A DNA stretch of 64,000 bases from Anaerolineae bacterium (GCA_041082215.1 JBDOIF010000058.1:1406-65405), one strand, 5' to 3'. Positions 1 through 64,000 are shown, numbered from the stretch's first letter. Notes: a model not told the origin generated them from the sequence alone. Numbers and translations: made by a program.

Positions 1-2
1 TG

Positions 3-1430
3 GTGACTCCCTTCACGAAGGATGGGGCGTTCGACGAGGCTGCCTACCGGGCGCTCATTCGCTATGTCCTGCCCCACGTGAACGGGGTGGTCCCCTGCGG
101 GACCACAGGCGAGTTTTCTTATATGAGCATCGAGGAACGCAAGCGGGTCATCGGGGTCTGCCTGGATGAGGTGGGGGGACGGGTGCCGGTGGTGGCCGGG
201 ACCGGCTGCCCCTCCACCCGCGACACGCTGGCCCTCACCGAGTGGGCCCGCGACGCCGGGGCGACCGGCGTGCTGGTCGTCGCCCCCTACTATCTCAAAC
301 CCTCTTTCAACGAGGTGTATGACCACTACCGGGCGCTGGACGGGCTGGGCGTCCCCCTGGTCCTTTATAACATCCCCCAGTGTGCCGGCACCCACTTCCG
401 CTGGTGGACGGCCGAGGGGATGCTCCTCGATTTCGACAACGTGGTGGGCATCAAGGACTCCTCCGGCGACCTGCCTTTTATGGAGGCCCTCTTCGAAAAG
501 GTCAAGGGCCGGGTGGGGATCTTCGTCGGCCACGACGAGGTGGTGCAGGCGGCGCTGGCCGCTGGCGCCGACGGGGCGATTCTGGCCTCGGCCAATCTGA
601 TCCCCGACATCTGGCAGATGGTCTATCGGGCCACCCTGGAGAGGGACCTGGAGACGGCGCAGATGTGGCAGCAGAAGGTGCAGAAGCTGGTGCGCATCGT
701 CGTACAGTGCAGCTCCACCCAGGCGGTCAAGGAAGGGTTGCGGATGATGGGGCTGCTGGTGGGCGACTCCCGCCATCCGATCATGCCCGGCGGCGGCTTC
801 CGGCGGGAGGACTACGAGGAGATGCGGCTCCAGCTTGAGGACCTGGGCAAGCTCCGGGATGCGGAGGTAGTGTACGACCTGGGAAGCAGGCAGGTGCACA
901 CCTGCGTCCCCGCCACGCCGGATACCCCGTCCGTGGTGGCTGGCTGGACCCTGCGGGTGGGCGAGGGGTTCGCCGGGCCGCCCTTCCAGGAAATTGCCCA
1001 CGTGGACCTGTTGCTGGGCCGCCGGGACGGGCCGGTGGGCCGCGCGGTGGAGCGGGCGCTGGCCGGTTGGGGCCAGGAGCGGGGGCTGAAGGTGATCTGC
1101 GAGCGCCCGTTGACGTTATTGGTCCCCACGGTGACCATCCGCACCGCCAGGCAGCGCCGCCTCTTTTACGAACACGCCGCGGAGGGGATCAGCCTGGCGG
1201 TCCGCAAGAACGTCGAGAGCGGCTACCTGCCGGAGGAGGCGCTGGACGAGCTGGTGCTGATCGTTAACGCCTTCGTCCATCCGGCGGCCTCCATCGCCAA
1301 ACGGGTGGCCCTCAACAACTACAAGGCGATGATGCAGGCGGTGCGCAAGGCCATCGAGGGGCGGCCCACCCTGGCGCAACTCTTCAACGAGAAGGCCGCC
1401 GCCCGCCATCCGTTCCGGTACGCGCCGTAG
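3..1430 (+). CDS. Class I aldolase (DapA / N-acetylneuraminate lyase family) fused to a C-terminal Fae-like (formaldehyde-activating enzyme) domain. The 5' end is cut off by the window edge.
   Basis: N-terminal half carries DapA-family motifs (GTTGEF, YNIPQCAG). C-terminal about 170 aa aligns with Fae: EIAHVDLLLGRRDGP..., LTLLVPTVTI, ELVLIVNAFVHP, NNYKAMMQAVRKAI, ARHPF. The ORF runs from the window edge with no start codon. Confidence 0.7.
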   Translation: MTPFTKDGAFDEAAYRALIRYVLPHVNGVVPCGTTGEFSYMSIEERKRVIGVCLDEVGGRVPVVAGTGCPSTRDTLALTEWARDAGATGVLVVAPYYLKPSFNEVYDHYRALDGLGVPLVLYNIPQCAGTHFRWWTAEGMLLDFDNVVGIKDSSGDLPFMEALFEKVKGRVGIFVGHDEVVQAALAAGADGAILASANLIPDIWQMVYRATLERDLETAQMWQQKVQKLVRIVVQCSSTQAVKEGLRMMGLLVGDSRHPIMPGGGFRREDYEEMRLQLEDLGKLRDAEVVYDLGSRQVHTCVPATPDTPSVVAGWTLRVGEGFAGPPFQEIAHVDLLLGRRDGPVGRAVERALAGWGQERGLKVICERPLTLLVPTVTIRTARQRRLFYEHAAEGISLAVRKNVESGYLPEEALDELVLIVNAFVHPAASIAKRVALNNYKAMMQAVRKAIEGRPTLAQLFNEKAAARHPFRYAP

Positions 1431-1440
1431 GGGTGCCGTA

Positions 1441-1463
1441 GGGGCGCAGCGCCGCTGCGCCCC
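1441..1463. terminator. GC-rich perfect hairpin between convergent genes; likely a bidirectional intrinsic terminator.
   Basis: ggggcgcagcg-c-cgctgcgcccc (11-bp perfect stem) lies between the stop at 1428-1430 (+) and the stop at 1478-1480 (-). It is followed by gttgttt on the + strand. Confidence 0.45.
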
Positions 1464-1477
1464 CACCGTTGTTTCCC

Positions 1478-2188
1478 CTAGGGTTGCGGTGAGACCGACC
1501 CGGCGATCCGGACGAGGGTTTCCACAGTGATCTGAGGAGAGCCGGAGGCGAATTCATACACCACTTCTCTGGATCTCCAGTAAAGGACGGGCCATGCCCT
1601 GGGTTCCCATTGATGGTTAATCCACTTCCCGTAGACCACTGCGGCCGGCTGGCCGTTTACCTTCACCTCCTCGACGACGGCGTCGGGAGGGATCACCGGC
1701 CCCTGCCCTTCTTGGGCCGGGCAAAAGATGAACATCGTCAGAGGAGTCTCGCCGTAGGCGTTGCTCCACATAAGGATCGCCGTGGCGGCTTCGTCGGTGT
1801 AGCGGTCCACCTGCACCGACCGCAACTCCAGCCCTTCCGGCAGCCATTCCGGGAGCGCCAGTTCGCAGGGGAACGCAGCCCGCGCCTCCTCCAGGCTGAC
1901 CGGCGGGATGAGCCGGATTTCGGGCTTTGTCGGACGGGGCAGGCTTTCGGCTTCATAGAACCAGATGCCGCCGATGATGCGGATGCCCTGAGCGACCGCT
2001 TCCCGGACGGAGGGGAAGCACAGAAGGGCAAGGGCGAAAACCACAGCAAGGCCGGTCAGGCCCAGGGCGACCCGCCGGCGCAGTGGGGGTCTCTTCGGCT
2101 CCTGGCGGATCCGCTCGTACAGCGCCTCGGCGAACTCCGGCCGCGGCGGCTGGCGAAGCCGGTACAGGAATTCATCACTCATCGGCAA
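1478..2188 (-). CDS. Membrane-anchored anti-sigma factor (single transmembrane segment; extracytoplasmic DUF4367-like domain).
   Basis: Overlaps the 3' end of the ECF sigma gene by 14 nt (translational coupling). Has a short cytoplasmic N-terminus, one hydrophobic segment (LGLTGLAVVFALALLCF) and a C-terminal extracytoplasmic domain. Confidence 0.5.
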   Translation of the reverse strand: MPMSDEFLYRLRQPPRPEFAEALYERIRQEPKRPPLRRRVALGLTGLAVVFALALLCFPSVREAVAQGIRIIGGIWFYEAESLPRPTKPEIRLIPPVSLEEARAAFPCELALPEWLPEGLELRSVQVDRYTDEAATAILMWSNAYGETPLTMFIFCPAQEGQGPVIPPDAVVEEVKVNGQPAAVVYGKWINHQWEPRAWPVLYWRSREVVYEFASGSPQITVETLVRIAGSVSPQP

Positions 2189-2717
2189 CCTCCTCCCATT
2201 CGGAGCGCAGTCTGCAGACCACGCGGTACAGGATGGTCCCCACGTTGGACTCGCTCAGGCCGGTCAGCCGTGCGATGGCCCGGTTGGTCAGCCCCGCGCC
2301 GTACTTGAGGGCGATCAACTCCTGCTCGCGGGCGGGCAGCCGGGCGATGAGCGATCGGAGGCGACCGGCGTCGTTCCCCCGTTGAACCACCTCTTCGACC
2401 GAGCAGGGGTCAGGCATGCCAGATAGCTCCTCCAGCGGGACCTCCTGAGAGTGGCAGCGGAAGTGGTCTATGGCTACGTTGCGGGCGATGGTGAACAGCC
2501 AGGTGGAGAAAGCCCCCCGGTCATTTCGAAACCGCTTCCGGCTGCGCCACGCCTTCTCGAAGGTCGCCGCTGTAAGGTCCTCCGCCACCGGCCCATCCCC
2601 CACCCGGTAACGAAAGAAGTTGTACACACGGGGCAGCAGGTCGGCATATGCGGCTTCCCAGTCTACTGCCTCGGGTCGGGCATCTTTGTGGATGGACTGG
2701 CCTGTTCTTTTATTCAT
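2175..2717 (-). CDS. ECF-type RNA polymerase sigma-70 factor (sigma-24 family).
   Basis: Region 2 (FEKAWRSRKRFRNDRGAFSTWLFTIARNVAIDHFR) and region 4 helix-turn-helix (LIALKYGAGLTNRAIARLTGLSESNVGTILYR) motifs; about 180 aa. Confidence 0.85.
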   Translation of the reverse strand: MNKRTGQSIHKDARPEAVDWEAAYADLLPRVYNFFRYRVGDGPVAEDLTAATFEKAWRSRKRFRNDRGAFSTWLFTIARNVAIDHFRCHSQEVPLEELSGMPDPCSVEEVVQRGNDAGRLRSLIARLPAREQELIALKYGAGLTNRAIARLTGLSESNVGTILYRVVCRLRSEWEEVADE

Positions 2718-2725
2718 CCCATAGA

Positions 2726-2760
2726 ATTATACGGGAAAGAAGGAGAAGTGTCACAGGGGG
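2726..2760 (-). promoter_or_regulatory. Putative sigma70-like promoter for the ECF sigma gene, giving a near-leaderless transcript.
   Basis: On the minus strand: GTGACA - 17 nt - TATAAT, with the -10 element ending only 8 nt before the ATG at 2715-2717. Confidence 0.3.
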
Positions 2761-2965
2761 CGTATTTCAATTTCGGGGCGGGTGGTCCTCTCGCCCGCCG
2801 GTGGATCGCGAATCCCACGAATGGCCCGAATACAGCGAACAGGAGAGATCCCTCCCCCATTTGCCGTATTCGTTTCCATTCGCGCCATTCGTGTTTCCCC
2901 AGGTCCGGCCCGGGCCAGGGACATCTCGCCCCCAGACTGAAATACACCTCCCACCCGATGACTCG

Positions 2966-2993
2966 TTGCATCCTGGCCGGGCGATGGTATAAT
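2966..2993 (+). promoter_or_regulatory. Putative sigma70 promoter of the tat operon.
   Basis: TTGCAT (2966-2971) - 16 nt - TGGTATAAT (extended -10; TATAAT at 2988-2993), about 35 nt upstream of the tatA ATG. Confidence 0.45.
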
Positions 2994-3026
2994 AACAGGC
3001 GGCGAATCCAGGATCAGAGGTGAAGG

Positions 3027-3215
3027 ATGAAGTTCGGTAACTTCGGCATCGGGGAGCTTTTGATCATCCTGGCCATCGTTGTCCTCCTTTTCGGAGTCGG
3101 CCGGTTGGGGAAGATCGGGGCCGAGCTGGGGAAGGGGATCCGGAACTTCCGGCAGGCTCTTTCCGGGGAAGAGCGGCAGGAGGAGAGGGGGGAGTCGGAA
3201 CCAGCCAAGGACTAG
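3027..3215 (+). CDS. tatA: Twin-arginine translocase TatA/E-family protein.
   Basis: 62 aa with an N-terminal transmembrane helix and amphipathic helix: FGNFGIGELLIILAIVVLLFG...GKGIRNFRQA. Confidence 0.9.
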   Translation: MKFGNFGIGELLIILAIVVLLFGVGRLGKIGAELGKGIRNFRQALSGEERQEERGESEPAKD

Positions 3216-3245
3216 GCCCGGCGCTGGCTTGCTGAGATTGTCCTG

Positions 3246-3611
3246 ATGGAATTCTTCAACATCGGCACGGGCGAGCTCGTCTTTCTTGTCCTGCTCGCCA
3301 TTCTGCTGGTCGGCCCCAAGCGGGCGGTGGAGCTGGTGCAGCAGGGAGGGCGTCTGATGGCCCGGCTGCGCCGGGAGTGGATGGCCGTCCAGCGGGACGT
3401 GCTCTCAGAGGTCCAGGCGCTCAAGGAGGAGACGCTGGGAGCGGTTGAGCCATCGCTGCGGGAAGACCTGAGACGGGTGGCAGAAGAGACGAAAGCGCTC
3501 GAGAAAGAGGTACAGGCGATCGGAAGGCCAGCCGGGTCTCAGGCCCCGCGCGGGAAGGGCGAAGCTCCTCTCCCCCAGCCGGTGGGGCCGGGTGAAGACA
3601 TGGCGGGATGA
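3246..3611 (+). CDS. tatB: Twin-arginine translocase TatB-like protein (TatA/B family).
   Basis: FNIGTGELVFLVLLAILLVGPKR..GGRLMARLRRE start followed by a longer charged, coiled C-terminal tail (121 aa). Sits between tatA and tatC. Confidence 0.7.
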   Translation: MEFFNIGTGELVFLVLLAILLVGPKRAVELVQQGGRLMARLRREWMAVQRDVLSEVQALKEETLGAVEPSLREDLRRVAEETKALEKEVQAIGRPAGSQAPRGKGEAPLPQPVGPGEDMAG

Positions 3612-4333
3612 GCGAAGAGGCCGGCCAGTCCATATTGGAACACATCGAAGAGCTCCGTCGGCGGTTGTTCCGGGCGCTGCTGGCCCTGGCGGTAGGGGTG
3701 TTGATCAGTGCTCTTTTTGCCCAGCAGCTTCTGGAGTGGCTGGCCCGCCCCGTCGGCGGCCTGGAGAACCTGGAGGCCATCGAGGTTACGGAGAACGTCG
3801 GCGTCTTCATGCAGGTGACCCTTCTGGCCGGTGTCACCCTGGCGATGCCGGTGATCCTATACCAGCTCTGGCGGTTTATCTCCCCGGGCCTTTTCCCCCA
3901 CGAGCGCCGTTACGTTTATCTTCTGGCCCCTCTGGCAACCTTCCTTTTCGTCGGCGGAGCCGCTTTTGCCTATTTCGTTATGCTCCCGACAGCCATCCCT
4001 TTCCTGCTCGGCTTTGTCTCCATCCCTACCCGACCCCGTCCGGCCAACTATATTTCCTTTATCACTAACCTGATGTTCTGGATAGGCCTCAGTTTTGAGA
4101 CCCCTCTGGTGATCTTCTTTCTGGCGAAGGCGCGGGTGGTGGACTACCGGACGTTGCTCAAGAACTGGCGGGTGGCCCTTTTTCTGATCGCTGTGCTGGC
4201 AGCGGTGGTGACTCCCACGCCCGATCCGGTCAATATGGCGCTGGTGATGTTGCCCCTGATCCTGCTGTATGGCCTGAGCATCCTCCTGGCCCGCGTCGCC
4301 TATCGGCCGCAGAGGGACCTGGAGAGTTCCTGA
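3608..4333 (+). CDS. tatC: Twin-arginine translocase subunit TatC.
   Basis: HIEELRRRL motif and six predicted transmembrane segments; start overlaps the tatB stop (ATGA). Confidence 0.9.
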   Translation: MSEEAGQSILEHIEELRRRLFRALLALAVGVLISALFAQQLLEWLARPVGGLENLEAIEVTENVGVFMQVTLLAGVTLAMPVILYQLWRFISPGLFPHERRYVYLLAPLATFLFVGGAAFAYFVMLPTAIPFLLGFVSIPTRPRPANYISFITNLMFWIGLSFETPLVIFFLAKARVVDYRTLLKNWRVALFLIAVLAAVVTPTPDPVNMALVMLPLILLYGLSILLARVAYRPQRDLESS

Positions 4334-4378
4334 GTTTTCCTCATTTTTCCCCCGCTCAGAATAAGCCCGCAGCACGTA

Positions 4379-4420
4379 GCGCCGGATCCAATCCGGCGCT
4401 GTGTTTTAGGAATTTTTTAA
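4379..4420 (+). terminator. Rho-independent terminator of the tat operon.
   Basis: gcgccggat-cca-atccggcgc (9-bp stem) followed by tgtgttttaggaatttttt. Confidence 0.65.
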
Positions 4421-4424
4421 TGAT

Positions 4425-4805
4425 TCTCTAGAAATTGTTTCACTGTCAGGGGTTATACTCATTATTGTGGACTTAGGGGGGTGCAGAGGGCTAGCCACGG
4501 AGGAGAAGGGAGTCTGAGGCATCATTTGTTCTGCCCCTGTTAGTTGACTGTTTCTCAGCTTTTTCCGTACACCTCTCCTCTTCTGCGTTGTAAGAGAGTC
4601 CCGCCTGGGTGGTTGCATTGTCGGGCGGTGATCGGGCGGGCCGTCTCGCTCCGACCGGATCCTCCTGGGTTAGCGGTTGTTTTGGAGAGCCCGACGAGCA
4701 CTGGGGCTGAGGCCATTTCTGGGGCGCTCCAAACGTCTGGCCCCTCATAGCAAGTATGTGCTTCTCCCGGATTGTGGACCGGTGGAGTGAAGGGAGGGTA
4801 ATCAG
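4425..4805 (+). promoter_or_regulatory. AT-rich putative promoter (-10 TATACT at 4454-4459) and a leader of about 340 nt before the first gene of the glycan locus.
   Basis: Local drop in GC, TATACT hexamer, then no convincing ORF until the ATG at 4806. The leader contains a complementary pair (gttttggagagc / gcgctccaaac). Confidence 0.3.
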
Positions 4806-5525
4806 ATGGCTTCGGAAGCCACGAAACCGTGGGGAATGGTGGGGTATGTGTCCCTCGTGGACAGGGGCCGGGGCCGGCTGGGCTACAGGTTCCTCAAGCG
4901 GGCACTTGACGTGGAGGTGGCCTTGTCCTTGCTTTTCCTGCTGGCCCCTCTTATGGCCCTGATCGCGGTCCTCATCCGGCTGGAGTCCCCCGGCCCCGTG
5001 ATCCTGGTGCAGAAGCGAGTGGGGAAGGGGGGACGGGTGTTCGACTTCTATAAGTTCCGTTCGATGCGCCACGAGGGTGACGGGGGAGAACACCGAACCT
5101 ACATAAGAAGATATATCAATGGCCCCCTGGAGGGGGAGGAGCCTGCCTGGATGGAGGGAAGGGTGAGCCGGCCGTTCAAGCCCAGCGCGGCGGGCAAGGT
5201 CACCCGGGTGGGGAGGTTCCTCCGCAAGACCAGCCTGGATGAGCTCCCTCAACTTTTCAATGTGTTGAAGGGGGATATGAGCCTGGTAGGTCCTCGCCCC
5301 CCTATGGCGTATGAAGTGGAGGAATATAAACCCTGGCACTGGCGGCGTTTCGAGGTTCTGCCGGGGATAACGGGATTGGCTCAGATCAACGGGAGGAGTA
5401 AGCTGACCTTTCCTGAGATCATTCGCTGGGACTTTAAATACATCGAGCATTGTTCATTTCTCCTAGATCTGATGATCCTGTTGCGCACAATCCCTATGGT
5501 GCTGACGGGACAGGGGGCGGGCTAG
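4806..5525 (+). CDS. Polyprenyl-phosphate sugar-phosphotransferase (bacterial sugar transferase, WbaP/PglC/WsaP-like small type). This is the enzyme that initiates the glycan on the lipid carrier.
   Basis: N-terminal transmembrane hairpin (VALSLLFLLAPLMALIAVLIRL), PGPVILVQKRVGKGGRVFDFYKFRSM and DELPQLFNVLKGDMSLVGPRP motifs. Confidence 0.85.
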   Translation: MASEATKPWGMVGYVSLVDRGRGRLGYRFLKRALDVEVALSLLFLLAPLMALIAVLIRLESPGPVILVQKRVGKGGRVFDFYKFRSMRHEGDGGEHRTYIRRYINGPLEGEEPAWMEGRVSRPFKPSAAGKVTRVGRFLRKTSLDELPQLFNVLKGDMSLVGPRPPMAYEVEEYKPWHWRRFEVLPGITGLAQINGRSKLTFPEIIRWDFKYIEHCSFLLDLMILLRTIPMVLTGQGAG

Positions 5526-5537
5526 CGGAGGGAGTAC

Positions 5538-6989
5538 GTGAGGGTTTGTCTGGTTGTGCCGCCATGGCGCTACCTGACGACAGAGGCCCCTCCGCTGGGC
5601 GTGGCGTACATCGCAGCCGCGCTCGAACAGGAGGGGCATACTGTACAGGTAGTGGATTGGAGCCAGGAGCCGCTCCCCTCCCTATCGGGAATGCTGGGGG
5701 AGGGGCGGATGACCGCTCTCTCTGCCATACGCCCCGACATGGTGGGCCTGAGCGTGATGAGCGGCAACTGGCTCAGCGGCAGGATGATCCTCCGATGGGT
5801 AAAGGAGAATCTGGGGTGCTGGATTGTAGTCGGTGGCCCGCACGCCACGGCGCTTCCTGAGTCCGTCCTGCAGGCAGGGGCCGACTTCGTGGTCCGGGGG
5901 GAGGGGGAAGAGACCGTCCTCGAGCTGGTCCGGGCTTTGGAGGAGGGAGGGAACGGCCTGGAGCGCATCGCGGGACTCTCCTTCCGGCGGGGGGAGCAGA
6001 TCGTCCATAACCCCCCTCGCCTGCCACAGGCCGATCTGGATAGCCTCCCCCTCCCAGGCTTTCATCTGTGGGACCTGGGACCGTACTCCGAAGGGGGTTC
6101 AGGGTGGGGGGTGATGCTGCCGTTGCTGGTCGGGCGAGGCGGAGAGGGCACATACCGACAGCGAAGCCCGGAGGGTGTGGCAGAGGAGATGGCCCTGCTG
6201 GCCCGGAATCACGGGCGGTATGTGGCGCACCTGATAGGAGATGTGCTGTTTGACGGGGGCCGCTGGCTGGAGGGGCTGGCACACCAGATGGCTGCCCGTT
6301 TGTTGAGGGTGGAATGGCGGTGCCAGGCTCCACTGGAGCACCTCACCCCGCGCCTGCTGGCCCGGATGCGCGAGGCGGGATGTCGGTGGGTGGACTGGCA
6401 TTGGGAGGGTAACGGGGAGGCGCTTTTCGCCAACTGGGAGACGGTGCAGAGAAACGTGCTGTGGATGACCAGTATGGACGTCTTCAGCATCGGCCATTTC
6501 CGGTTGGGCGGGGTGGGGGAACGGCCCGATCATATCCTGCGGATGGTGGAACGGATATCCGAACTGGAGCTGGATGCCGCGGAGTTCTCCTGGTTCATTC
6601 CCCACCCGGCAACTCCCGCATGGGAGCTTGTAAAGGACGGAGGGGGCGGGATGCTCTGGGAGGATTACTACGAAAGTGTCGGGAACCCGCGGGGATGTGC
6701 AACCAGCCTGAACGTCTCCAGGGCCTCTTCAGCAGAGGTGAGGCATCTCCTGCGCCGGGCGCGGTATCTGTTCATCGAGGCCAGGCGCCGGAGAAAGTAC
6801 CAGCTCTACTTCGGTAAGCAGATCGGCGAAGCCCTGTGGTGGGTTTCCAGACAGCCATGGATTCAGAGTCTGGGATGGGAGCTTGCCCACCGACGGATGG
6901 CCCGCGGGAACGGGGGAGGCGAGGAGGCGGAAAGGCCGACAGGCCCTCTCAAAGCGGCGTCGGGGGAAAGCCCCACTGCGGAAGGATAA
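5538..6989 (+). CDS. B12-binding-domain / radical-SAM-like protein that lacks the canonical CxxxCxxC cluster motif; probably a degenerate, non-radical-SAM form.
   Basis: The N-terminus resembles the B12-binding region of B12-radical-SAM enzymes (LVVPPW...[21 protein letters not shown]; [12 protein letters not shown]; [10 protein letters not shown]). Where the Cys triad is expected, the sequence reads [18 protein letters not shown], with no cysteines and a shortened segment. Confidence 0.5.
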
Positions 6990-7003
6990 CAGGAAGGTCG
7001 AAG

Positions 7004-7780
7004 GTGAAGGTCGTCATTCTGGCCGGAGGATATGGGACCCGCCTCAGCGAAGAGACGGGGGTGAAGCCTAAACCGATGGTCGAGATCGGCGAACGGCCCA
7101 TCCTGTGGCATATCATGAAAATCTACTCGACCTATGGCATCAACGACTTCATCATCTGCTGCGGCTACAAGGGGCATGTGATCAAACAGTATTTTGCCTC
7201 CTACTTCCTGTACATGTGCGACGTCACTTTCGACCTGCGGAACAACCGGATGGAGATCCACCAGAACGATGTCGAACCGTGGCGGGTGACGCTGGTGGAT
7301 ACAGGGGAGAAGACGATGACCGGCGGGCGGCTCAAGCGGGTCCGGGAATACGTTGGGGATGAGACCTTCTGCTTCACCTACGGCGACGGGTTAAGCGATG
7401 TGGACATTGCGGACCTCATCGCCTTCCACCGCCAGCAGGGGGTGCTGGCCACGATGACCGCCGTCCAGCCGCCGGGCCGGTTCGGGACCTTCAGGCTGGA
7501 GGAGGGGCAGACGAAGGTCACTCAGTTTCGGGAAAAGCCTCAGGGGGACGGGGCCTGGGTCAACGGCGGCTTCTTCGTCCTGGAACCGGGGGCCATTGAC
7601 TATGTGGACGGGGATGATACCGTCTGGGAGCGGGAGCCGCTCCAGCGGCTGGCCCGGGACGGCCAACTGGCCGCCTACCGGCACTACGGCTTCTGGCATC
7701 CGATGGACACCCTGCGGGATAAGATGGTGCTGGAGGAGCTGTGGACCTCCGCCAACCCGCCCTGGAAGGTCTGGAAATGA
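7004..7780 (+). CDS. rfbF: Glucose-1-phosphate cytidylyltransferase.
   Basis: GTG start after aggaagg. [38 protein letters not shown]; about 258 aa, typical of RfbF/DdhA. Confidence 0.85.
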
Positions 7781-8853
7781 ACCGGGATTTCTGGCGCGGC
7801 AAAAGGGTCCTTGTCACCGGCCACACCGGGTTCAAAGGAAGCTGGCTCTCTTTATGGTTGCAAAGGTTAGGGGCCAGGGTGGTCGGCTACGCCCTCTCCC
7901 CACCCACCCAGCCCAGCCTGTTCGAGATCGCCCACGTCGCCGACGGGATGACCTCCGTTCTGGGCGACATCCGCGACCTGACCTACCTTCGGGCGGTCCT
8001 GGCGGAGCACCGCCCCGAAATCGTGATCCATATGGCAGCCCAGCCGCTGGTTCGCTATTCCTACGAGCACCCGGTCGAGACCTACTCAGTCAACGTGATG
8101 GGGACGGTGAACCTGCTGGAGGCGGTGCGGCAAACGCCGGGGGTCCGGGCAGTGGTCTGCATCACCAGCGACAAGTGCTACGAAAACAGGGAGTGGGTGT
8201 GGGGGTATCGGGAAGAGGACCGGCTGGGCGGGCGGGACCCCTACTCCAGCAGCAAGGGATGCGCGGAGCTGGCCATCTCCGCCTACCGCCGCTCCTACTT
8301 TCCGCCGGAGCGGTACGGGGAGCACGGGGTGGCGCTGGCCAGCACCCGGGCGGGCAACGTGATCGGCGGCGGCGATTGGGCCAGGGACCGTCTGATCCCG
8401 GACATTATGAAAGCGTTGCTGGAAGACCGACCGGTGGTCATCCGCAACCCCCACGCCATCCGGCCCTGGCAGCACGTGCTGGAGCCGCTGAACGGCTACC
8501 TCTGCCTGGCGGAGCGGCTCTACACCGACGGGCCGCCGTTTGCCCAGGCGTGGAACTTCGGGCCGGATAGCGAGAACGCCAGAACGGTGGGCTGGATCGT
8601 CGAGTATCTGACCCGCAGGTGGGGCGAGGGCGCCCGCTGGGAGCTGGACGGGGCCGAGCATCCCCACGAGGACACCTACCTCAAGCTGGATAGCTCCAAG
8701 GCCCGCAGCCTGCTGGGATGGGCGCCCAGACTCCCCCTTGCCACCGCTCTGGAGTGGATTGTGGAATGGTATCAGGGGTATCGGCAGAAGGCGGATATGC
8801 GGGCGCTGACCGAAGCCCAGATCGAGCGGTTTGAGGCGATAGAGGTGGCATGA
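7777..8853 (+). CDS. rfbG: CDP-glucose 4,6-dehydratase.
   Basis: ATGA overlap with rfb[18 protein letters not shown] Rossmann motif and SDKCYEN catalytic YxxxK region; about 358 aa. Confidence 0.85.
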
Positions 8854-9383
8854 TTTTTGAAGAGACCCGGTTAAAGGGAGCTTATATCGTCAGTCTCGAG
8901 CCGATCCAGGACAATCGGGGGTTCTTCGCCCGGGCCTGGTGCCAGAAAGAGTTCGCCGCCCACGGCCTGACCACCACCTTCGTCCAGGCGAACATCACCT
9001 ACAGCCCCAGGCGGGGTACCCTGCGCGGCCTGCACTATCAGATCGCGCCGCACGAGGAGATCAAGCTGGTGCGGTGTGTGCGGGGCGCCATCTTTGACGT
9101 CATCATTGACCTGCGGCCCGACTCGCCTACCTACCTGCAGTGGCTCAGCACCGAGCTGACGGCGGAGAACCGGAAGGCGATCTACATCCCCGGCGGTTTC
9201 GCCCACGGCTATCAGACCCTGGAAGACGACACCGAGGTCTTCTACCAGGTGGGGCAGTTCTACGCCCCTCAGTACGAGCGCGGCATCCGCTGGGACGACC
9301 CGACCTTCGGGATCAAGTGGCCCATCAACCATCCGGTCATCCTCTCGGAAAAAGACCAGCGGTGGCCGGATTTCGAGCCGTAG
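8850..9383 (+). CDS. RmlC-family cupin (dTDP/CDP-4-keto-6-deoxyhexose 3,5-epimerase-like).
   Basis: RGLHYQ, GFAHGYQTLEDDTEVFY motifs; 177 aa; lies directly downstream of the CDP-glucose dehydratase gene. Confidence 0.75.
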   Translation: MIFEETRLKGAYIVSLEPIQDNRGFFARAWCQKEFAAHGLTTTFVQANITYSPRRGTLRGLHYQIAPHEEIKLVRCVRGAIFDVIIDLRPDSPTYLQWLSTELTAENRKAIYIPGGFAHGYQTLEDDTEVFYQVGQFYAPQYERGIRWDDPTFGIKWPINHPVILSEKDQRWPDFEP

Positions 9384-9396
9384 GGCACGTCGAGCG

Positions 9397-10632
9397 ATGG
9401 GAGATGCCGGGCTGGTCGGGCTGCTGGCGGATACATGGTGGTTCGGCCTGACGGACCGTCTGGCAGAGCCGGATTTCAAGGACCTGGCGGCCCGTCGCGC
9501 CAAGCAGGGGTTCTCAGCCATCCAGATGGTCGTCGGCATCCCGCCGGAGGTGGGGCCGGAAAACGAGAACGCCAGAAGCCCGGCCGGGTTCCCGTGGACC
9601 CTGGACGGGCAATTCAATCGGGCGTATCTCCAATTTGCCAGAGGACGTATCGAGTACCTGAACAGCCTGGGGCTGAAAGCTGTCGTCTACGGGGCGTGGG
9701 GGCATCAGATCGAGTGGCTGGGCCGGGAGAGGATGGCCGGGTGGTGGCGGCTGATCGTCGAGACGCTGGACGATCTGGACGTGCTCTACTGCCTCTGCGG
9801 CGAAAGCAGCCTCTGGATCGGCCAGGAGGGGATGCTGCTCCCGGATAAGACAACTGCCGAACTGCTGGCCCGGGTCCGCTTCTCCTGGCTCCCCCCGCGC
9901 CTGAGGGCCTTTCTCGGCGCTGCTGCTCACCGTCTCAAGAAACGGCTGCACCGGCGCCAATGGGAGGCCCGCCGGCAGGCATGGGGATCTGTGCTGGAGG
10001 AGGTAGCCCGGCGCACCGGCCGGCCCATCCTCATCCACCCCACGGCGGACGAGACGGGGTATGAGGCGGTGCCCAACCCCGAGCGGTTGGCGGCCAACAC
10101 CGCCCAAACCGGGCACGACGAGGGGGCCAGGAACCGGCTGTGGCGGCTGCCTCTGGAGCTGGACCGTCGCGGCCTCGCCCCCCGGGGATACATCAACCTG
10201 GAACCCTGGTACGAGGGGATAGGGGATCGGTTCTGGGCCCCGGACCAGCTTTATGCCTACTGGGCCTCGATGCTGGCCGGCGCGCTGGGCCACTGCTACG
10301 GGGCCCACGGCATCTGGAACGTGGGGGACGGAACGTTCCTGGCCCACTGGGGCAGGCAGACCTTTGCCCGGGCGGTGGCGCTGGAGACACCCCGGCTGAT
10401 CGGGCTTTCCCACCGGCTGCTGATGGAGTGCTGGGAGCCTGGGGGGGAGAGCTTTTACCAGACGAGAAGGGGGGAGTTGATCGCCATCGGCAGGCGATGG
10501 GGCGGGAGGGTGGTCCAGTTCTTCCCGGACGTTGCCCGTGTGGATCGGCTGCCGGAGGGGAGGTGCTGGCTTCCGCTGGAAGGGACCTTTGCAGGAACCC
10601 GGCCTTCCAGCGGACCGGCTGTCATTCTGTGA
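9397..10632 (+). CDS. TIM-barrel glycoside-hydrolase-like protein (DUF4038-like); function unknown.
   Basis: 411 aa with no signal peptide. Weak resemblance to DUF4038/GH-like proteins (WWFGLTDRL..., KQGFSAIQMVVGIPPEVGPEN...). Sits inside the sugar-nucleotide operon. Confidence 0.35.
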   Translation: MGDAGLVGLLADTWWFGLTDRLAEPDFKDLAARRAKQGFSAIQMVVGIPPEVGPENENARSPAGFPWTLDGQFNRAYLQFARGRIEYLNSLGLKAVVYGAWGHQIEWLGRERMAGWWRLIVETLDDLDVLYCLCGESSLWIGQEGMLLPDKTTAELLARVRFSWLPPRLRAFLGAAAHRLKKRLHRRQWEARRQAWGSVLEEVARRTGRPILIHPTADETGYEAVPNPERLAANTAQTGHDEGARNRLWRLPLELDRRGLAPRGYINLEPWYEGIGDRFWAPDQLYAYWASMLAGALGHCYGAHGIWNVGDGTFLAHWGRQTFARAVALETPRLIGLSHRLLMECWEPGGESFYQTRRGELIAIGRRWGGRVVQFFPDVARVDRLPEGRCWLPLEGTFAGTRPSSGPAVIL

Positions 10633-10755
10633 GGACGCGAATGACACGAGTGGAGGCGAATTGCACAAATGTGAGCGTCTTTTCCGATTCGTGGGGTTCG
10701 GATCATTCGTGGAATTCGTGATTCGTAATATGCAGGGGGATCGGTTGCCCCAAAA

Positions 10756-12087
10756 TTGAAGCGCGTCGGGAAGGCGCCTATGGTCATCGTGGATAAAGCG
10801 TTGGAGGAGCGGGAGCGGGCAGGGAGTCCGATCCGGGTGGCGATGGTGGGGGCCGGGTACATGGGGCGCGGCATCGCCCTCCAGATCATCACCGCCACGC
10901 CGGGCATGCGGCTGGTGGCGATCGCCAACCGCACCCTCTCCCAGGCGGAGCGGGCCTACCGGCAGGCGGGGGTGGAGTCGGTGCGCGTGGTGGAGACGGA
11001 GGCCGGGTTGGAGGAGGCGGTCTCCCGGGGGGAGTATGCCGTCACCGAAGACGCGATGCTGCTCTGCCGGGCCGGGAACATAGACGCCGTGATCGAGGTG
11101 ACCGGCACCATCGAGTTCGGCGCCCGCGTCGCGCTGGAGGCGATCGAGCACGGCAAGCACGTGATCCTGATGAACGCTGAGCTGGATGCCACCCTGGGGC
11201 CGATCCTGAAGGTCTACGCTGACCGGGCCGGGGTAGTGGTCACCAACGCCGACGGCGACCAGCCGGGGGTGATCATGAACCTCTACCGGTTCGTCCGTGC
11301 CATCGGTTGCCGACCGGTGCTTGCAGGCAACATCAAGGGGTTGCACGACCCCTACCGCACCCCGGAGACCCAGCGGGCCTATGCCGAGAGGTATCGTCAG
11401 AAGCCGCAGATGGTCACTTCCTTTGCCGACGGCACGAAGATTTCGATGGAGATGGCGGTGGTGGCCAATGCGACCGGCTTCCGGGTGGGCCGGCGTGGGA
11501 TGTACGGCCCTCACTGCGAGGATGTGTCGGACGCGCTGGAGCTGTTCCCGATGGATCAGATGCTGGAGACCGGCCTGGTGGATTACATCGTCGGGGCCAG
11601 GCCGGCGCCGGGGGTGTTCGTGCTGGGCTACAACGACCATCCCCTGCAGCAGGAATACCTGAGGTACTACAAGATGGGGGAGGGGCCCCTTTACGTCTTT
11701 TACACCCCTTATCACCTGTGCCACCTGGAGGTGCCGCTGACGGTGGCCCGGGCGGTGCTTTTCCATGACGCTGCCGTTGCCCCGCTGGGAGGCCCGGTGA
11801 CGGAGGTGATCACCGTTGCCAAGCGGGACCTGAGGGCGGGGGAGGTGCTGGACGGCATCGGCGGCTTCACCTGCTATGGTGTGCTGGAGAACTACGAGGT
11901 GGCCCGGGCCGAAGACCTGCTGCCGATGGGACTTTCAGAAGGGTGTCGGCTGCGGCGGGATGTGCCCAGGGACCAGGCTATCGCCTACGGCGACGTCGAA
12001 CTGCCGCCGGATCGGCTGAGCGACCGGCTGCGGGCACAGCAGACGGCCTGTTTCGCCCCGGTCCATGCTTCTGTGGCGGCGGTGTAG
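10756..12087 (+). CDS. NAD(P)-binding oxidoreductase with a C-terminal SAF domain (COG4091-like 'predicted homoserine dehydrogenase').
   Basis: VAMVGAGYMGRG Rossmann motif; ILMNAELDATLGPIL...NADGDQPGV core; C-terminal SAF-like region. The start may be the ATG at 10780. Confidence 0.5.
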   Translation: MKRVGKAPMVIVDKALEERERAGSPIRVAMVGAGYMGRGIALQIITATPGMRLVAIANRTLSQAERAYRQAGVESVRVVETEAGLEEAVSRGEYAVTEDAMLLCRAGNIDAVIEVTGTIEFGARVALEAIEHGKHVILMNAELDATLGPILKVYADRAGVVVTNADGDQPGVIMNLYRFVRAIGCRPVLAGNIKGLHDPYRTPETQRAYAERYRQKPQMVTSFADGTKISMEMAVVANATGFRVGRRGMYGPHCEDVSDALELFPMDQMLETGLVDYIVGARPAPGVFVLGYNDHPLQQEYLRYYKMGEGPLYVFYTPYHLCHLEVPLTVARAVLFHDAAVAPLGGPVTEVITVAKRDLRAGEVLDGIGGFTCYGVLENYEVARAEDLLPMGLSEGCRLRRDVPRDQAIAYGDVELPPDRLSDRLRAQQTACFAPVHASVAAV

Positions 12088-12112
12088 GTTGGGCGGACGG
12101 GGGGAGGAAGTC

Positions 12113-13000
12113 ATGAGTGTCGAAGGTATGGAGGAGCGGCCAGCGGCGGGGTTGCTGACGTCTGCGCCGTCGGGTCAGGTGCCGGTGATCCGGATCAGGC
12201 CCTCCAGAGGATGGGTCTCTCTGAGGCTCGGTGAGCTGTGGGAGTACCGGGAGCTGCTCTATTTCCTGATCTGGCGGGACATCAAGGTGCGCTACAAGCA
12301 GACGGTGCTGGGCGCAGCCTGGGCGATCATCCAGCCCTTCTTTACGATGGTGGTCTTCAGCCTTTTCTTTGGAAAACTGGCACGGGTCCCTTCCGATAAC
12401 ATCCCTTATCCCATCTTCAGCTACGCCGCTCTGGTGCCGTGGTCTTTCTTCGCCAATGGCCTGACCCAGGCCTCGACCGGCATCGTGACCCATGCCAACC
12501 TGATTACGAAGGTATATTTCCCGCGCCTGGCCATACCGATCGCCAGAGTGCTGGCCGGAGTTGTGGACTTCGGGCTGGCCTTTATCGTGCTTTTGGGGAT
12601 GATGTTTGCCTATGGCATTGTGCCGACCGCCAACGTCCTCTGGCTGCCCCTTCTTTTGCTTTTGGCTCTGGTCACCTCGCTGGGGACGGCCCTCTGGCTT
12701 GCGGCGATGAACGTGCAGTTCCGGGATGTGGGCTACATTGTGCCGTTCATCACCCAGTTCTGGATGTTCGCTACGCCGATCGCTTATCCCAGCAGCCTGA
12801 TCGAGGACCCCCTGTTACGGACGCTGTATGGCATCAACCCGATGGTCGGTGTGGTGGAGGGTTTTCGCTGGGCGCTGCTGGGCGTTGAAACCGCGCCGGG
12901 GCCGACGATCCTCGTTTCGTCGCTGGTGGCGTTGACCCTGTTGATCGGTGGGGCGTTTTACTTCCGCCGGATGGAGAAGACCTTTGCGGACGTGGTGTAG
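12113..13000 (+). CDS. wzm: ABC-2 type polysaccharide exporter permease.
   Basis: ATG after ggaggaag; six transmembrane segments; LIWRDIKVRYKQTVLGAAWAIIQP signature of Wzm/TagG permeases. Confidence 0.85.
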   Translation: MSVEGMEERPAAGLLTSAPSGQVPVIRIRPSRGWVSLRLGELWEYRELLYFLIWRDIKVRYKQTVLGAAWAIIQPFFTMVVFSLFFGKLARVPSDNIPYPIFSYAALVPWSFFANGLTQASTGIVTHANLITKVYFPRLAIPIARVLAGVVDFGLAFIVLLGMMFAYGIVPTANVLWLPLLLLLALVTSLGTALWLAAMNVQFRDVGYIVPFITQFWMFATPIAYPSSLIEDPLLRTLYGINPMVGVVEGFRWALLGVETAPGPTILVSSLVALTLLIGGAFYFRRMEKTFADVV

Positions 13001-13009
13001 GGAAGCCCG

Positions 13010-14299
13010 ATGAGCGATATCGCCATTTGGGTGGAAGGTCTGGGTAAGCAATATCGCATCGGCAAGAGGCGCGAGCGGTACATGACCCTGCGCGACCAGT
13101 TGGCCAATGCCTTAGCGGCGCCATTTCGCAGGGCGGGCAGGCTCCTGCGCGGTCAGGCTACCGGCGCGGCCGAGCTGGACGAGACCATCTGGGCTCTGCG
13201 GGATGTCTCTTTCGAGGTCAGACGTGGCGAGGTCGTCGGCATCATCGGCCGCAACGGCGCGGGGAAGAGCACGCTGCTGAAGGTCCTCTCGCGGATCACC
13301 GAGCCCACGGAGGGGCAGGCCGAGATCCGCGGACGGGTAGGCTCCCTGCTGGAAGTGGGGACTGGCTTTCACCCGGAACTGACCGGGCGAGAGAACATCT
13401 ATCTGAACGGCGCCATCCTGGGCATGAAGCGGGTCGAAATCGAGCGCAAGTTCGACGACATCGTTGCTTTTTCCGAGATCGAAAAGTTTATTGATACGCC
13501 GGTGAAACACTACTCCAGCGGCATGTACCTGCGTCTGGCCTTCGCTGTGGCTGCTCATTTAGAGCCGGAGATCCTGTTGATAGATGAAGTCCTGGCGGTG
13601 GGGGATGCGGCGTTTCAGAAGAAGTGCATCGGCAAGATGGGGAGCGTGGCAAGAGAGGGCCGAACGGTTCTGTTCGTCAGCCACAACATGGGGGCGATCA
13701 CCCAGCTATGCGAGCGGACCCTGTGGCTGGACGAGGGGCGGCTGAGGCTCAGCGGGCCCTCTTCGGAAGTCGTCGCTGCTTACCTGTCCTCGGGGACGGA
13801 GGGGCAGGCGACGTGGTGCAACCCCTCTGCGGCGCCGCGCGATCTGGAGGTCCAGTTGAGGTCGGCGCGTGTGTTGCTGGGGGACAACCGGCCGGCGGCG
13901 ACCGTTGATTTCGACAGCCCGTTCAGAATTGAACTCACCTACGACGTTTTTCAGCCGATCAGAGACCTGTCCGTTGCTTACCAGTTGATGGATTCCCAGG
14001 GGAGCCTGGTGTTTGAGGCCATGGACACGGACATGCCTGAATGGAAGGGCCGGGTCAGAGATCCAGGGCGGTATGTAGCCACCTGCCGGGTTCCCGGTTA
14101 CCTGCTCAAACCGGGCCGCTATCACCTCTCCCTTGTTTCATTCGTCGAGCGGGTGAAGATCATCGAACGGCAGGAGGGGGTGCTGACTTTCGACGTTTCT
14201 GAGGTGGGGTATTGCCTGAATCCCGGCCGGTTGGGCGTTGTCTCGCCCGTGCTGGAGTGGGAAGTGAATCGGGTGGATGGGGCTGGGCGAGTCCTGTGA
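13010..14299 (+). CDS. wzt: Polysaccharide ABC exporter ATP-binding protein with a C-terminal carbohydrate-binding (Wzt_C-like) domain.
   Basis: Walker A GRNGAGKST, signature YSSGMYLRLAF, Walker B LLIDEVLAVGD. An extra C-terminal beta-rich domain of about 170 aa follows the nucleotide-binding domain. Confidence 0.85.
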   Translation: MSDIAIWVEGLGKQYRIGKRRERYMTLRDQLANALAAPFRRAGRLLRGQATGAAELDETIWALRDVSFEVRRGEVVGIIGRNGAGKSTLLKVLSRITEPTEGQAEIRGRVGSLLEVGTGFHPELTGRENIYLNGAILGMKRVEIERKFDDIVAFSEIEKFIDTPVKHYSSGMYLRLAFAVAAHLEPEILLIDEVLAVGDAAFQKKCIGKMGSVAREGRTVLFVSHNMGAITQLCERTLWLDEGRLRLSGPSSEVVAAYLSSGTEGQATWCNPSAAPRDLEVQLRSARVLLGDNRPAATVDFDSPFRIELTYDVFQPIRDLSVAYQLMDSQGSLVFEAMDTDMPEWKGRVRDPGRYVATCRVPGYLLKPGRYHLSLVSFVERVKIIERQEGVLTFDVSEVGYCLNPGRLGVVSPVLEWEVNRVDGAGRVL

Positions 14300-14348
14300 A
14301 GATAGCCTGAAATAACCAGCGCTTGGGTCTGTACGGAGCTGACGAGTT

Positions 14349-15230
14349 ATGGGTGCGACATCTATAGATGCTGTGAGGCTCAGCGTGATTATCCCCTGTC
14401 TGAATGCGGCTGATACGATCGCTGTCCAACTGGAGGCGCTTGCCGATCAGCAATGGTCCGAGCCATGGGAGGTCATCATTTCCGACAATGGCTCGACGGA
14501 TGGGACCTTAGCGGAGGTTGAGCGATACCGGGGAAAGTTGCCCAATCTGCGGGTCGTTGATTCTTCCGACCGGCGCGGGCAGCCGCATGCTCTTAATATT
14601 GGCGCACTGGCTGCTCGTAGCGAGGCGTTGGCGTTTTGCGACGCCGACGACGAAGTGGCCCCTGGCTGGGTGGCCGCCATGGGTGAGGCCCTTCGTCAAC
14701 ACGATTTCGTCGCTGGTCGGTTCGAGGTGAAAAAACTTAACCCTCCCTGGCTGCAGGCAAGTCACCCCCAGCAGGAAGGACTCAACAGGTTCCGTTATCC
14801 CCTGTTCCTTCCGCATGCGGGAAGCGGCAACATGGGCATCAAACGCGCGATCCATGAAGCTGTGAGCGGATTTGATGAATCCATGCCCTACCTTTTTGAT
14901 ACCGACTATTGCTTCAAGATACAACTGGCCGGAACGCCACTGCACTTTGTGCCGGATGCGGTCGTCCATATCCGAAGGCGCAGCAGGTTGAGCGACATTT
15001 TCCGCCAGGGGCGAAACTACGGTGAGTATCACGTCCTGCTGTACAAGCGATACCGACCGCTGGGCATGCCCCGGCTTTCGTGGAAGGCGGGCTTAAAGGG
15101 ATGGGCGTATCTATTGTGGCAGTTGGTTCAGGTACGCAGCAAAGCCCAGATGGCGAACTGGATATGGAATTTCGGGTGGCGAGTGGGACGATTGAAGGGG
15201 TGTGTCCGGTATCGGGTGCTGGCCTGGTGA
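14349..15230 (+). CDS. Glycosyltransferase family 2.
   Basis: LSVIIPCLNAADTI...EVIISDNGSTDGT with a DAD motif (FCDADDE). Confidence 0.8.
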   Translation: MGATSIDAVRLSVIIPCLNAADTIAVQLEALADQQWSEPWEVIISDNGSTDGTLAEVERYRGKLPNLRVVDSSDRRGQPHALNIGALAARSEALAFCDADDEVAPGWVAAMGEALRQHDFVAGRFEVKKLNPPWLQASHPQQEGLNRFRYPLFLPHAGSGNMGIKRAIHEAVSGFDESMPYLFDTDYCFKIQLAGTPLHFVPDAVVHIRRRSRLSDIFRQGRNYGEYHVLLYKRYRPLGMPRLSWKAGLKGWAYLLWQLVQVRSKAQMANWIWNFGWRVGRLKGCVRYRVLAW

Positions 15231-15239
15231 GGAGCTTCG

Positions 15240-16022
15240 ATGGGGTTTGATCGGTTGAATCCGCGCAGAATCATTACAGGGGGACTCCGAAGGGTGCTGG
15301 GCACCATCACTCACGTCTCGACTCAGAAGCCGGTGGTCGCCCTCACCTTCGACGACGGGCCCCATCCCGAATTCACGCCCCGTCTGCTCGAGATTCTGCA
15401 AAAGCACCAGGCTCACGCCACCTTCTTCATGGTCGGCGGGGCCGCACAGCGACACCCGGACATTGTACGACGGGTCGCAGAGGCCGGCCACGCCATCGGT
15501 AACCATTCCTGGGATCATTCATCGCTCCCTTTACTTACCGGGAAGGAACGGCGGGCCCAGATCCGCGCCTGCGAAAAGGCCCTGGCTCCATACGGGCAGC
15601 GGCTGCTTCGCCCTCCATATGGCCATCAGAGCGTGGCCTCTCGCCTGGATGCCCTGTGGCTTGGCTATCAGGTCATCACGTGGAACGTGACCGCAAGCGA
15701 CTGGCAGGATCGCAGTGCGAACTGGATCACCGACCGGCTGGTGAACGAGGTCAGGCCTGGAGACATCGTCCTTTTCCACGATGCACTCTACACCTACGTG
15801 GAGAAGCGCTACACCGACCGGGGGCCGACCCTCCAGGCGGTGGACCTGCTCCTGGAGCGCCTCGGCGAGCGCTTTCGTTTTGTGACAGTGCCCGAGTTGC
15901 TGCGAAGCGGCAGGCCGCAGCGGCGAAACTGGTACCAGAAAGCGGATGTGGACTGGCTGAACCGCCTGGAGGGAGCCTGCGGGGAGCCCCGGCGCTACGC
16001 CCACAGCAGCGGTGGGGGGTGA
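15240..16022 (+). CDS. Polysaccharide deacetylase (CE4 / NodB homology domain).
   Basis: VALTFDDGP, HATFFMVG, IGNHSWDH motifs. Confidence 0.8.
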   Translation: MGFDRLNPRRIITGGLRRVLGTITHVSTQKPVVALTFDDGPHPEFTPRLLEILQKHQAHATFFMVGGAAQRHPDIVRRVAEAGHAIGNHSWDHSSLPLLTGKERRAQIRACEKALAPYGQRLLRPPYGHQSVASRLDALWLGYQVITWNVTASDWQDRSANWITDRLVNEVRPGDIVLFHDALYTYVEKRYTDRGPTLQAVDLLLERLGERFRFVTVPELLRSGRPQRRNWYQKADVDWLNRLEGACGEPRRYAHSSGGG

Positions 16023-16029
16023 TCGGCCA

Positions 16030-17079
16030 ATGGAGAGAAACAGCCTGACATCAGAACCCCTGGTCAGCGTGGTGACGCCGGTCTACAACGCGGAACCGTA
16101 TCTGGCCGAGTGCATCGAGAGCGTCCTGGCGCAGACGTACAGGAACTGGGAATACGTGATCGTCAACAACTGCAGCACCGACCGCTCTCTGGAGATCGCG
16201 GAGCGCTATGCCCGCCAGGATGCCCGCATCCGCGTCCATAACAATCGCGAGTTCCTGAAGCAATTTCAGAACTGGAACCATGCCTTGCGCCAGATTTCCC
16301 CTGCCAGCAAGTACTGCAAAGTGGTGCATGCCGATGACTGGCTCTTTCCTGAATGCATTGCCCGCATGGTGGAGGTGGTCGAGGCGCATCCGTCGGTGGG
16401 GATTGTCAGCGCTTACCGGCTGGATGAGAACCGGGTGGATCTGGACGGGCTGCCGTATCCCAGTACCGTTGTGCCGGGGCGGGAGATCTGTCGGCTGAGC
16501 CTGCTGGGGGACCTGTGGGTGTTCGGCTCCCCCACTTCCCTGCTCATCCGCTCGGATATCGTCCGCAGCCGTGAGGCTTTCTACGACGAGTCCACGCTTC
16601 ATGCGGATACGGCGGTATGCTTCGAGATTCTAAAGGATTGGGATTTCGGGTTCGTCCATCAGGTCCTGACCTTCACCCGCCGGCACAACGAATCCCTGAC
16701 TTCATTTACTAACCGGTTTGAGACCCGTCGCCTGGCGAATTTTATAGTGCTCGTCCGGTACGGCCCGGTCTATCTGGGAGAGGCGTATGAGGATCGCCTG
16801 GAGCAGGCACTGGAAAGCTACTACAGGTTTCTGGCCAGGAGCATCTTTGCGCTGAAAGGCAGGGAGTTCTGGAACTTTCACACCAGCGAGCTGAGAAAAC
16901 TGGGATTTCCTCTCCGGACCGCCAGGTTGGCCAGGGCACTGTTTTTCGAGCTCTGGGATTTCAGAGAGGCTACCCGGCTGGCAAGGCAGGGCATCAAGCT
17001 GAGGAGGGATCAGAGGGCATCTGAAGGGACTCCGGAGTTCAAGGCAGTGCTCAGCTCGATATATAGTCGGGAAAGCTGA
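16030..17079 (+). CDS. Glycosyltransferase family 2.
   Basis: VSVVTPVYNAEPYLAECIESVLAQTY..EYVIVNNCSTD. The start may instead be the GTG at 16012. Confidence 0.8.
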   Translation: MERNSLTSEPLVSVVTPVYNAEPYLAECIESVLAQTYRNWEYVIVNNCSTDRSLEIAERYARQDARIRVHNNREFLKQFQNWNHALRQISPASKYCKVVHADDWLFPECIARMVEVVEAHPSVGIVSAYRLDENRVDLDGLPYPSTVVPGREICRLSLLGDLWVFGSPTSLLIRSDIVRSREAFYDESTLHADTAVCFEILKDWDFGFVHQVLTFTRRHNESLTSFTNRFETRRLANFIVLVRYGPVYLGEAYEDRLEQALESYYRFLARSIFALKGREFWNFHTSELRKLGFPLRTARLARALFFELWDFREATRLARQGIKLRRDQRASEGTPEFKAVLSSIYSRES

Positions 17080-17089
17080 GGGTTCTGAT

Positions 17090-17845
17090 ATGAACTCAGG
17101 CCAGGGTAAGGTCAGGTTTAACCCGTTTCATCTGCGCCAACCCGCCGTCAAGACCCTGGGCGAGATCGGGATCCGGGCCTGGATGCGGCTCCTGCTCGCC
17201 CTCCTGCCCGGGTCGCCGTCCTTTACCTATCTGGCCGCACTGCCCCTGGGACCCTATAAGGACAAGCGGCTGGTGTTCGATTACGCCCGCAATCGGTCTT
17301 ACGTCTCGCCGAAAGCGCAGATCAAGTGTTCGAAATTGCAGATGGGTGCTCGCTGTTTCATTGACGACTATGTGACCATCTACGCTCATCCAGGCGCTCA
17401 GGGCGGAGTCTACCTGGCGGATAACGTCCATCTTTACCGTTGGTCTATTGTGGAACTGGGCCGGGGGGAAAGCTCTCTTCGGGTCGGCGCGAACACTTAT
17501 ATCCAGGCCGGGTGCATACTGAACGCTTTTGTCGGTAGCATCGTCATCGGGGCAAACTGCATGATCGCCCAGCATTGCGTCTTCATGCCCTATCAACACG
17601 GGTTTGCCGATGCTGCCCGTCCGATGCGGGAGCAACCGCTGACCAGCCGGGGAGACATCGTGCTGGAGGACGATGTGTGGCTGGGGGCCAACGTGTGTGT
17701 GCTGGATGGGGTGACCATCGGCAAGGGGGCTATTGTCGGTGCGGGTGCCGTGGTCACGAAGGACATCCCGCCCTACGCCATCGCCGGCGGCGTTCCGGCG
17801 ACCGTGATCCGCTTCCGGGAGAGGGAGGTCCCTGAAGGTGAGTGA
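17090..17845 (+). CDS. Left-handed beta-helix (hexapeptide-repeat) acyl/acetyltransferase.
   Basis: Hexapeptide repeats in the C-terminal half (LGANVCVLDGVTIGKGAIVGAGAVVTKDIPPYAIAGGVPA). Confidence 0.75.
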   Translation: MNSGQGKVRFNPFHLRQPAVKTLGEIGIRAWMRLLLALLPGSPSFTYLAALPLGPYKDKRLVFDYARNRSYVSPKAQIKCSKLQMGARCFIDDYVTIYAHPGAQGGVYLADNVHLYRWSIVELGRGESSLRVGANTYIQAGCILNAFVGSIVIGANCMIAQHCVFMPYQHGFADAARPMREQPLTSRGDIVLEDDVWLGANVCVLDGVTIGKGAIVGAGAVVTKDIPPYAIAGGVPATVIRFREREVPEGE

Positions 17846-19877
17846 GGGGAAACCAGCGTCGGGCCGGATCATCCCTTTCTGTCTCAGCATCGGACTGGGG
17901 GTGGCTATGCTACTCCTGAGCCTGACCCTGAGCCTGACCCTGCCGGGTGCGACTGACGCCTCCGGGCCGGGGGGAAAAGGGGAGGTCGTTGCCGGCCTGG
18001 CTTCCGACGCTCTGGAATGCCTGGCTGTGGGCGGTAACCTTGGAGCTGTGGATGGGGGTGTTGTTCACCTGAACTGGTCAGGCCAGGCTGAGCGGGCGCG
18101 ATTGATATTGAGCGTCTCCGGGGCGGATGCCTCTCACACAATCCGGGTGAACGGACAGCCGGTGGCTTCGTCTCCCATTCATCCCCAGGGGCAGCCATGT
18201 CGCGATGGCGAGGTCTTTTACATCGCGATTCCGCCCCAAGTCCTGGTGCAGGGAGAGAATCTCATCGAAATCACCAACGATGCTATGGCCAGCGATGAGT
18301 GGACCGCGTCCCGGGTTCGGCTGGAGGTGCTGGGCCACTTCGTGGTCTTTCCGACCGGTGGGGCCGTCGTCGGCGCCGACGTGGCCGCGACCGACGTGAG
18401 TTCGTTCACGATCACATTTATCAACCCTTACGATGGAACGGACCAGGAGGCCAGGGTGGTGCTTCCCGACGGTTACAGTGGCGATCCAGCGCCGCTGGTG
18501 GTCTATGTCCACGGTCGTACTTCCGATATGTACGAAGGTGAGAATACCCTTGGTGAAGCCACAAGGAGCAGGGGCTGGCTGCTGGCCTCACCGCAGTTGC
18601 ACGGCCGCTGGCCCTACCCTCCCGACCCGCCGGGAAAGTACGCTTACGCCTCGCTGGAGAGCCAGTACGACATCATCGGCACGGTGAACTATATGCTCGA
18701 TCACTATAACGTGATTACAGACCAGATCTACCTGGTGGGCTATTCGATGGGGGGGCAGATCGCGGCGGTCACGGCGGCCAAGTTCCCCCATGTCTTTGCC
18801 GCCGTCTTTGACAACAAAGGCCCCACCGATATGGCCCGCTGGTATGACGAGCAGTGGGAAAAGGAGTGGATGGAGCGGGAATGCCACATCGCCGAAGTGC
18901 CTCGGAATCCGACGCAAAATCCTTTCTGCTATCAGCGCCGTTCAGGCATCAACTTCGCCAGCAACTATATCCATATACCGATTTCCATAACCCATAGCGT
19001 GAGCGACACGCTGGTGCCCATCCATCACTCCCGCGATCTGCGCGATGCTATCAATAGCTATGGCCCGGACCGTACAGTCCTTGTTTATGAAGATAGGGTG
19101 GTGGGTCCCACATGTGATGACGGCGGTAGATACCACTGTTACGAACCTGACCCGATGGATGTACTGGGTTTTCTGGAGCAGTTCACGCTGGGCAATCATC
19201 CGACCAGTATGTACGTCGCCACCGATGAGTCAAAGTCCTATTACTGGTTGAAAATCGCCCAGACGGGTGGCGATCACTGGTCGCAGGTGCAGGTGGCCTG
19301 CTACCCCCTTACGGCTACCGTGACGGCCTGGATCTCAGATACCGCGCCGTTGACCCTGGCTTTCAATCTGGGCTCAGCAGCCCTGGCTTATGAGAGAATC
19401 TCCGATCGGTTGAGACAACCGGGGATGGGGTTCCCGGCGACGACCTATCTGATCAAGGGGGGAGGTAACAACTACCTCTATGATTACGGGTCCGGTTATC
19501 TGACCACGGCCCTCTCCACGACAGGCGACTTTGGCCTGACTATCTCTGCGGTCAGGCTCGATCTGTCGGCTCAGCCGGATATGGTGTCGGGGTGGCAGGT
19601 GGTGACCTCGACGATCAGGGCCGAGGGGAGGGACGGTCTGGGTAATCCCGTACCGGATGGCACAGCCGTTGGGTTTTCGACAACCAGGGGTATCTTCCCC
19701 AACGGCAGTACGGTTTACACCGCTACCATCACGGGAGGTCAGGCCACCGTCACCTTGACCCTGCAGCCTGGAGAGATTTTGGCGGAGATTACCGCCCGCC
19801 TGGGAAGCGTGACCGCCACCACCTCTGTGGAGGGATTCCCTTTTAAAGTTTGTCTCCCTCTCATCATTAGGGAGTGA
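17838..19877 (+). CDS. Secreted alpha/beta-hydrolase (S9/esterase-like catalytic triad) with a C-terminal bacterial Ig-like domain.
   Basis: Signal peptide or transmembrane anchor (IIPFCLSIGLGVAMLLLSLTLSLTLPGA). GYSMGG nucleophile elbow, downstream SDTLV and HHS. C-terminal Big-like beta domain (GQATVTLTLQPGEILAEITARLGSVTAT). Confidence 0.55.
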   Translation: MSEGKPASGRIIPFCLSIGLGVAMLLLSLTLSLTLPGATDASGPGGKGEVVAGLASDALECLAVGGNLGAVDGGVVHLNWSGQAERARLILSVSGADASHTIRVNGQPVASSPIHPQGQPCRDGEVFYIAIPPQVLVQGENLIEITNDAMASDEWTASRVRLEVLGHFVVFPTGGAVVGADVAATDVSSFTITFINPYDGTDQEARVVLPDGYSGDPAPLVVYVHGRTSDMYEGENTLGEATRSRGWLLASPQLHGRWPYPPDPPGKYAYASLESQYDIIGTVNYMLDHYNVITDQIYLVGYSMGGQIAAVTAAKFPHVFAAVFDNKGPTDMARWYDEQWEKEWMERECHIAEVPRNPTQNPFCYQRRSGINFASNYIHIPISITHSVSDTLVPIHHSRDLRDAINSYGPDRTVLVYEDRVVGPTCDDGGRYHCYEPDPMDVLGFLEQFTLGNHPTSMYVATDESKSYYWLKIAQTGGDHWSQVQVACYPLTATVTAWISDTAPLTLAFNLGSAALAYERISDRLRQPGMGFPATTYLIKGGGNNYLYDYGSGYLTTALSTTGDFGLTISAVRLDLSAQPDMVSGWQVVTSTIRAEGRDGLGNPVPDGTAVGFSTTRGIFPNGSTVYTATITGGQATVTLTLQPGEILAEITARLGSVTATTSVEGFPFKVCLPLIIRE

Positions 19878-19899
19878 CGGTTGCTGATAACGGAGCGAA

Positions 19900-21093
19900 A
19901 TGCTGGCAGGATATGATCTTGTCTATTTTGGGCCGGGGCCTTGGTCGGGCCTGTGGCGCAACCGGCATTACCTGATGAGCCGTTTTGCTCGTCAGAATCG
20001 GGTGTTGTATGTGGAGCCGCCGCCATATCTTCGACCCGTAGTGAGACAACTGCTGCAGGACAGGAAGCCCTGGCGGATGCTGCGGAGGCCATTTTTGAGC
20101 CAGGTACAGGACGGCCTGCATGTCTATCACAGTCCAGTTTTCGCCCCAATCAGCGGCCGCTGGCCCCTGAGTGCGATGACGCGCCTGATACGTCGGGCCC
20201 TGCTGCTTCGGACAATGCGGCGGCTGGGGATGGAGCGCCCCATCATCTGGCTCTCACGGCCGGAGATGGGGAGCCTGATCGGGCAGTTCCGGGAGCGGTT
20301 GACAATTTACCATGTGGTGGATGAGTACACCGCTTACCAGGGTGTGACGGAGGAGCTCGCCTCGCGGCTTCGCCGGCAAGAGGAGGAGCTGATCGCCCGG
20401 GCCGACCTGGTGATCGTGGTCTCGCAAATGTTATGGGAATCCAAACGACAGCGCAATCCACACACCTATCTGGTGCCAAACGGCGTGGATTTTGAGGCTT
20501 TTCAGCACGCTATGACCGGAGAGAATCCTCCACCAGAGGACCTGATCGCCATAAAGGAGCCTCGCCTGGTCTATGCCGGGCTGATCGGCTTCCGCCTGGA
20601 TCTGCCTTTGCTGATTGCGGTAGCGCGGCGGCGACCGGAGTGGTCATTTGTCCTGATCGGGCAGGTGGATGGGCGGGGGTGCGAGGATGAGCTGAAAAAG
20701 CTGCAGGGCCTGCCCAATGTCCACTTTTTGGGTATCCGGCCTGCCTCTATGGTGCCTTCCTGCCTGCTGGCCTGTCAGGTCTGTCTGTTGCCTTATCGCC
20801 GGAGTGAGGAATCCCGGCATATTGACCCGATCAAGCTCTACGAGGGGATGGCTTCGGGGAGGCCTGTGGTATCCACCCCTATTCCGGCGGTGCTGCCTTA
20901 CAGCGACCTGATCTGGATTGCTTCTGATGACAGGGCCTTTGAGGCGGCGATAGAGGGGGCCTTGGGGGAACAGGATGGAGAGAAGGCGAGAAACAGGCGG
21001 TCTGTAGCGGCTGCCAATACCTGGGAGAAGAGGGTCGAGCAGATCTCCGCGCTGATCCAGGCGCGTCTTGGCGACGGTCAACAGGTGAAGTGA
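19900..21093 (+). CDS. Glycosyltransferase family 1 (GT4-like, GT-B fold).
   Basis: C-terminal EGMASGRPVVSTP motif typical of GT1; about 397 aa. Confidence 0.7.
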   Translation: MLAGYDLVYFGPGPWSGLWRNRHYLMSRFARQNRVLYVEPPPYLRPVVRQLLQDRKPWRMLRRPFLSQVQDGLHVYHSPVFAPISGRWPLSAMTRLIRRALLLRTMRRLGMERPIIWLSRPEMGSLIGQFRERLTIYHVVDEYTAYQGVTEELASRLRRQEEELIARADLVIVVSQMLWESKRQRNPHTYLVPNGVDFEAFQHAMTGENPPPEDLIAIKEPRLVYAGLIGFRLDLPLLIAVARRRPEWSFVLIGQVDGRGCEDELKKLQGLPNVHFLGIRPASMVPSCLLACQVCLLPYRRSEESRHIDPIKLYEGMASGRPVVSTPIPAVLPYSDLIWIASDDRAFEAAIEGALGEQDGEKARNRRSVAAANTWEKRVEQISALIQARLGDGQQVK

Positions 21094-21099
21094 AATACC

Positions 21100-22341
21100 A
21101 TGGTCGGTCATCGTTATCGAGTCCTTTATGTGGAAAACGCAAACAGTGTGGGGGGGTCCATTATCAGCGTCTACCGGCTGGTCCAGGAGCTGGACCGACG
21201 GTATGAGCCTGTCATCCTGTTTCACCGGCCCAACGGTTATGCTGCCCGCTTCCATGAGCTGGGCCTTGAGGTGATCGTGCTGGAGGAGGGAGACGGGCCT
21301 TCGCTTCAGGGTGGGCGTGGCCGGTCACGCGACATAGCAGCCTGGCTGGGCCGCTACAGCTCAGGCCTGGCCCGGGCTTACCGGGGAGCGAAATTCATTT
21401 ATCTGCTTGGGAGGCAGACCCTACCGGAATCCTGGCGCATTTATCGGGTGATCAGGAGCCGGGGGATTGACCTGGTGCATCTGAACAATCGGTTGAGCAG
21501 TAACCGTAGTGGGGCTCTGGCCGCACGGCTGGCTCGCGTTCCGTGCGTATGTCACGTCCGCGACTTCGACCGACTGACCTGGTTCGACCGCTGGTTGCTG
21601 GGAAGTGTGGATTACTTCGCCTTTATGTCGCGTGCTTTGGAGCAGCAGTTAAGAGCGATAGCGCCCTCTCTTCGCGGATCAGTCGTTTACGATGGCCTGG
21701 ATTTGAGCCGATTCGTTTATTCTCGGGGAGGGGATGGGGTTCGTCGAGAATTGGGCCTGAACCGGGAGGACTTCGTGGTGGGGAATGTGGGGCGGTTGGT
21801 GCCGTGGAAAGGGCAGGAGGTCTTCTTGCGTGCGCTGGCCCGCGTCGCGCCGCAGGTGCGCAATCTCAAAGCGCTGATTGTGGGCGAGCCGGACCCGCCA
21901 ACGGAGACCGCCTATTTGAAGCATTTGCAGTCCCTGGTTCAGGAACTGGGCCTGTCGGATATTGTCCGGTTCACGGGGTTCTATTCGGATATTCCCCGCC
22001 TCATGGCTTCGCTGGATGTGGTGGTACACAGTTCCTCGTCACCGGAGCCGTTCGGCATCGTGGTGATCGAGGGCATGGCGGCGGGCAAGCCGGTGATCGC
22101 TACCGGGGCTGGGGGGGTGCTGGATATTGTCGAGGATGGGCGGAACGGGTTGTTAGTGCCGGTGGGAGACGACCAGGCGATGGCTGAGGCGATCTTGAGC
22201 CTGGCCCACAGCCCCGATCTGGCGGTTCAGTTGGGGACGAATGCATGCCAGCGTGTGAAGGCGCATTTCGCGGTGACCCGGTACGCCCAGACGGTGCAGG
22301 CCATCTATCAGGGTTTACTGCTGGGAGGGGAGTCGGCCTGA
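21100..22341 (+). CDS. Glycosyltransferase family 1 (GT4).
   Basis: GQEVFLRALA...; FGIVVIEGMAAGKPVIATGAGGVLDIVEDGRNGLLV (E-x7-E region). Confidence 0.85.
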   Translation: MVGHRYRVLYVENANSVGGSIISVYRLVQELDRRYEPVILFHRPNGYAARFHELGLEVIVLEEGDGPSLQGGRGRSRDIAAWLGRYSSGLARAYRGAKFIYLLGRQTLPESWRIYRVIRSRGIDLVHLNNRLSSNRSGALAARLARVPCVCHVRDFDRLTWFDRWLLGSVDYFAFMSRALEQQLRAIAPSLRGSVVYDGLDLSRFVYSRGGDGVRRELGLNREDFVVGNVGRLVPWKGQEVFLRALARVAPQVRNLKALIVGEPDPPTETAYLKHLQSLVQELGLSDIVRFTGFYSDIPRLMASLDVVVHSSSSPEPFGIVVIEGMAAGKPVIATGAGGVLDIVEDGRNGLLVPVGDDQAMAEAILSLAHSPDLAVQLGTNACQRVKAHFAVTRYAQTVQAIYQGLLLGGESA

Positions 22342-23465
22342 TGGTGCTGACGGATTTTCTGCTGCCAAGGCCCTATAAGCTGTATACCATTCTCAGAGCC
22401 AGGCGTCATCCAGCGCCGATAGACCGGGCTCGGGTTGAGAGGGTGTTGGCCTCTTTTGACTGTGGTCAGTTGAAAGGCTGCCGACGGCCAGCAATCGGAC
22501 CCAGCCGTTCCGCAAATTTCATTCTGGAGACGAGTGATGGTCTGAAGGTCCTGAAGCAGTATAGGCCAGATATGAGCCTTGGGGGCATCACCTATGAACA
22601 CTCGGTTCTGAAACACCTGGCCAATCATCACTTCCCTTCACCCAGGCTGATCCCGAACAGGGAAGGAGAGACCTGTGTAGAGATAGACGGCAGACATTAC
22701 GCCCTTTTTGAGTTCATCCCTGGTTTCCGCTACAGTGATTACTTTTTTCTTTCCAGGAAGATGAGGTTCTTTCTTACAGAGGCAGGCAAGACTCTCGCCC
22801 ATTACCATCAAGTTGTAGAGGGTTTGGTTCCATCCGGTAGGAAGCTGGACGGTTTTGTCCCCGATGGCTCGCGGCGGTGGCGCGATCAGAGCTGGTATCT
22901 GGATCTGTTTGCAGCATCTGAGGAGTTGTTTAGGGCGAGGGGGGCGGGATCGGAATCAAGCCGGTTTTTCCTCGATAACCTGGCGCGGCTTGAGGAATGC
23001 TATATTGATCTCAACCAGAGGCTTGCTCAAAGTTTGATCTCGCTACCCAAGTTGGTTATCCATGGAGATTATGGTCCCTATAATCTTCTTTTCAATGGGG
23101 GGGCACTGGTGGCTGTACTGGATTTCGAATGCACTCATCTCGATCTGCGGGCCATCGAGATCATTACATCTCTGGTCCGCTTTGCCAGCTCAGATGCAAG
23201 GTTTGACTATGATAAAGCCAGGGTTTTCTTCAGGGCCTATGTTTCACAGTGTCCCCTCTCGAGGGGCGAGATCGAAAGGATGCCGGATCTCTTCCGGCTG
23301 GAGAAAATCAGAGTATTGGCTTGTCTGCTGGAAGAATACTTTAGTTTAGCAGATTCACTGATGCTTCGCTACGCTCGTCAGTTGATGGGCCGGATTGATT
23401 GGATGGCAAAGAACAGCGACGAGTTGGTTCAGGTCTTGCTGGAGTGTGCGGAGACAAGAGGCTGA
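22341..23465 (+). CDS. Protein-kinase-fold phosphotransferase (APH / choline-kinase / homoserine-kinase II family).
   Basis: Brenner motif VIHGDYGPYNLLF and downstream LDFE; about 374 aa; ATG overlaps the stop of the upstream GT gene. GC content is locally lower. Confidence 0.7.
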   Translation: MVLTDFLLPRPYKLYTILRARRHPAPIDRARVERVLASFDCGQLKGCRRPAIGPSRSANFILETSDGLKVLKQYRPDMSLGGITYEHSVLKHLANHHFPSPRLIPNREGETCVEIDGRHYALFEFIPGFRYSDYFFLSRKMRFFLTEAGKTLAHYHQVVEGLVPSGRKLDGFVPDGSRRWRDQSWYLDLFAASEELFRARGAGSESSRFFLDNLARLEECYIDLNQRLAQSLISLPKLVIHGDYGPYNLLFNGGALVAVLDFECTHLDLRAIEIITSLVRFASSDARFDYDKARVFFRAYVSQCPLSRGEIERMPDLFRLEKIRVLACLLEEYFSLADSLMLRYARQLMGRIDWMAKNSDELVQVLLECAETRG

Positions 23466-23466
23466 G

Positions 23467-24567
23467 ATGACTCAGATGCCGAGAACGAACGAAGCCAGCA
23501 CAGCCTCACATCCTAAGGCTTCGGGAGGAATAGATATGAGCACAGAAGAGTTTGGGCAGTATATCCATATTTTGCTGAAGAGATGGTGGCTCTTTCTGAT
23601 CCTGTGTGGCACTACTCTGGGAGCGATCTTTTTCACCTTCTACACAGCACCGCCCCAGTACAGGGCTACAGTTCGCTTTCTCGTCAATGCCCCTCCTTCT
23701 GCGGATGTCACCCTTTATCCTGGTTTTGATCAGCCCACCCAGAACCAGCAGATCGCGGCCACACAGGCGCGCTTTATGGAGATACTGAAGAACTCCACAG
23801 TGGCCTGGGAAACGGTGAGGGCCATTGAGACCTCGATGGATGGGGATGAGTTGCTCCAGCGAACCGAGGTGGAAAAGCCGACGGACTCGGAGTTTGTCCG
23901 GGTGTCTGTGCTGGCCGACGACCCGCAGGAGGCGGCCGATCTGGCCAATGGGCTGGTGGATACGGCCAAAAAGTACTACGGCCAGATTCTGGCGCGTCCT
24001 TCGGCGCTGGCCCGGCAGTTCATTTCCCAGCAGGTGGAGGAAGCCTTTCAGGAACTCCAGGCAGCCAGGCAGGCTCTGGCTGATTTCAAGAGGGAAAATC
24101 AGATTGGGGACCTGCCAGCCGAGATTCAGTCGCAAAGGAACATCCTTTGGAATCTGGTTCTGGAGCACGATCAGGCCCTGGCCCAGAGGCAGGTGGAGCA
24201 GGCTCTGGCCTACGAGAGCCTCATCGCCCAGCGGCAGGAAGAGCTTCAGCGGCTGATCGCGCTGAGCGATGAATATGAGGAATTGAACAACGCGATCCGG
24301 AGAGCCGAGGCCTATTACGAGTTCCTGCTGGATAAAGAGACCGAGGCCAAGCTGAAAGAGAACGAGATTCTCAATGCGGGCTTTATCCAGATCGTCGAAC
24401 CGGCTCGTCCACCGACCCGGCCTGTGTCACCTCTCGATCTCAAGGTCCTCGTTATCGGTGTGATGGCAAGCCTGGTCGTCAGCACAGTGGTCGCCTTTGT
24501 GCTCGAATACAGGGAATCCCGACGGCCACGACAGGCGAAAGAGGCGGCGGCAAGCTTTATCTCCTGA
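23467..24567 (+). CDS. Polysaccharide co-polymerase / chain-length determinant (Wzz-like, PCP family, with no kinase domain).
   Basis: N-terminal transmembrane segment (WWLFLILCGTTLGAIFFTF), long coiled-coil periplasmic region, C-terminal transmembrane segment (LKVLVIGVMASLVVSTVVAFVLEY), then a basic tail. Confidence 0.7.
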   Translation: MTQMPRTNEASTASHPKASGGIDMSTEEFGQYIHILLKRWWLFLILCGTTLGAIFFTFYTAPPQYRATVRFLVNAPPSADVTLYPGFDQPTQNQQIAATQARFMEILKNSTVAWETVRAIETSMDGDELLQRTEVEKPTDSEFVRVSVLADDPQEAADLANGLVDTAKKYYGQILARPSALARQFISQQVEEAFQELQAARQALADFKRENQIGDLPAEIQSQRNILWNLVLEHDQALAQRQVEQALAYESLIAQRQEELQRLIALSDEYEELNNAIRRAEAYYEFLLDKETEAKLKENEILNAGFIQIVEPARPPTRPVSPLDLKVLVIGVMASLVVSTVVAFVLEYRESRRPRQAKEAAASFIS

Positions 24568-24645
24568 TCCGTCCATTGCGCATGTTGCCTGTGGATTGGA
24601 TGTGTGTCCCCCTGGTCGGTAGGCCGTGGAGGATAAGGGCAGGTA

Positions 24646-26121
24646 TTGATGAGAATACCGATGCTATCTGCTGGTTGGGCGCGTTTTCGCCCGTTATCTG
24701 GAGTGCGGTGGGTCCTCTATGCCCTGATCGCGGGGGCATTGGGAGGGTTGCTGGGTCGGATGCTGGCCTCCCCCTTCAGGGATTTCGTGGCTCCCTTGAT
24801 CTTTATGGGGGCCTGCATCCTCCTTGCGCTTAAACACCCGCTGGATGGGCTTCTCTTTGCGCTGATCGTGCATCCCTTCATCAATTTCTTCTATCTCAAC
24901 ATAGATCTCGGTGCAGGCATTCCCTCTATCAGCTTGTTGCGAGTGATCGTCGCCCTCACGTTCGCGCTGATCCTTGCCCGGATAGCCACAGGAAGGTATC
25001 GCTCTTCACGCCTCACTTCGGTTGAGGTGTTGATGGTTTTGGCCACGATAGGGCTGGGGCTGGCCGCAGCACGAGGTACTGCCAAGACGACGTACTTCCA
25101 GTGGCTGTTCGATAAGTTTATGGCACCTTATATGCTCTATTATGTCACAAAACATCTGACGCTCAACCGCCCGGCGGTCGAGCGAACGCTGTGGACTGTG
25201 ATGCTCATCGGTGCTTATTGTGGCATCTATGGGATTTACACCCAGACAACAGGCAACATCCTTTTTGTGGAAGGGGAACTCACAGGGCCGCTCTGGTACA
25301 ATGAGCATCTCCGGATTATGCGGGGGCTGCTGGATTCCCCCCACGTTTTCGGGCTTGTGTTCTCGCTGGCGCTTCCCATAGACTTTTACCTGCTGATCAG
25401 GGCCTCCGGGGTGGGTAAGAAGCTCCTGCTGAGCGTTATGTTGCTGGCCACTCTGGGCGGGCTCTTCTTTACCTACAAGCGCACTGCCTGGATAGCCACA
25501 ATGGCCAGCTTCCTGGTCGTCATGTTCTTTTTCCCCCGCTTCCGGCGTTTGTTCCTCGTCCTTCTCATCCTGTCCGGCGTGGTCATTGCGCTGTACTCGG
25601 ACCAGATCAGCGATAGCGCCGTGGTCTCCCAGCGGCTGGGTGAAAAAGCGAACACGCTGAACGGACGGCTTGAGCTGTGGCAAGCTGCCTGGCAGGAGTG
25701 GAAGCGAGCGCCTTATTTTGGACATGGCTTTGGGGGTTTTTTCGCCAGAACCTCTTTAAAAGCTATAGAAAGTCATTATCTGTGGCTGCTGGTAGATAGC
25801 GGCCTTGCGGGTTTCATCCCTTACGTCCTGATTTTCCTGCTTGTTTTCAGGAACAGCGTCCGGCTCTTCCGGGCCAGGGCGCCAGTGGTTTTTGTGGAAC
25901 CCGACCTGGTGGCGATCTTCTGGGGTGTGTTTGTCGCCTACCTGGTCAGTCTCTCTACAGTCGTTATGAACCACGAGCTCCCCCATACCCTGTTCTTCCT
26001 GCTGGCCGGAGCAATAGTTGGCTCACAGGAAGTAGCTCTTGCTCAGGAGGCGGGCGAACCCTCGGGGAAAGGGCGTCCCATGCGGCTGGTCCAGGCCGAC
26101 AAGAGGGAGGGTATGCGATGA
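24646..26121 (+). CDS. O-antigen ligase family (Wzy_C domain) membrane protein, WaaL/WsaB-like.
   Basis: About 11 predicted transmembrane segments; a large loop containing ESHYLWLLVDSGLAG (an H...D/E-x-G-x-x-G ligase-type motif). Confidence 0.65.
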   Translation: MMRIPMLSAGWARFRPLSGVRWVLYALIAGALGGLLGRMLASPFRDFVAPLIFMGACILLALKHPLDGLLFALIVHPFINFFYLNIDLGAGIPSISLLRVIVALTFALILARIATGRYRSSRLTSVEVLMVLATIGLGLAAARGTAKTTYFQWLFDKFMAPYMLYYVTKHLTLNRPAVERTLWTVMLIGAYCGIYGIYTQTTGNILFVEGELTGPLWYNEHLRIMRGLLDSPHVFGLVFSLALPIDFYLLIRASGVGKKLLLSVMLLATLGGLFFTYKRTAWIATMASFLVVMFFFPRFRRLFLVLLILSGVVIALYSDQISDSAVVSQRLGEKANTLNGRLELWQAAWQEWKRAPYFGHGFGGFFARTSLKAIESHYLWLLVDSGLAGFIPYVLIFLLVFRNSVRLFRARAPVVFVEPDLVAIFWGVFVAYLVSLSTVVMNHELPHTLFFLLAGAIVGSQEVALAQEAGEPSGKGRPMRLVQADKREGMR

Positions 26122-27323
26122 GAGTGGCCATTCTCGGCGACTACCCCCTTGAGCCCAATCGCATTGCCGGTGGCGTCGAGGCCGTCGTCAGTTATCTGGT
26201 CGCCGAGCTGAGGAAGTTTGAGGACCTCGAGCTTCACGTGGTGACATTTCACGAGGATGTACGACAGCGATATGTATGTCAGCAGGGAAGCAATCTCACG
26301 GTGCACTATCTGCCGCCCGCCTACCGCTTTGCCAACGTGACCTTTTTTGTTATTAACAAGTTCCGGTTGCTCCGGGAGCTGGCAGGCATTGAACCGGACC
26401 TGATCCATGCTCATATCGCGGGCACTTACGCTGAGGTAGCCCATATGACAGGGCTTCCCACCGTCTTGACCTTGCATGGCATCCGATATCGCAGCAAATG
26501 GCTACAGCAAGGGTGGCTGAACCGGCTGGTGCGACGGCCGTTGATCGCCCGCGAGGAAAGGGCCAGCGTCAGAAAGGCCCGTCATATCATCGCTATCAAT
26601 CCTTATATTCAGGAAGAATTCGGCTCCCTCATCCGGGCGACCGTCTACCCTATCGAGAATCCGGTTCCCGATAAGTTCTTCAACCTGGAGAGGCGGGAGA
26701 AAGGGGCCTGGGTCCTCTATGTAGGCCGCATTACCGGGGGCAAGGGGGTAGAGCTTTTGATCCAGGCTATGGCCTCCGTGCGAGATCGCATACCTGAAGC
26801 TCGGCTTCATCTGGCTGGTGGGGCAGGTGACGCTTCTTATCAGCGGTCTTTGCAGGAGCTGGTGAAAAGCCTGGAGCTGGACGAGAGCGTGCACTTCCTG
26901 GGCCTTCTGGATGAGGAGCGCCTGCTTGAGGCATATGAGCAATGTGCGCTGGTGGTCCTCCCCTCTTATCATGAAACGGCCCCTATGGCTATCCAGCAAG
27001 CTATGGCGGCGGGGAAACCTGTGGTGGCCACCAGGGTTGGAGGTGTGCCCCATCTGGTTGCTCATGGGAAGACAGGCTTGCTGGTTGATTATGGAGATAT
27101 AGCCGGACTAGCAGAGGCCATCATCCATATCTTGTCTGACGATGTGTCGCGAGTTCGGATGGGGGAACAAGCCCGAAGGGAGGCATTGCAACGATTCCAT
27201 GTAGCCGTTGTGGCCCGCCAGACATACGAGGTATACCAGAGAGTTTTTAAGGAACACGTCAGGGGCAAATCATGGCAGGGATTTTTGGTATTTATGACCC
27301 GAAAACGGCTCGGGAGCACCTGA
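26118..27323 (+). CDS. Glycosyltransferase family 1 (GT4).
   Basis: GGVEAVVSYLVAEL; YETAPMAIQQAMAAGKPVVATRVGGVPHLVAHGKTGLLV. Confidence 0.85.
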   Translation: MRVAILGDYPLEPNRIAGGVEAVVSYLVAELRKFEDLELHVVTFHEDVRQRYVCQQGSNLTVHYLPPAYRFANVTFFVINKFRLLRELAGIEPDLIHAHIAGTYAEVAHMTGLPTVLTLHGIRYRSKWLQQGWLNRLVRRPLIAREERASVRKARHIIAINPYIQEEFGSLIRATVYPIENPVPDKFFNLERREKGAWVLYVGRITGGKGVELLIQAMASVRDRIPEARLHLAGGAGDASYQRSLQELVKSLELDESVHFLGLLDEERLLEAYEQCALVVLPSYHETAPMAIQQAMAAGKPVVATRVGGVPHLVAHGKTGLLVDYGDIAGLAEAIIHILSDDVSRVRMGEQARREALQRFHVAVVARQTYEVYQRVFKEHVRGKSWQGFLVFMTRKRLGST

Positions 27324-29161
27324 CAGCTCTGGCCTTGCGTATGCAGTCCGTTATCACCCATCACTCGTGGTACCAGGGCCAGGCGGTCGTGCAGCCGCCG
27401 CTGGCCGCCGGACGGGTGGGCCTGGGGATCCTCAACCCGCAACCGCAGCCAGCTGGCAATGAAGATGAGGCGGTCCTGGTATGGATGGATGGCGAGATTT
27501 ACGATTTCCAGCGCCAGGAGCTTGCCCGTCGGTTGCAGGCCGCCGGTCACCGGCTTGAGGGTAAGGGTGATGCAGAGCTACTGGCTCACTTATATGAGGA
27601 TGAGGGTGAGGATTGTTTGCGTGACCTTGACGGTACGTTCGCCGTGGCGGTTTTCGACAAGCGTCTGAACAAGTTATTGATCGGCGTGGATCGTAGTGCC
27701 TCACGGCAGTTGTACTTCTATACCTGCGACAACCGATTCCTGTTTGCCTCCGAAGTGAAGGCCATCCTGCAGGACCATCGTGTGCCACGCCAGTTGGATG
27801 AGCAGGGGTTGATCGAGTTCTTCACCTTTCGCCATCCCCTTGGCGAGCGTACGCTGATCAGGGATGTACGCTTCCTGCCTGCGGGTTGTCTGGCCGTCTT
27901 CTGCGATGGTCAGGCTCAAGTTAAGCGTTACTGGGAACCGTTTGTTGTCGATGATTTCTCCAGAACGCGAGAGGATTACCTGGCCGGGCTGGAGGCGGGG
28001 TTGCGACTGGCACTGGAGCGACAGTTATACGATGACAGGCCTATTGGCGAAATGTTGAGCGGAGGCCTGGATTCTCGCTTGTTGGCCGGTCTGGTGCCGC
28101 CCCAGCGGATGGAGCATTTTCATACTTTTGGTCGAGGCCCGCTGGAATGCTGGGATGTCAAATTCGGCGCAATGGTTGCCAGGGCGGTGGGCAGCCAGCA
28201 TCATATCTTTGAACTCAAACCAGACTTTCTCCCTCCTCTGGCCAGGCAGGGCGTGTGGTTGACCGACGGACTGATGACCGTGGTGGATATCTATGAATTG
28301 AGTTCCATCGAGCTGGTTAAGTCCTATGTTGATGTTGTTTTCCTGGGTCTTGGCCGGGGGTGTGGCGTTTTGGGCGGCGTAGAATTGAGCAACCGGCTGC
28401 TGGAGGCCCGAAATCTAGACGAAGCAGCACAGGAATTCTTCGCTCGACAGGGGACTTATATTCCCCAGGATGTGCAGGCCCGGTTGCTCTCCGGCCAGCT
28501 CTATCAGGATACGCAGGGCGCAGCCTTTGAGACCTTCCGTCAGATGCTGGAGAGCTGTCGGGCTGACACTCCCGCCGGTCATGTTGAGGTCTTCTGTATC
28601 CAGTGCCGTTGGCCGCGCTCGGCAGGCTATGGCCCTTTCCTGGCCCGCACGCGGGTTGAGACCCGCCACCCCTATCATGACAATGACTTCTCCGATCTGG
28701 TGTGTCGGGTGCCTGCCCGCTGGCGGCTGAAGCGGCAGATGGAAATAGCCCTTCTCAAACGCGCCCGGCCTGACCTGGCCCGGATCCCCTATGACTATAC
28801 CGGCTTGCCGGCCAGCATCAGCACCCCCACCGTCATGTTTATTCAGCGCGGGCTTTACTATATGCGCCGTAGGGCAAGTTATCTGACCCGCGGATGGATC
28901 CCGGCCGGTACAGAGCGAGAGCGGGCTAATTACCCTGTCTGGTTTCGCACCAGCCTGAGGAAGTGGCTGGAAAGTATCCTGCTGGATAAGCGTACTCTGG
29001 ATCGTGGCTACTTGAACGAGGCCTTTCTCAGGCAAATGATCAGCGACCATATGGAGGGTCGGCGGGACTATTCCGTGCAGTTCGGGCTTCTGCTGACCTT
29101 TGAGCTGTGGAACCGCCTGTTCATAGACGGGGAGCCTGTGGTCACCGATGAGCCATTTTGA
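27272..29161 (+). CDS. Asparagine-synthetase (AsnB) family ATP-dependent amidotransferase-like protein in which the nucleophile Cys2 is replaced by Ala.
   Basis: MAGIFGIY at the position of the canonical MCGIxGI. PP-loop SGGLDS present (EMLSGGLDSRLLAGL). 629 aa. Confidence 0.8.
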   Translation: MAGIFGIYDPKTAREHLTALALRMQSVITHHSWYQGQAVVQPPLAAGRVGLGILNPQPQPAGNEDEAVLVWMDGEIYDFQRQELARRLQAAGHRLEGKGDAELLAHLYEDEGEDCLRDLDGTFAVAVFDKRLNKLLIGVDRSASRQLYFYTCDNRFLFASEVKAILQDHRVPRQLDEQGLIEFFTFRHPLGERTLIRDVRFLPAGCLAVFCDGQAQVKRYWEPFVVDDFSRTREDYLAGLEAGLRLALERQLYDDRPIGEMLSGGLDSRLLAGLVPPQRMEHFHTFGRGPLECWDVKFGAMVARAVGSQHHIFELKPDFLPPLARQGVWLTDGLMTVVDIYELSSIELVKSYVDVVFLGLGRGCGVLGGVELSNRLLEARNLDEAAQEFFARQGTYIPQDVQARLLSGQLYQDTQGAAFETFRQMLESCRADTPAGHVEVFCIQCRWPRSAGYGPFLARTRVETRHPYHDNDFSDLVCRVPARWRLKRQMEIALLKRARPDLARIPYDYTGLPASISTPTVMFIQRGLYYMRRRASYLTRGWIPAGTERERANYPVWFRTSLRKWLESILLDKRTLDRGYLNEAFLRQMISDHMEGRRDYSVQFGLLLTFELWNRLFIDGEPVVTDEPF

Positions 29162-31481
29162 TGTCCGGTATCCCGTCTGGCGAGTTCGAGCCGTCCTCGC
29201 CAAAGGCCCGGGACACCTGCTGAGGCTGGGACAGTGGTATGCAAGGAGGGCCGTTCAGCAGGCCCGCAGGTGCTGGCGTCCCTCGGCGGTGGGCGAAAGC
29301 GCGTTTCTGGCCCAGCTTTCCCTGCCCTCCATCGGGCAGACTGAGTGGGACGACGGTCCTGCAATGGTCAGGCAGGCAGCGGTTCAGCATTTCAGAAGGC
29401 GCGCCCGGCCCGTGTTTTTCTTCGACCCGAACGACATCCAGGCCCTGGTCGTCAATGTGAGAGATGTGGATAAAGAAAGAACCATCATTCAGGCCAATGA
29501 GATCTGTGACCTTGTTTTCCGCTTCCGTGGCGAACCGCCTGTCGCGTTCAATGGGCTGGTGGATTGGTTCTACTGCCCACGGGGGAACCGCGACTGGACA
29601 TGGGAGTTGAATCGCCATAGCTACTTTGTGACCCTGGGGCGGGCCTATGCCTATACCGGGGACGAACGTTACGTCCGCACGTTTCGCGATCTGTTGCTCG
29701 ATTGGCTCAAGCACAATCCGGTGGGGCTCGATCAGCCCAATTGGGCCAGCGTGCTCGAGGTTGCTTACCGCATCAATGCCTGGATTTGGGCCTACCATCA
29801 CTTCCTGACAGCCACTGGCCTCGACGACGATGCCCTGCTTGCCTGTCTTCGTGGCCTGTGGATTCACGGCCGTTATCTGGCGACCAACCTGGAGTATCAC
29901 GTGCCCAACAATCACCTGCTGCTGGAAAGCAAGGCATTAGCGATGTGTGGCCTGTTGTTCCCCGAGTTCAGGGACGCAGAAAGGTGGCTCGAACAAGGGC
30001 TTTCGATCCTGTGGCGGCAACTCCGCCAGCAGGTCAGTCCAGATGGCGTGCACAGAGAACAGGCGACGATGTATCACCGGATGATCGCCAGCGAGTTGCT
30101 TGAGATGCTCGTGCTATTAGAGAACAACAGCATCGCCGTGCCCCCAGACATAATGGGCATTTTCAGGCGATTGCTCGATTTTGAGCGTGCCTTTACAGCG
30201 CCCGATGGCCAGGTCCCTTTGATTGGCGACTCGACCCTCAGCGATAGCTATATCCGCTTCTCCGCCCTGGCTGGCGGCGCGGCTTTCCTGGGTTATACCG
30301 ATGGGGCATCCGCCACCGTTGACGAGGCAACTCTGTGGCTCCTGGGTCCGGAGCGGGCTTTGCGATCACCCCTCTCTGGTGAAGTTTTGGCCCCTCCGGC
30401 CTCGCAGGCTTTCCCTGAAGGCGGCTATTTCATTATGCGGGATAGCGATGGCCGGGGAGCTCCTTTTCTGATCTTCGACTGCGGGCCTTTCGGCTATCGG
30501 CCAGCACCGGGCCACAGCCACGCGGATGCCCTGAGCTTTGAGCTGCATGCCTGCGGGCGGCCGCTGGTCGTGGATCCGGGAGTATATAGCTACCACCTGG
30601 GGGGGCAGTGGCGCAACTACTTTCGGAGCACCCCTGCTCACAATACGGTCGCTGTGGACGGAGAGGACCAGTCGTTGTTGCTGGGTATGTGGCATGTCCT
30701 CCGACCAGCCCGGGCCACACTCCACGAGTGGGTTACCACCCAGCAATTTGACTTTGTGGACGGTTCCCACGACGGATATGCGCGCCTTCGTCAACCCATC
30801 ATTCATCGGCGACAGATCTTCTTCGCCAAACCTGAATACTGGGTTATCCTCGACCTCCTCACCGGGCAGGGCCAGCACCGGTTTGACCTTTACTTCCATC
30901 TGATGCCCGATGCCCGGGTCGCCCTGGATCCGCTTTCGGGCGCAGCTCACATCAGTTATGGCGATGGAGCGGGCCTTCTGATTTATCCGGCCACCTGCGC
31001 CGATTCCCAGGTCGAGGTTATCACCGGCAGCCTCGACCCGATCCAGGGCTGGGTTTCCCGACTTTCAGGGGAAAAGACTCCCGCGCCAACCCTGCGATAC
31101 AGGAAAGTCACAGATGCCCCGATCATGTTCGTCACCGTTCTTTATCCCTCTGCCCGGATAGGCCGGGCCGCTGTCAATGTGTCGCCCTTGGTTGTGACCG
31201 ACGGGGAGGACGTCTTCGACGAGGTGGCGGTAACCGGGCTAAGGGTCGAAGTGGACCCATATGTGGACTATCTGGTGGTGGACCGTCGTAAGCGGCCGGG
31301 TCATAAGACCTTCGAGGATTACACCACCGACGGAGGGCTTGTTTACCTGCGACGGCGTGTCTCAGAGGGTACGCCGATCAAGGCCATCGTGCACCGGGGC
31401 AGCGAGCTCAGGCTGAACAACGAGCCCCTGATCATGCACACCGAAGGGCGCGTGTTCTGTGGGGCGAATACTGAAGGTTAG
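29148..31481 (+). CDS. Heparinase II/III-family protein (alginate-lyase-like alpha/alpha toroid plus beta-sandwich).
   Basis: NWASVLEVAYRINAWIWAYHH region and PAPGHSHADALSFELHACGRPLVVDPGVYSY (Hepar_II_III-type motif); 777 aa. Confidence 0.7.
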   Translation: MSHFDVRYPVWRVRAVLAKGPGHLLRLGQWYARRAVQQARRCWRPSAVGESAFLAQLSLPSIGQTEWDDGPAMVRQAAVQHFRRRARPVFFFDPNDIQALVVNVRDVDKERTIIQANEICDLVFRFRGEPPVAFNGLVDWFYCPRGNRDWTWELNRHSYFVTLGRAYAYTGDERYVRTFRDLLLDWLKHNPVGLDQPNWASVLEVAYRINAWIWAYHHFLTATGLDDDALLACLRGLWIHGRYLATNLEYHVPNNHLLLESKALAMCGLLFPEFRDAERWLEQGLSILWRQLRQQVSPDGVHREQATMYHRMIASELLEMLVLLENNSIAVPPDIMGIFRRLLDFERAFTAPDGQVPLIGDSTLSDSYIRFSALAGGAAFLGYTDGASATVDEATLWLLGPERALRSPLSGEVLAPPASQAFPEGGYFIMRDSDGRGAPFLIFDCGPFGYRPAPGHSHADALSFELHACGRPLVVDPGVYSYHLGGQWRNYFRSTPAHNTVAVDGEDQSLLLGMWHVLRPARATLHEWVTTQQFDFVDGSHDGYARLRQPIIHRRQIFFAKPEYWVILDLLTGQGQHRFDLYFHLMPDARVALDPLSGAAHISYGDGAGLLIYPATCADSQVEVITGSLDPIQGWVSRLSGEKTPAPTLRYRKVTDAPIMFVTVLYPSARIGRAAVNVSPLVVTDGEDVFDEVAVTGLRVEVDPYVDYLVVDRRKRPGHKTFEDYTTDGGLVYLRRRVSEGTPIKAIVHRGSELRLNNEPLIMHTEGRVFCGANTEG

Positions 31482-31487
31482 GAGGCG

Positions 31488-32720
31488 GTGACGATGCCCG
31501 TTGTCGCTTATGTCTCGCAACAGTTTCCCTGCCTGACGATGACCTTCATCTACCGCGAGGTTCTGGCCCTCCGCCGTCAGGGTCTGACCATCCGCCCGAT
31601 CTCGACCTGGCGTCCTCCGGCGGGCGTGATGTCCAAGGAGGCAGAAGGGCTCATCGGTGAGACCTTCTACATCTTCCCGTTGCCCTGGCTAAGGCTGCTG
31701 GGCAACCATCTGCGCTATTTGCTCACGCGGCCGAAGCGCTATCTGGGGACGTTGGGGCAACTTGTGCTCTTTAACCGCGAACCGCTCAGGCACCGATTGC
31801 GCCTGCTGGCCCATTTTGTCTATGCCGTCCGGGCCGCTGCCGAGGTAGAGCGCTGCCAGGCTCAGCATATTCATGCCGACTTTGCGCTGAACGCCGCCAC
31901 GGTCGCTATGGTGGCGTCGCGGCTTACAGGCAGGCCTTTCAGCTTTACCGCCCACGCTGCCGATATCTTTGTTGACCCCATCCTGCTCCGGGAAAAGATC
32001 GCCGCCGCCTCCTTCGTCGTAGCGATCTCAGAGTATAACAGACGATACCTGATCAGTATAGCGGGTGATAACGGAGTAGCCGACAAGATTCATATCGTTC
32101 ACTACGGACTGGATATCGGTCAATTCACTCCCGATCCGGAACGGAAACCCAATGCCATTCCGGTGCTTCTGACCATCGGGCGGCTGGTTGAGAAGAAAGG
32201 TCTCCCGTATCTCGTGAAAGCCTGTCGCATCCTCGTCGAACAGGGTTACGAGTTTGAGAGCCTTGTTATTGGGCAGGGGCCTGAAGAAAAGATGCTACGC
32301 CAACTTGTCCAGGAATATGGCCTGGACGATCGGGTTCATTTGCTCGGGGCGATGCCTCAGGAACGGGTGCGGGAATTGCTCCGGCAAGCGGACATTTTTG
32401 TCCTTCCGTGCGTGGTGGCCAGCGACGGCGATCGGGACGGCATCCCCGTGGTCCTGATCGAGGCGATGGCTATGGGGTTGCCTGTGATCTCGACCTCTCT
32501 TTCTGGTATCCCGGAACTGATCGAAAACGGGGTAAGCGGCTGGGTGGTCTCCCCGCAGGACGAGGAGGAGCTGGCCAGAGCAGTGGCTATACTGTTACGA
32601 GATCCCCAGCAGCGAGCAAAGATGGGCGCTGCTGGGCGACGTAAGGTCCTGGAGGAATTCAACATAGAGCGGAGTGCAGCCCAACTGCGTGCTCTGTTTG
32701 GTGGATTGGCGACCGGATAA
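31488..32720 (+). CDS. Glycosyltransferase family 1 (GT4).
   Basis: KGLPYLVKAC...; GIPVVLIEAMAMGLPVISTSLSGIPELIENGVSGWVV. Confidence 0.85.
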   Translation: MTMPVVAYVSQQFPCLTMTFIYREVLALRRQGLTIRPISTWRPPAGVMSKEAEGLIGETFYIFPLPWLRLLGNHLRYLLTRPKRYLGTLGQLVLFNREPLRHRLRLLAHFVYAVRAAAEVERCQAQHIHADFALNAATVAMVASRLTGRPFSFTAHAADIFVDPILLREKIAAASFVVAISEYNRRYLISIAGDNGVADKIHIVHYGLDIGQFTPDPERKPNAIPVLLTIGRLVEKKGLPYLVKACRILVEQGYEFESLVIGQGPEEKMLRQLVQEYGLDDRVHLLGAMPQERVRELLRQADIFVLPCVVASDGDRDGIPVVLIEAMAMGLPVISTSLSGIPELIENGVSGWVVSPQDEEELARAVAILLRDPQQRAKMGAAGRRKVLEEFNIERSAAQLRALFGGLATG

Positions 32721-32734
32721 GAGGATGGGGTGGA

Positions 32735-33817
32735 ATGCTTTTCAAGAGATGGTTCTGGGTGGGGAAGGCGGTTGCGCAGGATGAGCTTGTCCGATGGGCA
32801 ATTTGCACGATGCTTGCCGGTTTTCTTCTACTGTTGTTATTTGCTTTTCAGGGCACGGGTGCGGAATCGCCTGTTCCTGGCGGACCGGGAAGTCTGAGCA
32901 CCGATGGTTCACCGACTCCCCTCGGCGATTACAGGATGTTCCTGCCGCTTGTCATGCGCAGTGAAACCTGGCGGCCTTTCTCCGACGATAGCCCCTGGAA
33001 TATCCCCATCCCTGCCAATCCGAAAATAGATCCCAATTCCAGTGCAATGATCGCCCATCTCCAGCAATCGTCGAGCCCAGTATTCTGGATCAACATCTAC
33101 ACCTATACCGTGCCGGTCTGGATGGCCGATAGTTCGACTCCTGAATACAAGGTGACCTGCACACAGGGGTACTGCGGCCCCGACTTTGACCACGTCCCTA
33201 TACCCGACGGGGCCGTTCCTGACCCGGGCAACGATGCCCACATGCTCATTCTTGATCTGGGGAGGCATACATCGTGGGACTTGTGGCTGGCGCAACGATC
33301 CCCGAACGGCTCCTGGACGGCCGGGTTCGGCACGACGTTTGACCTGAACGGAGATGGCGTAAAGCCCTACGGTCAGGGAAGCGCGCGCGGCTCGGGTTTT
33401 CCCTTGGCAGCAGGGTTGATTTATGCAGATGAGGTCAGGGCAGGACACATCCGCCATGCGCTGGTTATGGGTTATGACTGGCCCCGCAACTGTCTGGTGT
33501 ATCCGGCCAGCACCAACTGCGGCCTGAGCACCGATCCGAATGCCATCCCAATCGGCGCTCGCCTGCAGTTGGACCCGTCATTGAACCTGGATTCGCTGGG
33601 TTTGAGTCCGGGGGCCAGAGTTGTGGCCCGGGCTATGCAGGAGTACGGCCTGTACATTGGCGACAACACCTATGGCCTGAGCCTCTATGCTGAATCTTTC
33701 TATGGCAAGCCCGTGGACGGATGGGCAGGGCTTCTGAGAGAAAACGATCTGGTCGGAATCCCAATTGACAGACTGCGCGTACTCGAATTGGGGGAGCTGA
33801 GATGTGACCCCCATTAG
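32735..33817 (+). CDS. Secreted or membrane-anchored protein of unknown function.
   Basis: N-terminal hydrophobic anchor (WAICTMLAGFLLLLLFAF) followed by a Pro/Gly/Ser linker; no recognisable catalytic motifs. Confidence 0.4.
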   Translation: MLFKRWFWVGKAVAQDELVRWAICTMLAGFLLLLLFAFQGTGAESPVPGGPGSLSTDGSPTPLGDYRMFLPLVMRSETWRPFSDDSPWNIPIPANPKIDPNSSAMIAHLQQSSSPVFWINIYTYTVPVWMADSSTPEYKVTCTQGYCGPDFDHVPIPDGAVPDPGNDAHMLILDLGRHTSWDLWLAQRSPNGSWTAGFGTTFDLNGDGVKPYGQGSARGSGFPLAAGLIYADEVRAGHIRHALVMGYDWPRNCLVYPASTNCGLSTDPNAIPIGARLQLDPSLNLDSLGLSPGARVVARAMQEYGLYIGDNTYGLSLYAESFYGKPVDGWAGLLRENDLVGIPIDRLRVLELGELRCDPH

Positions 33818-36224
33818 ACATGGCACAATGGAGCGTTTCATCTTCCCGGTGTGGTTGTCCATCGCCGTTATGACCCTCCTGGTCGGTTTACTGCCAGCAT
33901 GCAGGGTGACGAAGCCGTCCGCCGGGCCGATCACCGCGCCTCGCCAGTCGCCCCCCATGGGGTTGCCAGATAGCCATCCGGCTGCTACTGCCGGCTCTCT
34001 GGATTTGTGGACCCGCCACACGCTTGGTGGCGGTGGCGGACAGACCGGCATCGCTATTGACCCGATGAATACCGATGTCATATATGTGACCACCGATAAC
34101 GGCGGGATCGTCAAGTCAACCGACGGCGGGGAAACCTGGTTCTCGATCAACAACAACATTGGCAATCGCCTGCTCGCGGATGTGGAACTCGATCCCCTTA
34201 ACCCTGAGGTCGTTTACGTGACGGCACAGGTCTATGCCCGAAGCCCGGATTGGAGCGACGACCCCACAAATGGAGAATTATACCGCTCCAGGGACGGCGG
34301 ACGGAACTGGGAGGTGGTGTATGCCGAGGGCATGGGGGCGGGAGATGGGAGAAGTTTTGGGATTGTGCAGTGGCCGAGCACAAGGAGCATCCTGATCCCC
34401 TGCGATCCGGCCGATCCAAACCGCTACGATGCCGACGGCGACCGTCTCACAGATGTCATTTTCATTGGAGGATGGGATGCAGATGAGGCAGCCGCTGACA
34501 AGCGGGCGGGCATCTGGAAAAGCACCGATGAGGGGGTTACCTTCACCCAGATGGCTTTGAACGATAAGAATATCTGGGTGTTGCGTCAGGACCCCGATGA
34601 TCTGGAAACCCTGTATGCCGGGACATACGGGGACGGCCTGTTTGTCAGCCGGGATGGGGGAGCGACCTGGGAGGACTGGAGCGATCGGATTCCGGTGCCT
34701 GTGATCAGCGACATCGCGATTGTGCCCGGCAGCGACGTCCTGTACGTCGCCACGAACGGATTCTTCACCCCTTATGGCGATGATGAATACCACAACGAGC
34801 GGGGAATCTTTAAAAGCATAGATGGAGGGGCAACCTTTTTCCCCGTTAACTCGGGGTTGGAAAAAACCAGCCTGAACTTCGAGGTACTGCTCCTGGATCG
34901 GACCGACCCCTCCGGCCAGACGCTCTACACCGGCCCCTGGGGGGGAGAGAGGCAGGGTATTTATAGAACCACCAATGGGGGAGATCGCTGGGTGCGGATG
35001 GAACACGAGGTCAGAGACCACCCTCACTGGTTTTCCCGTTTCGACAATCTATGGACGCTTGAACAGGCTGGTGATGGGACGATATTTGCAGGAACCTGGC
35101 GGGGGATCTATCGCTATAGCCCAGCGAGCCGTCGCTGGGAGATTAAAGTGGATGGATTGGGCAATGTGAGCGTCCGGAGCATCGCCTTCGAACCGGGCAA
35201 CCGTTCGACCATCTATCTCGGCATCCTGGACAGTACTCCCTGGAAGAGCACCGATGGAGGGTTGACGTGGACGAACATCGGCAGGGGGTTTACCACAGCG
35301 GATGGAAAACAGCCGGCCGCCGCTTCTGACTTTGCAATCCCCGAAGTGGAACCTCAGACGATATACGCGACAGGCGTTGGGGCCAGCGGCCGTTTTCTGA
35401 GCGCCGTCAACAGGTCGGAGGACAGAGGCGCTCACTGGCATCGGATCATCCGTGGCCTGCCGCCGACCACGGCTGAAGACCCCCAGTGGCAGGCAAGCGC
35501 GATCGTTGTCCATCCTCACCACCCTGAGGTGGCCTACGTCGCTTTACGGATGAAGTCCGGGGGCGGGCGTATCTACAAGACGACCAGCGGTGGGGAGCAA
35601 TGGGACGAGGTGTATGCATTTCCTGAGAACCCTACGGATCTGGCCATTTCCGCAACCGACCCGGAGACGGTTGTATGCGCGACGGAGCGGGGGATCGTCT
35701 ATGTGGGCAGAGGGGGCGGCAGCCAGTGGCAGTCGTACGATCTGGGGTTGGGATTGCTCTATGCGGTTGATGTATTTCCCACCGATCCGGACAGAATTCT
35801 GATCGGCGCCAATATCGCCGGCGCTTTTTTGACAACCGACGGCGGTGAGTCCTGGCGCCATATCTTTGATGCCGACGATCTCCAGCCCTTCATCGGCGAT
35901 CTGGCTTTGAGCGATTTTGCGCATGATCGGTACTGGCCGACGATCAGAGCCGTGCGGTTCGATCCCCTTGATCCCAACGTGCTCTACATCGGGCACAACC
36001 CGGGCATCTGGATGGGGGTCGGCGTGCTGAGATCCCTCGACGGAGGGGAGAGCTGGGAGTCACTGGCGGATGGGAAGTTTCAGATGCGCTCTGTCTATGG
36101 TTTTGACCTCGACCCTGAGAGCCGTGATCTGGTCGTGGGGACGTGGGAGATATACTACTATCACGCAGGTCATGCCCACATCTACAGGCAATACCTGCCT
36201 GCCATTCTTGTCCCTGGGAGGTGA
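33804..36224 (+). CDS. Lipoprotein containing multiple BNR/Asp-box repeats (beta-propeller; sialidase / GH74 / Ycf48-like).
   Basis: Lipobox LLPAC. Repeated S-x-D-G-G-x-T-W motifs: STDGGETWF, SRDGGRNWE, SRDGGATWE, SIDGGATFF, STDGGLTWT, SLDGGESWE. 806 aa. Confidence 0.75.
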   Translation: MTPIRHGTMERFIFPVWLSIAVMTLLVGLLPACRVTKPSAGPITAPRQSPPMGLPDSHPAATAGSLDLWTRHTLGGGGGQTGIAIDPMNTDVIYVTTDNGGIVKSTDGGETWFSINNNIGNRLLADVELDPLNPEVVYVTAQVYARSPDWSDDPTNGELYRSRDGGRNWEVVYAEGMGAGDGRSFGIVQWPSTRSILIPCDPADPNRYDADGDRLTDVIFIGGWDADEAAADKRAGIWKSTDEGVTFTQMALNDKNIWVLRQDPDDLETLYAGTYGDGLFVSRDGGATWEDWSDRIPVPVISDIAIVPGSDVLYVATNGFFTPYGDDEYHNERGIFKSIDGGATFFPVNSGLEKTSLNFEVLLLDRTDPSGQTLYTGPWGGERQGIYRTTNGGDRWVRMEHEVRDHPHWFSRFDNLWTLEQAGDGTIFAGTWRGIYRYSPASRRWEIKVDGLGNVSVRSIAFEPGNRSTIYLGILDSTPWKSTDGGLTWTNIGRGFTTADGKQPAAASDFAIPEVEPQTIYATGVGASGRFLSAVNRSEDRGAHWHRIIRGLPPTTAEDPQWQASAIVVHPHHPEVAYVALRMKSGGGRIYKTTSGGEQWDEVYAFPENPTDLAISATDPETVVCATERGIVYVGRGGGSQWQSYDLGLGLLYAVDVFPTDPDRILIGANIAGAFLTTDGGESWRHIFDADDLQPFIGDLALSDFAHDRYWPTIRAVRFDPLDPNVLYIGHNPGIWMGVGVLRSLDGGESWESLADGKFQMRSVYGFDLDPESRDLVVGTWEIYYYHAGHAHIYRQYLPAILVPGR

Positions 36225-36225
36225 G

Positions 36226-37302
36226 ATGGAAGCGGTTAAGGAGGGGAAGTGTTCGGAGATCGAGAGGCGTGCCGCTGTGCGCATTCCGCCTGCTCTGTTT
36301 CTGGCCTGGGCGCCCCCCAGCCACACCCGGCGCAGCGAGTTGATGGCCCGCAGGCTGGGCATCCCTCTGCGACGGGTCCATGTCCTGAAACTGAAGCCTT
36401 ACCTGGCGCCACTGCGCTACAGCATCCAGGCCGTTCTGACCCTGATCATCCTGTTTCGCGAACGCCCGAAAGTGGTGTTTGTCCAAAACCCTCCCATCTT
36501 TGCGCCTCTGTTTGCCTGGATGTACTGTGCCCTCACAGGGTCTGGCCTGATCATTGACTCCCACACAGATGCGCTACAAAGCCGAATCTGGCGATGGTCT
36601 CTCCCGATCCACCGCTTTCTCTCCCGTCGTGCTGTGGTAACGATTGTGACCAACGAACACTTGAGTCAGATTATTTCCGGTTGGGGGGCCAGGAGCCAGA
36701 TCGTTGTGGACATTCCCAGTGATCTCCCTTCAGGAACGCCCTATCCGGTGCAGCATCCATTTAACATAGCTATGGTGAGTTCGTTCGCTCCTGACGAACC
36801 GCTGGATGAGGTGGTGGAGGTAGCAAGGAGTCTGCCCGATGTGGGCTTCTACGTCACCGGCGATCCGGTGCAGGGCTTCAAGCGCCTGCCAGCCGATCCG
36901 CCCCCCAACCTGCACCTGACCGGGTTCCTGCCCGACGATAAATACTACGGCCTGTTGCGCTCGGTACAGGCGGTCATGGCCCTGACGACGGAAGATCACA
37001 CCATGCAGCGCGGCGCCTGCGAAGCGGTCTGGTTGGGTCAGCCTGTCATTACTTCCAACTGGCCCCTGTTGCGTCAGACCTTCCACAAAGGCACGGTCCA
37101 TGTGGATAACACCGCTGAGGGTATCCGGACTGGCGTGTTGGACATGCGCGCCCAATACCAGCGACTGGCTGAAGAAGTGGCATTGCTCCAGGAAGAGCGC
37201 CGGCGTCAGTGGGGGGAGATCGAAGATTGGCTAGAAAGGCTGGTCTCTGGGGCTTTTGAACATCCGGCTCCGAAGTGGAAGCATGGGGATAGCATATCTT
37301 GA
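36226..37302 (+). CDS. GT-B fold glycosyltransferase (GT4-like, divergent).
   Basis: C-terminal GACEAVWLGQPVITSNWPLL resembles the GT1 donor-binding region. Confidence 0.5.
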   Translation: MEAVKEGKCSEIERRAAVRIPPALFLAWAPPSHTRRSELMARRLGIPLRRVHVLKLKPYLAPLRYSIQAVLTLIILFRERPKVVFVQNPPIFAPLFAWMYCALTGSGLIIDSHTDALQSRIWRWSLPIHRFLSRRAVVTIVTNEHLSQIISGWGARSQIVVDIPSDLPSGTPYPVQHPFNIAMVSSFAPDEPLDEVVEVARSLPDVGFYVTGDPVQGFKRLPADPPPNLHLTGFLPDDKYYGLLRSVQAVMALTTEDHTMQRGACEAVWLGQPVITSNWPLLRQTFHKGTVHVDNTAEGIRTGVLDMRAQYQRLAEEVALLQEERRRQWGEIEDWLERLVSGAFEHPAPKWKHGDSIS

Positions 37303-38233
37303 ATTCCTTCGCCGCGCCAGGGGATTGGGGTCCCTGCGGCGTCGCGCGCAGACGATCGCCCGGCGGTATGGCCTGACGTCATCCAGGATGATGGAGGCTA
37401 TAGATGCCTTGGTAAGTGAACTGGAGCAGTATGAGTGCCGGGCGACCTTTCCCGTCACCGCGGTGGCCCTGGCCCGAAACCCCGCTCCTATCCGCTACCT
37501 GAGGGAGCGGGGGGCGGAGATAGCGGTTCACGGGTGGAACCATGTAGACCTGGAGCGCTACTCGCTGGAACAGCTACGCGAGTACCTCTCGCGTGCTCTG
37601 GAACTCTTTGAGCGGCAGGGGATCCCGGTTTGGGGTTTCCGGTCCCCCTATCTGCGGCACAACGGCGCGATCCGCCAGGCGGCTGAGGAGGCGGGCTTTC
37701 GCTATGTGAGCAATCAGCCGGTGTTATGGGACACCATCGAACTCTCCGGGTATTCCCGGGAAAGGCTTCAGGCCTATCAGCAGGCGATAGACTTCTACGG
37801 GCCGAAGGTGTCTGCCGAGCATCTTTCGCTGCCCGTCATGCAGGGGCGGATCGTTGAAATCCCTGTGTCGTTGCCGGATGACGAGATGCTGGTTGAGCGG
37901 CTGGGGGCCGGGAGTGCCCAGATAGCCGAAGTGTGGACGAGGATTCTACACCAGACCTATGCCAGGGGGGAGTTGTTTGTCTTGCAGCTTCACCCGGAGA
38001 GGGCGGAGGTCTGTGCCCCGGCCCTGGGCCGTGTCCTGTCCGAGGCGCGTGCCCTGAACCCACCGGTGTGGATCGCATCCCTGCATGAGGTTGCTGAATG
38101 GTGGAGACAGCGGCAAATTGAATCCGGCCGGGCACCTTTCTGGCCAGGGAATGCCCGCAGTGCCCTTTCAATCACCGGCGACATTGACGCGCTGACCCTG
38201 TGGGACTACGGGGCACGCTTTATCGGAAGATGA
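37283..38233 (+). CDS. Polysaccharide-deacetylase-like protein (divergent NodB fold).
   Basis: HGWNHVDL and a surrounding beta/alpha pattern, but no TFDDG motif (the sequence reads TFPVTAVAL). Confidence 0.45.
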   Translation: MGIAYLEFLRRARGLGSLRRRAQTIARRYGLTSSRMMEAIDALVSELEQYECRATFPVTAVALARNPAPIRYLRERGAEIAVHGWNHVDLERYSLEQLREYLSRALELFERQGIPVWGFRSPYLRHNGAIRQAAEEAGFRYVSNQPVLWDTIELSGYSRERLQAYQQAIDFYGPKVSAEHLSLPVMQGRIVEIPVSLPDDEMLVERLGAGSAQIAEVWTRILHQTYARGELFVLQLHPERAEVCAPALGRVLSEARALNPPVWIASLHEVAEWWRQRQIESGRAPFWPGNARSALSITGDIDALTLWDYGARFIGR

Positions 38234-38240
38234 AGGGAAT

Positions 38241-39449
38241 GTGGAGGGCCTGATGGGAAAACGGGCGTGTATCGTCCGTCAGGACTGCTACCCGCAGGAC
38301 TTGCTCGTCCGTCGCGAGGCAGAGGCGCTGAAAGAAGCTGGCCTTAACGTAGACGTCATCTGCGTACACTCCTCTGGCCAGCCCCGACAAGAGACGGTCA
38401 ACGGGGTGCATGTATATCGCCTGCCGCTTCAACGTAAGAAGCGGGGTGTGGCCCGGTATCTGTTTGAGTATTCTGCCTTCTTCCTCCTGGCAGCGATCAG
38501 GCTGACCCTCCAGCACCTGCGAGATCCTTACGCCCTTATCCAGGTCAATACGATGCCGGACTTCCTGGTGTTTGCCACGCTGATCCCACGATTGCTGGGG
38601 GCAAAGGTCGCGTTGCAGATGTATGAGCCTATGCCAGAACTGTGGGCAACCAAGTTCAACTTCCCGGCGTTTATCAAGGTGCTTGAACTGATCCAGCAAT
38701 GGAGCCTGAAGTATGCTCACGCTGTTTTCACGGTGACCGAGCAGTTGAAAGAGACCCTGGTCGCCCGCGGAGCCGATCCCGACAAGATCACGGTGATGCT
38801 CAATGTTCCGGATGAGCGGTTCTTTGAGACAGAGGTGAATGGGGCGTTGTCCCCTGCCGATGGTCGCTTCACATTGATATGCCACGGAGCTATAGAAGAG
38901 CGATATGGGCACGATACGATGCTGGAGGCAATTCGCCTTCTCAAACCGACAATCCCTCACATTCAGCTTCGTATCATGGGCAAAGGTAGCTACGAGGAGG
39001 AGTTCCTGAGGCAGATCAGGGCATCGGGGCTTGAAGATCATGTCAGGTATCTGGGCTTTGTGCCACTGCCTCAATTGGTGGCAGAGTTGCGCAGAGCAGA
39101 TGTGGGAATCGTGGCCCAGAAATCTTCACCTTATTCTCACCTGGTGCATACAGGTAAGATGTATGATTACCTGTACTTCAATAAGCCGGTGATTGCTTCG
39201 AGGTTGAAAGCGGTGAGAGCCTATTTTGACGAGGAAAGCATATGTTATTTCACGCCAGGCGACGCTGAGGACCTTGCACGGGCAATCCGATATCTCTACG
39301 AACACGGGGAGATTCGTGAAAAGTTTGCCAGAAATTCCAGACGTCTCTATGAACGGTACCGCTGGCAGCGGCAACGGGAAGCATACATCCAGGTCGTCCG
39401 AAAGCTGGTTGGAATTGCGGCCGTTGAGGTCTGCACAGGTGAGGCCTGA
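38241..39449 (+). CDS. Glycosyltransferase family 1 (GT4).
   Basis: RYLFEYSAFFLLAAIRL...; C-terminal GT1 region HTGKMYDYLYFNKPVIASR. Confidence 0.75.
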   Translation: MEGLMGKRACIVRQDCYPQDLLVRREAEALKEAGLNVDVICVHSSGQPRQETVNGVHVYRLPLQRKKRGVARYLFEYSAFFLLAAIRLTLQHLRDPYALIQVNTMPDFLVFATLIPRLLGAKVALQMYEPMPELWATKFNFPAFIKVLELIQQWSLKYAHAVFTVTEQLKETLVARGADPDKITVMLNVPDERFFETEVNGALSPADGRFTLICHGAIEERYGHDTMLEAIRLLKPTIPHIQLRIMGKGSYEEEFLRQIRASGLEDHVRYLGFVPLPQLVAELRRADVGIVAQKSSPYSHLVHTGKMYDYLYFNKPVIASRLKAVRAYFDEESICYFTPGDAEDLARAIRYLYEHGEIREKFARNSRRLYERYRWQRQREAYIQVVRKLVGIAAVEVCTGEA

Positions 39450-39451
39450 GT

Positions 39452-40528
39452 ATGGCGATAACGATTGTCCGACAGCTTGACGTAGAACGGTGGCGAGATT
39501 TCGTGGACAACCACCCCTCAGGTAATATCTTCCACACCCCGGAGATGTTTCAGGTGTTTGAGCAGGCCAAAGGGCATTGCCCCGCTTTGTGGGCAGCCGT
39601 TGACAGTGGGGAGCGGGTATTGGCCCTTTTGCTGCCCGTGAAAATCACGCTGATGGGAGGCCCGCTGCGTCGCCTGACGACCCGGGCAGTCGCTTACGGC
39701 AGTGTTTTATGTGAACCCGGCCCGATGGGCGAGGAGGCGCTGGCGGTTTTGCTCCGTACCTACGTCCGACAAACAGGCGGTGAGGTGCTCTTCACCGAAC
39801 TGCGCAATCTCTCGGACCAGAGGAGGATTCAGGCGGTGCTTTCCGATTGCGGGTTTGTCTATGAAGACCATCTAAATTATCTGATTGACCTGGATCGCCC
39901 GGTGGATCAGATTTTCCAGAGCATCGGTGCCCGAACGCGCAAGCACATCCGCCGCGCTCTCAGGCGGGGAGAGGTGGTGATTGAGGAAATCAAAGAACGA
40001 GAACAGATAGCTGCCTGCTATGATCTCCTCCGCCGGACCTATCAGACGGCCCGCGTCCCTCTGGCCGACCGTTCTCTGTTTGAAGCTGCCTTCGACGTGC
40101 TTCACCCCAAAGGCATGGTGCGGTTCACCCTGGCCCGTGTGGGTCAGGTGCCTGTGGCTACTTCGGTAGAGCTGCTGTATAAGGACACGGCCTACGCCTG
40201 GTACGGCGGCGTGGATCGCGCCTACAAGTCCTGCCGGCCCGGCGAGTTCCTGACGTGGCATATTCTCCAGTGGAGTGCCGAGAACAATTATAAGATATAC
40301 GATTTCGGCGGCGCGGGCAAACCAGATGAGAAGTATGGCGTGCGCGATTTCAAGGCCAAGTTTGGGGGGGAGCTGGTCTGCTACGGCCGCAACACTTTCA
40401 TTCACTCCCCATTCCGGTTGTTCTTGAGCAAACTCGGATATGGGGTCTACCGCCGGTTATATAGCGTTGTTCCCGATCGAAGTCGGCGAGGCAGGGACGA
40501 GGCGGATTCCAATGATGAAGTGGGGTAG
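39452..40528 (+). CDS. FemAB-like / GNAT-fold (Acetyltransf_6-type) protein.
   Basis: About 358 aa with two tandem GNAT-like halves (ELLYKDTAYAWYGGVDRAYKSCRPGEFLTWHILQWSAENNYKIYDFGG) typical of FemABX-like aminoacyl / acyl transferases. Confidence 0.5.
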   Translation: MAITIVRQLDVERWRDFVDNHPSGNIFHTPEMFQVFEQAKGHCPALWAAVDSGERVLALLLPVKITLMGGPLRRLTTRAVAYGSVLCEPGPMGEEALAVLLRTYVRQTGGEVLFTELRNLSDQRRIQAVLSDCGFVYEDHLNYLIDLDRPVDQIFQSIGARTRKHIRRALRRGEVVIEEIKEREQIAACYDLLRRTYQTARVPLADRSLFEAAFDVLHPKGMVRFTLARVGQVPVATSVELLYKDTAYAWYGGVDRAYKSCRPGEFLTWHILQWSAENNYKIYDFGGAGKPDEKYGVRDFKAKFGGELVCYGRNTFIHSPFRLFLSKLGYGVYRRLYSVVPDRSRRGRDEADSNDEVG

Positions 40529-41156
40529 GCGGCTGATCGAATTGATCGAGGACTGGAACTATCTGATCGGGCGCGATGGATGGCGGGCAGCGCTGCCGGT
40601 AGTGGGGAGAGAGGTCATAGAATTGCCCTGCCGGTGTAAGAAATTCGCAATTCTGACACGATCCCTCCTGGAGCCTCTGCCCGACCTGGAGCCTCCTCTG
40701 GCCCTTGAGATCCGCGAGTTCAGGCCCGCCGACTTGGAGCTGGTGCGGCCGATCAACCGCCCTTCGGAAATCAGGACCTGCGCGCTGAGATTGGCCCGCG
40801 GTCATCAGGGCCTGCTGGGCCTGTACCAGGGCCGGCCGGTGGGGTATGCCTGGAGTTGTGCAGAGACATCCCTGGAGAGGGTACACCTGAGGCTCGAACC
40901 GGGCGATGCACTCTGCACAGATGCCTATACAGTCCCAGACTTCCGCAGGCGTGGTATACAGACTGCGCTGACAATCGCTCGCTTTCGTCTGCTCCGCGAT
41001 CTGGGTTACCGGAGGGCCGTTGCTTATATCGAACAGAATAACCGCCCATCCCTTGCCGTGTGGCGTCGTGTGGGCGGTCAGGTGGCAGGATATTTCTGCT
41101 TCATTCGGATCGGCCCCTGGCGCTGGGTGCGGTATAGGAAGGGAGTGGGAGAATGA
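40512..41156 (+). CDS. GNAT family N-acetyltransferase.
   Basis: RRRGIQTALTIARFRLLRDLGYRRAVAYIEQNNRPSLAVWRRVG (acetyl-CoA binding motif A region). Confidence 0.7.
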   Translation: MMKWGRRLIELIEDWNYLIGRDGWRAALPVVGREVIELPCRCKKFAILTRSLLEPLPDLEPPLALEIREFRPADLELVRPINRPSEIRTCALRLARGHQGLLGLYQGRPVGYAWSCAETSLERVHLRLEPGDALCTDAYTVPDFRRRGIQTALTIARFRLLRDLGYRRAVAYIEQNNRPSLAVWRRVGGQVAGYFCFIRIGPWRWVRYRKGVGE

Positions 41157-42469
41157 GGATCAGCATCTTCGGTCTGGGATATGTGGGCGCCGTCTCCGCG
41201 GCCTGTCTGGCCCGGGATGGCCACGAGGTGATCGGGGTGGACATCAACCCGATGAAGGTGCAGTTCATCAACGACGGATGCAGCCCCATCAGCGAGGAAT
41301 CGCTTGATACGCTGATCCGGCAGGGGGTGGAGCAGGGCCGCCTGCACGCTACCACCGACTCGCGGGCCGCTGTCCTCAACTCCGAAATCTCCCTCATCTG
41401 CGTCGGCACACCCAGCCACGATAACGGTAGCCTCGACCTCACCGCCGTCCGACGGGTGTGCCGGGAGATCGGCGAGGCGCTGGCCGAAAAACAGGGGGAG
41501 CATATCGTCGTGGTCCGCAGCACCGTCCTCCCTGGCACAACCCACCGGGTGGTCGTTCCGGAGCTGGAGCAGGCCTCCTCCAGACGGGTGGGCGAGGGCC
41601 TGGGGGTCTGCGTCGCTCCGGAGTTCCTCCGCGAGGGAAGCTCGGTGGAGGACTTCTACCATCCCCCCTTTACCCTGATCGGCCAGGAGGAGGCCCGGGT
41701 CGGCGAAAGGGTGGCCCGGCTCTTTGCAGCGGTCGAAGCGCCGGTGATCTATACCTCCATCCCCGTCGCCGAGATGGTCAAGTACGTCTGCAACGCCTAC
41801 CACGCCCTTAAGGTCGCCTTCGCCAACGAGATCGGCGCCATCTGTAAACAGCTCGGGATTGACAGCCACGAGGTGATGGACATCTTCTGCCTGGACCGGA
41901 AACTGAATATCTCCACCGCCTATCTCAGGCCGGGTTTTGCCTTCGGCGGTTCCTGCCTGCCCAAGGACCTGCGCGCTCTCCTCTACGCCGGCCACCATCT
42001 GGACCTCCAGCTCCCGCTCCTGGAGGCCGTCCTCCCCAGTAACGAGCTCCAGATCCGAAGGGCATGGGAGATGATCCAGAGGACAGGTAAAAAGCAGGTG
42101 GGCGTGCTGGGGCTCAGCTTCAAGCCGGGGACCGACGACCTGCGCGAAAGCCCGATGGTCGCGCTGACCGAGCGGCTGATCGGGAAAGGATATACGGTCT
42201 GGCTGTACGACCGCTACGTCTCCTGGGCCAAACTCCACGGGGCGAACAAGGCCTACATCGAGCGCGAAATCCCCCACATCTCCCGCCTCCTCTGCGCTGA
42301 ACTGGAGGAGGTGGTGGAACGGAGCGAGGTGCTTGTGATCGGCCACCGGTTCCCGGAGAGGGACCGGCTGCAGGCGCTCCTGCGGGCGGACCAGGTGGTG
42401 ATCGATCTGGTCCGCCTCAGCCCCGACGGGTGGCACGGCCCCGGGCGGTATGAGGGGATCTGTTGGTGA
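41153..42469 (+). CDS. Nucleotide-sugar 6-dehydrogenase (UDP-GlcNAc / UDP-Glc / GDP-Man 6-dehydrogenase family; WbpA/AlgD-like).
   Basis: MRISIFGLGYVGAVSAACLARDGHEVIGVD and the catalytic Cys region GFAFGGSCLPKD. Confidence 0.85.
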   Translation: MRISIFGLGYVGAVSAACLARDGHEVIGVDINPMKVQFINDGCSPISEESLDTLIRQGVEQGRLHATTDSRAAVLNSEISLICVGTPSHDNGSLDLTAVRRVCREIGEALAEKQGEHIVVVRSTVLPGTTHRVVVPELEQASSRRVGEGLGVCVAPEFLREGSSVEDFYHPPFTLIGQEEARVGERVARLFAAVEAPVIYTSIPVAEMVKYVCNAYHALKVAFANEIGAICKQLGIDSHEVMDIFCLDRKLNISTAYLRPGFAFGGSCLPKDLRALLYAGHHLDLQLPLLEAVLPSNELQIRRAWEMIQRTGKKQVGVLGLSFKPGTDDLRESPMVALTERLIGKGYTVWLYDRYVSWAKLHGANKAYIEREIPHISRLLCAELEEVVERSEVLVIGHRFPERDRLQALLRADQVVIDLVRLSPDGWHGPGRYEGICW

Positions 42470-42493
42470 GAGTGGAGCGGAAAGGAGGGTGAT

Positions 42494-43519
42494 ATGCTCA
42501 GGGCAGCCGTGATCGGCGTGGGCAGTATGGGGGCCAACCACGCCAGGATATACAACGAGCTGGAGGAGGCCGATCTGGTGGCGGTGGCCGACGTTCGGGA
42601 GGAGGTTGCCCGACGGGTCGGCCGCGTCTACAGCGCCCGGCCCTATACCGACTACCGCTGTCTGCTGGAAAAGGAGCGGCCGGACATTGTCTCTGTGGCG
42701 GTGCCGACGAAGGAGCACTTCGCTGTGGCAGTAGACGCGCTCGAGGCAGGCGCCTACGTGCTGGTGGAAAAACCGCTGGCCGCCACCGTGGAGGAGGGAA
42801 AACAGCTTGTCAAACGGGCGCATGCCTTAGGACGGCATCTGATGGTGGGCCACATCGAGCGGTTCAACCCCGCTGTCGCCGAGCTGAAGGCTCGCATTGA
42901 CGCTGGCTGCTGTGGCACTCTCTTGGAAATCCATACCCGCCGCCTCGGTCCCTTCCCATCCCGCATCCGCGATGTCGGGGTCATTGTGGATCTGGCCACT
43001 CACGATCTGGATATCATGCGTTACCTCACCGGCTCCGAAGTCCTCCGCCTCTACGCCGAAACCGGCTCCCATATCCATACCTGCGAGGATGTCCTTTCCG
43101 GCCTGGTCCGTTTTGCCAATGGGGTGCTCGGAGTCCTGGATGTGAGCTGGCTCATCCCCACCAAGATTCGGGAGCTGTACGCCGTGGGGGAGCAGGGGAT
43201 GTTCCGGGTGGACTACGTCACCCAGGACCTCTACTTCTACGAAAACGGCTTTTCTGACAGCCAGTGGGGCTCCCCCGGCACTCTCTGGGGGGTCGCAGAG
43301 GGGCAGATGATCCGCCTCTGCATCCGTAAACAGGAGCCCCTCCGCGTCGAGCTGGCCTCCTTCGTCCAATCTGTGCTGGAGGACCGGCCTCCGCCGGTCC
43401 GCGGGGAGGACGGCCTGGCCGCGCTGGAGCTGGCCCAGCACCTGCGCCTGTCCGGCCAGAGCCAGGAGGTCGTTCGGCTGAAGCGGCTGCAGGAACCAGC
43501 AGGAGTGTATCCGACATAA
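42494..43519 (+). CDS. Gfo/Idh/MocA-family NAD-dependent oxidoreductase (WbpB-like sugar 3-dehydrogenase).
   Basis: AAVIGVGSMGANHARIY...; EKPLAATVEEGKQLV. Confidence 0.8.
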   Translation: MLRAAVIGVGSMGANHARIYNELEEADLVAVADVREEVARRVGRVYSARPYTDYRCLLEKERPDIVSVAVPTKEHFAVAVDALEAGAYVLVEKPLAATVEEGKQLVKRAHALGRHLMVGHIERFNPAVAELKARIDAGCCGTLLEIHTRRLGPFPSRIRDVGVIVDLATHDLDIMRYLTGSEVLRLYAETGSHIHTCEDVLSGLVRFANGVLGVLDVSWLIPTKIRELYAVGEQGMFRVDYVTQDLYFYENGFSDSQWGSPGTLWGVAEGQMIRLCIRKQEPLRVELASFVQSVLEDRPPPVRGEDGLAALELAQHLRLSGQSQEVVRLKRLQEPAGVYPT

Positions 43520-43614
43520 GTACCGGCAAGATACGGATGAACAGCCGGAAGATCAGTGGAGCTCCGCAGAACTCCATATTCTCTGTGCTCCGCGGTGCAA
43601 AGACAGGAGGAGAT

Positions 43615-44226
43615 ATGAGCCCGGAAGCCTTCATCCACCCCACGGCCGAGGTCTCTCCCCAGGCCCGGGTCGGGGCCGGGACCCGCATCTGGCATCAGGC
43701 TCAGGTCCGTGAGGGGGCCTCGCTGGGTAACCACTGTATTGTAGGAAAGGGGGCGTATATTGACAGGGATGTATCCGTCGGCAACAATGTCAAAATTCAA
43801 AACGGCGTCTTCCTCTACCACGGCTCTACCGTCGAGGACGGCGTCTTCCTCGGCCCCGGCGTAGTGCTGACCAATGACAAGTACCCCCGCGCCATTACCC
43901 CTGAAGGGGAGCTGAAGGGGGACGCCGACTGGGAGGTAGGACCGATCCGCGTGAGGGAGGGAGCCTCCCTGGGGGCAGGGGCCATCGTCCTCCCCGGCGT
44001 CACCATTGGCCGCTTCGCGATGGTCGCGGCAGGCGCAGTCGTCGTGCGAGACGTGCCCGACTACGGGCTGGTCGTCGGCGTCCCCGCCCGCCTGCTGGGC
44101 TTCGTCTGTCTCTGCGGCCGTCCCCTGGAGATCGAAGCCCATATGGAAGAGGCCGTGTTGATGCGCTGTCCCGTCTGTCAAAGGTCGGTGGAAATCCCCC
44201 GTACCATCTGGGAGGAAAGCCAATGA
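43615..44226 (+). CDS. Hexapeptide-repeat N-acetyltransferase (WbpD-like).
   Basis: ATG preceded by aggagg. LbH repeats throughout (IHPTAEVSPQARVGAGTRIWHQAQVREGASLG...). Confidence 0.75.
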   Translation: MSPEAFIHPTAEVSPQARVGAGTRIWHQAQVREGASLGNHCIVGKGAYIDRDVSVGNNVKIQNGVFLYHGSTVEDGVFLGPGVVLTNDKYPRAITPEGELKGDADWEVGPIRVREGASLGAGAIVLPGVTIGRFAMVAAGAVVVRDVPDYGLVVGVPARLLGFVCLCGRPLEIEAHMEEAVLMRCPVCQRSVEIPRTIWEESQ

Positions 44227-45302
44227 TCCCTGTCGCCCAACCGCTGATCGGTGAGGAGGAAAAACAGGCTGTACTGGAGGTCCTTTCCTCTGGCCAATTG
44301 GCCCAGGGGCCGAAGGTGGCAGCCTTCGAAGAAGCGTTCGCCGAATATTGTGGGGTGCGGTTTGCCATCGCTACCTCCTCCGGCACGACCGCCCTCCACC
44401 TGGCCCTCCTGGCCCACGGGATCGGCCCGGGAGACGAGGTGATCACCACCTCCTTCTCCTTCATCGCCACCGCCAACGCCGTCCGCTACGCCGGGGCCCG
44501 CCCGGTGTTTGTGGACATCGAACCGCACACCTTCAATCTGAATCCAGCCGGGATCGAAGAGGTCATCACCCCCCGGACCCGCGCCATTATCCCTGTCCAC
44601 CTTTTTGGCCTCCCCTGCGACATGGAGCCGATCTTGGAGATCGCCGACCGGCACGGGCTGGTGGTGATCGAAGATGCCTGCCAGGCCCACGGCGCGGCGG
44701 TCAACGGACGAAGAGTGGGCAGTTTCGGCACAGGCTGCTTTTCCTTTTACCCCACCAAGAATATGACCACCGCCGAGGGGGGAATGGTCACCACTGACGA
44801 CGAAGAGGTGGCCGAACGATTGCGGGTGATCCGCAACCACGGGATGCGGCAACGCTACAAACACGAGATTCTGGGGTATAATTACCGCATGACCGACGTC
44901 CACGCCGCCCTGGGGCTGGGACAACTGGCCCGACTGGAAGCGTTCAACGCACGGCGCAGGGCCAACGCCCGGTACCTCAACCAGCATCTACGGGGGGTTG
45001 TAACTCCCTGGGCGCCGGAGGGGTTTTATCACGTCTTTCACCAGTATACCGTCCGGGTGCCGGACGGGAAGCGGGATTGGCTGGCCGAGCGCCTTCGGGA
45101 GCAGGGGATCGGTACAGCGGTCTATTATCCGATCCCGATCCATCAGCAGCCGACTTTCCGCGGCCTGGAGAACCCGGTCGGGCTGCCGGAGACGGAGCGA
45201 GCCGCCCGGGAGGCGCTCTCCCTGCCCGTCCATCCGGCGCTCGGTGAGGAGGAGCTGCAGAGGATCGTCGAGGCGGTGAACCGCTCGCTGGAAATCATCT
45301 GA
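44223..45302 (+). CDS. DegT/DnrJ/EryC1/StrS-family PLP-dependent sugar aminotransferase (WbpE-like).
   Basis: IPVAQPLIGEEEKQAVLEVLSSGQLAQGPKV...; overlaps the upstream stop. Confidence 0.85.
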   Translation: MIPVAQPLIGEEEKQAVLEVLSSGQLAQGPKVAAFEEAFAEYCGVRFAIATSSGTTALHLALLAHGIGPGDEVITTSFSFIATANAVRYAGARPVFVDIEPHTFNLNPAGIEEVITPRTRAIIPVHLFGLPCDMEPILEIADRHGLVVIEDACQAHGAAVNGRRVGSFGTGCFSFYPTKNMTTAEGGMVTTDDEEVAERLRVIRNHGMRQRYKHEILGYNYRMTDVHAALGLGQLARLEAFNARRRANARYLNQHLRGVVTPWAPEGFYHVFHQYTVRVPDGKRDWLAERLREQGIGTAVYYPIPIHQQPTFRGLENPVGLPETERAAREALSLPVHPALGEEELQRIVEAVNRSLEII

Positions 45303-45404
45303 TCCAGACAAAATCCCGCGGAGTCGCAGAAGGGCGCAGAGGGGAGCTCTGTCCGCCTCCTCTCAGCGTTCTCCGCGCCCCAGCGGTAATGAGTTGTACA
45401 CCCT

Positions 45405-45938
45405 ATGCCGATCCGCCTCTATGTGAGCAGCAGCCCGGATATGGAACCGGAGCGGGAGGCGGTGGGACGAGCCGTCGCTTCTCTGCCCATCTCCACTGGC
45501 TGGGAGATCCACCACACCCCCCATCCTGAGGAGCCGCTCGATCAGGCCCTCGCCCTTGCGGCCTCCTGCGACCTGTTTGTCGTCCTCCTGGGGGCGGACT
45601 TCGCCGCTCCGATGGGGGGCGAGTGGCGGCAGGCGATGGAGAGCCGCCGGGTCGTGCTGGCCTTTCACAGGGAAGGGCTCCACTCCCCCTCGGGGGAATG
45701 GGCGCTCCGCCAGCGGGACGTCGCCTGGGAGCCCTTCTCCTCCGCCCAGGAGCTGGAGGGGCTGCTGGCCCGCCGACTGGCCCGCGCCCTCCTCGACCGG
45801 GGGGAGCGGCTGGGGCTGCGTGTGGAAGATGTGGAAAGGCTGCTGGCTTTCCTGAGCGAGGAGGAACCCCCTTCCCCCGGACCAGACCGTCGCACCGGGG
45901 CTGGCCGCTCCGGGGTGATCCTGGGACGGGAAGGGTGA
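45405..45938 (+). CDS. DUF4062-domain protein.
   Basis: LYVSSSPDMEPEREAV...CDLFVVLLGADF...RRVVLAFHRE matches the DUF4062 pattern (VFISS..DL..ER...CDvyV.ilG). Confidence 0.45.
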   Translation: MPIRLYVSSSPDMEPEREAVGRAVASLPISTGWEIHHTPHPEEPLDQALALAASCDLFVVLLGADFAAPMGGEWRQAMESRRVVLAFHREGLHSPSGEWALRQRDVAWEPFSSAQELEGLLARRLARALLDRGERLGLRVEDVERLLAFLSEEEPPSPGPDRRTGAGRSGVILGREG

Positions 45939-45984
45939 CGCTCTCCCCTCCGCCGGGGAGAGGGCAAATGGTGGAGGCATCCGG

Positions 45985-47097
45985 ATGACCCTGGTCTCCG
46001 TCGTCGGCTGCGATACCTACGACCCCGCTGCCGTCCGGCGGGCGGTGGAAAATGTGCTCGCCCCTCTGGGAGGGATCGGCCGCTTCGTCCGCCCCGGAAT
46101 GCGGGTGCTCCTCAAGCCCAACCTGCTGGCCGCCGCCCCGCTGGACCGGGCTGTCACCACTCACCCGACGGTGGTGCAGGCGGTGGCGGAGATGGTACAG
46201 GAGGCCGGTGGGGAGGTCTGGATCGGCGACTCCCCGCCCGGACCGGCCAGGGAGGTCCCTTCCATCTGGCGCAGGAGCGGGATGGCGGACGTGGCCGACC
46301 GGACCGGAGCCCGGCTCCTCCTCTTCGACAGCGTGGCCTGGAAGCGGCTAAATGGCAACGACTACTTCATCGCCCGCCCCCTCCTCGAGGCCGACCTGGT
46401 GATCAACCTCCCCAAGCTGAAGACCCACGTCCTTACCCTCTATACGGGAGCGGTGAAGAACCTCTTTGGCTCTATCCCCGGCGCTCGAAAACGGGAGGTC
46501 CACCTGCGGGCCCCCGGCGTGCAGGATTTCAGCCGGGCACTGGCCGATGTGCTGGAGCTGGTCCGGCCCGGACTGACGATCCTGGACGGGGTGGTGGGGC
46601 AGGAGGGGAACGGGCCGGGAATGGGAGGAACGCCCCATCCCTACCGGTGCATCGCGGCCTCGACTGACCCGGTGGCGCTGGATGCGGTGGTTGCCCGCGC
46701 GATGGGATACCGGCCCGGCGAGGTGCTCCACCTGGTCGAGGCGGACCGGCGGGGGCTCGGCCAGGCCAGTCCCGATACAGTGCGGGTGGAGGGGGATCGG
46801 CAGGCGCTCGATTTCGGCCCCCTCCGCCTGCCCAGACCGCGGTGGTATTTCCGCATCCCCTCCTGGATGGCCGCACCGCTCCGACGGGGGGTCCGGTTGC
46901 AGCCCTATCTTTTGCCATCCCTCTGCGCTGGCTGCGGTCGTTGCGCCGGGGCCTGCCCCCGCCAGGCCATCACCCCTGGTCACCCCCCGGCATTCGATCT
47001 GGAACGCTGCATCGGCTGTCTCTGCTGTGCCGAGGTCTGCCCCCAGGCGGCCATCGAGCCCCGCCGCAGTCTCCTCGCCCGGCTGGTGGGGATGTGA
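45985..47097 (+). CDS. DUF362-domain protein with two C-terminal 4Fe-4S ferredoxin-type motifs.
   Basis: VVGCDTYD...VLLKPNLL...TTHPTVVQAV...IGDSPPG, then CAGCGRCAGACP and CIGCLCCAEVCP. Confidence 0.65.
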   Translation: MTLVSVVGCDTYDPAAVRRAVENVLAPLGGIGRFVRPGMRVLLKPNLLAAAPLDRAVTTHPTVVQAVAEMVQEAGGEVWIGDSPPGPAREVPSIWRRSGMADVADRTGARLLLFDSVAWKRLNGNDYFIARPLLEADLVINLPKLKTHVLTLYTGAVKNLFGSIPGARKREVHLRAPGVQDFSRALADVLELVRPGLTILDGVVGQEGNGPGMGGTPHPYRCIAASTDPVALDAVVARAMGYRPGEVLHLVEADRRGLGQASPDTVRVEGDRQALDFGPLRLPRPRWYFRIPSWMAAPLRRGVRLQPYLLPSLCAGCGRCAGACPRQAITPGHPPAFDLERCIGCLCCAEVCPQAAIEPRRSLLARLVGM

Positions 47098-47141
47098 TCC
47101 GAATCTTTCTGCGGCCGCAGTAGCTTCAGTGACAGTACTGA

Positions 47142-47993
47142 TCAGTGATGGGTCTCCCGGTCGAACAGGCCCCGTTCCCGCGCCACACGCTCGCACCAGC
47201 GGAACACCCCCAGCCCCACTCCGGCGGAGAGAAGGGCGATGCCGGCCAGGATGGCCAGGAGCCAGCCGTTGCTCAGCGGGCCCAGGAAGCTGAACTCCGC
47301 TTCTATCCCCGCCAGCAGCGCCCGTCGAACCAGCTCCAGCCAGTAGGTGAGGGGCATGGCGTAGCCCAGAGGCTGGAGAAAGGGGGGCAGGAGGGACAGG
47401 GGGAAGATCGCCCCGCTGAAGAGGTACAGTGCTCCGGCCACCGCCTCCCCCACCATCCAGGCCTCGCGGGCCGTCCGCAGCGTGACGCCGGCCAGGATAA
47501 GCCCCAGAAAAGCCAGCGCGGGCAACCCCAGCCCCATCGCTGCCGCCAGGAGCAGCCAGTTGATCCCTCCCAGGCGGAGGGGGACCTGCAGGAACACCAC
47601 CCCGAAGAGCAGGGTGATGAGCACCGAGAGGGTGCCGGTGAGCACGCGGGCCATTGCCCGCCCCATCAGATAAGGGACCATCCGCACCGGCGAGGCGTAG
47701 AGGTATTTCAGGGTTTGATAATGCTCCCGGTCATCAATCACAGCCCAACTGACCCCCATCAGCACGCTGCCGACGTAGATGTAGAAGGCGTTCCCCAGGA
47801 AGATATAAGCGAAAAGAGGGTCGTTTGTCTGCCTGCCGCCGCTGACGACGGTGTACATCAGCACCAGGATCATCGCCCCTGCCACCGGTTTGATGATGGA
47901 GTAGATGGCGAAGAGGAAGGGATCGGTCCAGTTCGACTCGATCTGCCAGCCCAGCCAGGTGGCCATACGGAAGGATCGGAGCGCCTCTTTCAT
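47142..47993 (-). CDS. ABC-2 family transporter permease with no adjacent ATPase gene.
   Basis: Six transmembrane helices, ABC-2 topology. Preferred start is the ATG at 47991-47993 (MKEALRS); the ORF track extends it to a TTG at 48018-48020. Confidence 0.65.
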   Translation of the reverse strand: MKEALRSFRMATWLGWQIESNWTDPFLFAIYSIIKPVAGAMILVLMYTVVSGGRQTNDPLFAYIFLGNAFYIYVGSVLMGVSWAVIDDREHYQTLKYLYASPVRMVPYLMGRAMARVLTGTLSVLITLLFGVVFLQVPLRLGGINWLLLAAAMGLGLPALAFLGLILAGVTLRTAREAWMVGEAVAGALYLFSGAIFPLSLLPPFLQPLGYAMPLTYWLELVRRALLAGIEAEFSFLGPLSNGWLLAILAGIALLSAGVGLGVFRWCERVARERGLFDRETHH

Positions 47994-48015
47994 AACAAAT
48001 ATTATACCGCTGTAA

Positions 48016-48035
48016 GACAACTCGCGCGAGTTGTC
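48016..48035. promoter_or_regulatory. Perfect 20-bp palindrome (putative operator) overlapping the permease promoter.
   Basis: gacaactcgcgcgagttgtc. On the minus strand it lies immediately upstream of TATAAT (complement of 48001-48006), which ends about 7 nt before the ATG. Confidence 0.4.
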
Positions 48036-48252
48036 CTAACCGGAATTTGTGGTAAAATTTATAGGTGGCCGCAGCCTGAAGAGTCAAATTCCGGCTGGCT
48101 ACAGCATCCGGCCCGATGGGTTTTGGGGCGGAGGGCTGCCTGTTCTGGGTCCCCGTAAATGGCCCGGCCATCCCCGGCCGGGCTTTGCTGTGGAAAGGGC
48201 GGGGGAACAACCGGCCTCCAATTCGAGTTGATAATAAATTGAATCCGCAATT

Positions 48253-48281
48253 TTGACGATATTCTCATTTCGTGTTATACT
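48253..48281 (+). promoter_or_regulatory. Putative sigma70 promoter for rpoB.
   Basis: TTGACG (48253-48258) - 17 nt - TATACT (48276-48281), with an AT-rich UP-like element upstream. Confidence 0.45.
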
Positions 48282-48320
48282 TTAAGTTCGCATTTTTCTA
48301 CCCGGCCCTGGAGGGCTGGG

Positions 48321-48489
48321 CTTCGGACAGGAGTTCGGACAGGGTAGGATAGTGGACCTCACCCCTCCCCTACCCCCTCCCTTCTCCCGCCGCGCGGGAG
48401 AGGGGAGGGGGCCAGGGGGTAGGGTGAGGGGGATGGGGTGAGGTCAGAAGCGACCGATGAGCGTTTGTGTCCGAACTAGCGTCCGAATC
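48321..48489 (+). repeat. Nested inverted repeats in the rpoB leader. The outer arms are cttcggacaggagttcggacagg / tgtccgaactagcgtccgaatc; the inner element is a long G-rich / C-rich imperfect palindrome.
   Basis: agttcggaca (48332-48341) is the reverse complement of tgtccgaact (48468-48477). The inner arms gacctcacccctcccctaccccctccc...cccgc and gcggg...gggagggg...ggggtgaggtc are complementary with bulges. Confidence 0.5.
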
Positions 48490-48527
48490 TCAGTGGGGGG
48501 CCGTTGACGGTGATTTGAGGGGGAGGT

Positions 48528-51500
48528 ATGCAGACATCGGGTTGGGGCAGTAAGTCCTACGCTCGTATGGCAGGCTCTTTGAGCTTGCCGACATTGATCG
48601 AAGTCCAGCTGGAATCCTATCGCTGGTTCCAGGAACAGGGGCTGAGAGAGCTCTTCGATGAAATCTCGCCTATCGAGAGCTACACCGGCACCCTTCGTCT
48701 CCATTTCCCCAGCTTCAGGCCGGAGAGCGCCCAGTTGGGGCTGAAGTACCGCTTCGGCGAACCCACTTACAGCCAGGAAGAGTGCCTGGAGCGGGATGTC
48801 ACCTACGCCGCGCCCCTCTTCGTCGAGGTCGCGCTGGAAAACCGGGAGACAGACGAGATCATCAAGTCGGAGATCTTCCTGGGCGACTTCCCGCTGATGA
48901 CCGAGAACGGTACTTTCATCATCAACGGGACGGAGCGGGTGGTGGTCAGCCAGTTGATCCGCTCCCCCGGCGTCTATTTTGACGTCGAGGAGGACCGGGC
49001 CACCGGCCGGCGGCTCTGTATGGCCAAGCTGATCCCGGACCGGGGCGCCTGGATGGAGTTTGAGACCCGCAAGACCGGCTATCTTACCCTCAAATTCAAC
49101 CGGAAGCGCACGGTCCCGGTCACGATCATCCTCCGGGCCCTGGCCGCGGTGGACGATGGGACGGGGTCAGATGTCCTCACCCAGGGGACAGACGAGGAGC
49201 TGCTGGAGCTGTTCGCCGATGTGGATGTGCTCCCTGAGGTCCAGTGGATCCCTACCACCATCCGCCAGGAACCCAATTGGGAGCCGGAGGAGGGGCGGAC
49301 CATCGCTCAGGAAGCGTTGCTTGAGTTCTATCGCCGCATGCGGCCGGGTGACCCGCCCACGCTGGAGAATGCCAGGGAATTCCTCACCTCTCAGCTCTTC
49401 GATGAACGGCGGTACGACCTGCAGCGGGTGGGGCGGTACAAGCTGAACCAGCGGCTGGGGCTGAATCTGCCGCCCGATTGGCGGACGGTGACCAAAAGGG
49501 ACATCGTCGCGCTGGTCCAGCATATGATCCGCATCAACAACGGGATCGAGGACGCCGACGACGTAGACCACCTGGGCAACCGGCGGGTTAAGACGGTCGG
49601 CGAGCTGATCCAGAGCAAGTTCCGCGTCGGCCTCCTGCGTATGGAGCGGGTGGTCAAAGAGCGAATGTCCCTCCGAAGCGAGACGGAGTCCCCCACACCG
49701 GTCAATCTGATCAACATCCGCCCTGTGGTCGCCGCTATGCGGGAGTTCTTCGGCTCCAGCCAGCTTTCCCAGTTTATGGACCAGACCAACCCGCTGGCGG
49801 AGCTGACCCACAAGCGAACCCTCTCCGCCCTCGGGCCCGGGGGGTTGCGAAGGGAGCGGGCCGGCTTCGAGGTCCGCGATGTCCACCACTCCCACTATGG
49901 CCGTATCTGCCCCATCGAGACCCCCGAGGGACCCAACATCGGCCTCATCGGCCGTCTGGCTACCTACGCCCGGGTGAATGACCTGGGCTTCATCGAGACC
50001 CCCTACCGCCGGGTGATCCGCTCCGTGCCCCCTACGGTGGAAGCCCTGACCGGGAAGACGCTGCGGGAACCGGTGGTGGACCCCGAAAGCGGGGAGGTGG
50101 TGGCCGAGGCGGGGGCCGAGGTCACTCCCGAACTGGCCGAGCGGATCGCGGCTCTGAACCTCCCCGATGAGGTGCCCATCCGCCCTCAGGTGACGGACGA
50201 GATCGTTTACCTTTCCGCAGACAGGGAAGAGCACTATACCGTCGCTCAGGCCAATGCCCGGCTGGACGAGAAGGGCCACTTCGTCCATCCCCGCATCTCC
50301 GCCCGAAGGGGGGAGGAGTTCCTGCTCACCTCTCCGGAGCAGGTAGATTTCATTGACGTGGCCCCCTGCCAGGTCGTGGGCGTCTCGGCTGCCCTGATCC
50401 CCTTCCTGGAGCACGACGACGCCAACCGGGCTCTGATGGGCTCCAATATGCAGCGGCAGGCGGTCCCCCTGATCCAGCCGGAGGCTCCCCTGGTAGCCAC
50501 AGGGATCGAGCGGCAGGCGGCGGTTGACTCCGGTCAGGTGATCCTGGCCGAGGCCGACGGCGAAGTGGTCAGCGTCACCGGCGACCGGATCGTGGTGCTG
50601 GAGGAGAACGGCCGCAAGCGGGCCTACTCCCTCCGCAAATACGACCGCTCCAACCAGTCCACCTGCATTGACCAGCGGCCGACGGTCTACAAGGGGCAAA
50701 AGGTAAGAAAGGGAGACGTGCTGGCGGATAGCTCTTCCACCTGCGGGGGGGAGCTGGCCCTGGGCCATAACGTCCTCTGCGCCTTTCTCTCCTGGGAGGG
50801 CGGGAACTTCGAGGATGCGATCCTGATCAGCGAGAGCCTTATCCGGGAGGACAAGTTCACCTCCGTCCACATCGAAAAGCACGAGGCGGAAGCAAGGGAT
50901 ACCAAGCTCGGACCGGAGGAGATCACGCGGGATATCCCCAACGTGGGGGATGAGGCTTTGAAGGACCTGGACGAGGACGGGATCATCCGCATCGGCGCAG
51001 AGGTCGGCCCCTCCGACATCCTGGTGGGCAAGATCACCCCTAAGGGAGAAAAGGAGCTGACGCCGGAGGAGAAGCTGCTGCGGGCCATCTTTGGGGAGAA
51101 AGCGCGGGAGGTGAAGGATTCCAGCCTCCGTATGCCCCACGGCGAACGGGGTAAGGTCGTGGATGTGAGGATCTTCGACCGGGAGGAGTATCAGGACCTG
51201 CCCACCGGTGTCGAGCGGATGGTGCGGGTGAGCGTGGCACAACGGCGCAAGATCACCGAAGGGGATAAGATGGCCGGCCGCCACGGTAACAAGGGGGTCA
51301 TCTCCCAGGTGGTGCCGATCGAGGATATGCCGTTCCTGAAAGACGGCACGCCGATCGAGCTGATCCTGAACCCCCTGGGGGTGCCGGGCCGGATGAACAT
51401 CGGGCAGGTGCTGGAAACCCATCTGGGGTGGACGGCCAGTCGGCTGGGGCTTCAGGCGATCAGCCCTGTCTTCGACGGCGCGACGGAGGACCAGATCGCC

Positions 51501-52454
51501 GCCGAGCTGGCCCGCGCCTGGCTGATTGACCGGGCCTGGAAGGAGATCACGGAACGGGCCTGGGCCTGGCTGAAGGCCCAGGATTACCCGCTGGAGACCC
51601 TCACCGATGACGATGAAGCCCGTCTGCTGTACATCGTCGCCTGGCTGGCCAATCGGGGGTATGACGAGGGGCAACTGGTGGAGAACGTCGTCTACGCCCG
51701 CCGTTCCGTCCTGCGGGAATGGCTGAAAGAGCGGGGGTATGACCCCGATGAGCTTCTCTCCTTTGAGGACGACACCCGGTCGCTGGTCGAGCGGGAGGAG
51801 GCGGACCGGGCCGCCCGGGTGGCCTGCCTGCGGATCTGGCTGGAGGACCGGGGACGGGATACGGCGGCCCTGAAGGACGAGGAGGTGGAGCTGCTGGCGA
51901 CCGAGGTGAGCCTGGAGCTGAAGGACCCATTGCCGACGCTGGGAAAGGCGATCCTCTACGATGGGAAGACCGGTGAGCCCTTCGACCAGCCAGTGACGGT
52001 GGGGATGATCTATATGATGAAGCTGGCCCACATGGTCGAAGATAAGGTGCACGCCCGTTCCACCGGCCCCTACAGCCTGGTCACTCAGCAGCCGCTGGGC
52101 GGGAAGGCCCAGTTCGGCGGGCAGCGGTTCGGCGAGATGGAGGTGTGGGCGCTGGAAGCCTACGGGGCGGCCTACACCCTGCAGGAAATGCTCACCATCA
52201 AGTCGGACGACGTGCAGGGGCGGGTGCAGGCCTATGAGTCCATCGTCAAAGGGGAGCCGATCGGCGAGTCCGGTGTGCCTGCCTCCTTTAAGGTGCTGGT
52301 CAAAGAGCTCCAGAGCCTCGGCCTGGCGGTGGAAGCGGTGACGGAGAGCGGCGAGGTCCTCCACTTCGGCCGGGAGGAGAGCCGCTTCCGCGTCCCCCGT
52401 CTGGCTATGGGGTTGCTGGGACTGGGAGATCGCAAGAGTGGCCCATTTGACTAA
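48528..52454 (+). CDS. rpoB: DNA-directed RNA polymerase beta subunit.
   Basis: Canonical rpoB blocks throughout (e.g. [69 protein letters not shown]). Compared with E. coli, the dispensable region near residues 1000-1130 is about 60 aa longer. Confidence 0.97.
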
Positions 52455-52606
52455 ATTCCGCTCTTGTGTTAAAATATCTGTTCGTTGGGAGGGCGACAGC
52501 CATATCTCCTGTCGCCTGGTTGACAGAGTAGCTTTTGGACATGGGGAGAAGGAGGCCATCGAAAGGGTGGATGGCCTTCTTCGCTGACGCATCTGGGGGG
52601 AGTAGC

Positions 52607-53026
52607 GTGCCTACGATCAACCAGTTAGTACATAAGGGGAGAAAACCGAAGCGGAGGAAGACAAAGGCTCCGGCGTTGCAGTTTGTCTTCAACTCCTACC
52701 GGCAGCGGCGGTACCGGGAGCCTAAAGGGGCCCCGCAAAAACGGGGGGTCTGTACCCAGGTCCGCACGATGACGCCGAAGAAGCCGAACTCCGCCCTGCG
52801 GAAGATCGCCCGCGTGCGGCTGACCAACGGCATTGAGGTCACTGCCTATATTCCGGGTGAGGGGCACAACCTGCAGGAGCACTCGGTGGTGCTGGTGCGC
52901 GGTGGCCGCGTGAAGGACCTGCCCGGTGTCCGCTATCACATCATCCGCGGCGCGCTGGATGCCGCAGGAGTTGATGGCCGTGTCCAGCAGCGGTCCAAGT
53001 ATGGCACCAAGCTGGGCAAGAAGTAG
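52607..53026 (+). CDS. rpsL: 30S ribosomal protein S12.
   Basis: GTG start, then PTINQLV...[59 protein letters not shown]. The ORF track extends to an upstream ATG at 52535. Confidence 0.9.
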
Positions 53027-53039
53027 GGGGTAGGGAAGC

Positions 53040-53510
53040 ATGCCCAGACGGTATCGTCCACCCAGAAGGTCAGTTGAGCCAGACCTGCGGTACAACAGCG
53101 AAATGGTCGCCCGGTTCATCAACAAGGTGATGAGGGACGGCAAGAAGAGCCTCGCAGCCCACATCGTCTACCGGGCGATGGATATCGTCGAGGAGCGGGC
53201 GAAGCGGCCTGCGCTGGAGGTCTTCGAGGAGGCGATTCGGAACGTCTCCCCGGTGCTGGAGGTGAAGCCCCGCCGTGTGGGAGGTTCCACATATCAGATT
53301 CCGGTGGAAGTGCCACCCCATCGGCAGGCCAGCCTGGCGATGCGTTGGATCCTGACGGCAGCCCGCCAGCGACCCGGCCTTTCGATGGCAGAAAAGCTGG
53401 CTGCCGAGTTGATTGACGCGGCCAATCGGACCGGGGCGGCGGTTAAGAAACGGGAAGATACGCACAGGATGGCGGAAGCCAACCGGGCGTTTGCCCATTA
53501 CCGGTGGTAG
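53040..53510 (+). CDS. rpsG: 30S ribosomal protein S7.
   Basis: [10 protein letters not shown]...[23 protein letters not shown]. Confidence 0.95.
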
Positions 53511-53581
53511 TACGCAACACGCAATACGCAACACGTGCCTTGTGTTTCGTGTTGCGTGCTCCATAAGCGGTGTGGCGGGCG
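53511..53581. repeat. Inverted / direct repeat spacer between rpsG and fusA: 2x acgcaacacg plus the complement cgtgttgcgt.
   Basis: tagtacgcaacacgcaatacgcaacacgtgccttgtgtttcgtgttgcgtgctcc. The same 11-mer tacgcaacacg occurs at 62634-62644 in the rplN-rplX spacer. Confidence 0.5.
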
Positions 53582-55660
53582 ATGAGCAGTGCACACTCTC
53601 TGGAGCGCGTTCGCAATATCGGCATCATCGCCCACATTGACGCCGGAAAGACGACGACCACCGAGCGGGTGCTCTTTTACACAGGTAGAACCCATCGGAT
53701 GGGGACGGTTGACGAAGGGACAACCGTCACCGACTGGATGGTCCAGGAAAAGGAGCGGGGGATCACTATCACCGCTGCGGCGGTGACCTGCTTCTGGCGG
53801 GACCATCAGATTAACATCGTGGATACACCGGGGCACATTGATTTCACCGCCGAGGTCCAGCGCAGCCTGCGAGTCCTCGACGGCGGAGTCGTGGTCTTCG
53901 ACGCTGTAGCGGGAGTCGAGCCGCAGTCGGAAACGGTCTGGCGACAGGCTCGCTCCTTCGGCGTGCCCCTGATCGCGTTCGTTAACAAAATGGATAAGCT
54001 GGGCGCCGACTTCGCCCACGCGGTGGGGACAATCCGCGAACGGCTGGGTGCCAACCCTGTGATGGTCCAGTGGCCCATCGGCCGGGAGTCCTCCTTCCGG
54101 GGAGTGGTGGACCTCCTGGAGATGCATGCGGTGGTGTGGGTGGACGAGCTGGGGAAGTTGCCTCAGATCGAGCCGATCCCCCCCGAACTGCTCGACGAGG
54201 TAATGGAGGTCCGGGAACAGACGCTGGAGCAGATCGTCGAGCTGGACGACGAGCTGACCCTCCGCTACCTGGAAGGGGAAGAGATCGCGGCAGCGGAGCT
54301 GAGACGGGTTCTGCGGGTAGCCACCTTGAAGGGGGAGCTGACTCCCGTGCTCTGCGGCTCGGCGCTGCGGAACAAGGGGGTACAGCCCCTGCTGGATGCC
54401 ATCGTGGATTACCTGCCCTCCCCGCTGGACATCCCACCGGTGGAGGGGGAGAACCCCTACACGGGAAAGGTGGAGACCCGTCCGGCCGATATGAATGCGC
54501 CGCTGGCGGCCCTGGCTTTTAAGGTGGCCAGCGATCCCTATGTGGGCCGCCTGGTCTATCTGCGGATCTACTCCGGCAAGCTCAAAGTCGGCAGCACTGT
54601 CTACAACCCTGGGCGGGAGCGAAAGGAGCGGATCGGCAAGCTCCTGCGTATGTTCGCCCGCGACCGGGAGGAGGTGCCGGAGCTTGCGGCGGGGGACATC
54701 GGGGCGGTGGTGGGGTTGAAGCACACCTTCACCGGCGATACGCTCTGCGTACCCACTGCCCCTATCGTCCTTGAGTCCATCCGCTTTCCGGAGCCGGTCA
54801 TCTTCGTCGCCATCGAGCCGAAGACGGCCGCCGACCAGGACCGGATGAGCGAGGCGCTGCAGCGGCTGGCCGAAGAGGACCCCACTTTCGTGGTCCGCAC
54901 CGATGAGAACACCGGGCAGACCATCCTCTCGGGGATGGGGGAGCTCCATCTGGAGATTCTGGTGGACCGGCTGGTGCGGGAGTTCCACGTGGAGGGGCGG
55001 GTCAGTCGCCCGCGGGTGGCCTACCGGGAGACGGTCACTGCCTGGGCGGAGGCGGAGGGGCTCTTCGACCGGCTGGCAGGCGGCAAGCCCCAGTATGCCC
55101 GGCTACGGCTGGCAGTGGAGCCGCAGCCTCCGGGAGAGGGGTTCCGCTTCGAGGACAGGACCGGGGAGAAGGATTTCCCCCCAGCATTCCTGCGGGCAGT
55201 GGAGGAAGGCTGCCGCGAGGGGATGGAGAGCGGGGTCCTGGCTGGCTATCCGCTGACAGATGTGGGGGTTATGCTCCTGGAAGTGGAGTGGGATCGGGAG
55301 CTCTCCTCCGAACTGGCCTTTAAGGTGGCCGGTTCGATGGCCTTCCGGGAGGCGGTGGAGCGGGCGGAGCCGGTGCTTCTGGAGCCGGTGATGCGGGTCG
55401 AGGTAGTGGTGCCGGAGCCTTTCACCGGCGAGGTGGTGGGGGATCTGAACGCGCGGGGGGCGAGTATTGAGTCCCTGGGGGCCCGCCCAGGAGGTTTCCA
55501 GGTGGTGCGGGCTTCAGTCCCCCTGGCAAGGATGTTCGGCTACGCCACCGACATTCGGTCCCTTACCCAGGGGCGCGGAACCTTTACGATGGAATTCCAC
55601 CATTACGCGCCGGTGGATAAGGAGAGGATGGACGCTATTATCTATGGCGGTGCCTGGTAG
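53582..55660 (+). CDS. fusA: Elongation factor G.
   Basis: [44 protein letters not shown]. Start chosen at [14 protein letters not shown]; the ORF track starts 12 nt earlier. Confidence 0.95.
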
Positions 55661-55702
55661 AAAACGCTCTCGGCGTCGGGAGTTGTTCTCCAGAGCCTTT
55701 TT

Positions 55703-55740
55703 GGGCCGGAGGATGACTCCGGCCCGTAGTTTGTCTGTGA
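55703..55740 (+). terminator. Hairpin plus U-rich tract after fusA (attenuator or weak terminator).
   Basis: gggccggag-gatga-ctccggccc followed by gtagtttgtctgt. Confidence 0.35.
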
Positions 55741-55843
55741 GAACGCTAGATTGGTGAGGCTGTGCCTTCGTGGTGGAAAAACAGAAAGGCATAAATCCTG
55801 TTAGGGAAACGAATCGTTTGCAAATCTGAAAGGAGAGAGGAGA

Positions 55844-57061
55844 ATGGCCAAGCCAAAATTCGTACGGGAAAAGCCGCATGTCAACGTCGGGACCATCGGT
55901 CACATTGACCACGGCAAGACGACATTGACCGCGGCCATCACAAAGGTGCTCGCCCTCAAGGGGATGGCGCAGTATCAGTCCTACGATCAGGTGGCAAAGG
56001 CGGACGCCAAGATGTTCCGCCGGGATGCGACCAAGATCCTGACCGTCGCTATTGCCCACGTGGAATATGAGACGGAAAAGCGACACTACGCCCACGTGGA
56101 CTGCCCGGGCCACCGGGACTACATCAAGAACATGATCACCGGTGCGGCCCAGATGGACGGGGCGATCCTGGTCGTTTCCGCTGCCGACGGCCCGATGCCT
56201 CAGACGCGGGAGCACGTGCTGCTGGCCCGGCAGGTGAACGTCCCGGCGATCGTGGTCTTCCTGAACAAGGTGGACCTGATGCCGGATGAGGAGCTGCTGG
56301 AGCTGGTCGAGCTGGAGCTGCGGGAGCTGCTGGACTCCTACGGCTTCCCCGGGGACGAGACGCCGATCGTGCGGGGCTCTGCCCTTCAGGCGCTCCAGTC
56401 GGATAGCACCAATCCCGACGCGCCGGAGTACCAGCCCATCTGGGAGCTGATGCGGGTGGTGGATGAGTACATCCCCACGCCGGTGCGGGAGGAGGATAAG
56501 CCGTTCCTGATGCCCGTCGAGGATGTCTTCAGCATCAAGGGACGGGGCACGGTGGTGACCGGCCGCGTCGAGCGAGGCACGCTCGTCCCGATGACCGAGG
56601 TGGAGATCGTTGGCCTCCGCGACCAGTCGATCAAGACCGTCGTCACCGATATGGAGATGTTCCGCAAGAAGCTGGATAAGGTGGTGGCGGGCGACAACGC
56701 CGGCCTGCTCCTGCGGGGTGTCGGGCGGGAGGAGGTGGCCCGCGGGATGGTGGTGGCCAAGCCCGGCTCGATCACGCCCCACAAGGAGTTCGAGGCCGAG
56801 GTGTACGTGCTCCGCAAGGAGGAGGGCGGCCGCCACAAGGCCTTCTTCTCCGGCTATCGGCCGCAGTTCTATATCCGCACCACCGACGTCACGGGCGAGA
56901 TCCGGCTGCCCGAGGGTGTCGAGATGGTCATGCCGGGCGACAGCGTCAACCTGCGGGTGAAGCTGATCGAGCCGGTGGCCCTGGAGCAGGGCTCCCGCTT
57001 CGCCATCCGCGAGGGCGGCCTCACCGTCGGCGCCGGCGTGATCACCAAGATTCTGGACTAG
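55844..57061 (+). CDS. tuf: Elongation factor Tu.
   Basis: [28 protein letters not shown], full three-domain length (405 aa). Switch I is atypical; see findings. Confidence 0.93.
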
Positions 57062-57068
57062 ACAAGCA

Positions 57069-57377
57069 ATGGCCAAACAGAAGATCCGTATCCGCCTGAA
57101 AGCTTATGATCACCGGGTGCTCGATGAGTCCGCCAGGCGCATCGTGGAGGCGGCTGAGCGAACGGGCGCAACGGTCGTGGGGCCGGTGCCCCTGCCGACG
57201 AAGATCGAACGCTTCACCGTGCGTCGTTCGACGTTCATTGACAAGGATTCGCACGAGCACTTCGAAATCCGGACGCACAAGCGGCTCATCGACGTGATCG
57301 AGCCGGATAACAAGACGATCGACACGCTGATGCGGCTCAATCTGCCGGCCGGGGTGGATATCGAGATCAAACTGTGA
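57069..57377 (+). CDS. rpsJ: 30S ribosomal protein S10.
   Basis: [34 protein letters not shown]. Confidence 0.95.
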
Positions 57378-57380
57378 CCT

Positions 57381-57439
57381 ATGACGTATGACGTATGACG
57401 TCAAACGTCAGGCGTCAAACGTCAGGCGTCAAACGTCAG
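57381..57439. repeat. Tandem-repeat spacer between rpsJ and rplC: 3x tatgacg followed by 3x gcgtcaaacgtcag, with mutually complementary cores tgacgt / acgtca.
   Basis: atgacgtatgacgtatgacgtcaaacgtcaggcgtcaaacgtcaggcgtcaaacgtcagg. The rpsJ-rplC spacer is 118 nt, unusually long. Confidence 0.6.
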
Positions 57440-57495
57440 GAGTGGGATGATGTGGCCTGGCCCAGGGCCGACAGTCCCATGGTAGGAGTGTTGCC

Positions 57496-58170
57496 TTGAA
57501 AGGGATTCTGGGAAAGAAAGTGGGAATGACCCGCATCTTCACCGAGAAGGGTGAGGCGGTCCCGGTCACCGTGATCGAGGCCGGGCCCTGCTGGGTTACC
57601 CAGGTGAAGTCGGTCGAAAAGGATGGCTATAGCGCGGTCCAGTTGGGGTTTGAGGAAGTGAAGCCCGGCCGGCTGACGCGAGGCCAGTTGGGCCATCTGG
57701 GCTTTCTGAAACCGGACGGAAAGCACCCGCGGCGCCGGGAGCTGCCCAATCCGGTACCACCTCTGCGATACCTGCAGGAGTTCCGGATGAAAGCAGAGGA
57801 GATACCCGCAGAGGGAGAGAAGATCACCGTGGAGGTCTTCGAGGTGGGGGACCGGGTGGACGTGGTCGGTACCTCGAAGGGACGGGGGTTCGCCGGGGTC
57901 ATCAAGCGGCACCACTTCAGAGGCCAGCCCAAAACCCACGGCCAGTCCGACCGACACCGGGCTCCTGGCTCCATCGGCGCCACCACCACTCCCGGCCGGG
58001 TTCTGAAGGGGACCCGTATGGCCGGGCGGATGGGAGGCCACCGCGTGACGGTGCAGAACCTGGAGGTGGTGCTGGTGGACCCTGAACGGAATCTCCTGGC
58101 GGTGCGGGGAGCTGTCCCGGGTCCGAAGGGGGGGCTTGTGGTGGTCAAACGGGCCCGCAAACAGGGCTGA
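57496..58170 (+). CDS. rplC: 50S ribosomal protein L3.
   Basis: TTG start after ggtaggagtg; [15 protein letters not shown]. Confidence 0.95.
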
Positions 58171-58193
58171 GGCGGATCGGGAGGAGATGAGGC

Positions 58194-58814
58194 ATGGTCG
58201 TTCCTGTTCGGAACATGGCCGGAGAACAGGTGGATGAGGTTGAGCTGCGGCCTGAAATCTTCGAGGCCCCGGTCAATGTGGCGCTGATGCATCAGGCTCT
58301 GGTGCGACAACTGGCGAACGCCCGCCTGGGGACGCATAAGACGAAGGGCCGGGGCGAGATCAACCGGACGAAGCAGAAGTGGTATCGGCAGAAGGGGACG
58401 GGCCGGGCCCGTCACGGCAGCCGCAACGCTCCGATCTTCGTCGGTGGTGGCATCGCCCACGGGCCTCAGCCCCGCAGCTACGGGCTGCGGATGCCGCGGA
58501 AGATGCGCCGGGCCGCCCTGCGCAGCGCCCTCTCCGCGAAGGCGGCGCAGGAGCAGATCGTGGTGCTGGATCGGCTGGAGATGGAGAAGCCCAGGACCAG
58601 GGAGATGGAGATGGTCCTGCAGAATCTGGGCGCGGAGAGGGGAGCGCTGATCCTCCTGCCCGAACGGAACGAGGCTGTGGAGAAATCGGCGCGCAACCTG
58701 CCCGGGGTGAAGACGCTGCGGGCCAGTTACCTGAACATCCGGGACCTCCTGCAGTATGAAAAGGTCCTGATCCCCCTGGGCGCGCTAGAGGTCATCGAGT
58801 CCATTTTGGGGTAG
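58194..58814 (+). CDS. rplD: 50S ribosomal protein L4.
   Basis: Conserved L4 core; lies between rplC and rplW. Confidence 0.93.
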   Translation: MVVPVRNMAGEQVDEVELRPEIFEAPVNVALMHQALVRQLANARLGTHKTKGRGEINRTKQKWYRQKGTGRARHGSRNAPIFVGGGIAHGPQPRSYGLRMPRKMRRAALRSALSAKAAQEQIVVLDRLEMEKPRTREMEMVLQNLGAERGALILLPERNEAVEKSARNLPGVKTLRASYLNIRDLLQYEKVLIPLGALEVIESILG

Positions 58815-58818
58815 TGCC

Positions 58819-59112
58819 ATGCATCTGTACCAGGTGATCAAACGCCCTGTCATCACAGAGAAGACGCAGTCCCTGGCCGCTGCGCACCGGCAGTACACTT
58901 TCGAGGTGGACCGGCGGGCGAACAAGGCGCAGGTGAAGCAGGCCGTGGAGACGGTATATGGCGTGCGGGTGACGGCAGTGAACCTGGCGAACATGCCGGC
59001 CAAATCCACCAAACGGTGGGGCCGCCGCCGGGTGGTGCGCCGCCCGATGTGGAAGAAGGCCGTGGTGACGGTGGCGGAAGGGGATACGATCCCGGTGTTC
59101 GAGGGAGGCTAA
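58819..59112 (+). CDS. rplW: 50S ribosomal protein L23.
   Basis: [16 protein letters not shown]. Confidence 0.93.
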
Positions 59113-59113
59113 C

Positions 59114-59950
59114 GTGGGAATCAAGGTCTATAAGCCGACGTCGCCGGGCCGACGGGGGATGACCGGCTTAACCTTTGAGGAGGTTACGAAGGCGGAGCCG
59201 GAGCGAAGCCTGCTGGTCCCCCTGCGGAAGAAGGGCGGCCGGAATGTAGAGGGGCGAGTCACGATCCGCCATCGTGGCGGAGGACACAAGCGGATGTACC
59301 GCCTGATCGACTTCAGACGGGACAAGCACGGCATCCCCGCCCGGGTGGCCTCCATCGAATACGACCCCAACCGGTCGGCCCGGATCGCCCTTCTGGCCTA
59401 CGCCGATGGGGAGAAGCGGTACATCATTGCCCCCCTGGGCCTCCGGGTCGGAGATACGGTGGTGAGCGGTCCGAATGCGGATATCCGGGTGGGCAATTCC
59501 CTGCCGCTGGAGCGGATCCCTCTGGGGACGATGATCCACAACATCGAGCTGTTCCCGGGGCGAGGTGGGCAGTTGGTCCGTGCGGCGGGGACCTCGGCCC
59601 AGTTGCTGGCCAGGGAGGGTGATTACGCTTCTGTCCGACTGCCCAGCGGAGAGGTCCGGCTGATCCGCAAGGAATGCATGGCCACCATCGGTCAGGTGGG
59701 GAATGTGGATCACGGCAACATCAAGCTGGGGAAGGCCGGGCGGAAGCGGTGGCTGGGGCGGCGACCCCATGTACGTGGCTCGGCTATGACCCCGCGGGAC
59801 CACCCGCACGGCGGCGGAGAGGGGCGGACGCCCATCGGGATGCCAGGGCCGAAGAGCCCGTGGGGAAAGCCCACGCTGGGTAAGAAGACGCGGCGCAACA
59901 AGGCCACGGACAAATACATCGTCCGTCGGCGGGGCGTACGGCGACGGTAG
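59114..59950 (+). CDS. rplB: 50S ribosomal protein L2.
   Basis: [15 protein letters not shown]...GGGHKR...HPHGGGEG. Confidence 0.96.
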
Positions 59951-59967
59951 CAGTTGGGGAGGGATAA

Positions 59968-60249
59968 ATGTCGCGGTCGCTGAAAAAGGGCCCGTATGTA
60001 GACCCAAAGCTGTTGGGGAAAATCGAAGAGATGAACCGGAAAGGGGAGAAACGGGTCATCCGCACCTGGTCGCGCGATTCGACCATCTTCCCCCAGATGG
60101 TTGGCCACACCATCGCTGTCCACGATGGGAGGCGGCATGTGCCCATCTATATCACCGAGAACATGGTGGGCCACAAGTTGGGAGAGTTCGCCCCTACACG
60201 GACGTTCCGGGGGCATGTGGTGAAGGAGAAAAAGGGGAAGGTCAGGTAG
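59968..60249 (+). CDS. rpsS: 30S ribosomal protein S19.
   Basis: [12 protein letters not shown]...[33 protein letters not shown]. Confidence 0.96.
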
Positions 60250-60274
60250 CAGTAAGGGCCGGAGGAGCGAGGAG

Positions 60275-60631
60275 ATGGAGGTTCGTGCAAGAGCAAGCCA
60301 CGTGCCGATGTCGGCACAGAAAGTGCGCCGGGTGATCGATCAGGTGCGGGGGATGGACGTGGTGCCGGCCCTGGAGGTGCTCCGCTTCCTGCCCCACGCC
60401 GCAGCCCGCCCGGTGGAAAAGCTGGTCCGCTCCGCCGTTGCCAACGCCGAGGAGAACATCGGCCTTTCCCGGGACAACCTGTACATCGCATACATCATCG
60501 CCGATGAGGGGCCAGGTGTGGCTCCTGGCAAAGGACGGCGGCCCCGCTTCGGCGGGCGCGGACGGTATCGCCCCATCCGCAAGCGCTCCTCCCACATCAC
60601 TGTGGTCCTGGACGAGCGGGTGGAGGAGTAA
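60275..60631 (+). CDS. rplV: 50S ribosomal protein L22.
   Basis: MEVRARASHVPMSAQKVRRVIDQVRG. Confidence 0.95.
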   Translation: MEVRARASHVPMSAQKVRRVIDQVRGMDVVPALEVLRFLPHAAARPVEKLVRSAVANAEENIGLSRDNLYIAYIIADEGPGVAPGKGRRPRFGGRGRYRPIRKRSSHITVVLDERVEE

Positions 60632-60646
60632 AAAAGGAGGTCGGAT

Positions 60647-61312
60647 TTGGGACGCAAGGTTCACCCCCACGGTTTCCGGCTGAAGGTCATCCGCGATTGG
60701 CAGACGCGCTGGTATGCCGAGGACCCTGAATACGCCGATCTGCTGCGGGAGGATATGCTGATCCGCGATATGATCGAAGAGCAGTTGATGAACGCCGGCG
60801 TCTCCCGGGTGGAGATCGAGCGGTTCCCCAACCAGGTGCAGGTGGTCGTCTGGACTGCCCGGCCTGGGATCGTGATCGGCCGGAAGGGAACCTCGGTGAA
60901 GGCGCTGCGGCGGGACCTTGAGGAGCTGACCGGCAAGAAGGTCCATGTAGACGTGCAGGAAGTGGAACAGCCAGAGCTGGATGCCCGGCTGGTGGCCCAG
61001 AATATCGCGGCACAGTTGGAACGCCGTATCTCCCATGGGCGAGCGATGAAACGGGCGGTCCAGCAGGCGATGCGGGCTGGCGCGAAGGGGATCAAGGTGA
61101 TGTGCAAGGGCCGTATCGCCGGCGCGGAGATGGCAAGGGCCGTCTGGATGCGGGAGGGCCGGGTTCCTCTCCAGACCCTGCGGGCGGATATCGAGTTTGC
61201 CAAAGGGGAGGCCCATACGACCTATGGCCGGATCGGGGTGAAGGTGTGGATTTATAAGGGCGAGGTGCTGCCCGAGGCGAAGGCGAAGGAAGAGGAACCT
61301 TTCATTGCCTGA
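60647..61312 (+). CDS. rpsC: 30S ribosomal protein S3.
   Basis: [24 protein letters not shown] (KH domain). Confidence 0.96.
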
Positions 61313-61339
61313 CAACCTCGCCGTGGAGGGGATGAGCCG

Positions 61340-61762
61340 ATGTTGATGCCGAAGCGGGTCAAGTACCGTAAGCAGTTTCGTGGACGCATGAAGGGGCAGG
61401 CAGGTCGGGGTACGGAGGTGGCCTTTGGGGAGTACGGCCTCCAGGCCCTGGAGCCGGCCTGGGTCACCAGCCGGCAGATCGAGGCAGCCCGTCGGGCCAT
61501 CGTCCGCTACGTCCGGCGACGTGGCAAGTACTGGATCCGCATCTTCCCCGATAAGCCGGTGACCGCCAAGCCGGCGGAGACCCGGATGGGTAAGGGGAAG
61601 GGTGCGGTGGATCACTGGGTGGCTGTGATCAAGCCGGGCCGCATCCTCTTTGAGCTGGCGGGCGTCCCGGAGGATCAGGCCCGGGAAGCGATGCGGCTGG
61701 CGGCCAACAAGCTGCCTATCAAGTGCCAGTTTGTGGTCCGTCACGAGGGAGTGGGGGATTAG
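61340..61762 (+). CDS. rplP: 50S ribosomal protein L16.
   Basis: [19 protein letters not shown]. Confidence 0.96.
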
Positions 61763-61763
61763 G

Positions 61764-61979
61764 ATGCTGGCAAGGGAACTCCGTCTGTTGACCGATGAGG
61801 AACTCCGGAACCGCCTGAATGAGGCATATCGGGAGCTTTTCAACCTCCGGCAGGAATGGTATCTGGGGCGGCTGGAGGATAACAACCGGGTCACCGCGGC
61901 CAAGCGGGAGATCGCCCGCATCCAGACGATCCTGCGGGAGCGGGAGTTGGCGAAACGGGTGGAAGGAGGCGCGCTGTGA
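61764..61979 (+). CDS. rpmC: 50S ribosomal protein L29.
   Basis: [29 protein letters not shown]. The ORF track runs on from an upstream, out-of-context ATG. Confidence 0.9.
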
Positions 61980-62260
61980 GGGAGCAGCGAAAGTGTTTGG
62001 AGGGGCGCGTCGTCAGCGATAAGATGCAGAAGACCGTCGTGGTGCTGGTCGAGCGGACCCGACGCCACCCCCGGTACGGGAAGGTGGTGAAGGTGTGGAA
62101 GAAGTTCTATGCCCACGACGAGGGGAATGAATGTCGGATCGGCGATCGGGTGCGCATTGTCGAACACCGGCCCCTCAGCCGGCTCAAGCGGTGGGTGGTA
62201 GAGGAGATCGTCGAGCGAGCGGAGGCGCCGGAGGAAGTGGCTGAGGAGGTGACGGCATGA
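61976..62260 (+). CDS. rpsQ: 30S ribosomal protein S17.
   Basis: [18 protein letters not shown]...[22 protein letters not shown]. Confidence 0.95.
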
Positions 62261-62628
62261 TCCAGCAGGAGACCAGCCTGCATGTGGCCGACAACACAGG
62301 TGCAAAAGAGATCCTCTGCATCCGCGTCCTGGGCGGCTCGAAGCGACGGTATGGGCGGGTGGGAGATGTCATTGTGGCGACGGTCAAACAGGCTGTGCCG
62401 AACTCCTCCGTCAAAAAGGGGGATATCGTCCGGGCGGTGATCGTCCGCTCCGCCAAAGAGTACGCCCGACCCGACGGCTCTTCCATCCGCTTCGACGACA
62501 ACGCTGCGGTCCTTCTGGATCAGACCGGCACCAACCCGCGCGGGACCCGGATTTTCGGGCCGGTGGCCCGGGAGCTGCGCGATAAAGGCTTTATGAAGAT
62601 TATTTCTCTGGCGCCAGAGGTACTCTAA
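62257..62628 (+). CDS. rplN: 50S ribosomal protein L14.
   Basis: [18 protein letters not shown]. Confidence 0.97.
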
Positions 62629-62689
62629 CGGAATACGCAACACGATCCGCATTTCGTATTCCGTGTTCCGTATTTTCGTGAGGTGAAGA
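62629..62689. repeat. Inverted-repeat spacer between rplN and rplX containing tacgcaacacg and its near-complement.
   Basis: acggaatacgcaacacgatccgcatttcgtattccgtgttccgtattttcg: ggaatacg / cgtattcc and cgcaacacg / cgtgttccg pairings. Confidence 0.5.
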
Positions 62690-63016
62690 GTGGGTATCCG
62701 GATCAGAAAGGGAGATACGGTGGAAGTCATCAGCGGGAACGACCGCGGGGTGCGCGGTAAGGTCCTGCGGGTTGTCCCGAAGAAGGATCGCGTGGTGGTC
62801 TCCGGCGTGAACATCGTCAAGAAACACCAGCGTCCGGTTCGGGCGGGTCGTGGTCAGGTGCAGCCGGGCATCATCGAGTTCGAGGCTCCCATCCATCTCT
62901 CCAACGTCATGCTGGTCTGCCCGCACTGCAACGCCCGGACGCGCGTCGGCTTCGAGCTTCTGGAGGACGGGCGCAAGGTGCGTATGTGCAGGAAGTGCGG
63001 CCGGGCAATTGACTAG
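62690..63016 (+). CDS. rplX: 50S ribosomal protein L24 with a C-terminal zinc-ribbon extension.
   Basis: GTG start; KOW motif [14 protein letters not shown]; C-terminal CPHC...CRKC. Confidence 0.93.
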
Positions 63017-63033
63017 GCCGAGGGGTTTATGGA

Positions 63034-63585
63034 GTGAGCGGAATGCAACGACTGCAGGCTTTCTATCGGGAACACGTTCGGCCAGCCTTGATCAAGGAAT
63101 TCGGCTACCAGAACGTGATGGAAGTGCCGACGGTCCGGAAGATCGTCGTCAACGTCGGCATGGGGGAGGCGCTGGATAACCCGAAGGCACTGGATTACGC
63201 GGTGCAGGACCTGATGGCGATCACGGGGCAGCGGCCGGTGATCACCCGGGCCCGTAAGTCTATCGCCGGATTTAAGCTGCGGGCTGGCCGCCCCATCGGC
63301 GTGAAGGTGACCCTGCGGGGGGAGCGGATGTGGGCCTTCCTGGATCGGCTGTGCAATGTCGCTCTGCCCCGCCAGCGGGACTTCCGGGGGGTGCCGGCCG
63401 CTTTCGACGGGCGCGGGAACTATACCCTGGGGCTGCGGGAGCAACTGGTCTTCCCCGAGGTGGATTACAACAAGATTGACAAGATCCGGGGGCTGGAAAT
63501 CAGCATCACTACCACGGCAAGGACCGATGATGAAGGGCGACGGCTCCTGGAGCTTCTGGGAATGCCGTTTCGGCGGGAAAGGTAG
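63034..63585 (+). CDS. rplE: 50S ribosomal protein L5.
   Basis: [26 protein letters not shown]. Confidence 0.95.
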
Positions 63586-63596
63586 CGGAGGAGCGT

Positions 63597-63779
63597 ATGA
63601 CGAGGAAGTGCCTTCCAATTCGTGAGACCAGGCGGAAGTATAAGGTGCGGGTACGCAATCGTTGCGCGCGATGCGGCCGCCCACGCGGTTACTACCGGCG
63701 CTTCCAGTTGTGTCGAATCTGCCTGCGGGAACTGGCGCTGGAAGGAAAGATCCCCGGCGTCGTGAAGTCCAGTTGGTAG
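63597..63779 (+). CDS. rpsZ: 30S ribosomal protein S14 type Z (zinc-binding).
   Basis: 61 aa; [20 protein letters not shown]. Confidence 0.93.
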
Positions 63780-63795
63780 GGATGAGGATGGGCCG

Positions 63796-64000
63796 ATGAC
63801 AGTGATAGACCCGATCGCTGATATGTTGACGCGCATTCGAAACGCCATCGCGGTGGGACAATCCGTGGTGACGATGCCTTCGTCCAACATGAAGGTCGCT
63901 ATCGCCCGAATCCTGAAGGACGAAGGGTACATTGAGGATTACCAGGTGGTGGAGTACGAAGAACAGCCGCGCTACCGGCTGGTGATCCGGCTCAAATATG
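63796..64000 (+). CDS. rpsH: 30S ribosomal protein S8, 3'-partial (runs off the window end; not in the ORF track).
   Basis: [49 protein letters not shown]... Confidence 0.9.

Follow-up and report, generated by a model that had tools for sequence, protein, structure and literature searches.

What reaction does an AsnB-family protein perform when it lacks the nucleophile of its glutaminase domain and is encoded among polysaccharide genes? This question is raised by a gene in the window, the 64,000-nucleotide stretch of DNA from an Anaerolineae bacterium (GCA_041082215.1, JBDOIF010000058.1:1406-65405) that was analyzed here. Antibiotic and lasso-peptide pathways include known Cys-less AsnB homologues, and there loss of the glutaminase marks new amide-forming chemistry. 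The gene and its start are defined by three features (positions counted from the first letter of the window):

27272..29161, plus strand: Cys-less AsnB-like gene encoding 629 aa (ORF and translation, Pfam, AF2 model)
27275..27277, plus strand: codon 2, GCA for Ala, in the place of the Cys1 nucleophile (alignment; orthologue codons GCN, CCN or TCA)
27248..27250, plus strand: in-frame TAA, 8 codons 5' of the ATG (sequence reading)

Membership in the AsnB family, proposed in an earlier note on this DNA, was confirmed. Pfam detected GATase_7/GATase_6 (residues 58-167; 87.5 and 72.1 bits) and Asn_synthase (residues 241-498). The AF2 model (mean pLDDT 95.1) resembles AsnB, GlmS and PurF structures and has the four-layer Ntn fold; its top structural matches were TsnB9, AsnB, beta-lactam synthetase (beta-LS) and CarA. 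The ORF opens with the ATG at 27272, which follows a Shine-Dalgarno-like AGGGG located ~9-13 nt upstream, and the protein begins with MAGIFGIYDPKTA, reading MAGIFGIY. The in-frame TAA excludes an N-terminal extension, and no alternative ATG, GTG or TTG start was found between it and the ATG, which answers the upstream-start check proposed earlier. HMMER alignment to PDB 1ct9 (E. coli AsnB, C1A mutant) paired residue 2 of the query with AsnB residue 1, and hhalign of the clade profile against the canonical profile gave the identical register. Thus, Ala2 does stand where class II amidotransferases carry Cys. Position 2 was Ala or Pro, never Cys, in all 40+ orthologues at ≥32% identity. Codon 2 varied synonymously between independent assemblies (GCA/GCG/GCT, CCN or TCA, for Ala, Pro or Ser), in agreement with the earlier view that Ala2 is not a miscall; the distance of GCA from TGY is, however, three nucleotide changes and not two, as had been stated. 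The explanations by artifact (sequencing error, wrong start codon, decaying pseudogene) have nothing in their favor except a priori possibility and count as refuted by the upstream stop, the missing alternative start, a 90% identical orthologue that begins GTG-GCG in an independent MAG, and the full-length, conserved and confidently folded protein.

The former glutaminase domain carries the following features:

27272..27841, plus strand: N-terminal Ntn-type (former glutaminase) domain, residues 1-190 (residue conservation, DSSP of the AF2 model)
27488..27496, plus strand: Asp73-Gly74-Glu75, corresponding to AsnB Asn74-Gly75-Glu76, with the oxyanion-hole Asn replaced by Asp (alignments)
27569..27571, plus strand: Asp100, corresponding to AsnB Asp98, which binds the glutamine alpha-amino group; retained (alignments)

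The absence of a glutaminase, already proposed from residue 2, was borne out at a second position, since the oxyanion-hole pair Asn74-Gly75 reads Asp73-Gly74 in the query. Because Cys1 is absent, glutamine use by the known mechanism is excluded. The AsnB Asn74 position was occupied by Asn in 52/52 Cys-type sequences and mostly by Asp or Glu, never by Asn, in the Cys-less homologues. Arg48 lies opposite the glutamine-anchoring AsnB Arg49 in the ungapped HMMER alignment, and hhalign and MAFFT place it two residues farther upstream, this stretch being ambiguous by a few residues. The N-domain of the Cys-less family is at least as conserved as its C-domain (mean top-residue frequency, 0.46 versus 0.39).

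The loss of Cys, handled in the earlier note as a single-gene oddity, turned out to be the defining trait of a large family. Among thousands of AsnB-family matches in metagenome databases, we counted at least ~270 distinct homologues with Pro, Ala, Ser, Thr, Gly or Val at position 2. A neighbor-joining tree placed 165 of 169 Cys-less sequences in one Cys-free clade (2 parsimony steps), in support of a monophyletic Cys-less branch and a single origin of the loss. This clade spans Anaerolineae, Acidobacteriota, Methanosarcina/Methanoperedens, Bathyarchaeota and Hodarchaeota, and none of 112 additional homologues of the Methanoperedens member starts with MCG. Among Cys-containing proteins, those closest to the clade in the tree are eps_aminotran_1/WbpS-like. 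Judged from these sequences, glutamine hydrolysis appears to have been irreversibly given up in this branch of WbpS/WbqG relatives.

The synthetase domain was compared with those of AsnB and beta-LS at four sites:

28058..28078, plus strand: PP-loop SGGLDS with the family-specific Arg269 (SGGLDSR) (sequence, family alignments)
28256..28276, plus strand: WLTDGLM, in place of the canonical AsnB substrate-binding region including the ..DEP.. motif (alignments)
28346..28366, plus strand: GLGRGCG, corresponding to AsnB S346-G-E348-G-S-D351-E352 and beta-LS T-G-Y348-G-A-D351 (alignments)
28790..28810, plus strand: YDYTGLP, corresponding to canonical R-x-K449-x-G-F and beta-LS R-P-K443-L-G-V, with Lys replaced by Tyr509 (alignment, gaps ambiguous)

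The description of the ATP-PPase domain as intact holds for the PP-loop but not for the rest of the site. SGGLDS (residues 263-268; 28058-28075) conforms to SGGxDS. Within the Cys-less group, Asp267 is invariant, and Ser263, Gly264, Gly265 and Ser268 are conserved at 93-100%; Ala2, Ser263, Gly265, Asp267 and Ser268 were invariant in a 100-sequence alignment. Position 269 is Arg in 97% of the Cys-less and Ser in 72% of the Cys-type sequences, and Gly333 of WLTDGLM is found in 91% of the Cys-less family. By hhalign, MAFFT and motif alignment, AsnB Glu348, Asp351, Glu352 and Lys449 correspond to Leu360, Cys364, Gly365 and Tyr509, the alignment near Lys449 being ambiguous by a few residues.

The same pattern was seen across the family. 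R49, N74, D98, D351 and E352 were each present in 100% of the Cys-type group (n = 52). In the Cys-less group (n ~167), N74 is replaced by D/E and E348 by F/L/M/Y, D351 is retained in ~50%, and E352 in 0% apart from one of the three sequences with Gly2. The PP-loop Asp238 equivalent was found in 100% of this group, the remaining PP-loop positions in 93-100%, and the Gly347 equivalent in 95-97% of these diverged sequences. Loss of Cys covaries with Asn74 to Asp/Glu replacement and with loss of Glu348, Asp351/Glu352 and Lys449. Adenylation by AsnB and beta-LS requires Asp351 (Mg2+) and Lys449/Lys443. Since both are absent from the query by alignment, adenylation would need substitute residues, for which Arg269 is a candidate.

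The surroundings of the gene bear on its possible substrate:

26118..27323, plus strand: GT4 glycosyltransferase, 5' of the AsnB-like gene, overlapping its start by 52 nt (Pfam)
29148..31481, plus strand: heparinase II/III-like protein, 777 aa, overlapping the AsnB-like stop by 14 nt (Pfam Hepar_II_III_N and _C)
31488..32720, plus strand: GT4 glycosyltransferase (EpsE/WcaL-like), 3' side (homology, synteny)
41153..45302, plus strand: WbpA/WbpB/WbpD/WbpE-type genes (Pfam; pathway by analogy to the Wbp pathway, PMC7468200)

All 20+ genes around the AsnB-like gene are polysaccharide genes, and the window, with its GT2/GT4, Wzz, Wzy and WbpABDE homologues, carries a uronic-acid polysaccharide locus. 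The Wbp-type set comprises a UDP-sugar 6-dehydrogenase, a GFO oxidoreductase, a hexapeptide acetyltransferase and a DegT aminotransferase and, by analogy to the Wbp pathway (PMC7468200), predicts a 2,3-diacetamido-2,3-dideoxy-hexuronic acid precursor. The upstream GT4 gene is syntenic in 8 Anaerolineae loci, and in these the order GT4, AsnB-like, heparinase II/III-like, GT4 is kept down to 40% identity. The AsnB-like gene is probably translationally coupled within this module, which is of the Wzx/Wzy repeat-unit type. The heparinase II/III-like protein is without a signal peptide; its gene is a conserved partner of the Cys-less gene and pairs with Cys-type AsnB homologues too.

We scanned further loci with a 16-sequence family profile, whose C-terminal pattern also drew Cys-type proteins, which served as the control group. 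At the loci examined, distant Cys-less members were always found among glycan-assembly genes, and most had a GT4 gene next to them or close by. This branch, which spans bacteria and archaea, is much larger than the Cys-less groups known before. A GT4 gene was adjacent in 7/28 Cys-less and 12/42 Cys-type eps_aminotran_1-like loci and a heparinase-like gene in 2/28 and 5/42, respectively, and a UDP-sugar dehydrogenase was present in 4/28 (metagenome set) and 5/42. The Cys-less family and the WbpS-type (eps_aminotran_1) amidotransferases share one genomic niche. A hand tally placed a UDP-sugar dehydrogenase within ≤10 kb of only ~1/3 of the well-flanked Cys-less loci; neighbors were detected by tblastn with the window proteins, which is insensitive to divergent genes, and the absence of a dehydrogenase is therefore weak evidence. 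In Methanosarcina lacustris, a WecB-like epimerase and a UDP-sugar dehydrogenase are encoded 3-6 kb upstream of the Cys-less member, and at another locus (L027) the dehydrogenase gene sits between two Cys-less paralogues; such tandem paralogues occur in several loci. The uronate substrate proposed earlier thus gains contextual support from the Wbp-type genes, the recurrent dehydrogenases and the WbpS-like relatives, but since a dehydrogenase is near only some loci, we do not extend it to the whole family. No second AsnB was found in the window by tblastn in a hunt for a paralogue or partner glutaminase. A neighboring 360-aa protein was rejected as a partner glutaminase, as it resembles a secreted or membrane-anchored protein.

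Genetic evidence indicates that WbpS and WbqG make uronamides (PMC7468200). Like WbpS, WbqG and PGN_1234 (eps_aminotran_1, TIGR03108), the query has the two-domain AsnB architecture of ~620-650 aa and a C-terminal ELWxRxFxD, and its gene, like those of WbpS and WbqG, lies near GT4, heparinase II/III-like, UDP-sugar dehydrogenase and Wbp-type genes. However, it scored 180.6 bits against TIGR03108, with its best stretch in residues 1-316 only and far below the cutoff of 816.9, whereas Cys-type neighbors reached 580-675 bits over their full length. It differs from WbpS and WbqG in lacking Cys1, Glu348, Asp351, Glu352 and Lys449, in having Asp for Asn74, and in its Arg269 and TDG motif; WbpS and WbqG use glutamine to convert the uronic acid to the uronamide, which the query cannot do by the known mechanism. 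E. coli AsnB shares the fold (Foldseek E value, 1e-21), N-terminal register, Gly75-Glu76, Asp98 and SGGLDS with the query, but the residues named above and the aspartate-binding region are replaced, and the query carries a ~35-residue insertion near its C terminus. Against TIGR01536 (AsnB), the query reached 186.6 bits (cutoff, 267.1) and Cys-type EPS homologues 499-538.

Our preferred reading, held tentatively and at a little less than even confidence, is that the protein is an enzyme modifying a sugar carboxylate with the use of ATP but not of glutamine, and that it belongs to an ancient Cys-less branch of the polysaccharide-type AsnB amidotransferases. The cytoplasmic C-terminal PP-loop domain would bind ATP and activate the carboxylate, the likeliest target being C6 of 2,3-diacetamido-hexuronic acid on a nucleotide sugar or a lipid-linked repeat unit. 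A nitrogen nucleophile not released from glutamine on the same polypeptide would then resolve the activated carboxylate to an amide.

The nucleophile could be free cytoplasmic NH3/NH4+, with the N-domain serving only as a scaffold or tunnel. Such an ammonia-dependent uronamide synthase, performing the WbpS/WbqG reaction, is an alternative that we consider unlikely. It would fit the eps_aminotran_1-like relatives with the same neighbors and the WbpABDE genes in the window, and the AsnB C1A mutant keeps ammonia-dependent synthetase activity. Anaerobes from habitats presumably rich in ammonium (bioreactor sludge, Methanoperedens, Methanosarcina) are frequent among the hosts, and the Asp/Glu at the former oxyanion position might, speculatively, bind NH4+. 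Yet the synthetase site is not conserved, which speaks against a change of nitrogen source alone, and the strong constraint on Gly74, Glu75 and Asp100 of the former glutamine site would be left unexplained. The changes accompanying the glutaminase loss are Glu348 to Leu, Asp351/Glu352 to Cys/Gly, Lys449 to Tyr, the new Arg269, and TDG for DEP. Since both sites were remodeled together and the dead N-domain is strongly constrained, we favor, by inference, a changed acceptor or donor chemistry (amine, amino acid or intramolecular amine) over plain ammonia.

Precedents exist for amine or intramolecular-amine chemistry in beta-LS, CarA and lasso cyclases. Furthermore, TsnB9 hydroxyamidotransferase (7ylz), the best PDB match in both sequence and structure (profile, 5e-48; TM, 0.73-0.79), demonstrates that delivery on the AsnB scaffold is not confined to ammonia but extends to other nitrogen nucleophiles; unlike the query, it retains MCG (Cys1) and an RRLSIID motif, and its substrate is a polyketide acid. 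A bolder version of the preferred reading, which we regard as doubtful, is that the Cys-less family could supply the enzymes, long sought, that join amino acids or other amines through amide bonds to uronic-acid C6 carboxylates of bacterial O-antigens, capsules and archaeal N-glycans, the dead glutaminase pocket having become a binding site for the amine donor or for some portion of the substrate. Both the Asp and the Glu that anchor an amino acid persist in this pocket, along with a new acidic residue. ManNAcA6Thr of Methanococcus glycans is an example of an amino acid amide-linked to a uronic acid; a full-text search for literature on Methanococcus AglU/MMP1084 in threonine attachment found nothing. 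In Campylobacter jejuni, the amidoligase Cj1438 attaches serinol phosphate or ethanolamine phosphate to the capsular glucuronate carboxylate; it is a possible analogue, and in function only, since its fold is unrelated (ATP-grasp, acyl-phosphate chemistry).

Rather improbable, in our estimate, is an ATP-binding protein with non-AsnB chemistry or without catalysis. Its PP-loop might serve another activation, e.g., of a carbonyl or amide, which acetamidino-forming PP-loop enzymes exemplify; alternatively, it might assist the neighboring GT4 and heparinase-like proteins in a structural or regulatory role. The three AsnB/beta-LS catalytic positions that are not retained, the conservation of Asp351 in only ~50% of the family, the overlap of the gene with both neighbors and the tandem paralogues are consistent with this explanation. 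On the other hand, the fully conserved PP-loop Asp, the nearly invariant Gly347 and the gain of Arg269 are atypical of pseudoenzymes, and purifying constraint is high over the whole protein, with its confident AsnB fold.

A natural-product enzyme (lasso cyclase, beta-lactam/carbapenam synthetase or macrolactam cyclase) is very improbable. Beta-LS (1jgt/1mc1) and CarA (1q15), AsnB homologues in which position 348 is Tyr, have, like the query, lost Cys1 and glutamine use and kept the PP-loop; they show, as a precedent, that an amide can be formed with ATP and a nucleophile other than ammonia. Position 348 is likewise non-acidic in the query (Leu360). However, beta-LS keeps Asp351 and Lys443 where the query has Cys364 and Tyr509 (TGY348GAD351 and RPK443LGV in 1jgt versus LGL360GRGC364 and DY509TGL), and its N terminus is not conserved, while M-[PAS]-G-[ILV]-x-G and constraint on the N-domain persist in the Cys-less family. 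The profile did match beta-LS (7e-18) and CarA (2e-12), but the query is less similar in sequence to both than to AsnB or TsnB9, which are also the closest structures, and their context is antibiotic rather than polysaccharide synthesis. Lasso cyclases (NF033535) are AsnB-derived too and form isopeptides or lactams in a Cys-independent, ATP-dependent manner; the query matched their HMM weakly at the N terminus (104.7 bits; cutoff, 525), and the macrolactam cyclase model NF033561 even less (29 bits; cutoff, 300). Precursor peptide, protease and other natural-product genes are absent from the locus. Scores and gene context effectively refute a lasso cyclase or beta-lactam-type enzyme.

Under the preferred reading, the Cys-less family probably attaches another nitrogen group to acidic sugars. 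If sugar amides are made from ammonia or amines by this family, some of the chemical variety among surface polysaccharides would be accounted for, and position 2 other than Cys, [D/E]GE and SGGLDSR would provide a sequence signature for predicting sugar-amide modification. A limited full-text literature search found no biochemical data on any family member; the function of the enzyme could be tested in Methanosarcina lacustris Z-7289, a cultured host. Some database sources label Cys-less members "asparagine synthase (glutamine-hydrolysing)," which, because of the sequence, cannot be correct. The NCBI label for some members, "asparagine synthase-related protein," is already more cautious.

The AsnB-like gene is read from the ORF translation as follows.

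27272-29161, + strand: AsnB-like gene, 629 aa, N-terminus MAGIFGIYDPKTA
27248-27250, + strand: in-frame TAA upstream of the gene, with no start codon between this TAA and the gene start

The TAA excludes an in-frame upstream start. Codon 2 is GCA (Ala2), and in a HMMER search against PDB this residue aligned with residue 1 of 1ct9, the C1A crystal form of E. coli AsnB; profile-profile alignment gave the identical register. The ORF and both alignments thus confirmed the proposal of the earlier note that Ala replaces the Cys2 nucleophile. Its codon count needs correction, since GCA and TGY share no nucleotide, a difference of three and not of two. Pfam domains were detected at residues 58-167 (GATase_7/GATase_6) and 241-498 (Asn_synthase). 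The AlphaFold2 model, based on a 100-sequence alignment, had a mean pLDDT of 95.1 and a pTM of 0.94. Foldseek ranked TsnB9 hydroxyamidotransferase (7ylz) first, followed by E. coli AsnB, beta-lactam synthetase, human ASNS and CarA, and a clade-profile sequence search returned the same rank order. The window protein has an AsnB fold, and glutamine hydrolysis by the Ntn mechanism is impossible.

Among the 44 nearest homologues in the database (32-91% identity; most from Anaerolineae MAGs), every complete N-terminus reads MAG or MPG, while homologues below about 30% identity begin with MCGI. Codon 2 was GCA/GCG/GCT, CCN or TCA across independent assemblies, so that we rejected an artefact. When 1.84 billion cluster representatives were scanned exhaustively with HMMER, the best 150 included 72 MPG, 20 MSG, 12 MAG, 3 MTG, 3 MGG and only 7 MCG starts. 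A second search, seeded with a Methanoperedens member, added 112 sequences (MPG 83, MVG 9, and MSG, MTG and MAG 3 each), none of which had an MCG start; ANME-2, Hodarchaeota and the cultured Methanosarcina lacustris Z-7289 are among their sources. Neighbour-joining of 241 sequences placed 165 of the 169 Cys-less proteins in a single clade without any Cys member, and the trait required only two parsimony steps. With few exceptions, residue 2 of the family is one of P, A, S, T, G and V, which is exactly the set permitting removal of the initiator Met by methionine aminopeptidase. This match suggests that a free, buried N-terminus is still needed.

To the alignment we added E. coli AsnB, checked to be identical to 1ct9 except for C1A. 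In the 52 Cys-type sequences, Arg49, Asn74, Asp98, Asp351 and Glu352 were each 100% conserved, and position 348 was an acidic or amide residue. Among about 167 Cys-less sequences, the Asn74 position was never Asn but mostly Asp or Glu (Asp73 in the window protein), the Glu348 position was hydrophobic or aromatic (Leu360), Asp351 was retained in only about half (Cys364), and Glu352 was essentially gone, Glu being present in only one of the three Gly2 sequences. The canonical R-x-K449-x-G-F motif reads D-Y509-T-G-L in the window protein, whereas beta-lactam synthetase has R-P-K443-L-G-V (verified against 1jgt); only about 40% of the family has K or R at the K449 position. Furthermore, the substrate-region motif DEP of canonical proteins is TDG in the Cys-less family. 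The PP-loop was conserved, with an invariant Asp and the remaining positions at 93-100%, and it was directly followed by Arg (SGGLDSR) in 97% of the Cys-less proteins and mostly by Ser in the Cys-type ones. SGGLDS is indeed present, at residues 263-268, but the description of the ATP-PPase domain as intact holds for the PP-loop only, because the synthetase residues are altered: the equivalents of Glu348, Asp351 and Lys449 are Leu360, Cys364 and Tyr509, and Glu352 is lost. Conservation of the N-terminal domain was no lower than that of the C-terminal domain (mean top-residue frequency, 0.46 versus 0.39), and the equivalents of Gly75, Glu76 and Asp98 were retained. The family is large, old and constrained, and its member in the window has kept a PP-loop.

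The gene lies in a polysaccharide super-cluster (about 14.3-45.3 kb, all genes on the + strand), here in gene order.

Start, + strand: GT2, deacetylase, GT2, hexapeptide acyltransferase
Continued, + strand: S9 hydrolase, several GT4s
Continued, + strand: APH-type kinase, Wzz, Wzy
26118-27323, + strand: GT4 upstream of the AsnB-like gene
29148-31481, + strand: heparinase II/III-like protein without signal peptide, downstream of the AsnB-like gene; then another GT4
32735-33817, + strand: unknown exported protein, 360 aa, N-terminal membrane anchor or signal
33804-36224, + strand: BNR/sortilin-like protein (F510_1955 glycosylhydrolase-like)
Continued, + strand: GT4, deacetylase, GT4, then FemAB-like protein, GNAT
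41153-45302, + strand: WbpA-, WbpB-, WbpD- and WbpE-type genes

The overlaps of the AsnB-like gene with the upstream GT4 (52 nt) and the heparinase-like gene (14 nt) suggest translational coupling of all three. The lack of a signal peptide suggests a cytoplasmic biosynthetic role for the heparinase-like protein, perhaps as an epimerase or a lyase with a uronate as substrate. The Wbp-type genes, read by analogy to the Wbp pathway, predict UDP-2,3-diacetamido-2,3-dideoxy-hexuronic acid (PMC7468200). The block at 37256-45302 (polysaccharide deacetylase, GT4, FemAB/Acetyltransf_6, GNAT and WbpA/B/D/E homologues) resembles VimE/VimF/VimA plus the Wbp pathway of P. gingivalis, whose product is an N-aminoacylated diacetamido-uronic "linking sugar" (PMC7468200).

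Eight loci of Anaerolineae genomes (40-90% identity) kept the order Wzz-(APH)-Wzy-GT4-Cys-less AsnB-heparinase-like-GT4-BNR. The 360-aa protein, which had no Pfam or NCBIfam match, and the BNR/sortilin-like protein were both conserved in this module. The APH/homoserine-kinase-like phosphotransferase (22245-23465), found in the module at several Anaerolineae loci, could phosphorylate a sugar or amine donor. Distant Cys-less members, from Bathyarchaeota, Methanoperedens, Acidobacteriota and other metagenome contigs, were also located in glycan loci, with a GT4 adjacent or near in most and with Wzx, DUF2206 or deacetylase neighbours; these loci had no heparinase-like gene. The M. lacustris member lies between genes for a WecB-like epimerase, a UDP-sugar dehydrogenase, a methyltransferase and Wzx on one side and a GT4 on the other.

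CP009515.1, 3852538-3874421: M. lacustris Z-7289 locus; member at 3862538-3864421, with MPGLTGII... start and SGGLDSR

As a cultured methanogen, this organism offers a tractable test system. Tandem Cys-less paralogues occur in five loci (L022, L037, L041, L044 and L027, 2158-8455); in L027, a UDP-sugar dehydrogenase gene separates an MPG-type from an MSG-type copy. The family sits within repeat-unit assembly modules, often with uronic-acid sugar genes.

As a control group we used Cys-type loci: since the C-terminal ELWxRxFxD motif is common to both types, the metagenome scan yielded 28 Cys-less and 42 Cys-type loci. A GT4 was adjacent in 7/28 versus 12/42, a heparinase-like gene in 2/28 (a count that leaves out the Anaerolineae genome loci) versus 5/42, and a UDP-sugar dehydrogenase was present in 4/28 versus 5/42. 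The neighbour spectra are similar. Those Cys-type proteins that have an adjacent heparinase-like gene are eps_aminotran_1-like, with full-length scores of 580-675 bits on TIGR03108, and also pass TIGR01536; the window protein scored 180.6 and 186.6 bits, respectively, below both cut-offs. WbpS, WbqG and PGN_1234, which belong to eps_aminotran_1, are linked by genetic evidence to the formation of uronamides (PMC7468200), and Bordetella has three genes of this kind for its O-antigen with uronamide (PMC2615507). Given the similar neighbours and this link, the Cys-less family shares the niche of the uronamide amidotransferases, from which it most plausibly descends. Heparinase II/III-like genes lie directly beside AsnB-type genes of both kinds, in either order.

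L074, 4-3898: heparinase/AsnB-type pair
L081, 7774-11941: heparinase/AsnB-type pair
L091, 3-4205: heparinase/AsnB-type pair
L097, 1361-5517: heparinase/AsnB-type pair
Window, 27272-31481: heparinase/AsnB-type pair

In the proposed reaction, ATP would activate a sugar carboxylate, and an amide would then form with nitrogen from a source other than glutamine. We favour a changed nucleophile or reaction (amine, amino acid or intramolecular amine) over plain ammonia, because the changes in the synthetase site accompany those in the glutaminase site, a pattern also seen in beta-lactam synthetase and CarA, and because the dead N-domain remains constrained. An ammonia-dependent enzyme is a strong rival. 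With Asp351 and Lys449 lost from the window protein, chemistry unlike that of AsnB, or a role without catalysis, is also conceivable. A lasso-cyclase or beta-lactam type role was rejected. Cys-less AsnB homologues as such are already known; a branch in polysaccharide loci that is this large, has its own signature and occurs in both prokaryotic domains appears uncharacterised in the limited literature accessible to us. NCBI names some members "asparagine synthase-related protein"; the glutamine-hydrolysing label given by other sources is wrong.

Upstream in the window, a second polysaccharide system (6836-14299) comprises dTDP-sugar genes, an apiosidase-like protein, a DRL-type oxidoreductase and an ABC-2/Wzt exporter with a Wzt C-terminal domain, so that ABC-dependent and Wzy-dependent machineries are neighbours. 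An ORF at 3-1430, continuing beyond the window start, encodes an unusual fusion in which a formaldehyde-activating enzyme (Fae) domain lies C-terminal to a domain of the DHDPS family. DUF362 proteins were found near Cys-less AsnB loci on two unrelated contigs, in the window (45985-47097, fused to a 4Fe-4S ferredoxin domain) and in L002 (15360-16241).
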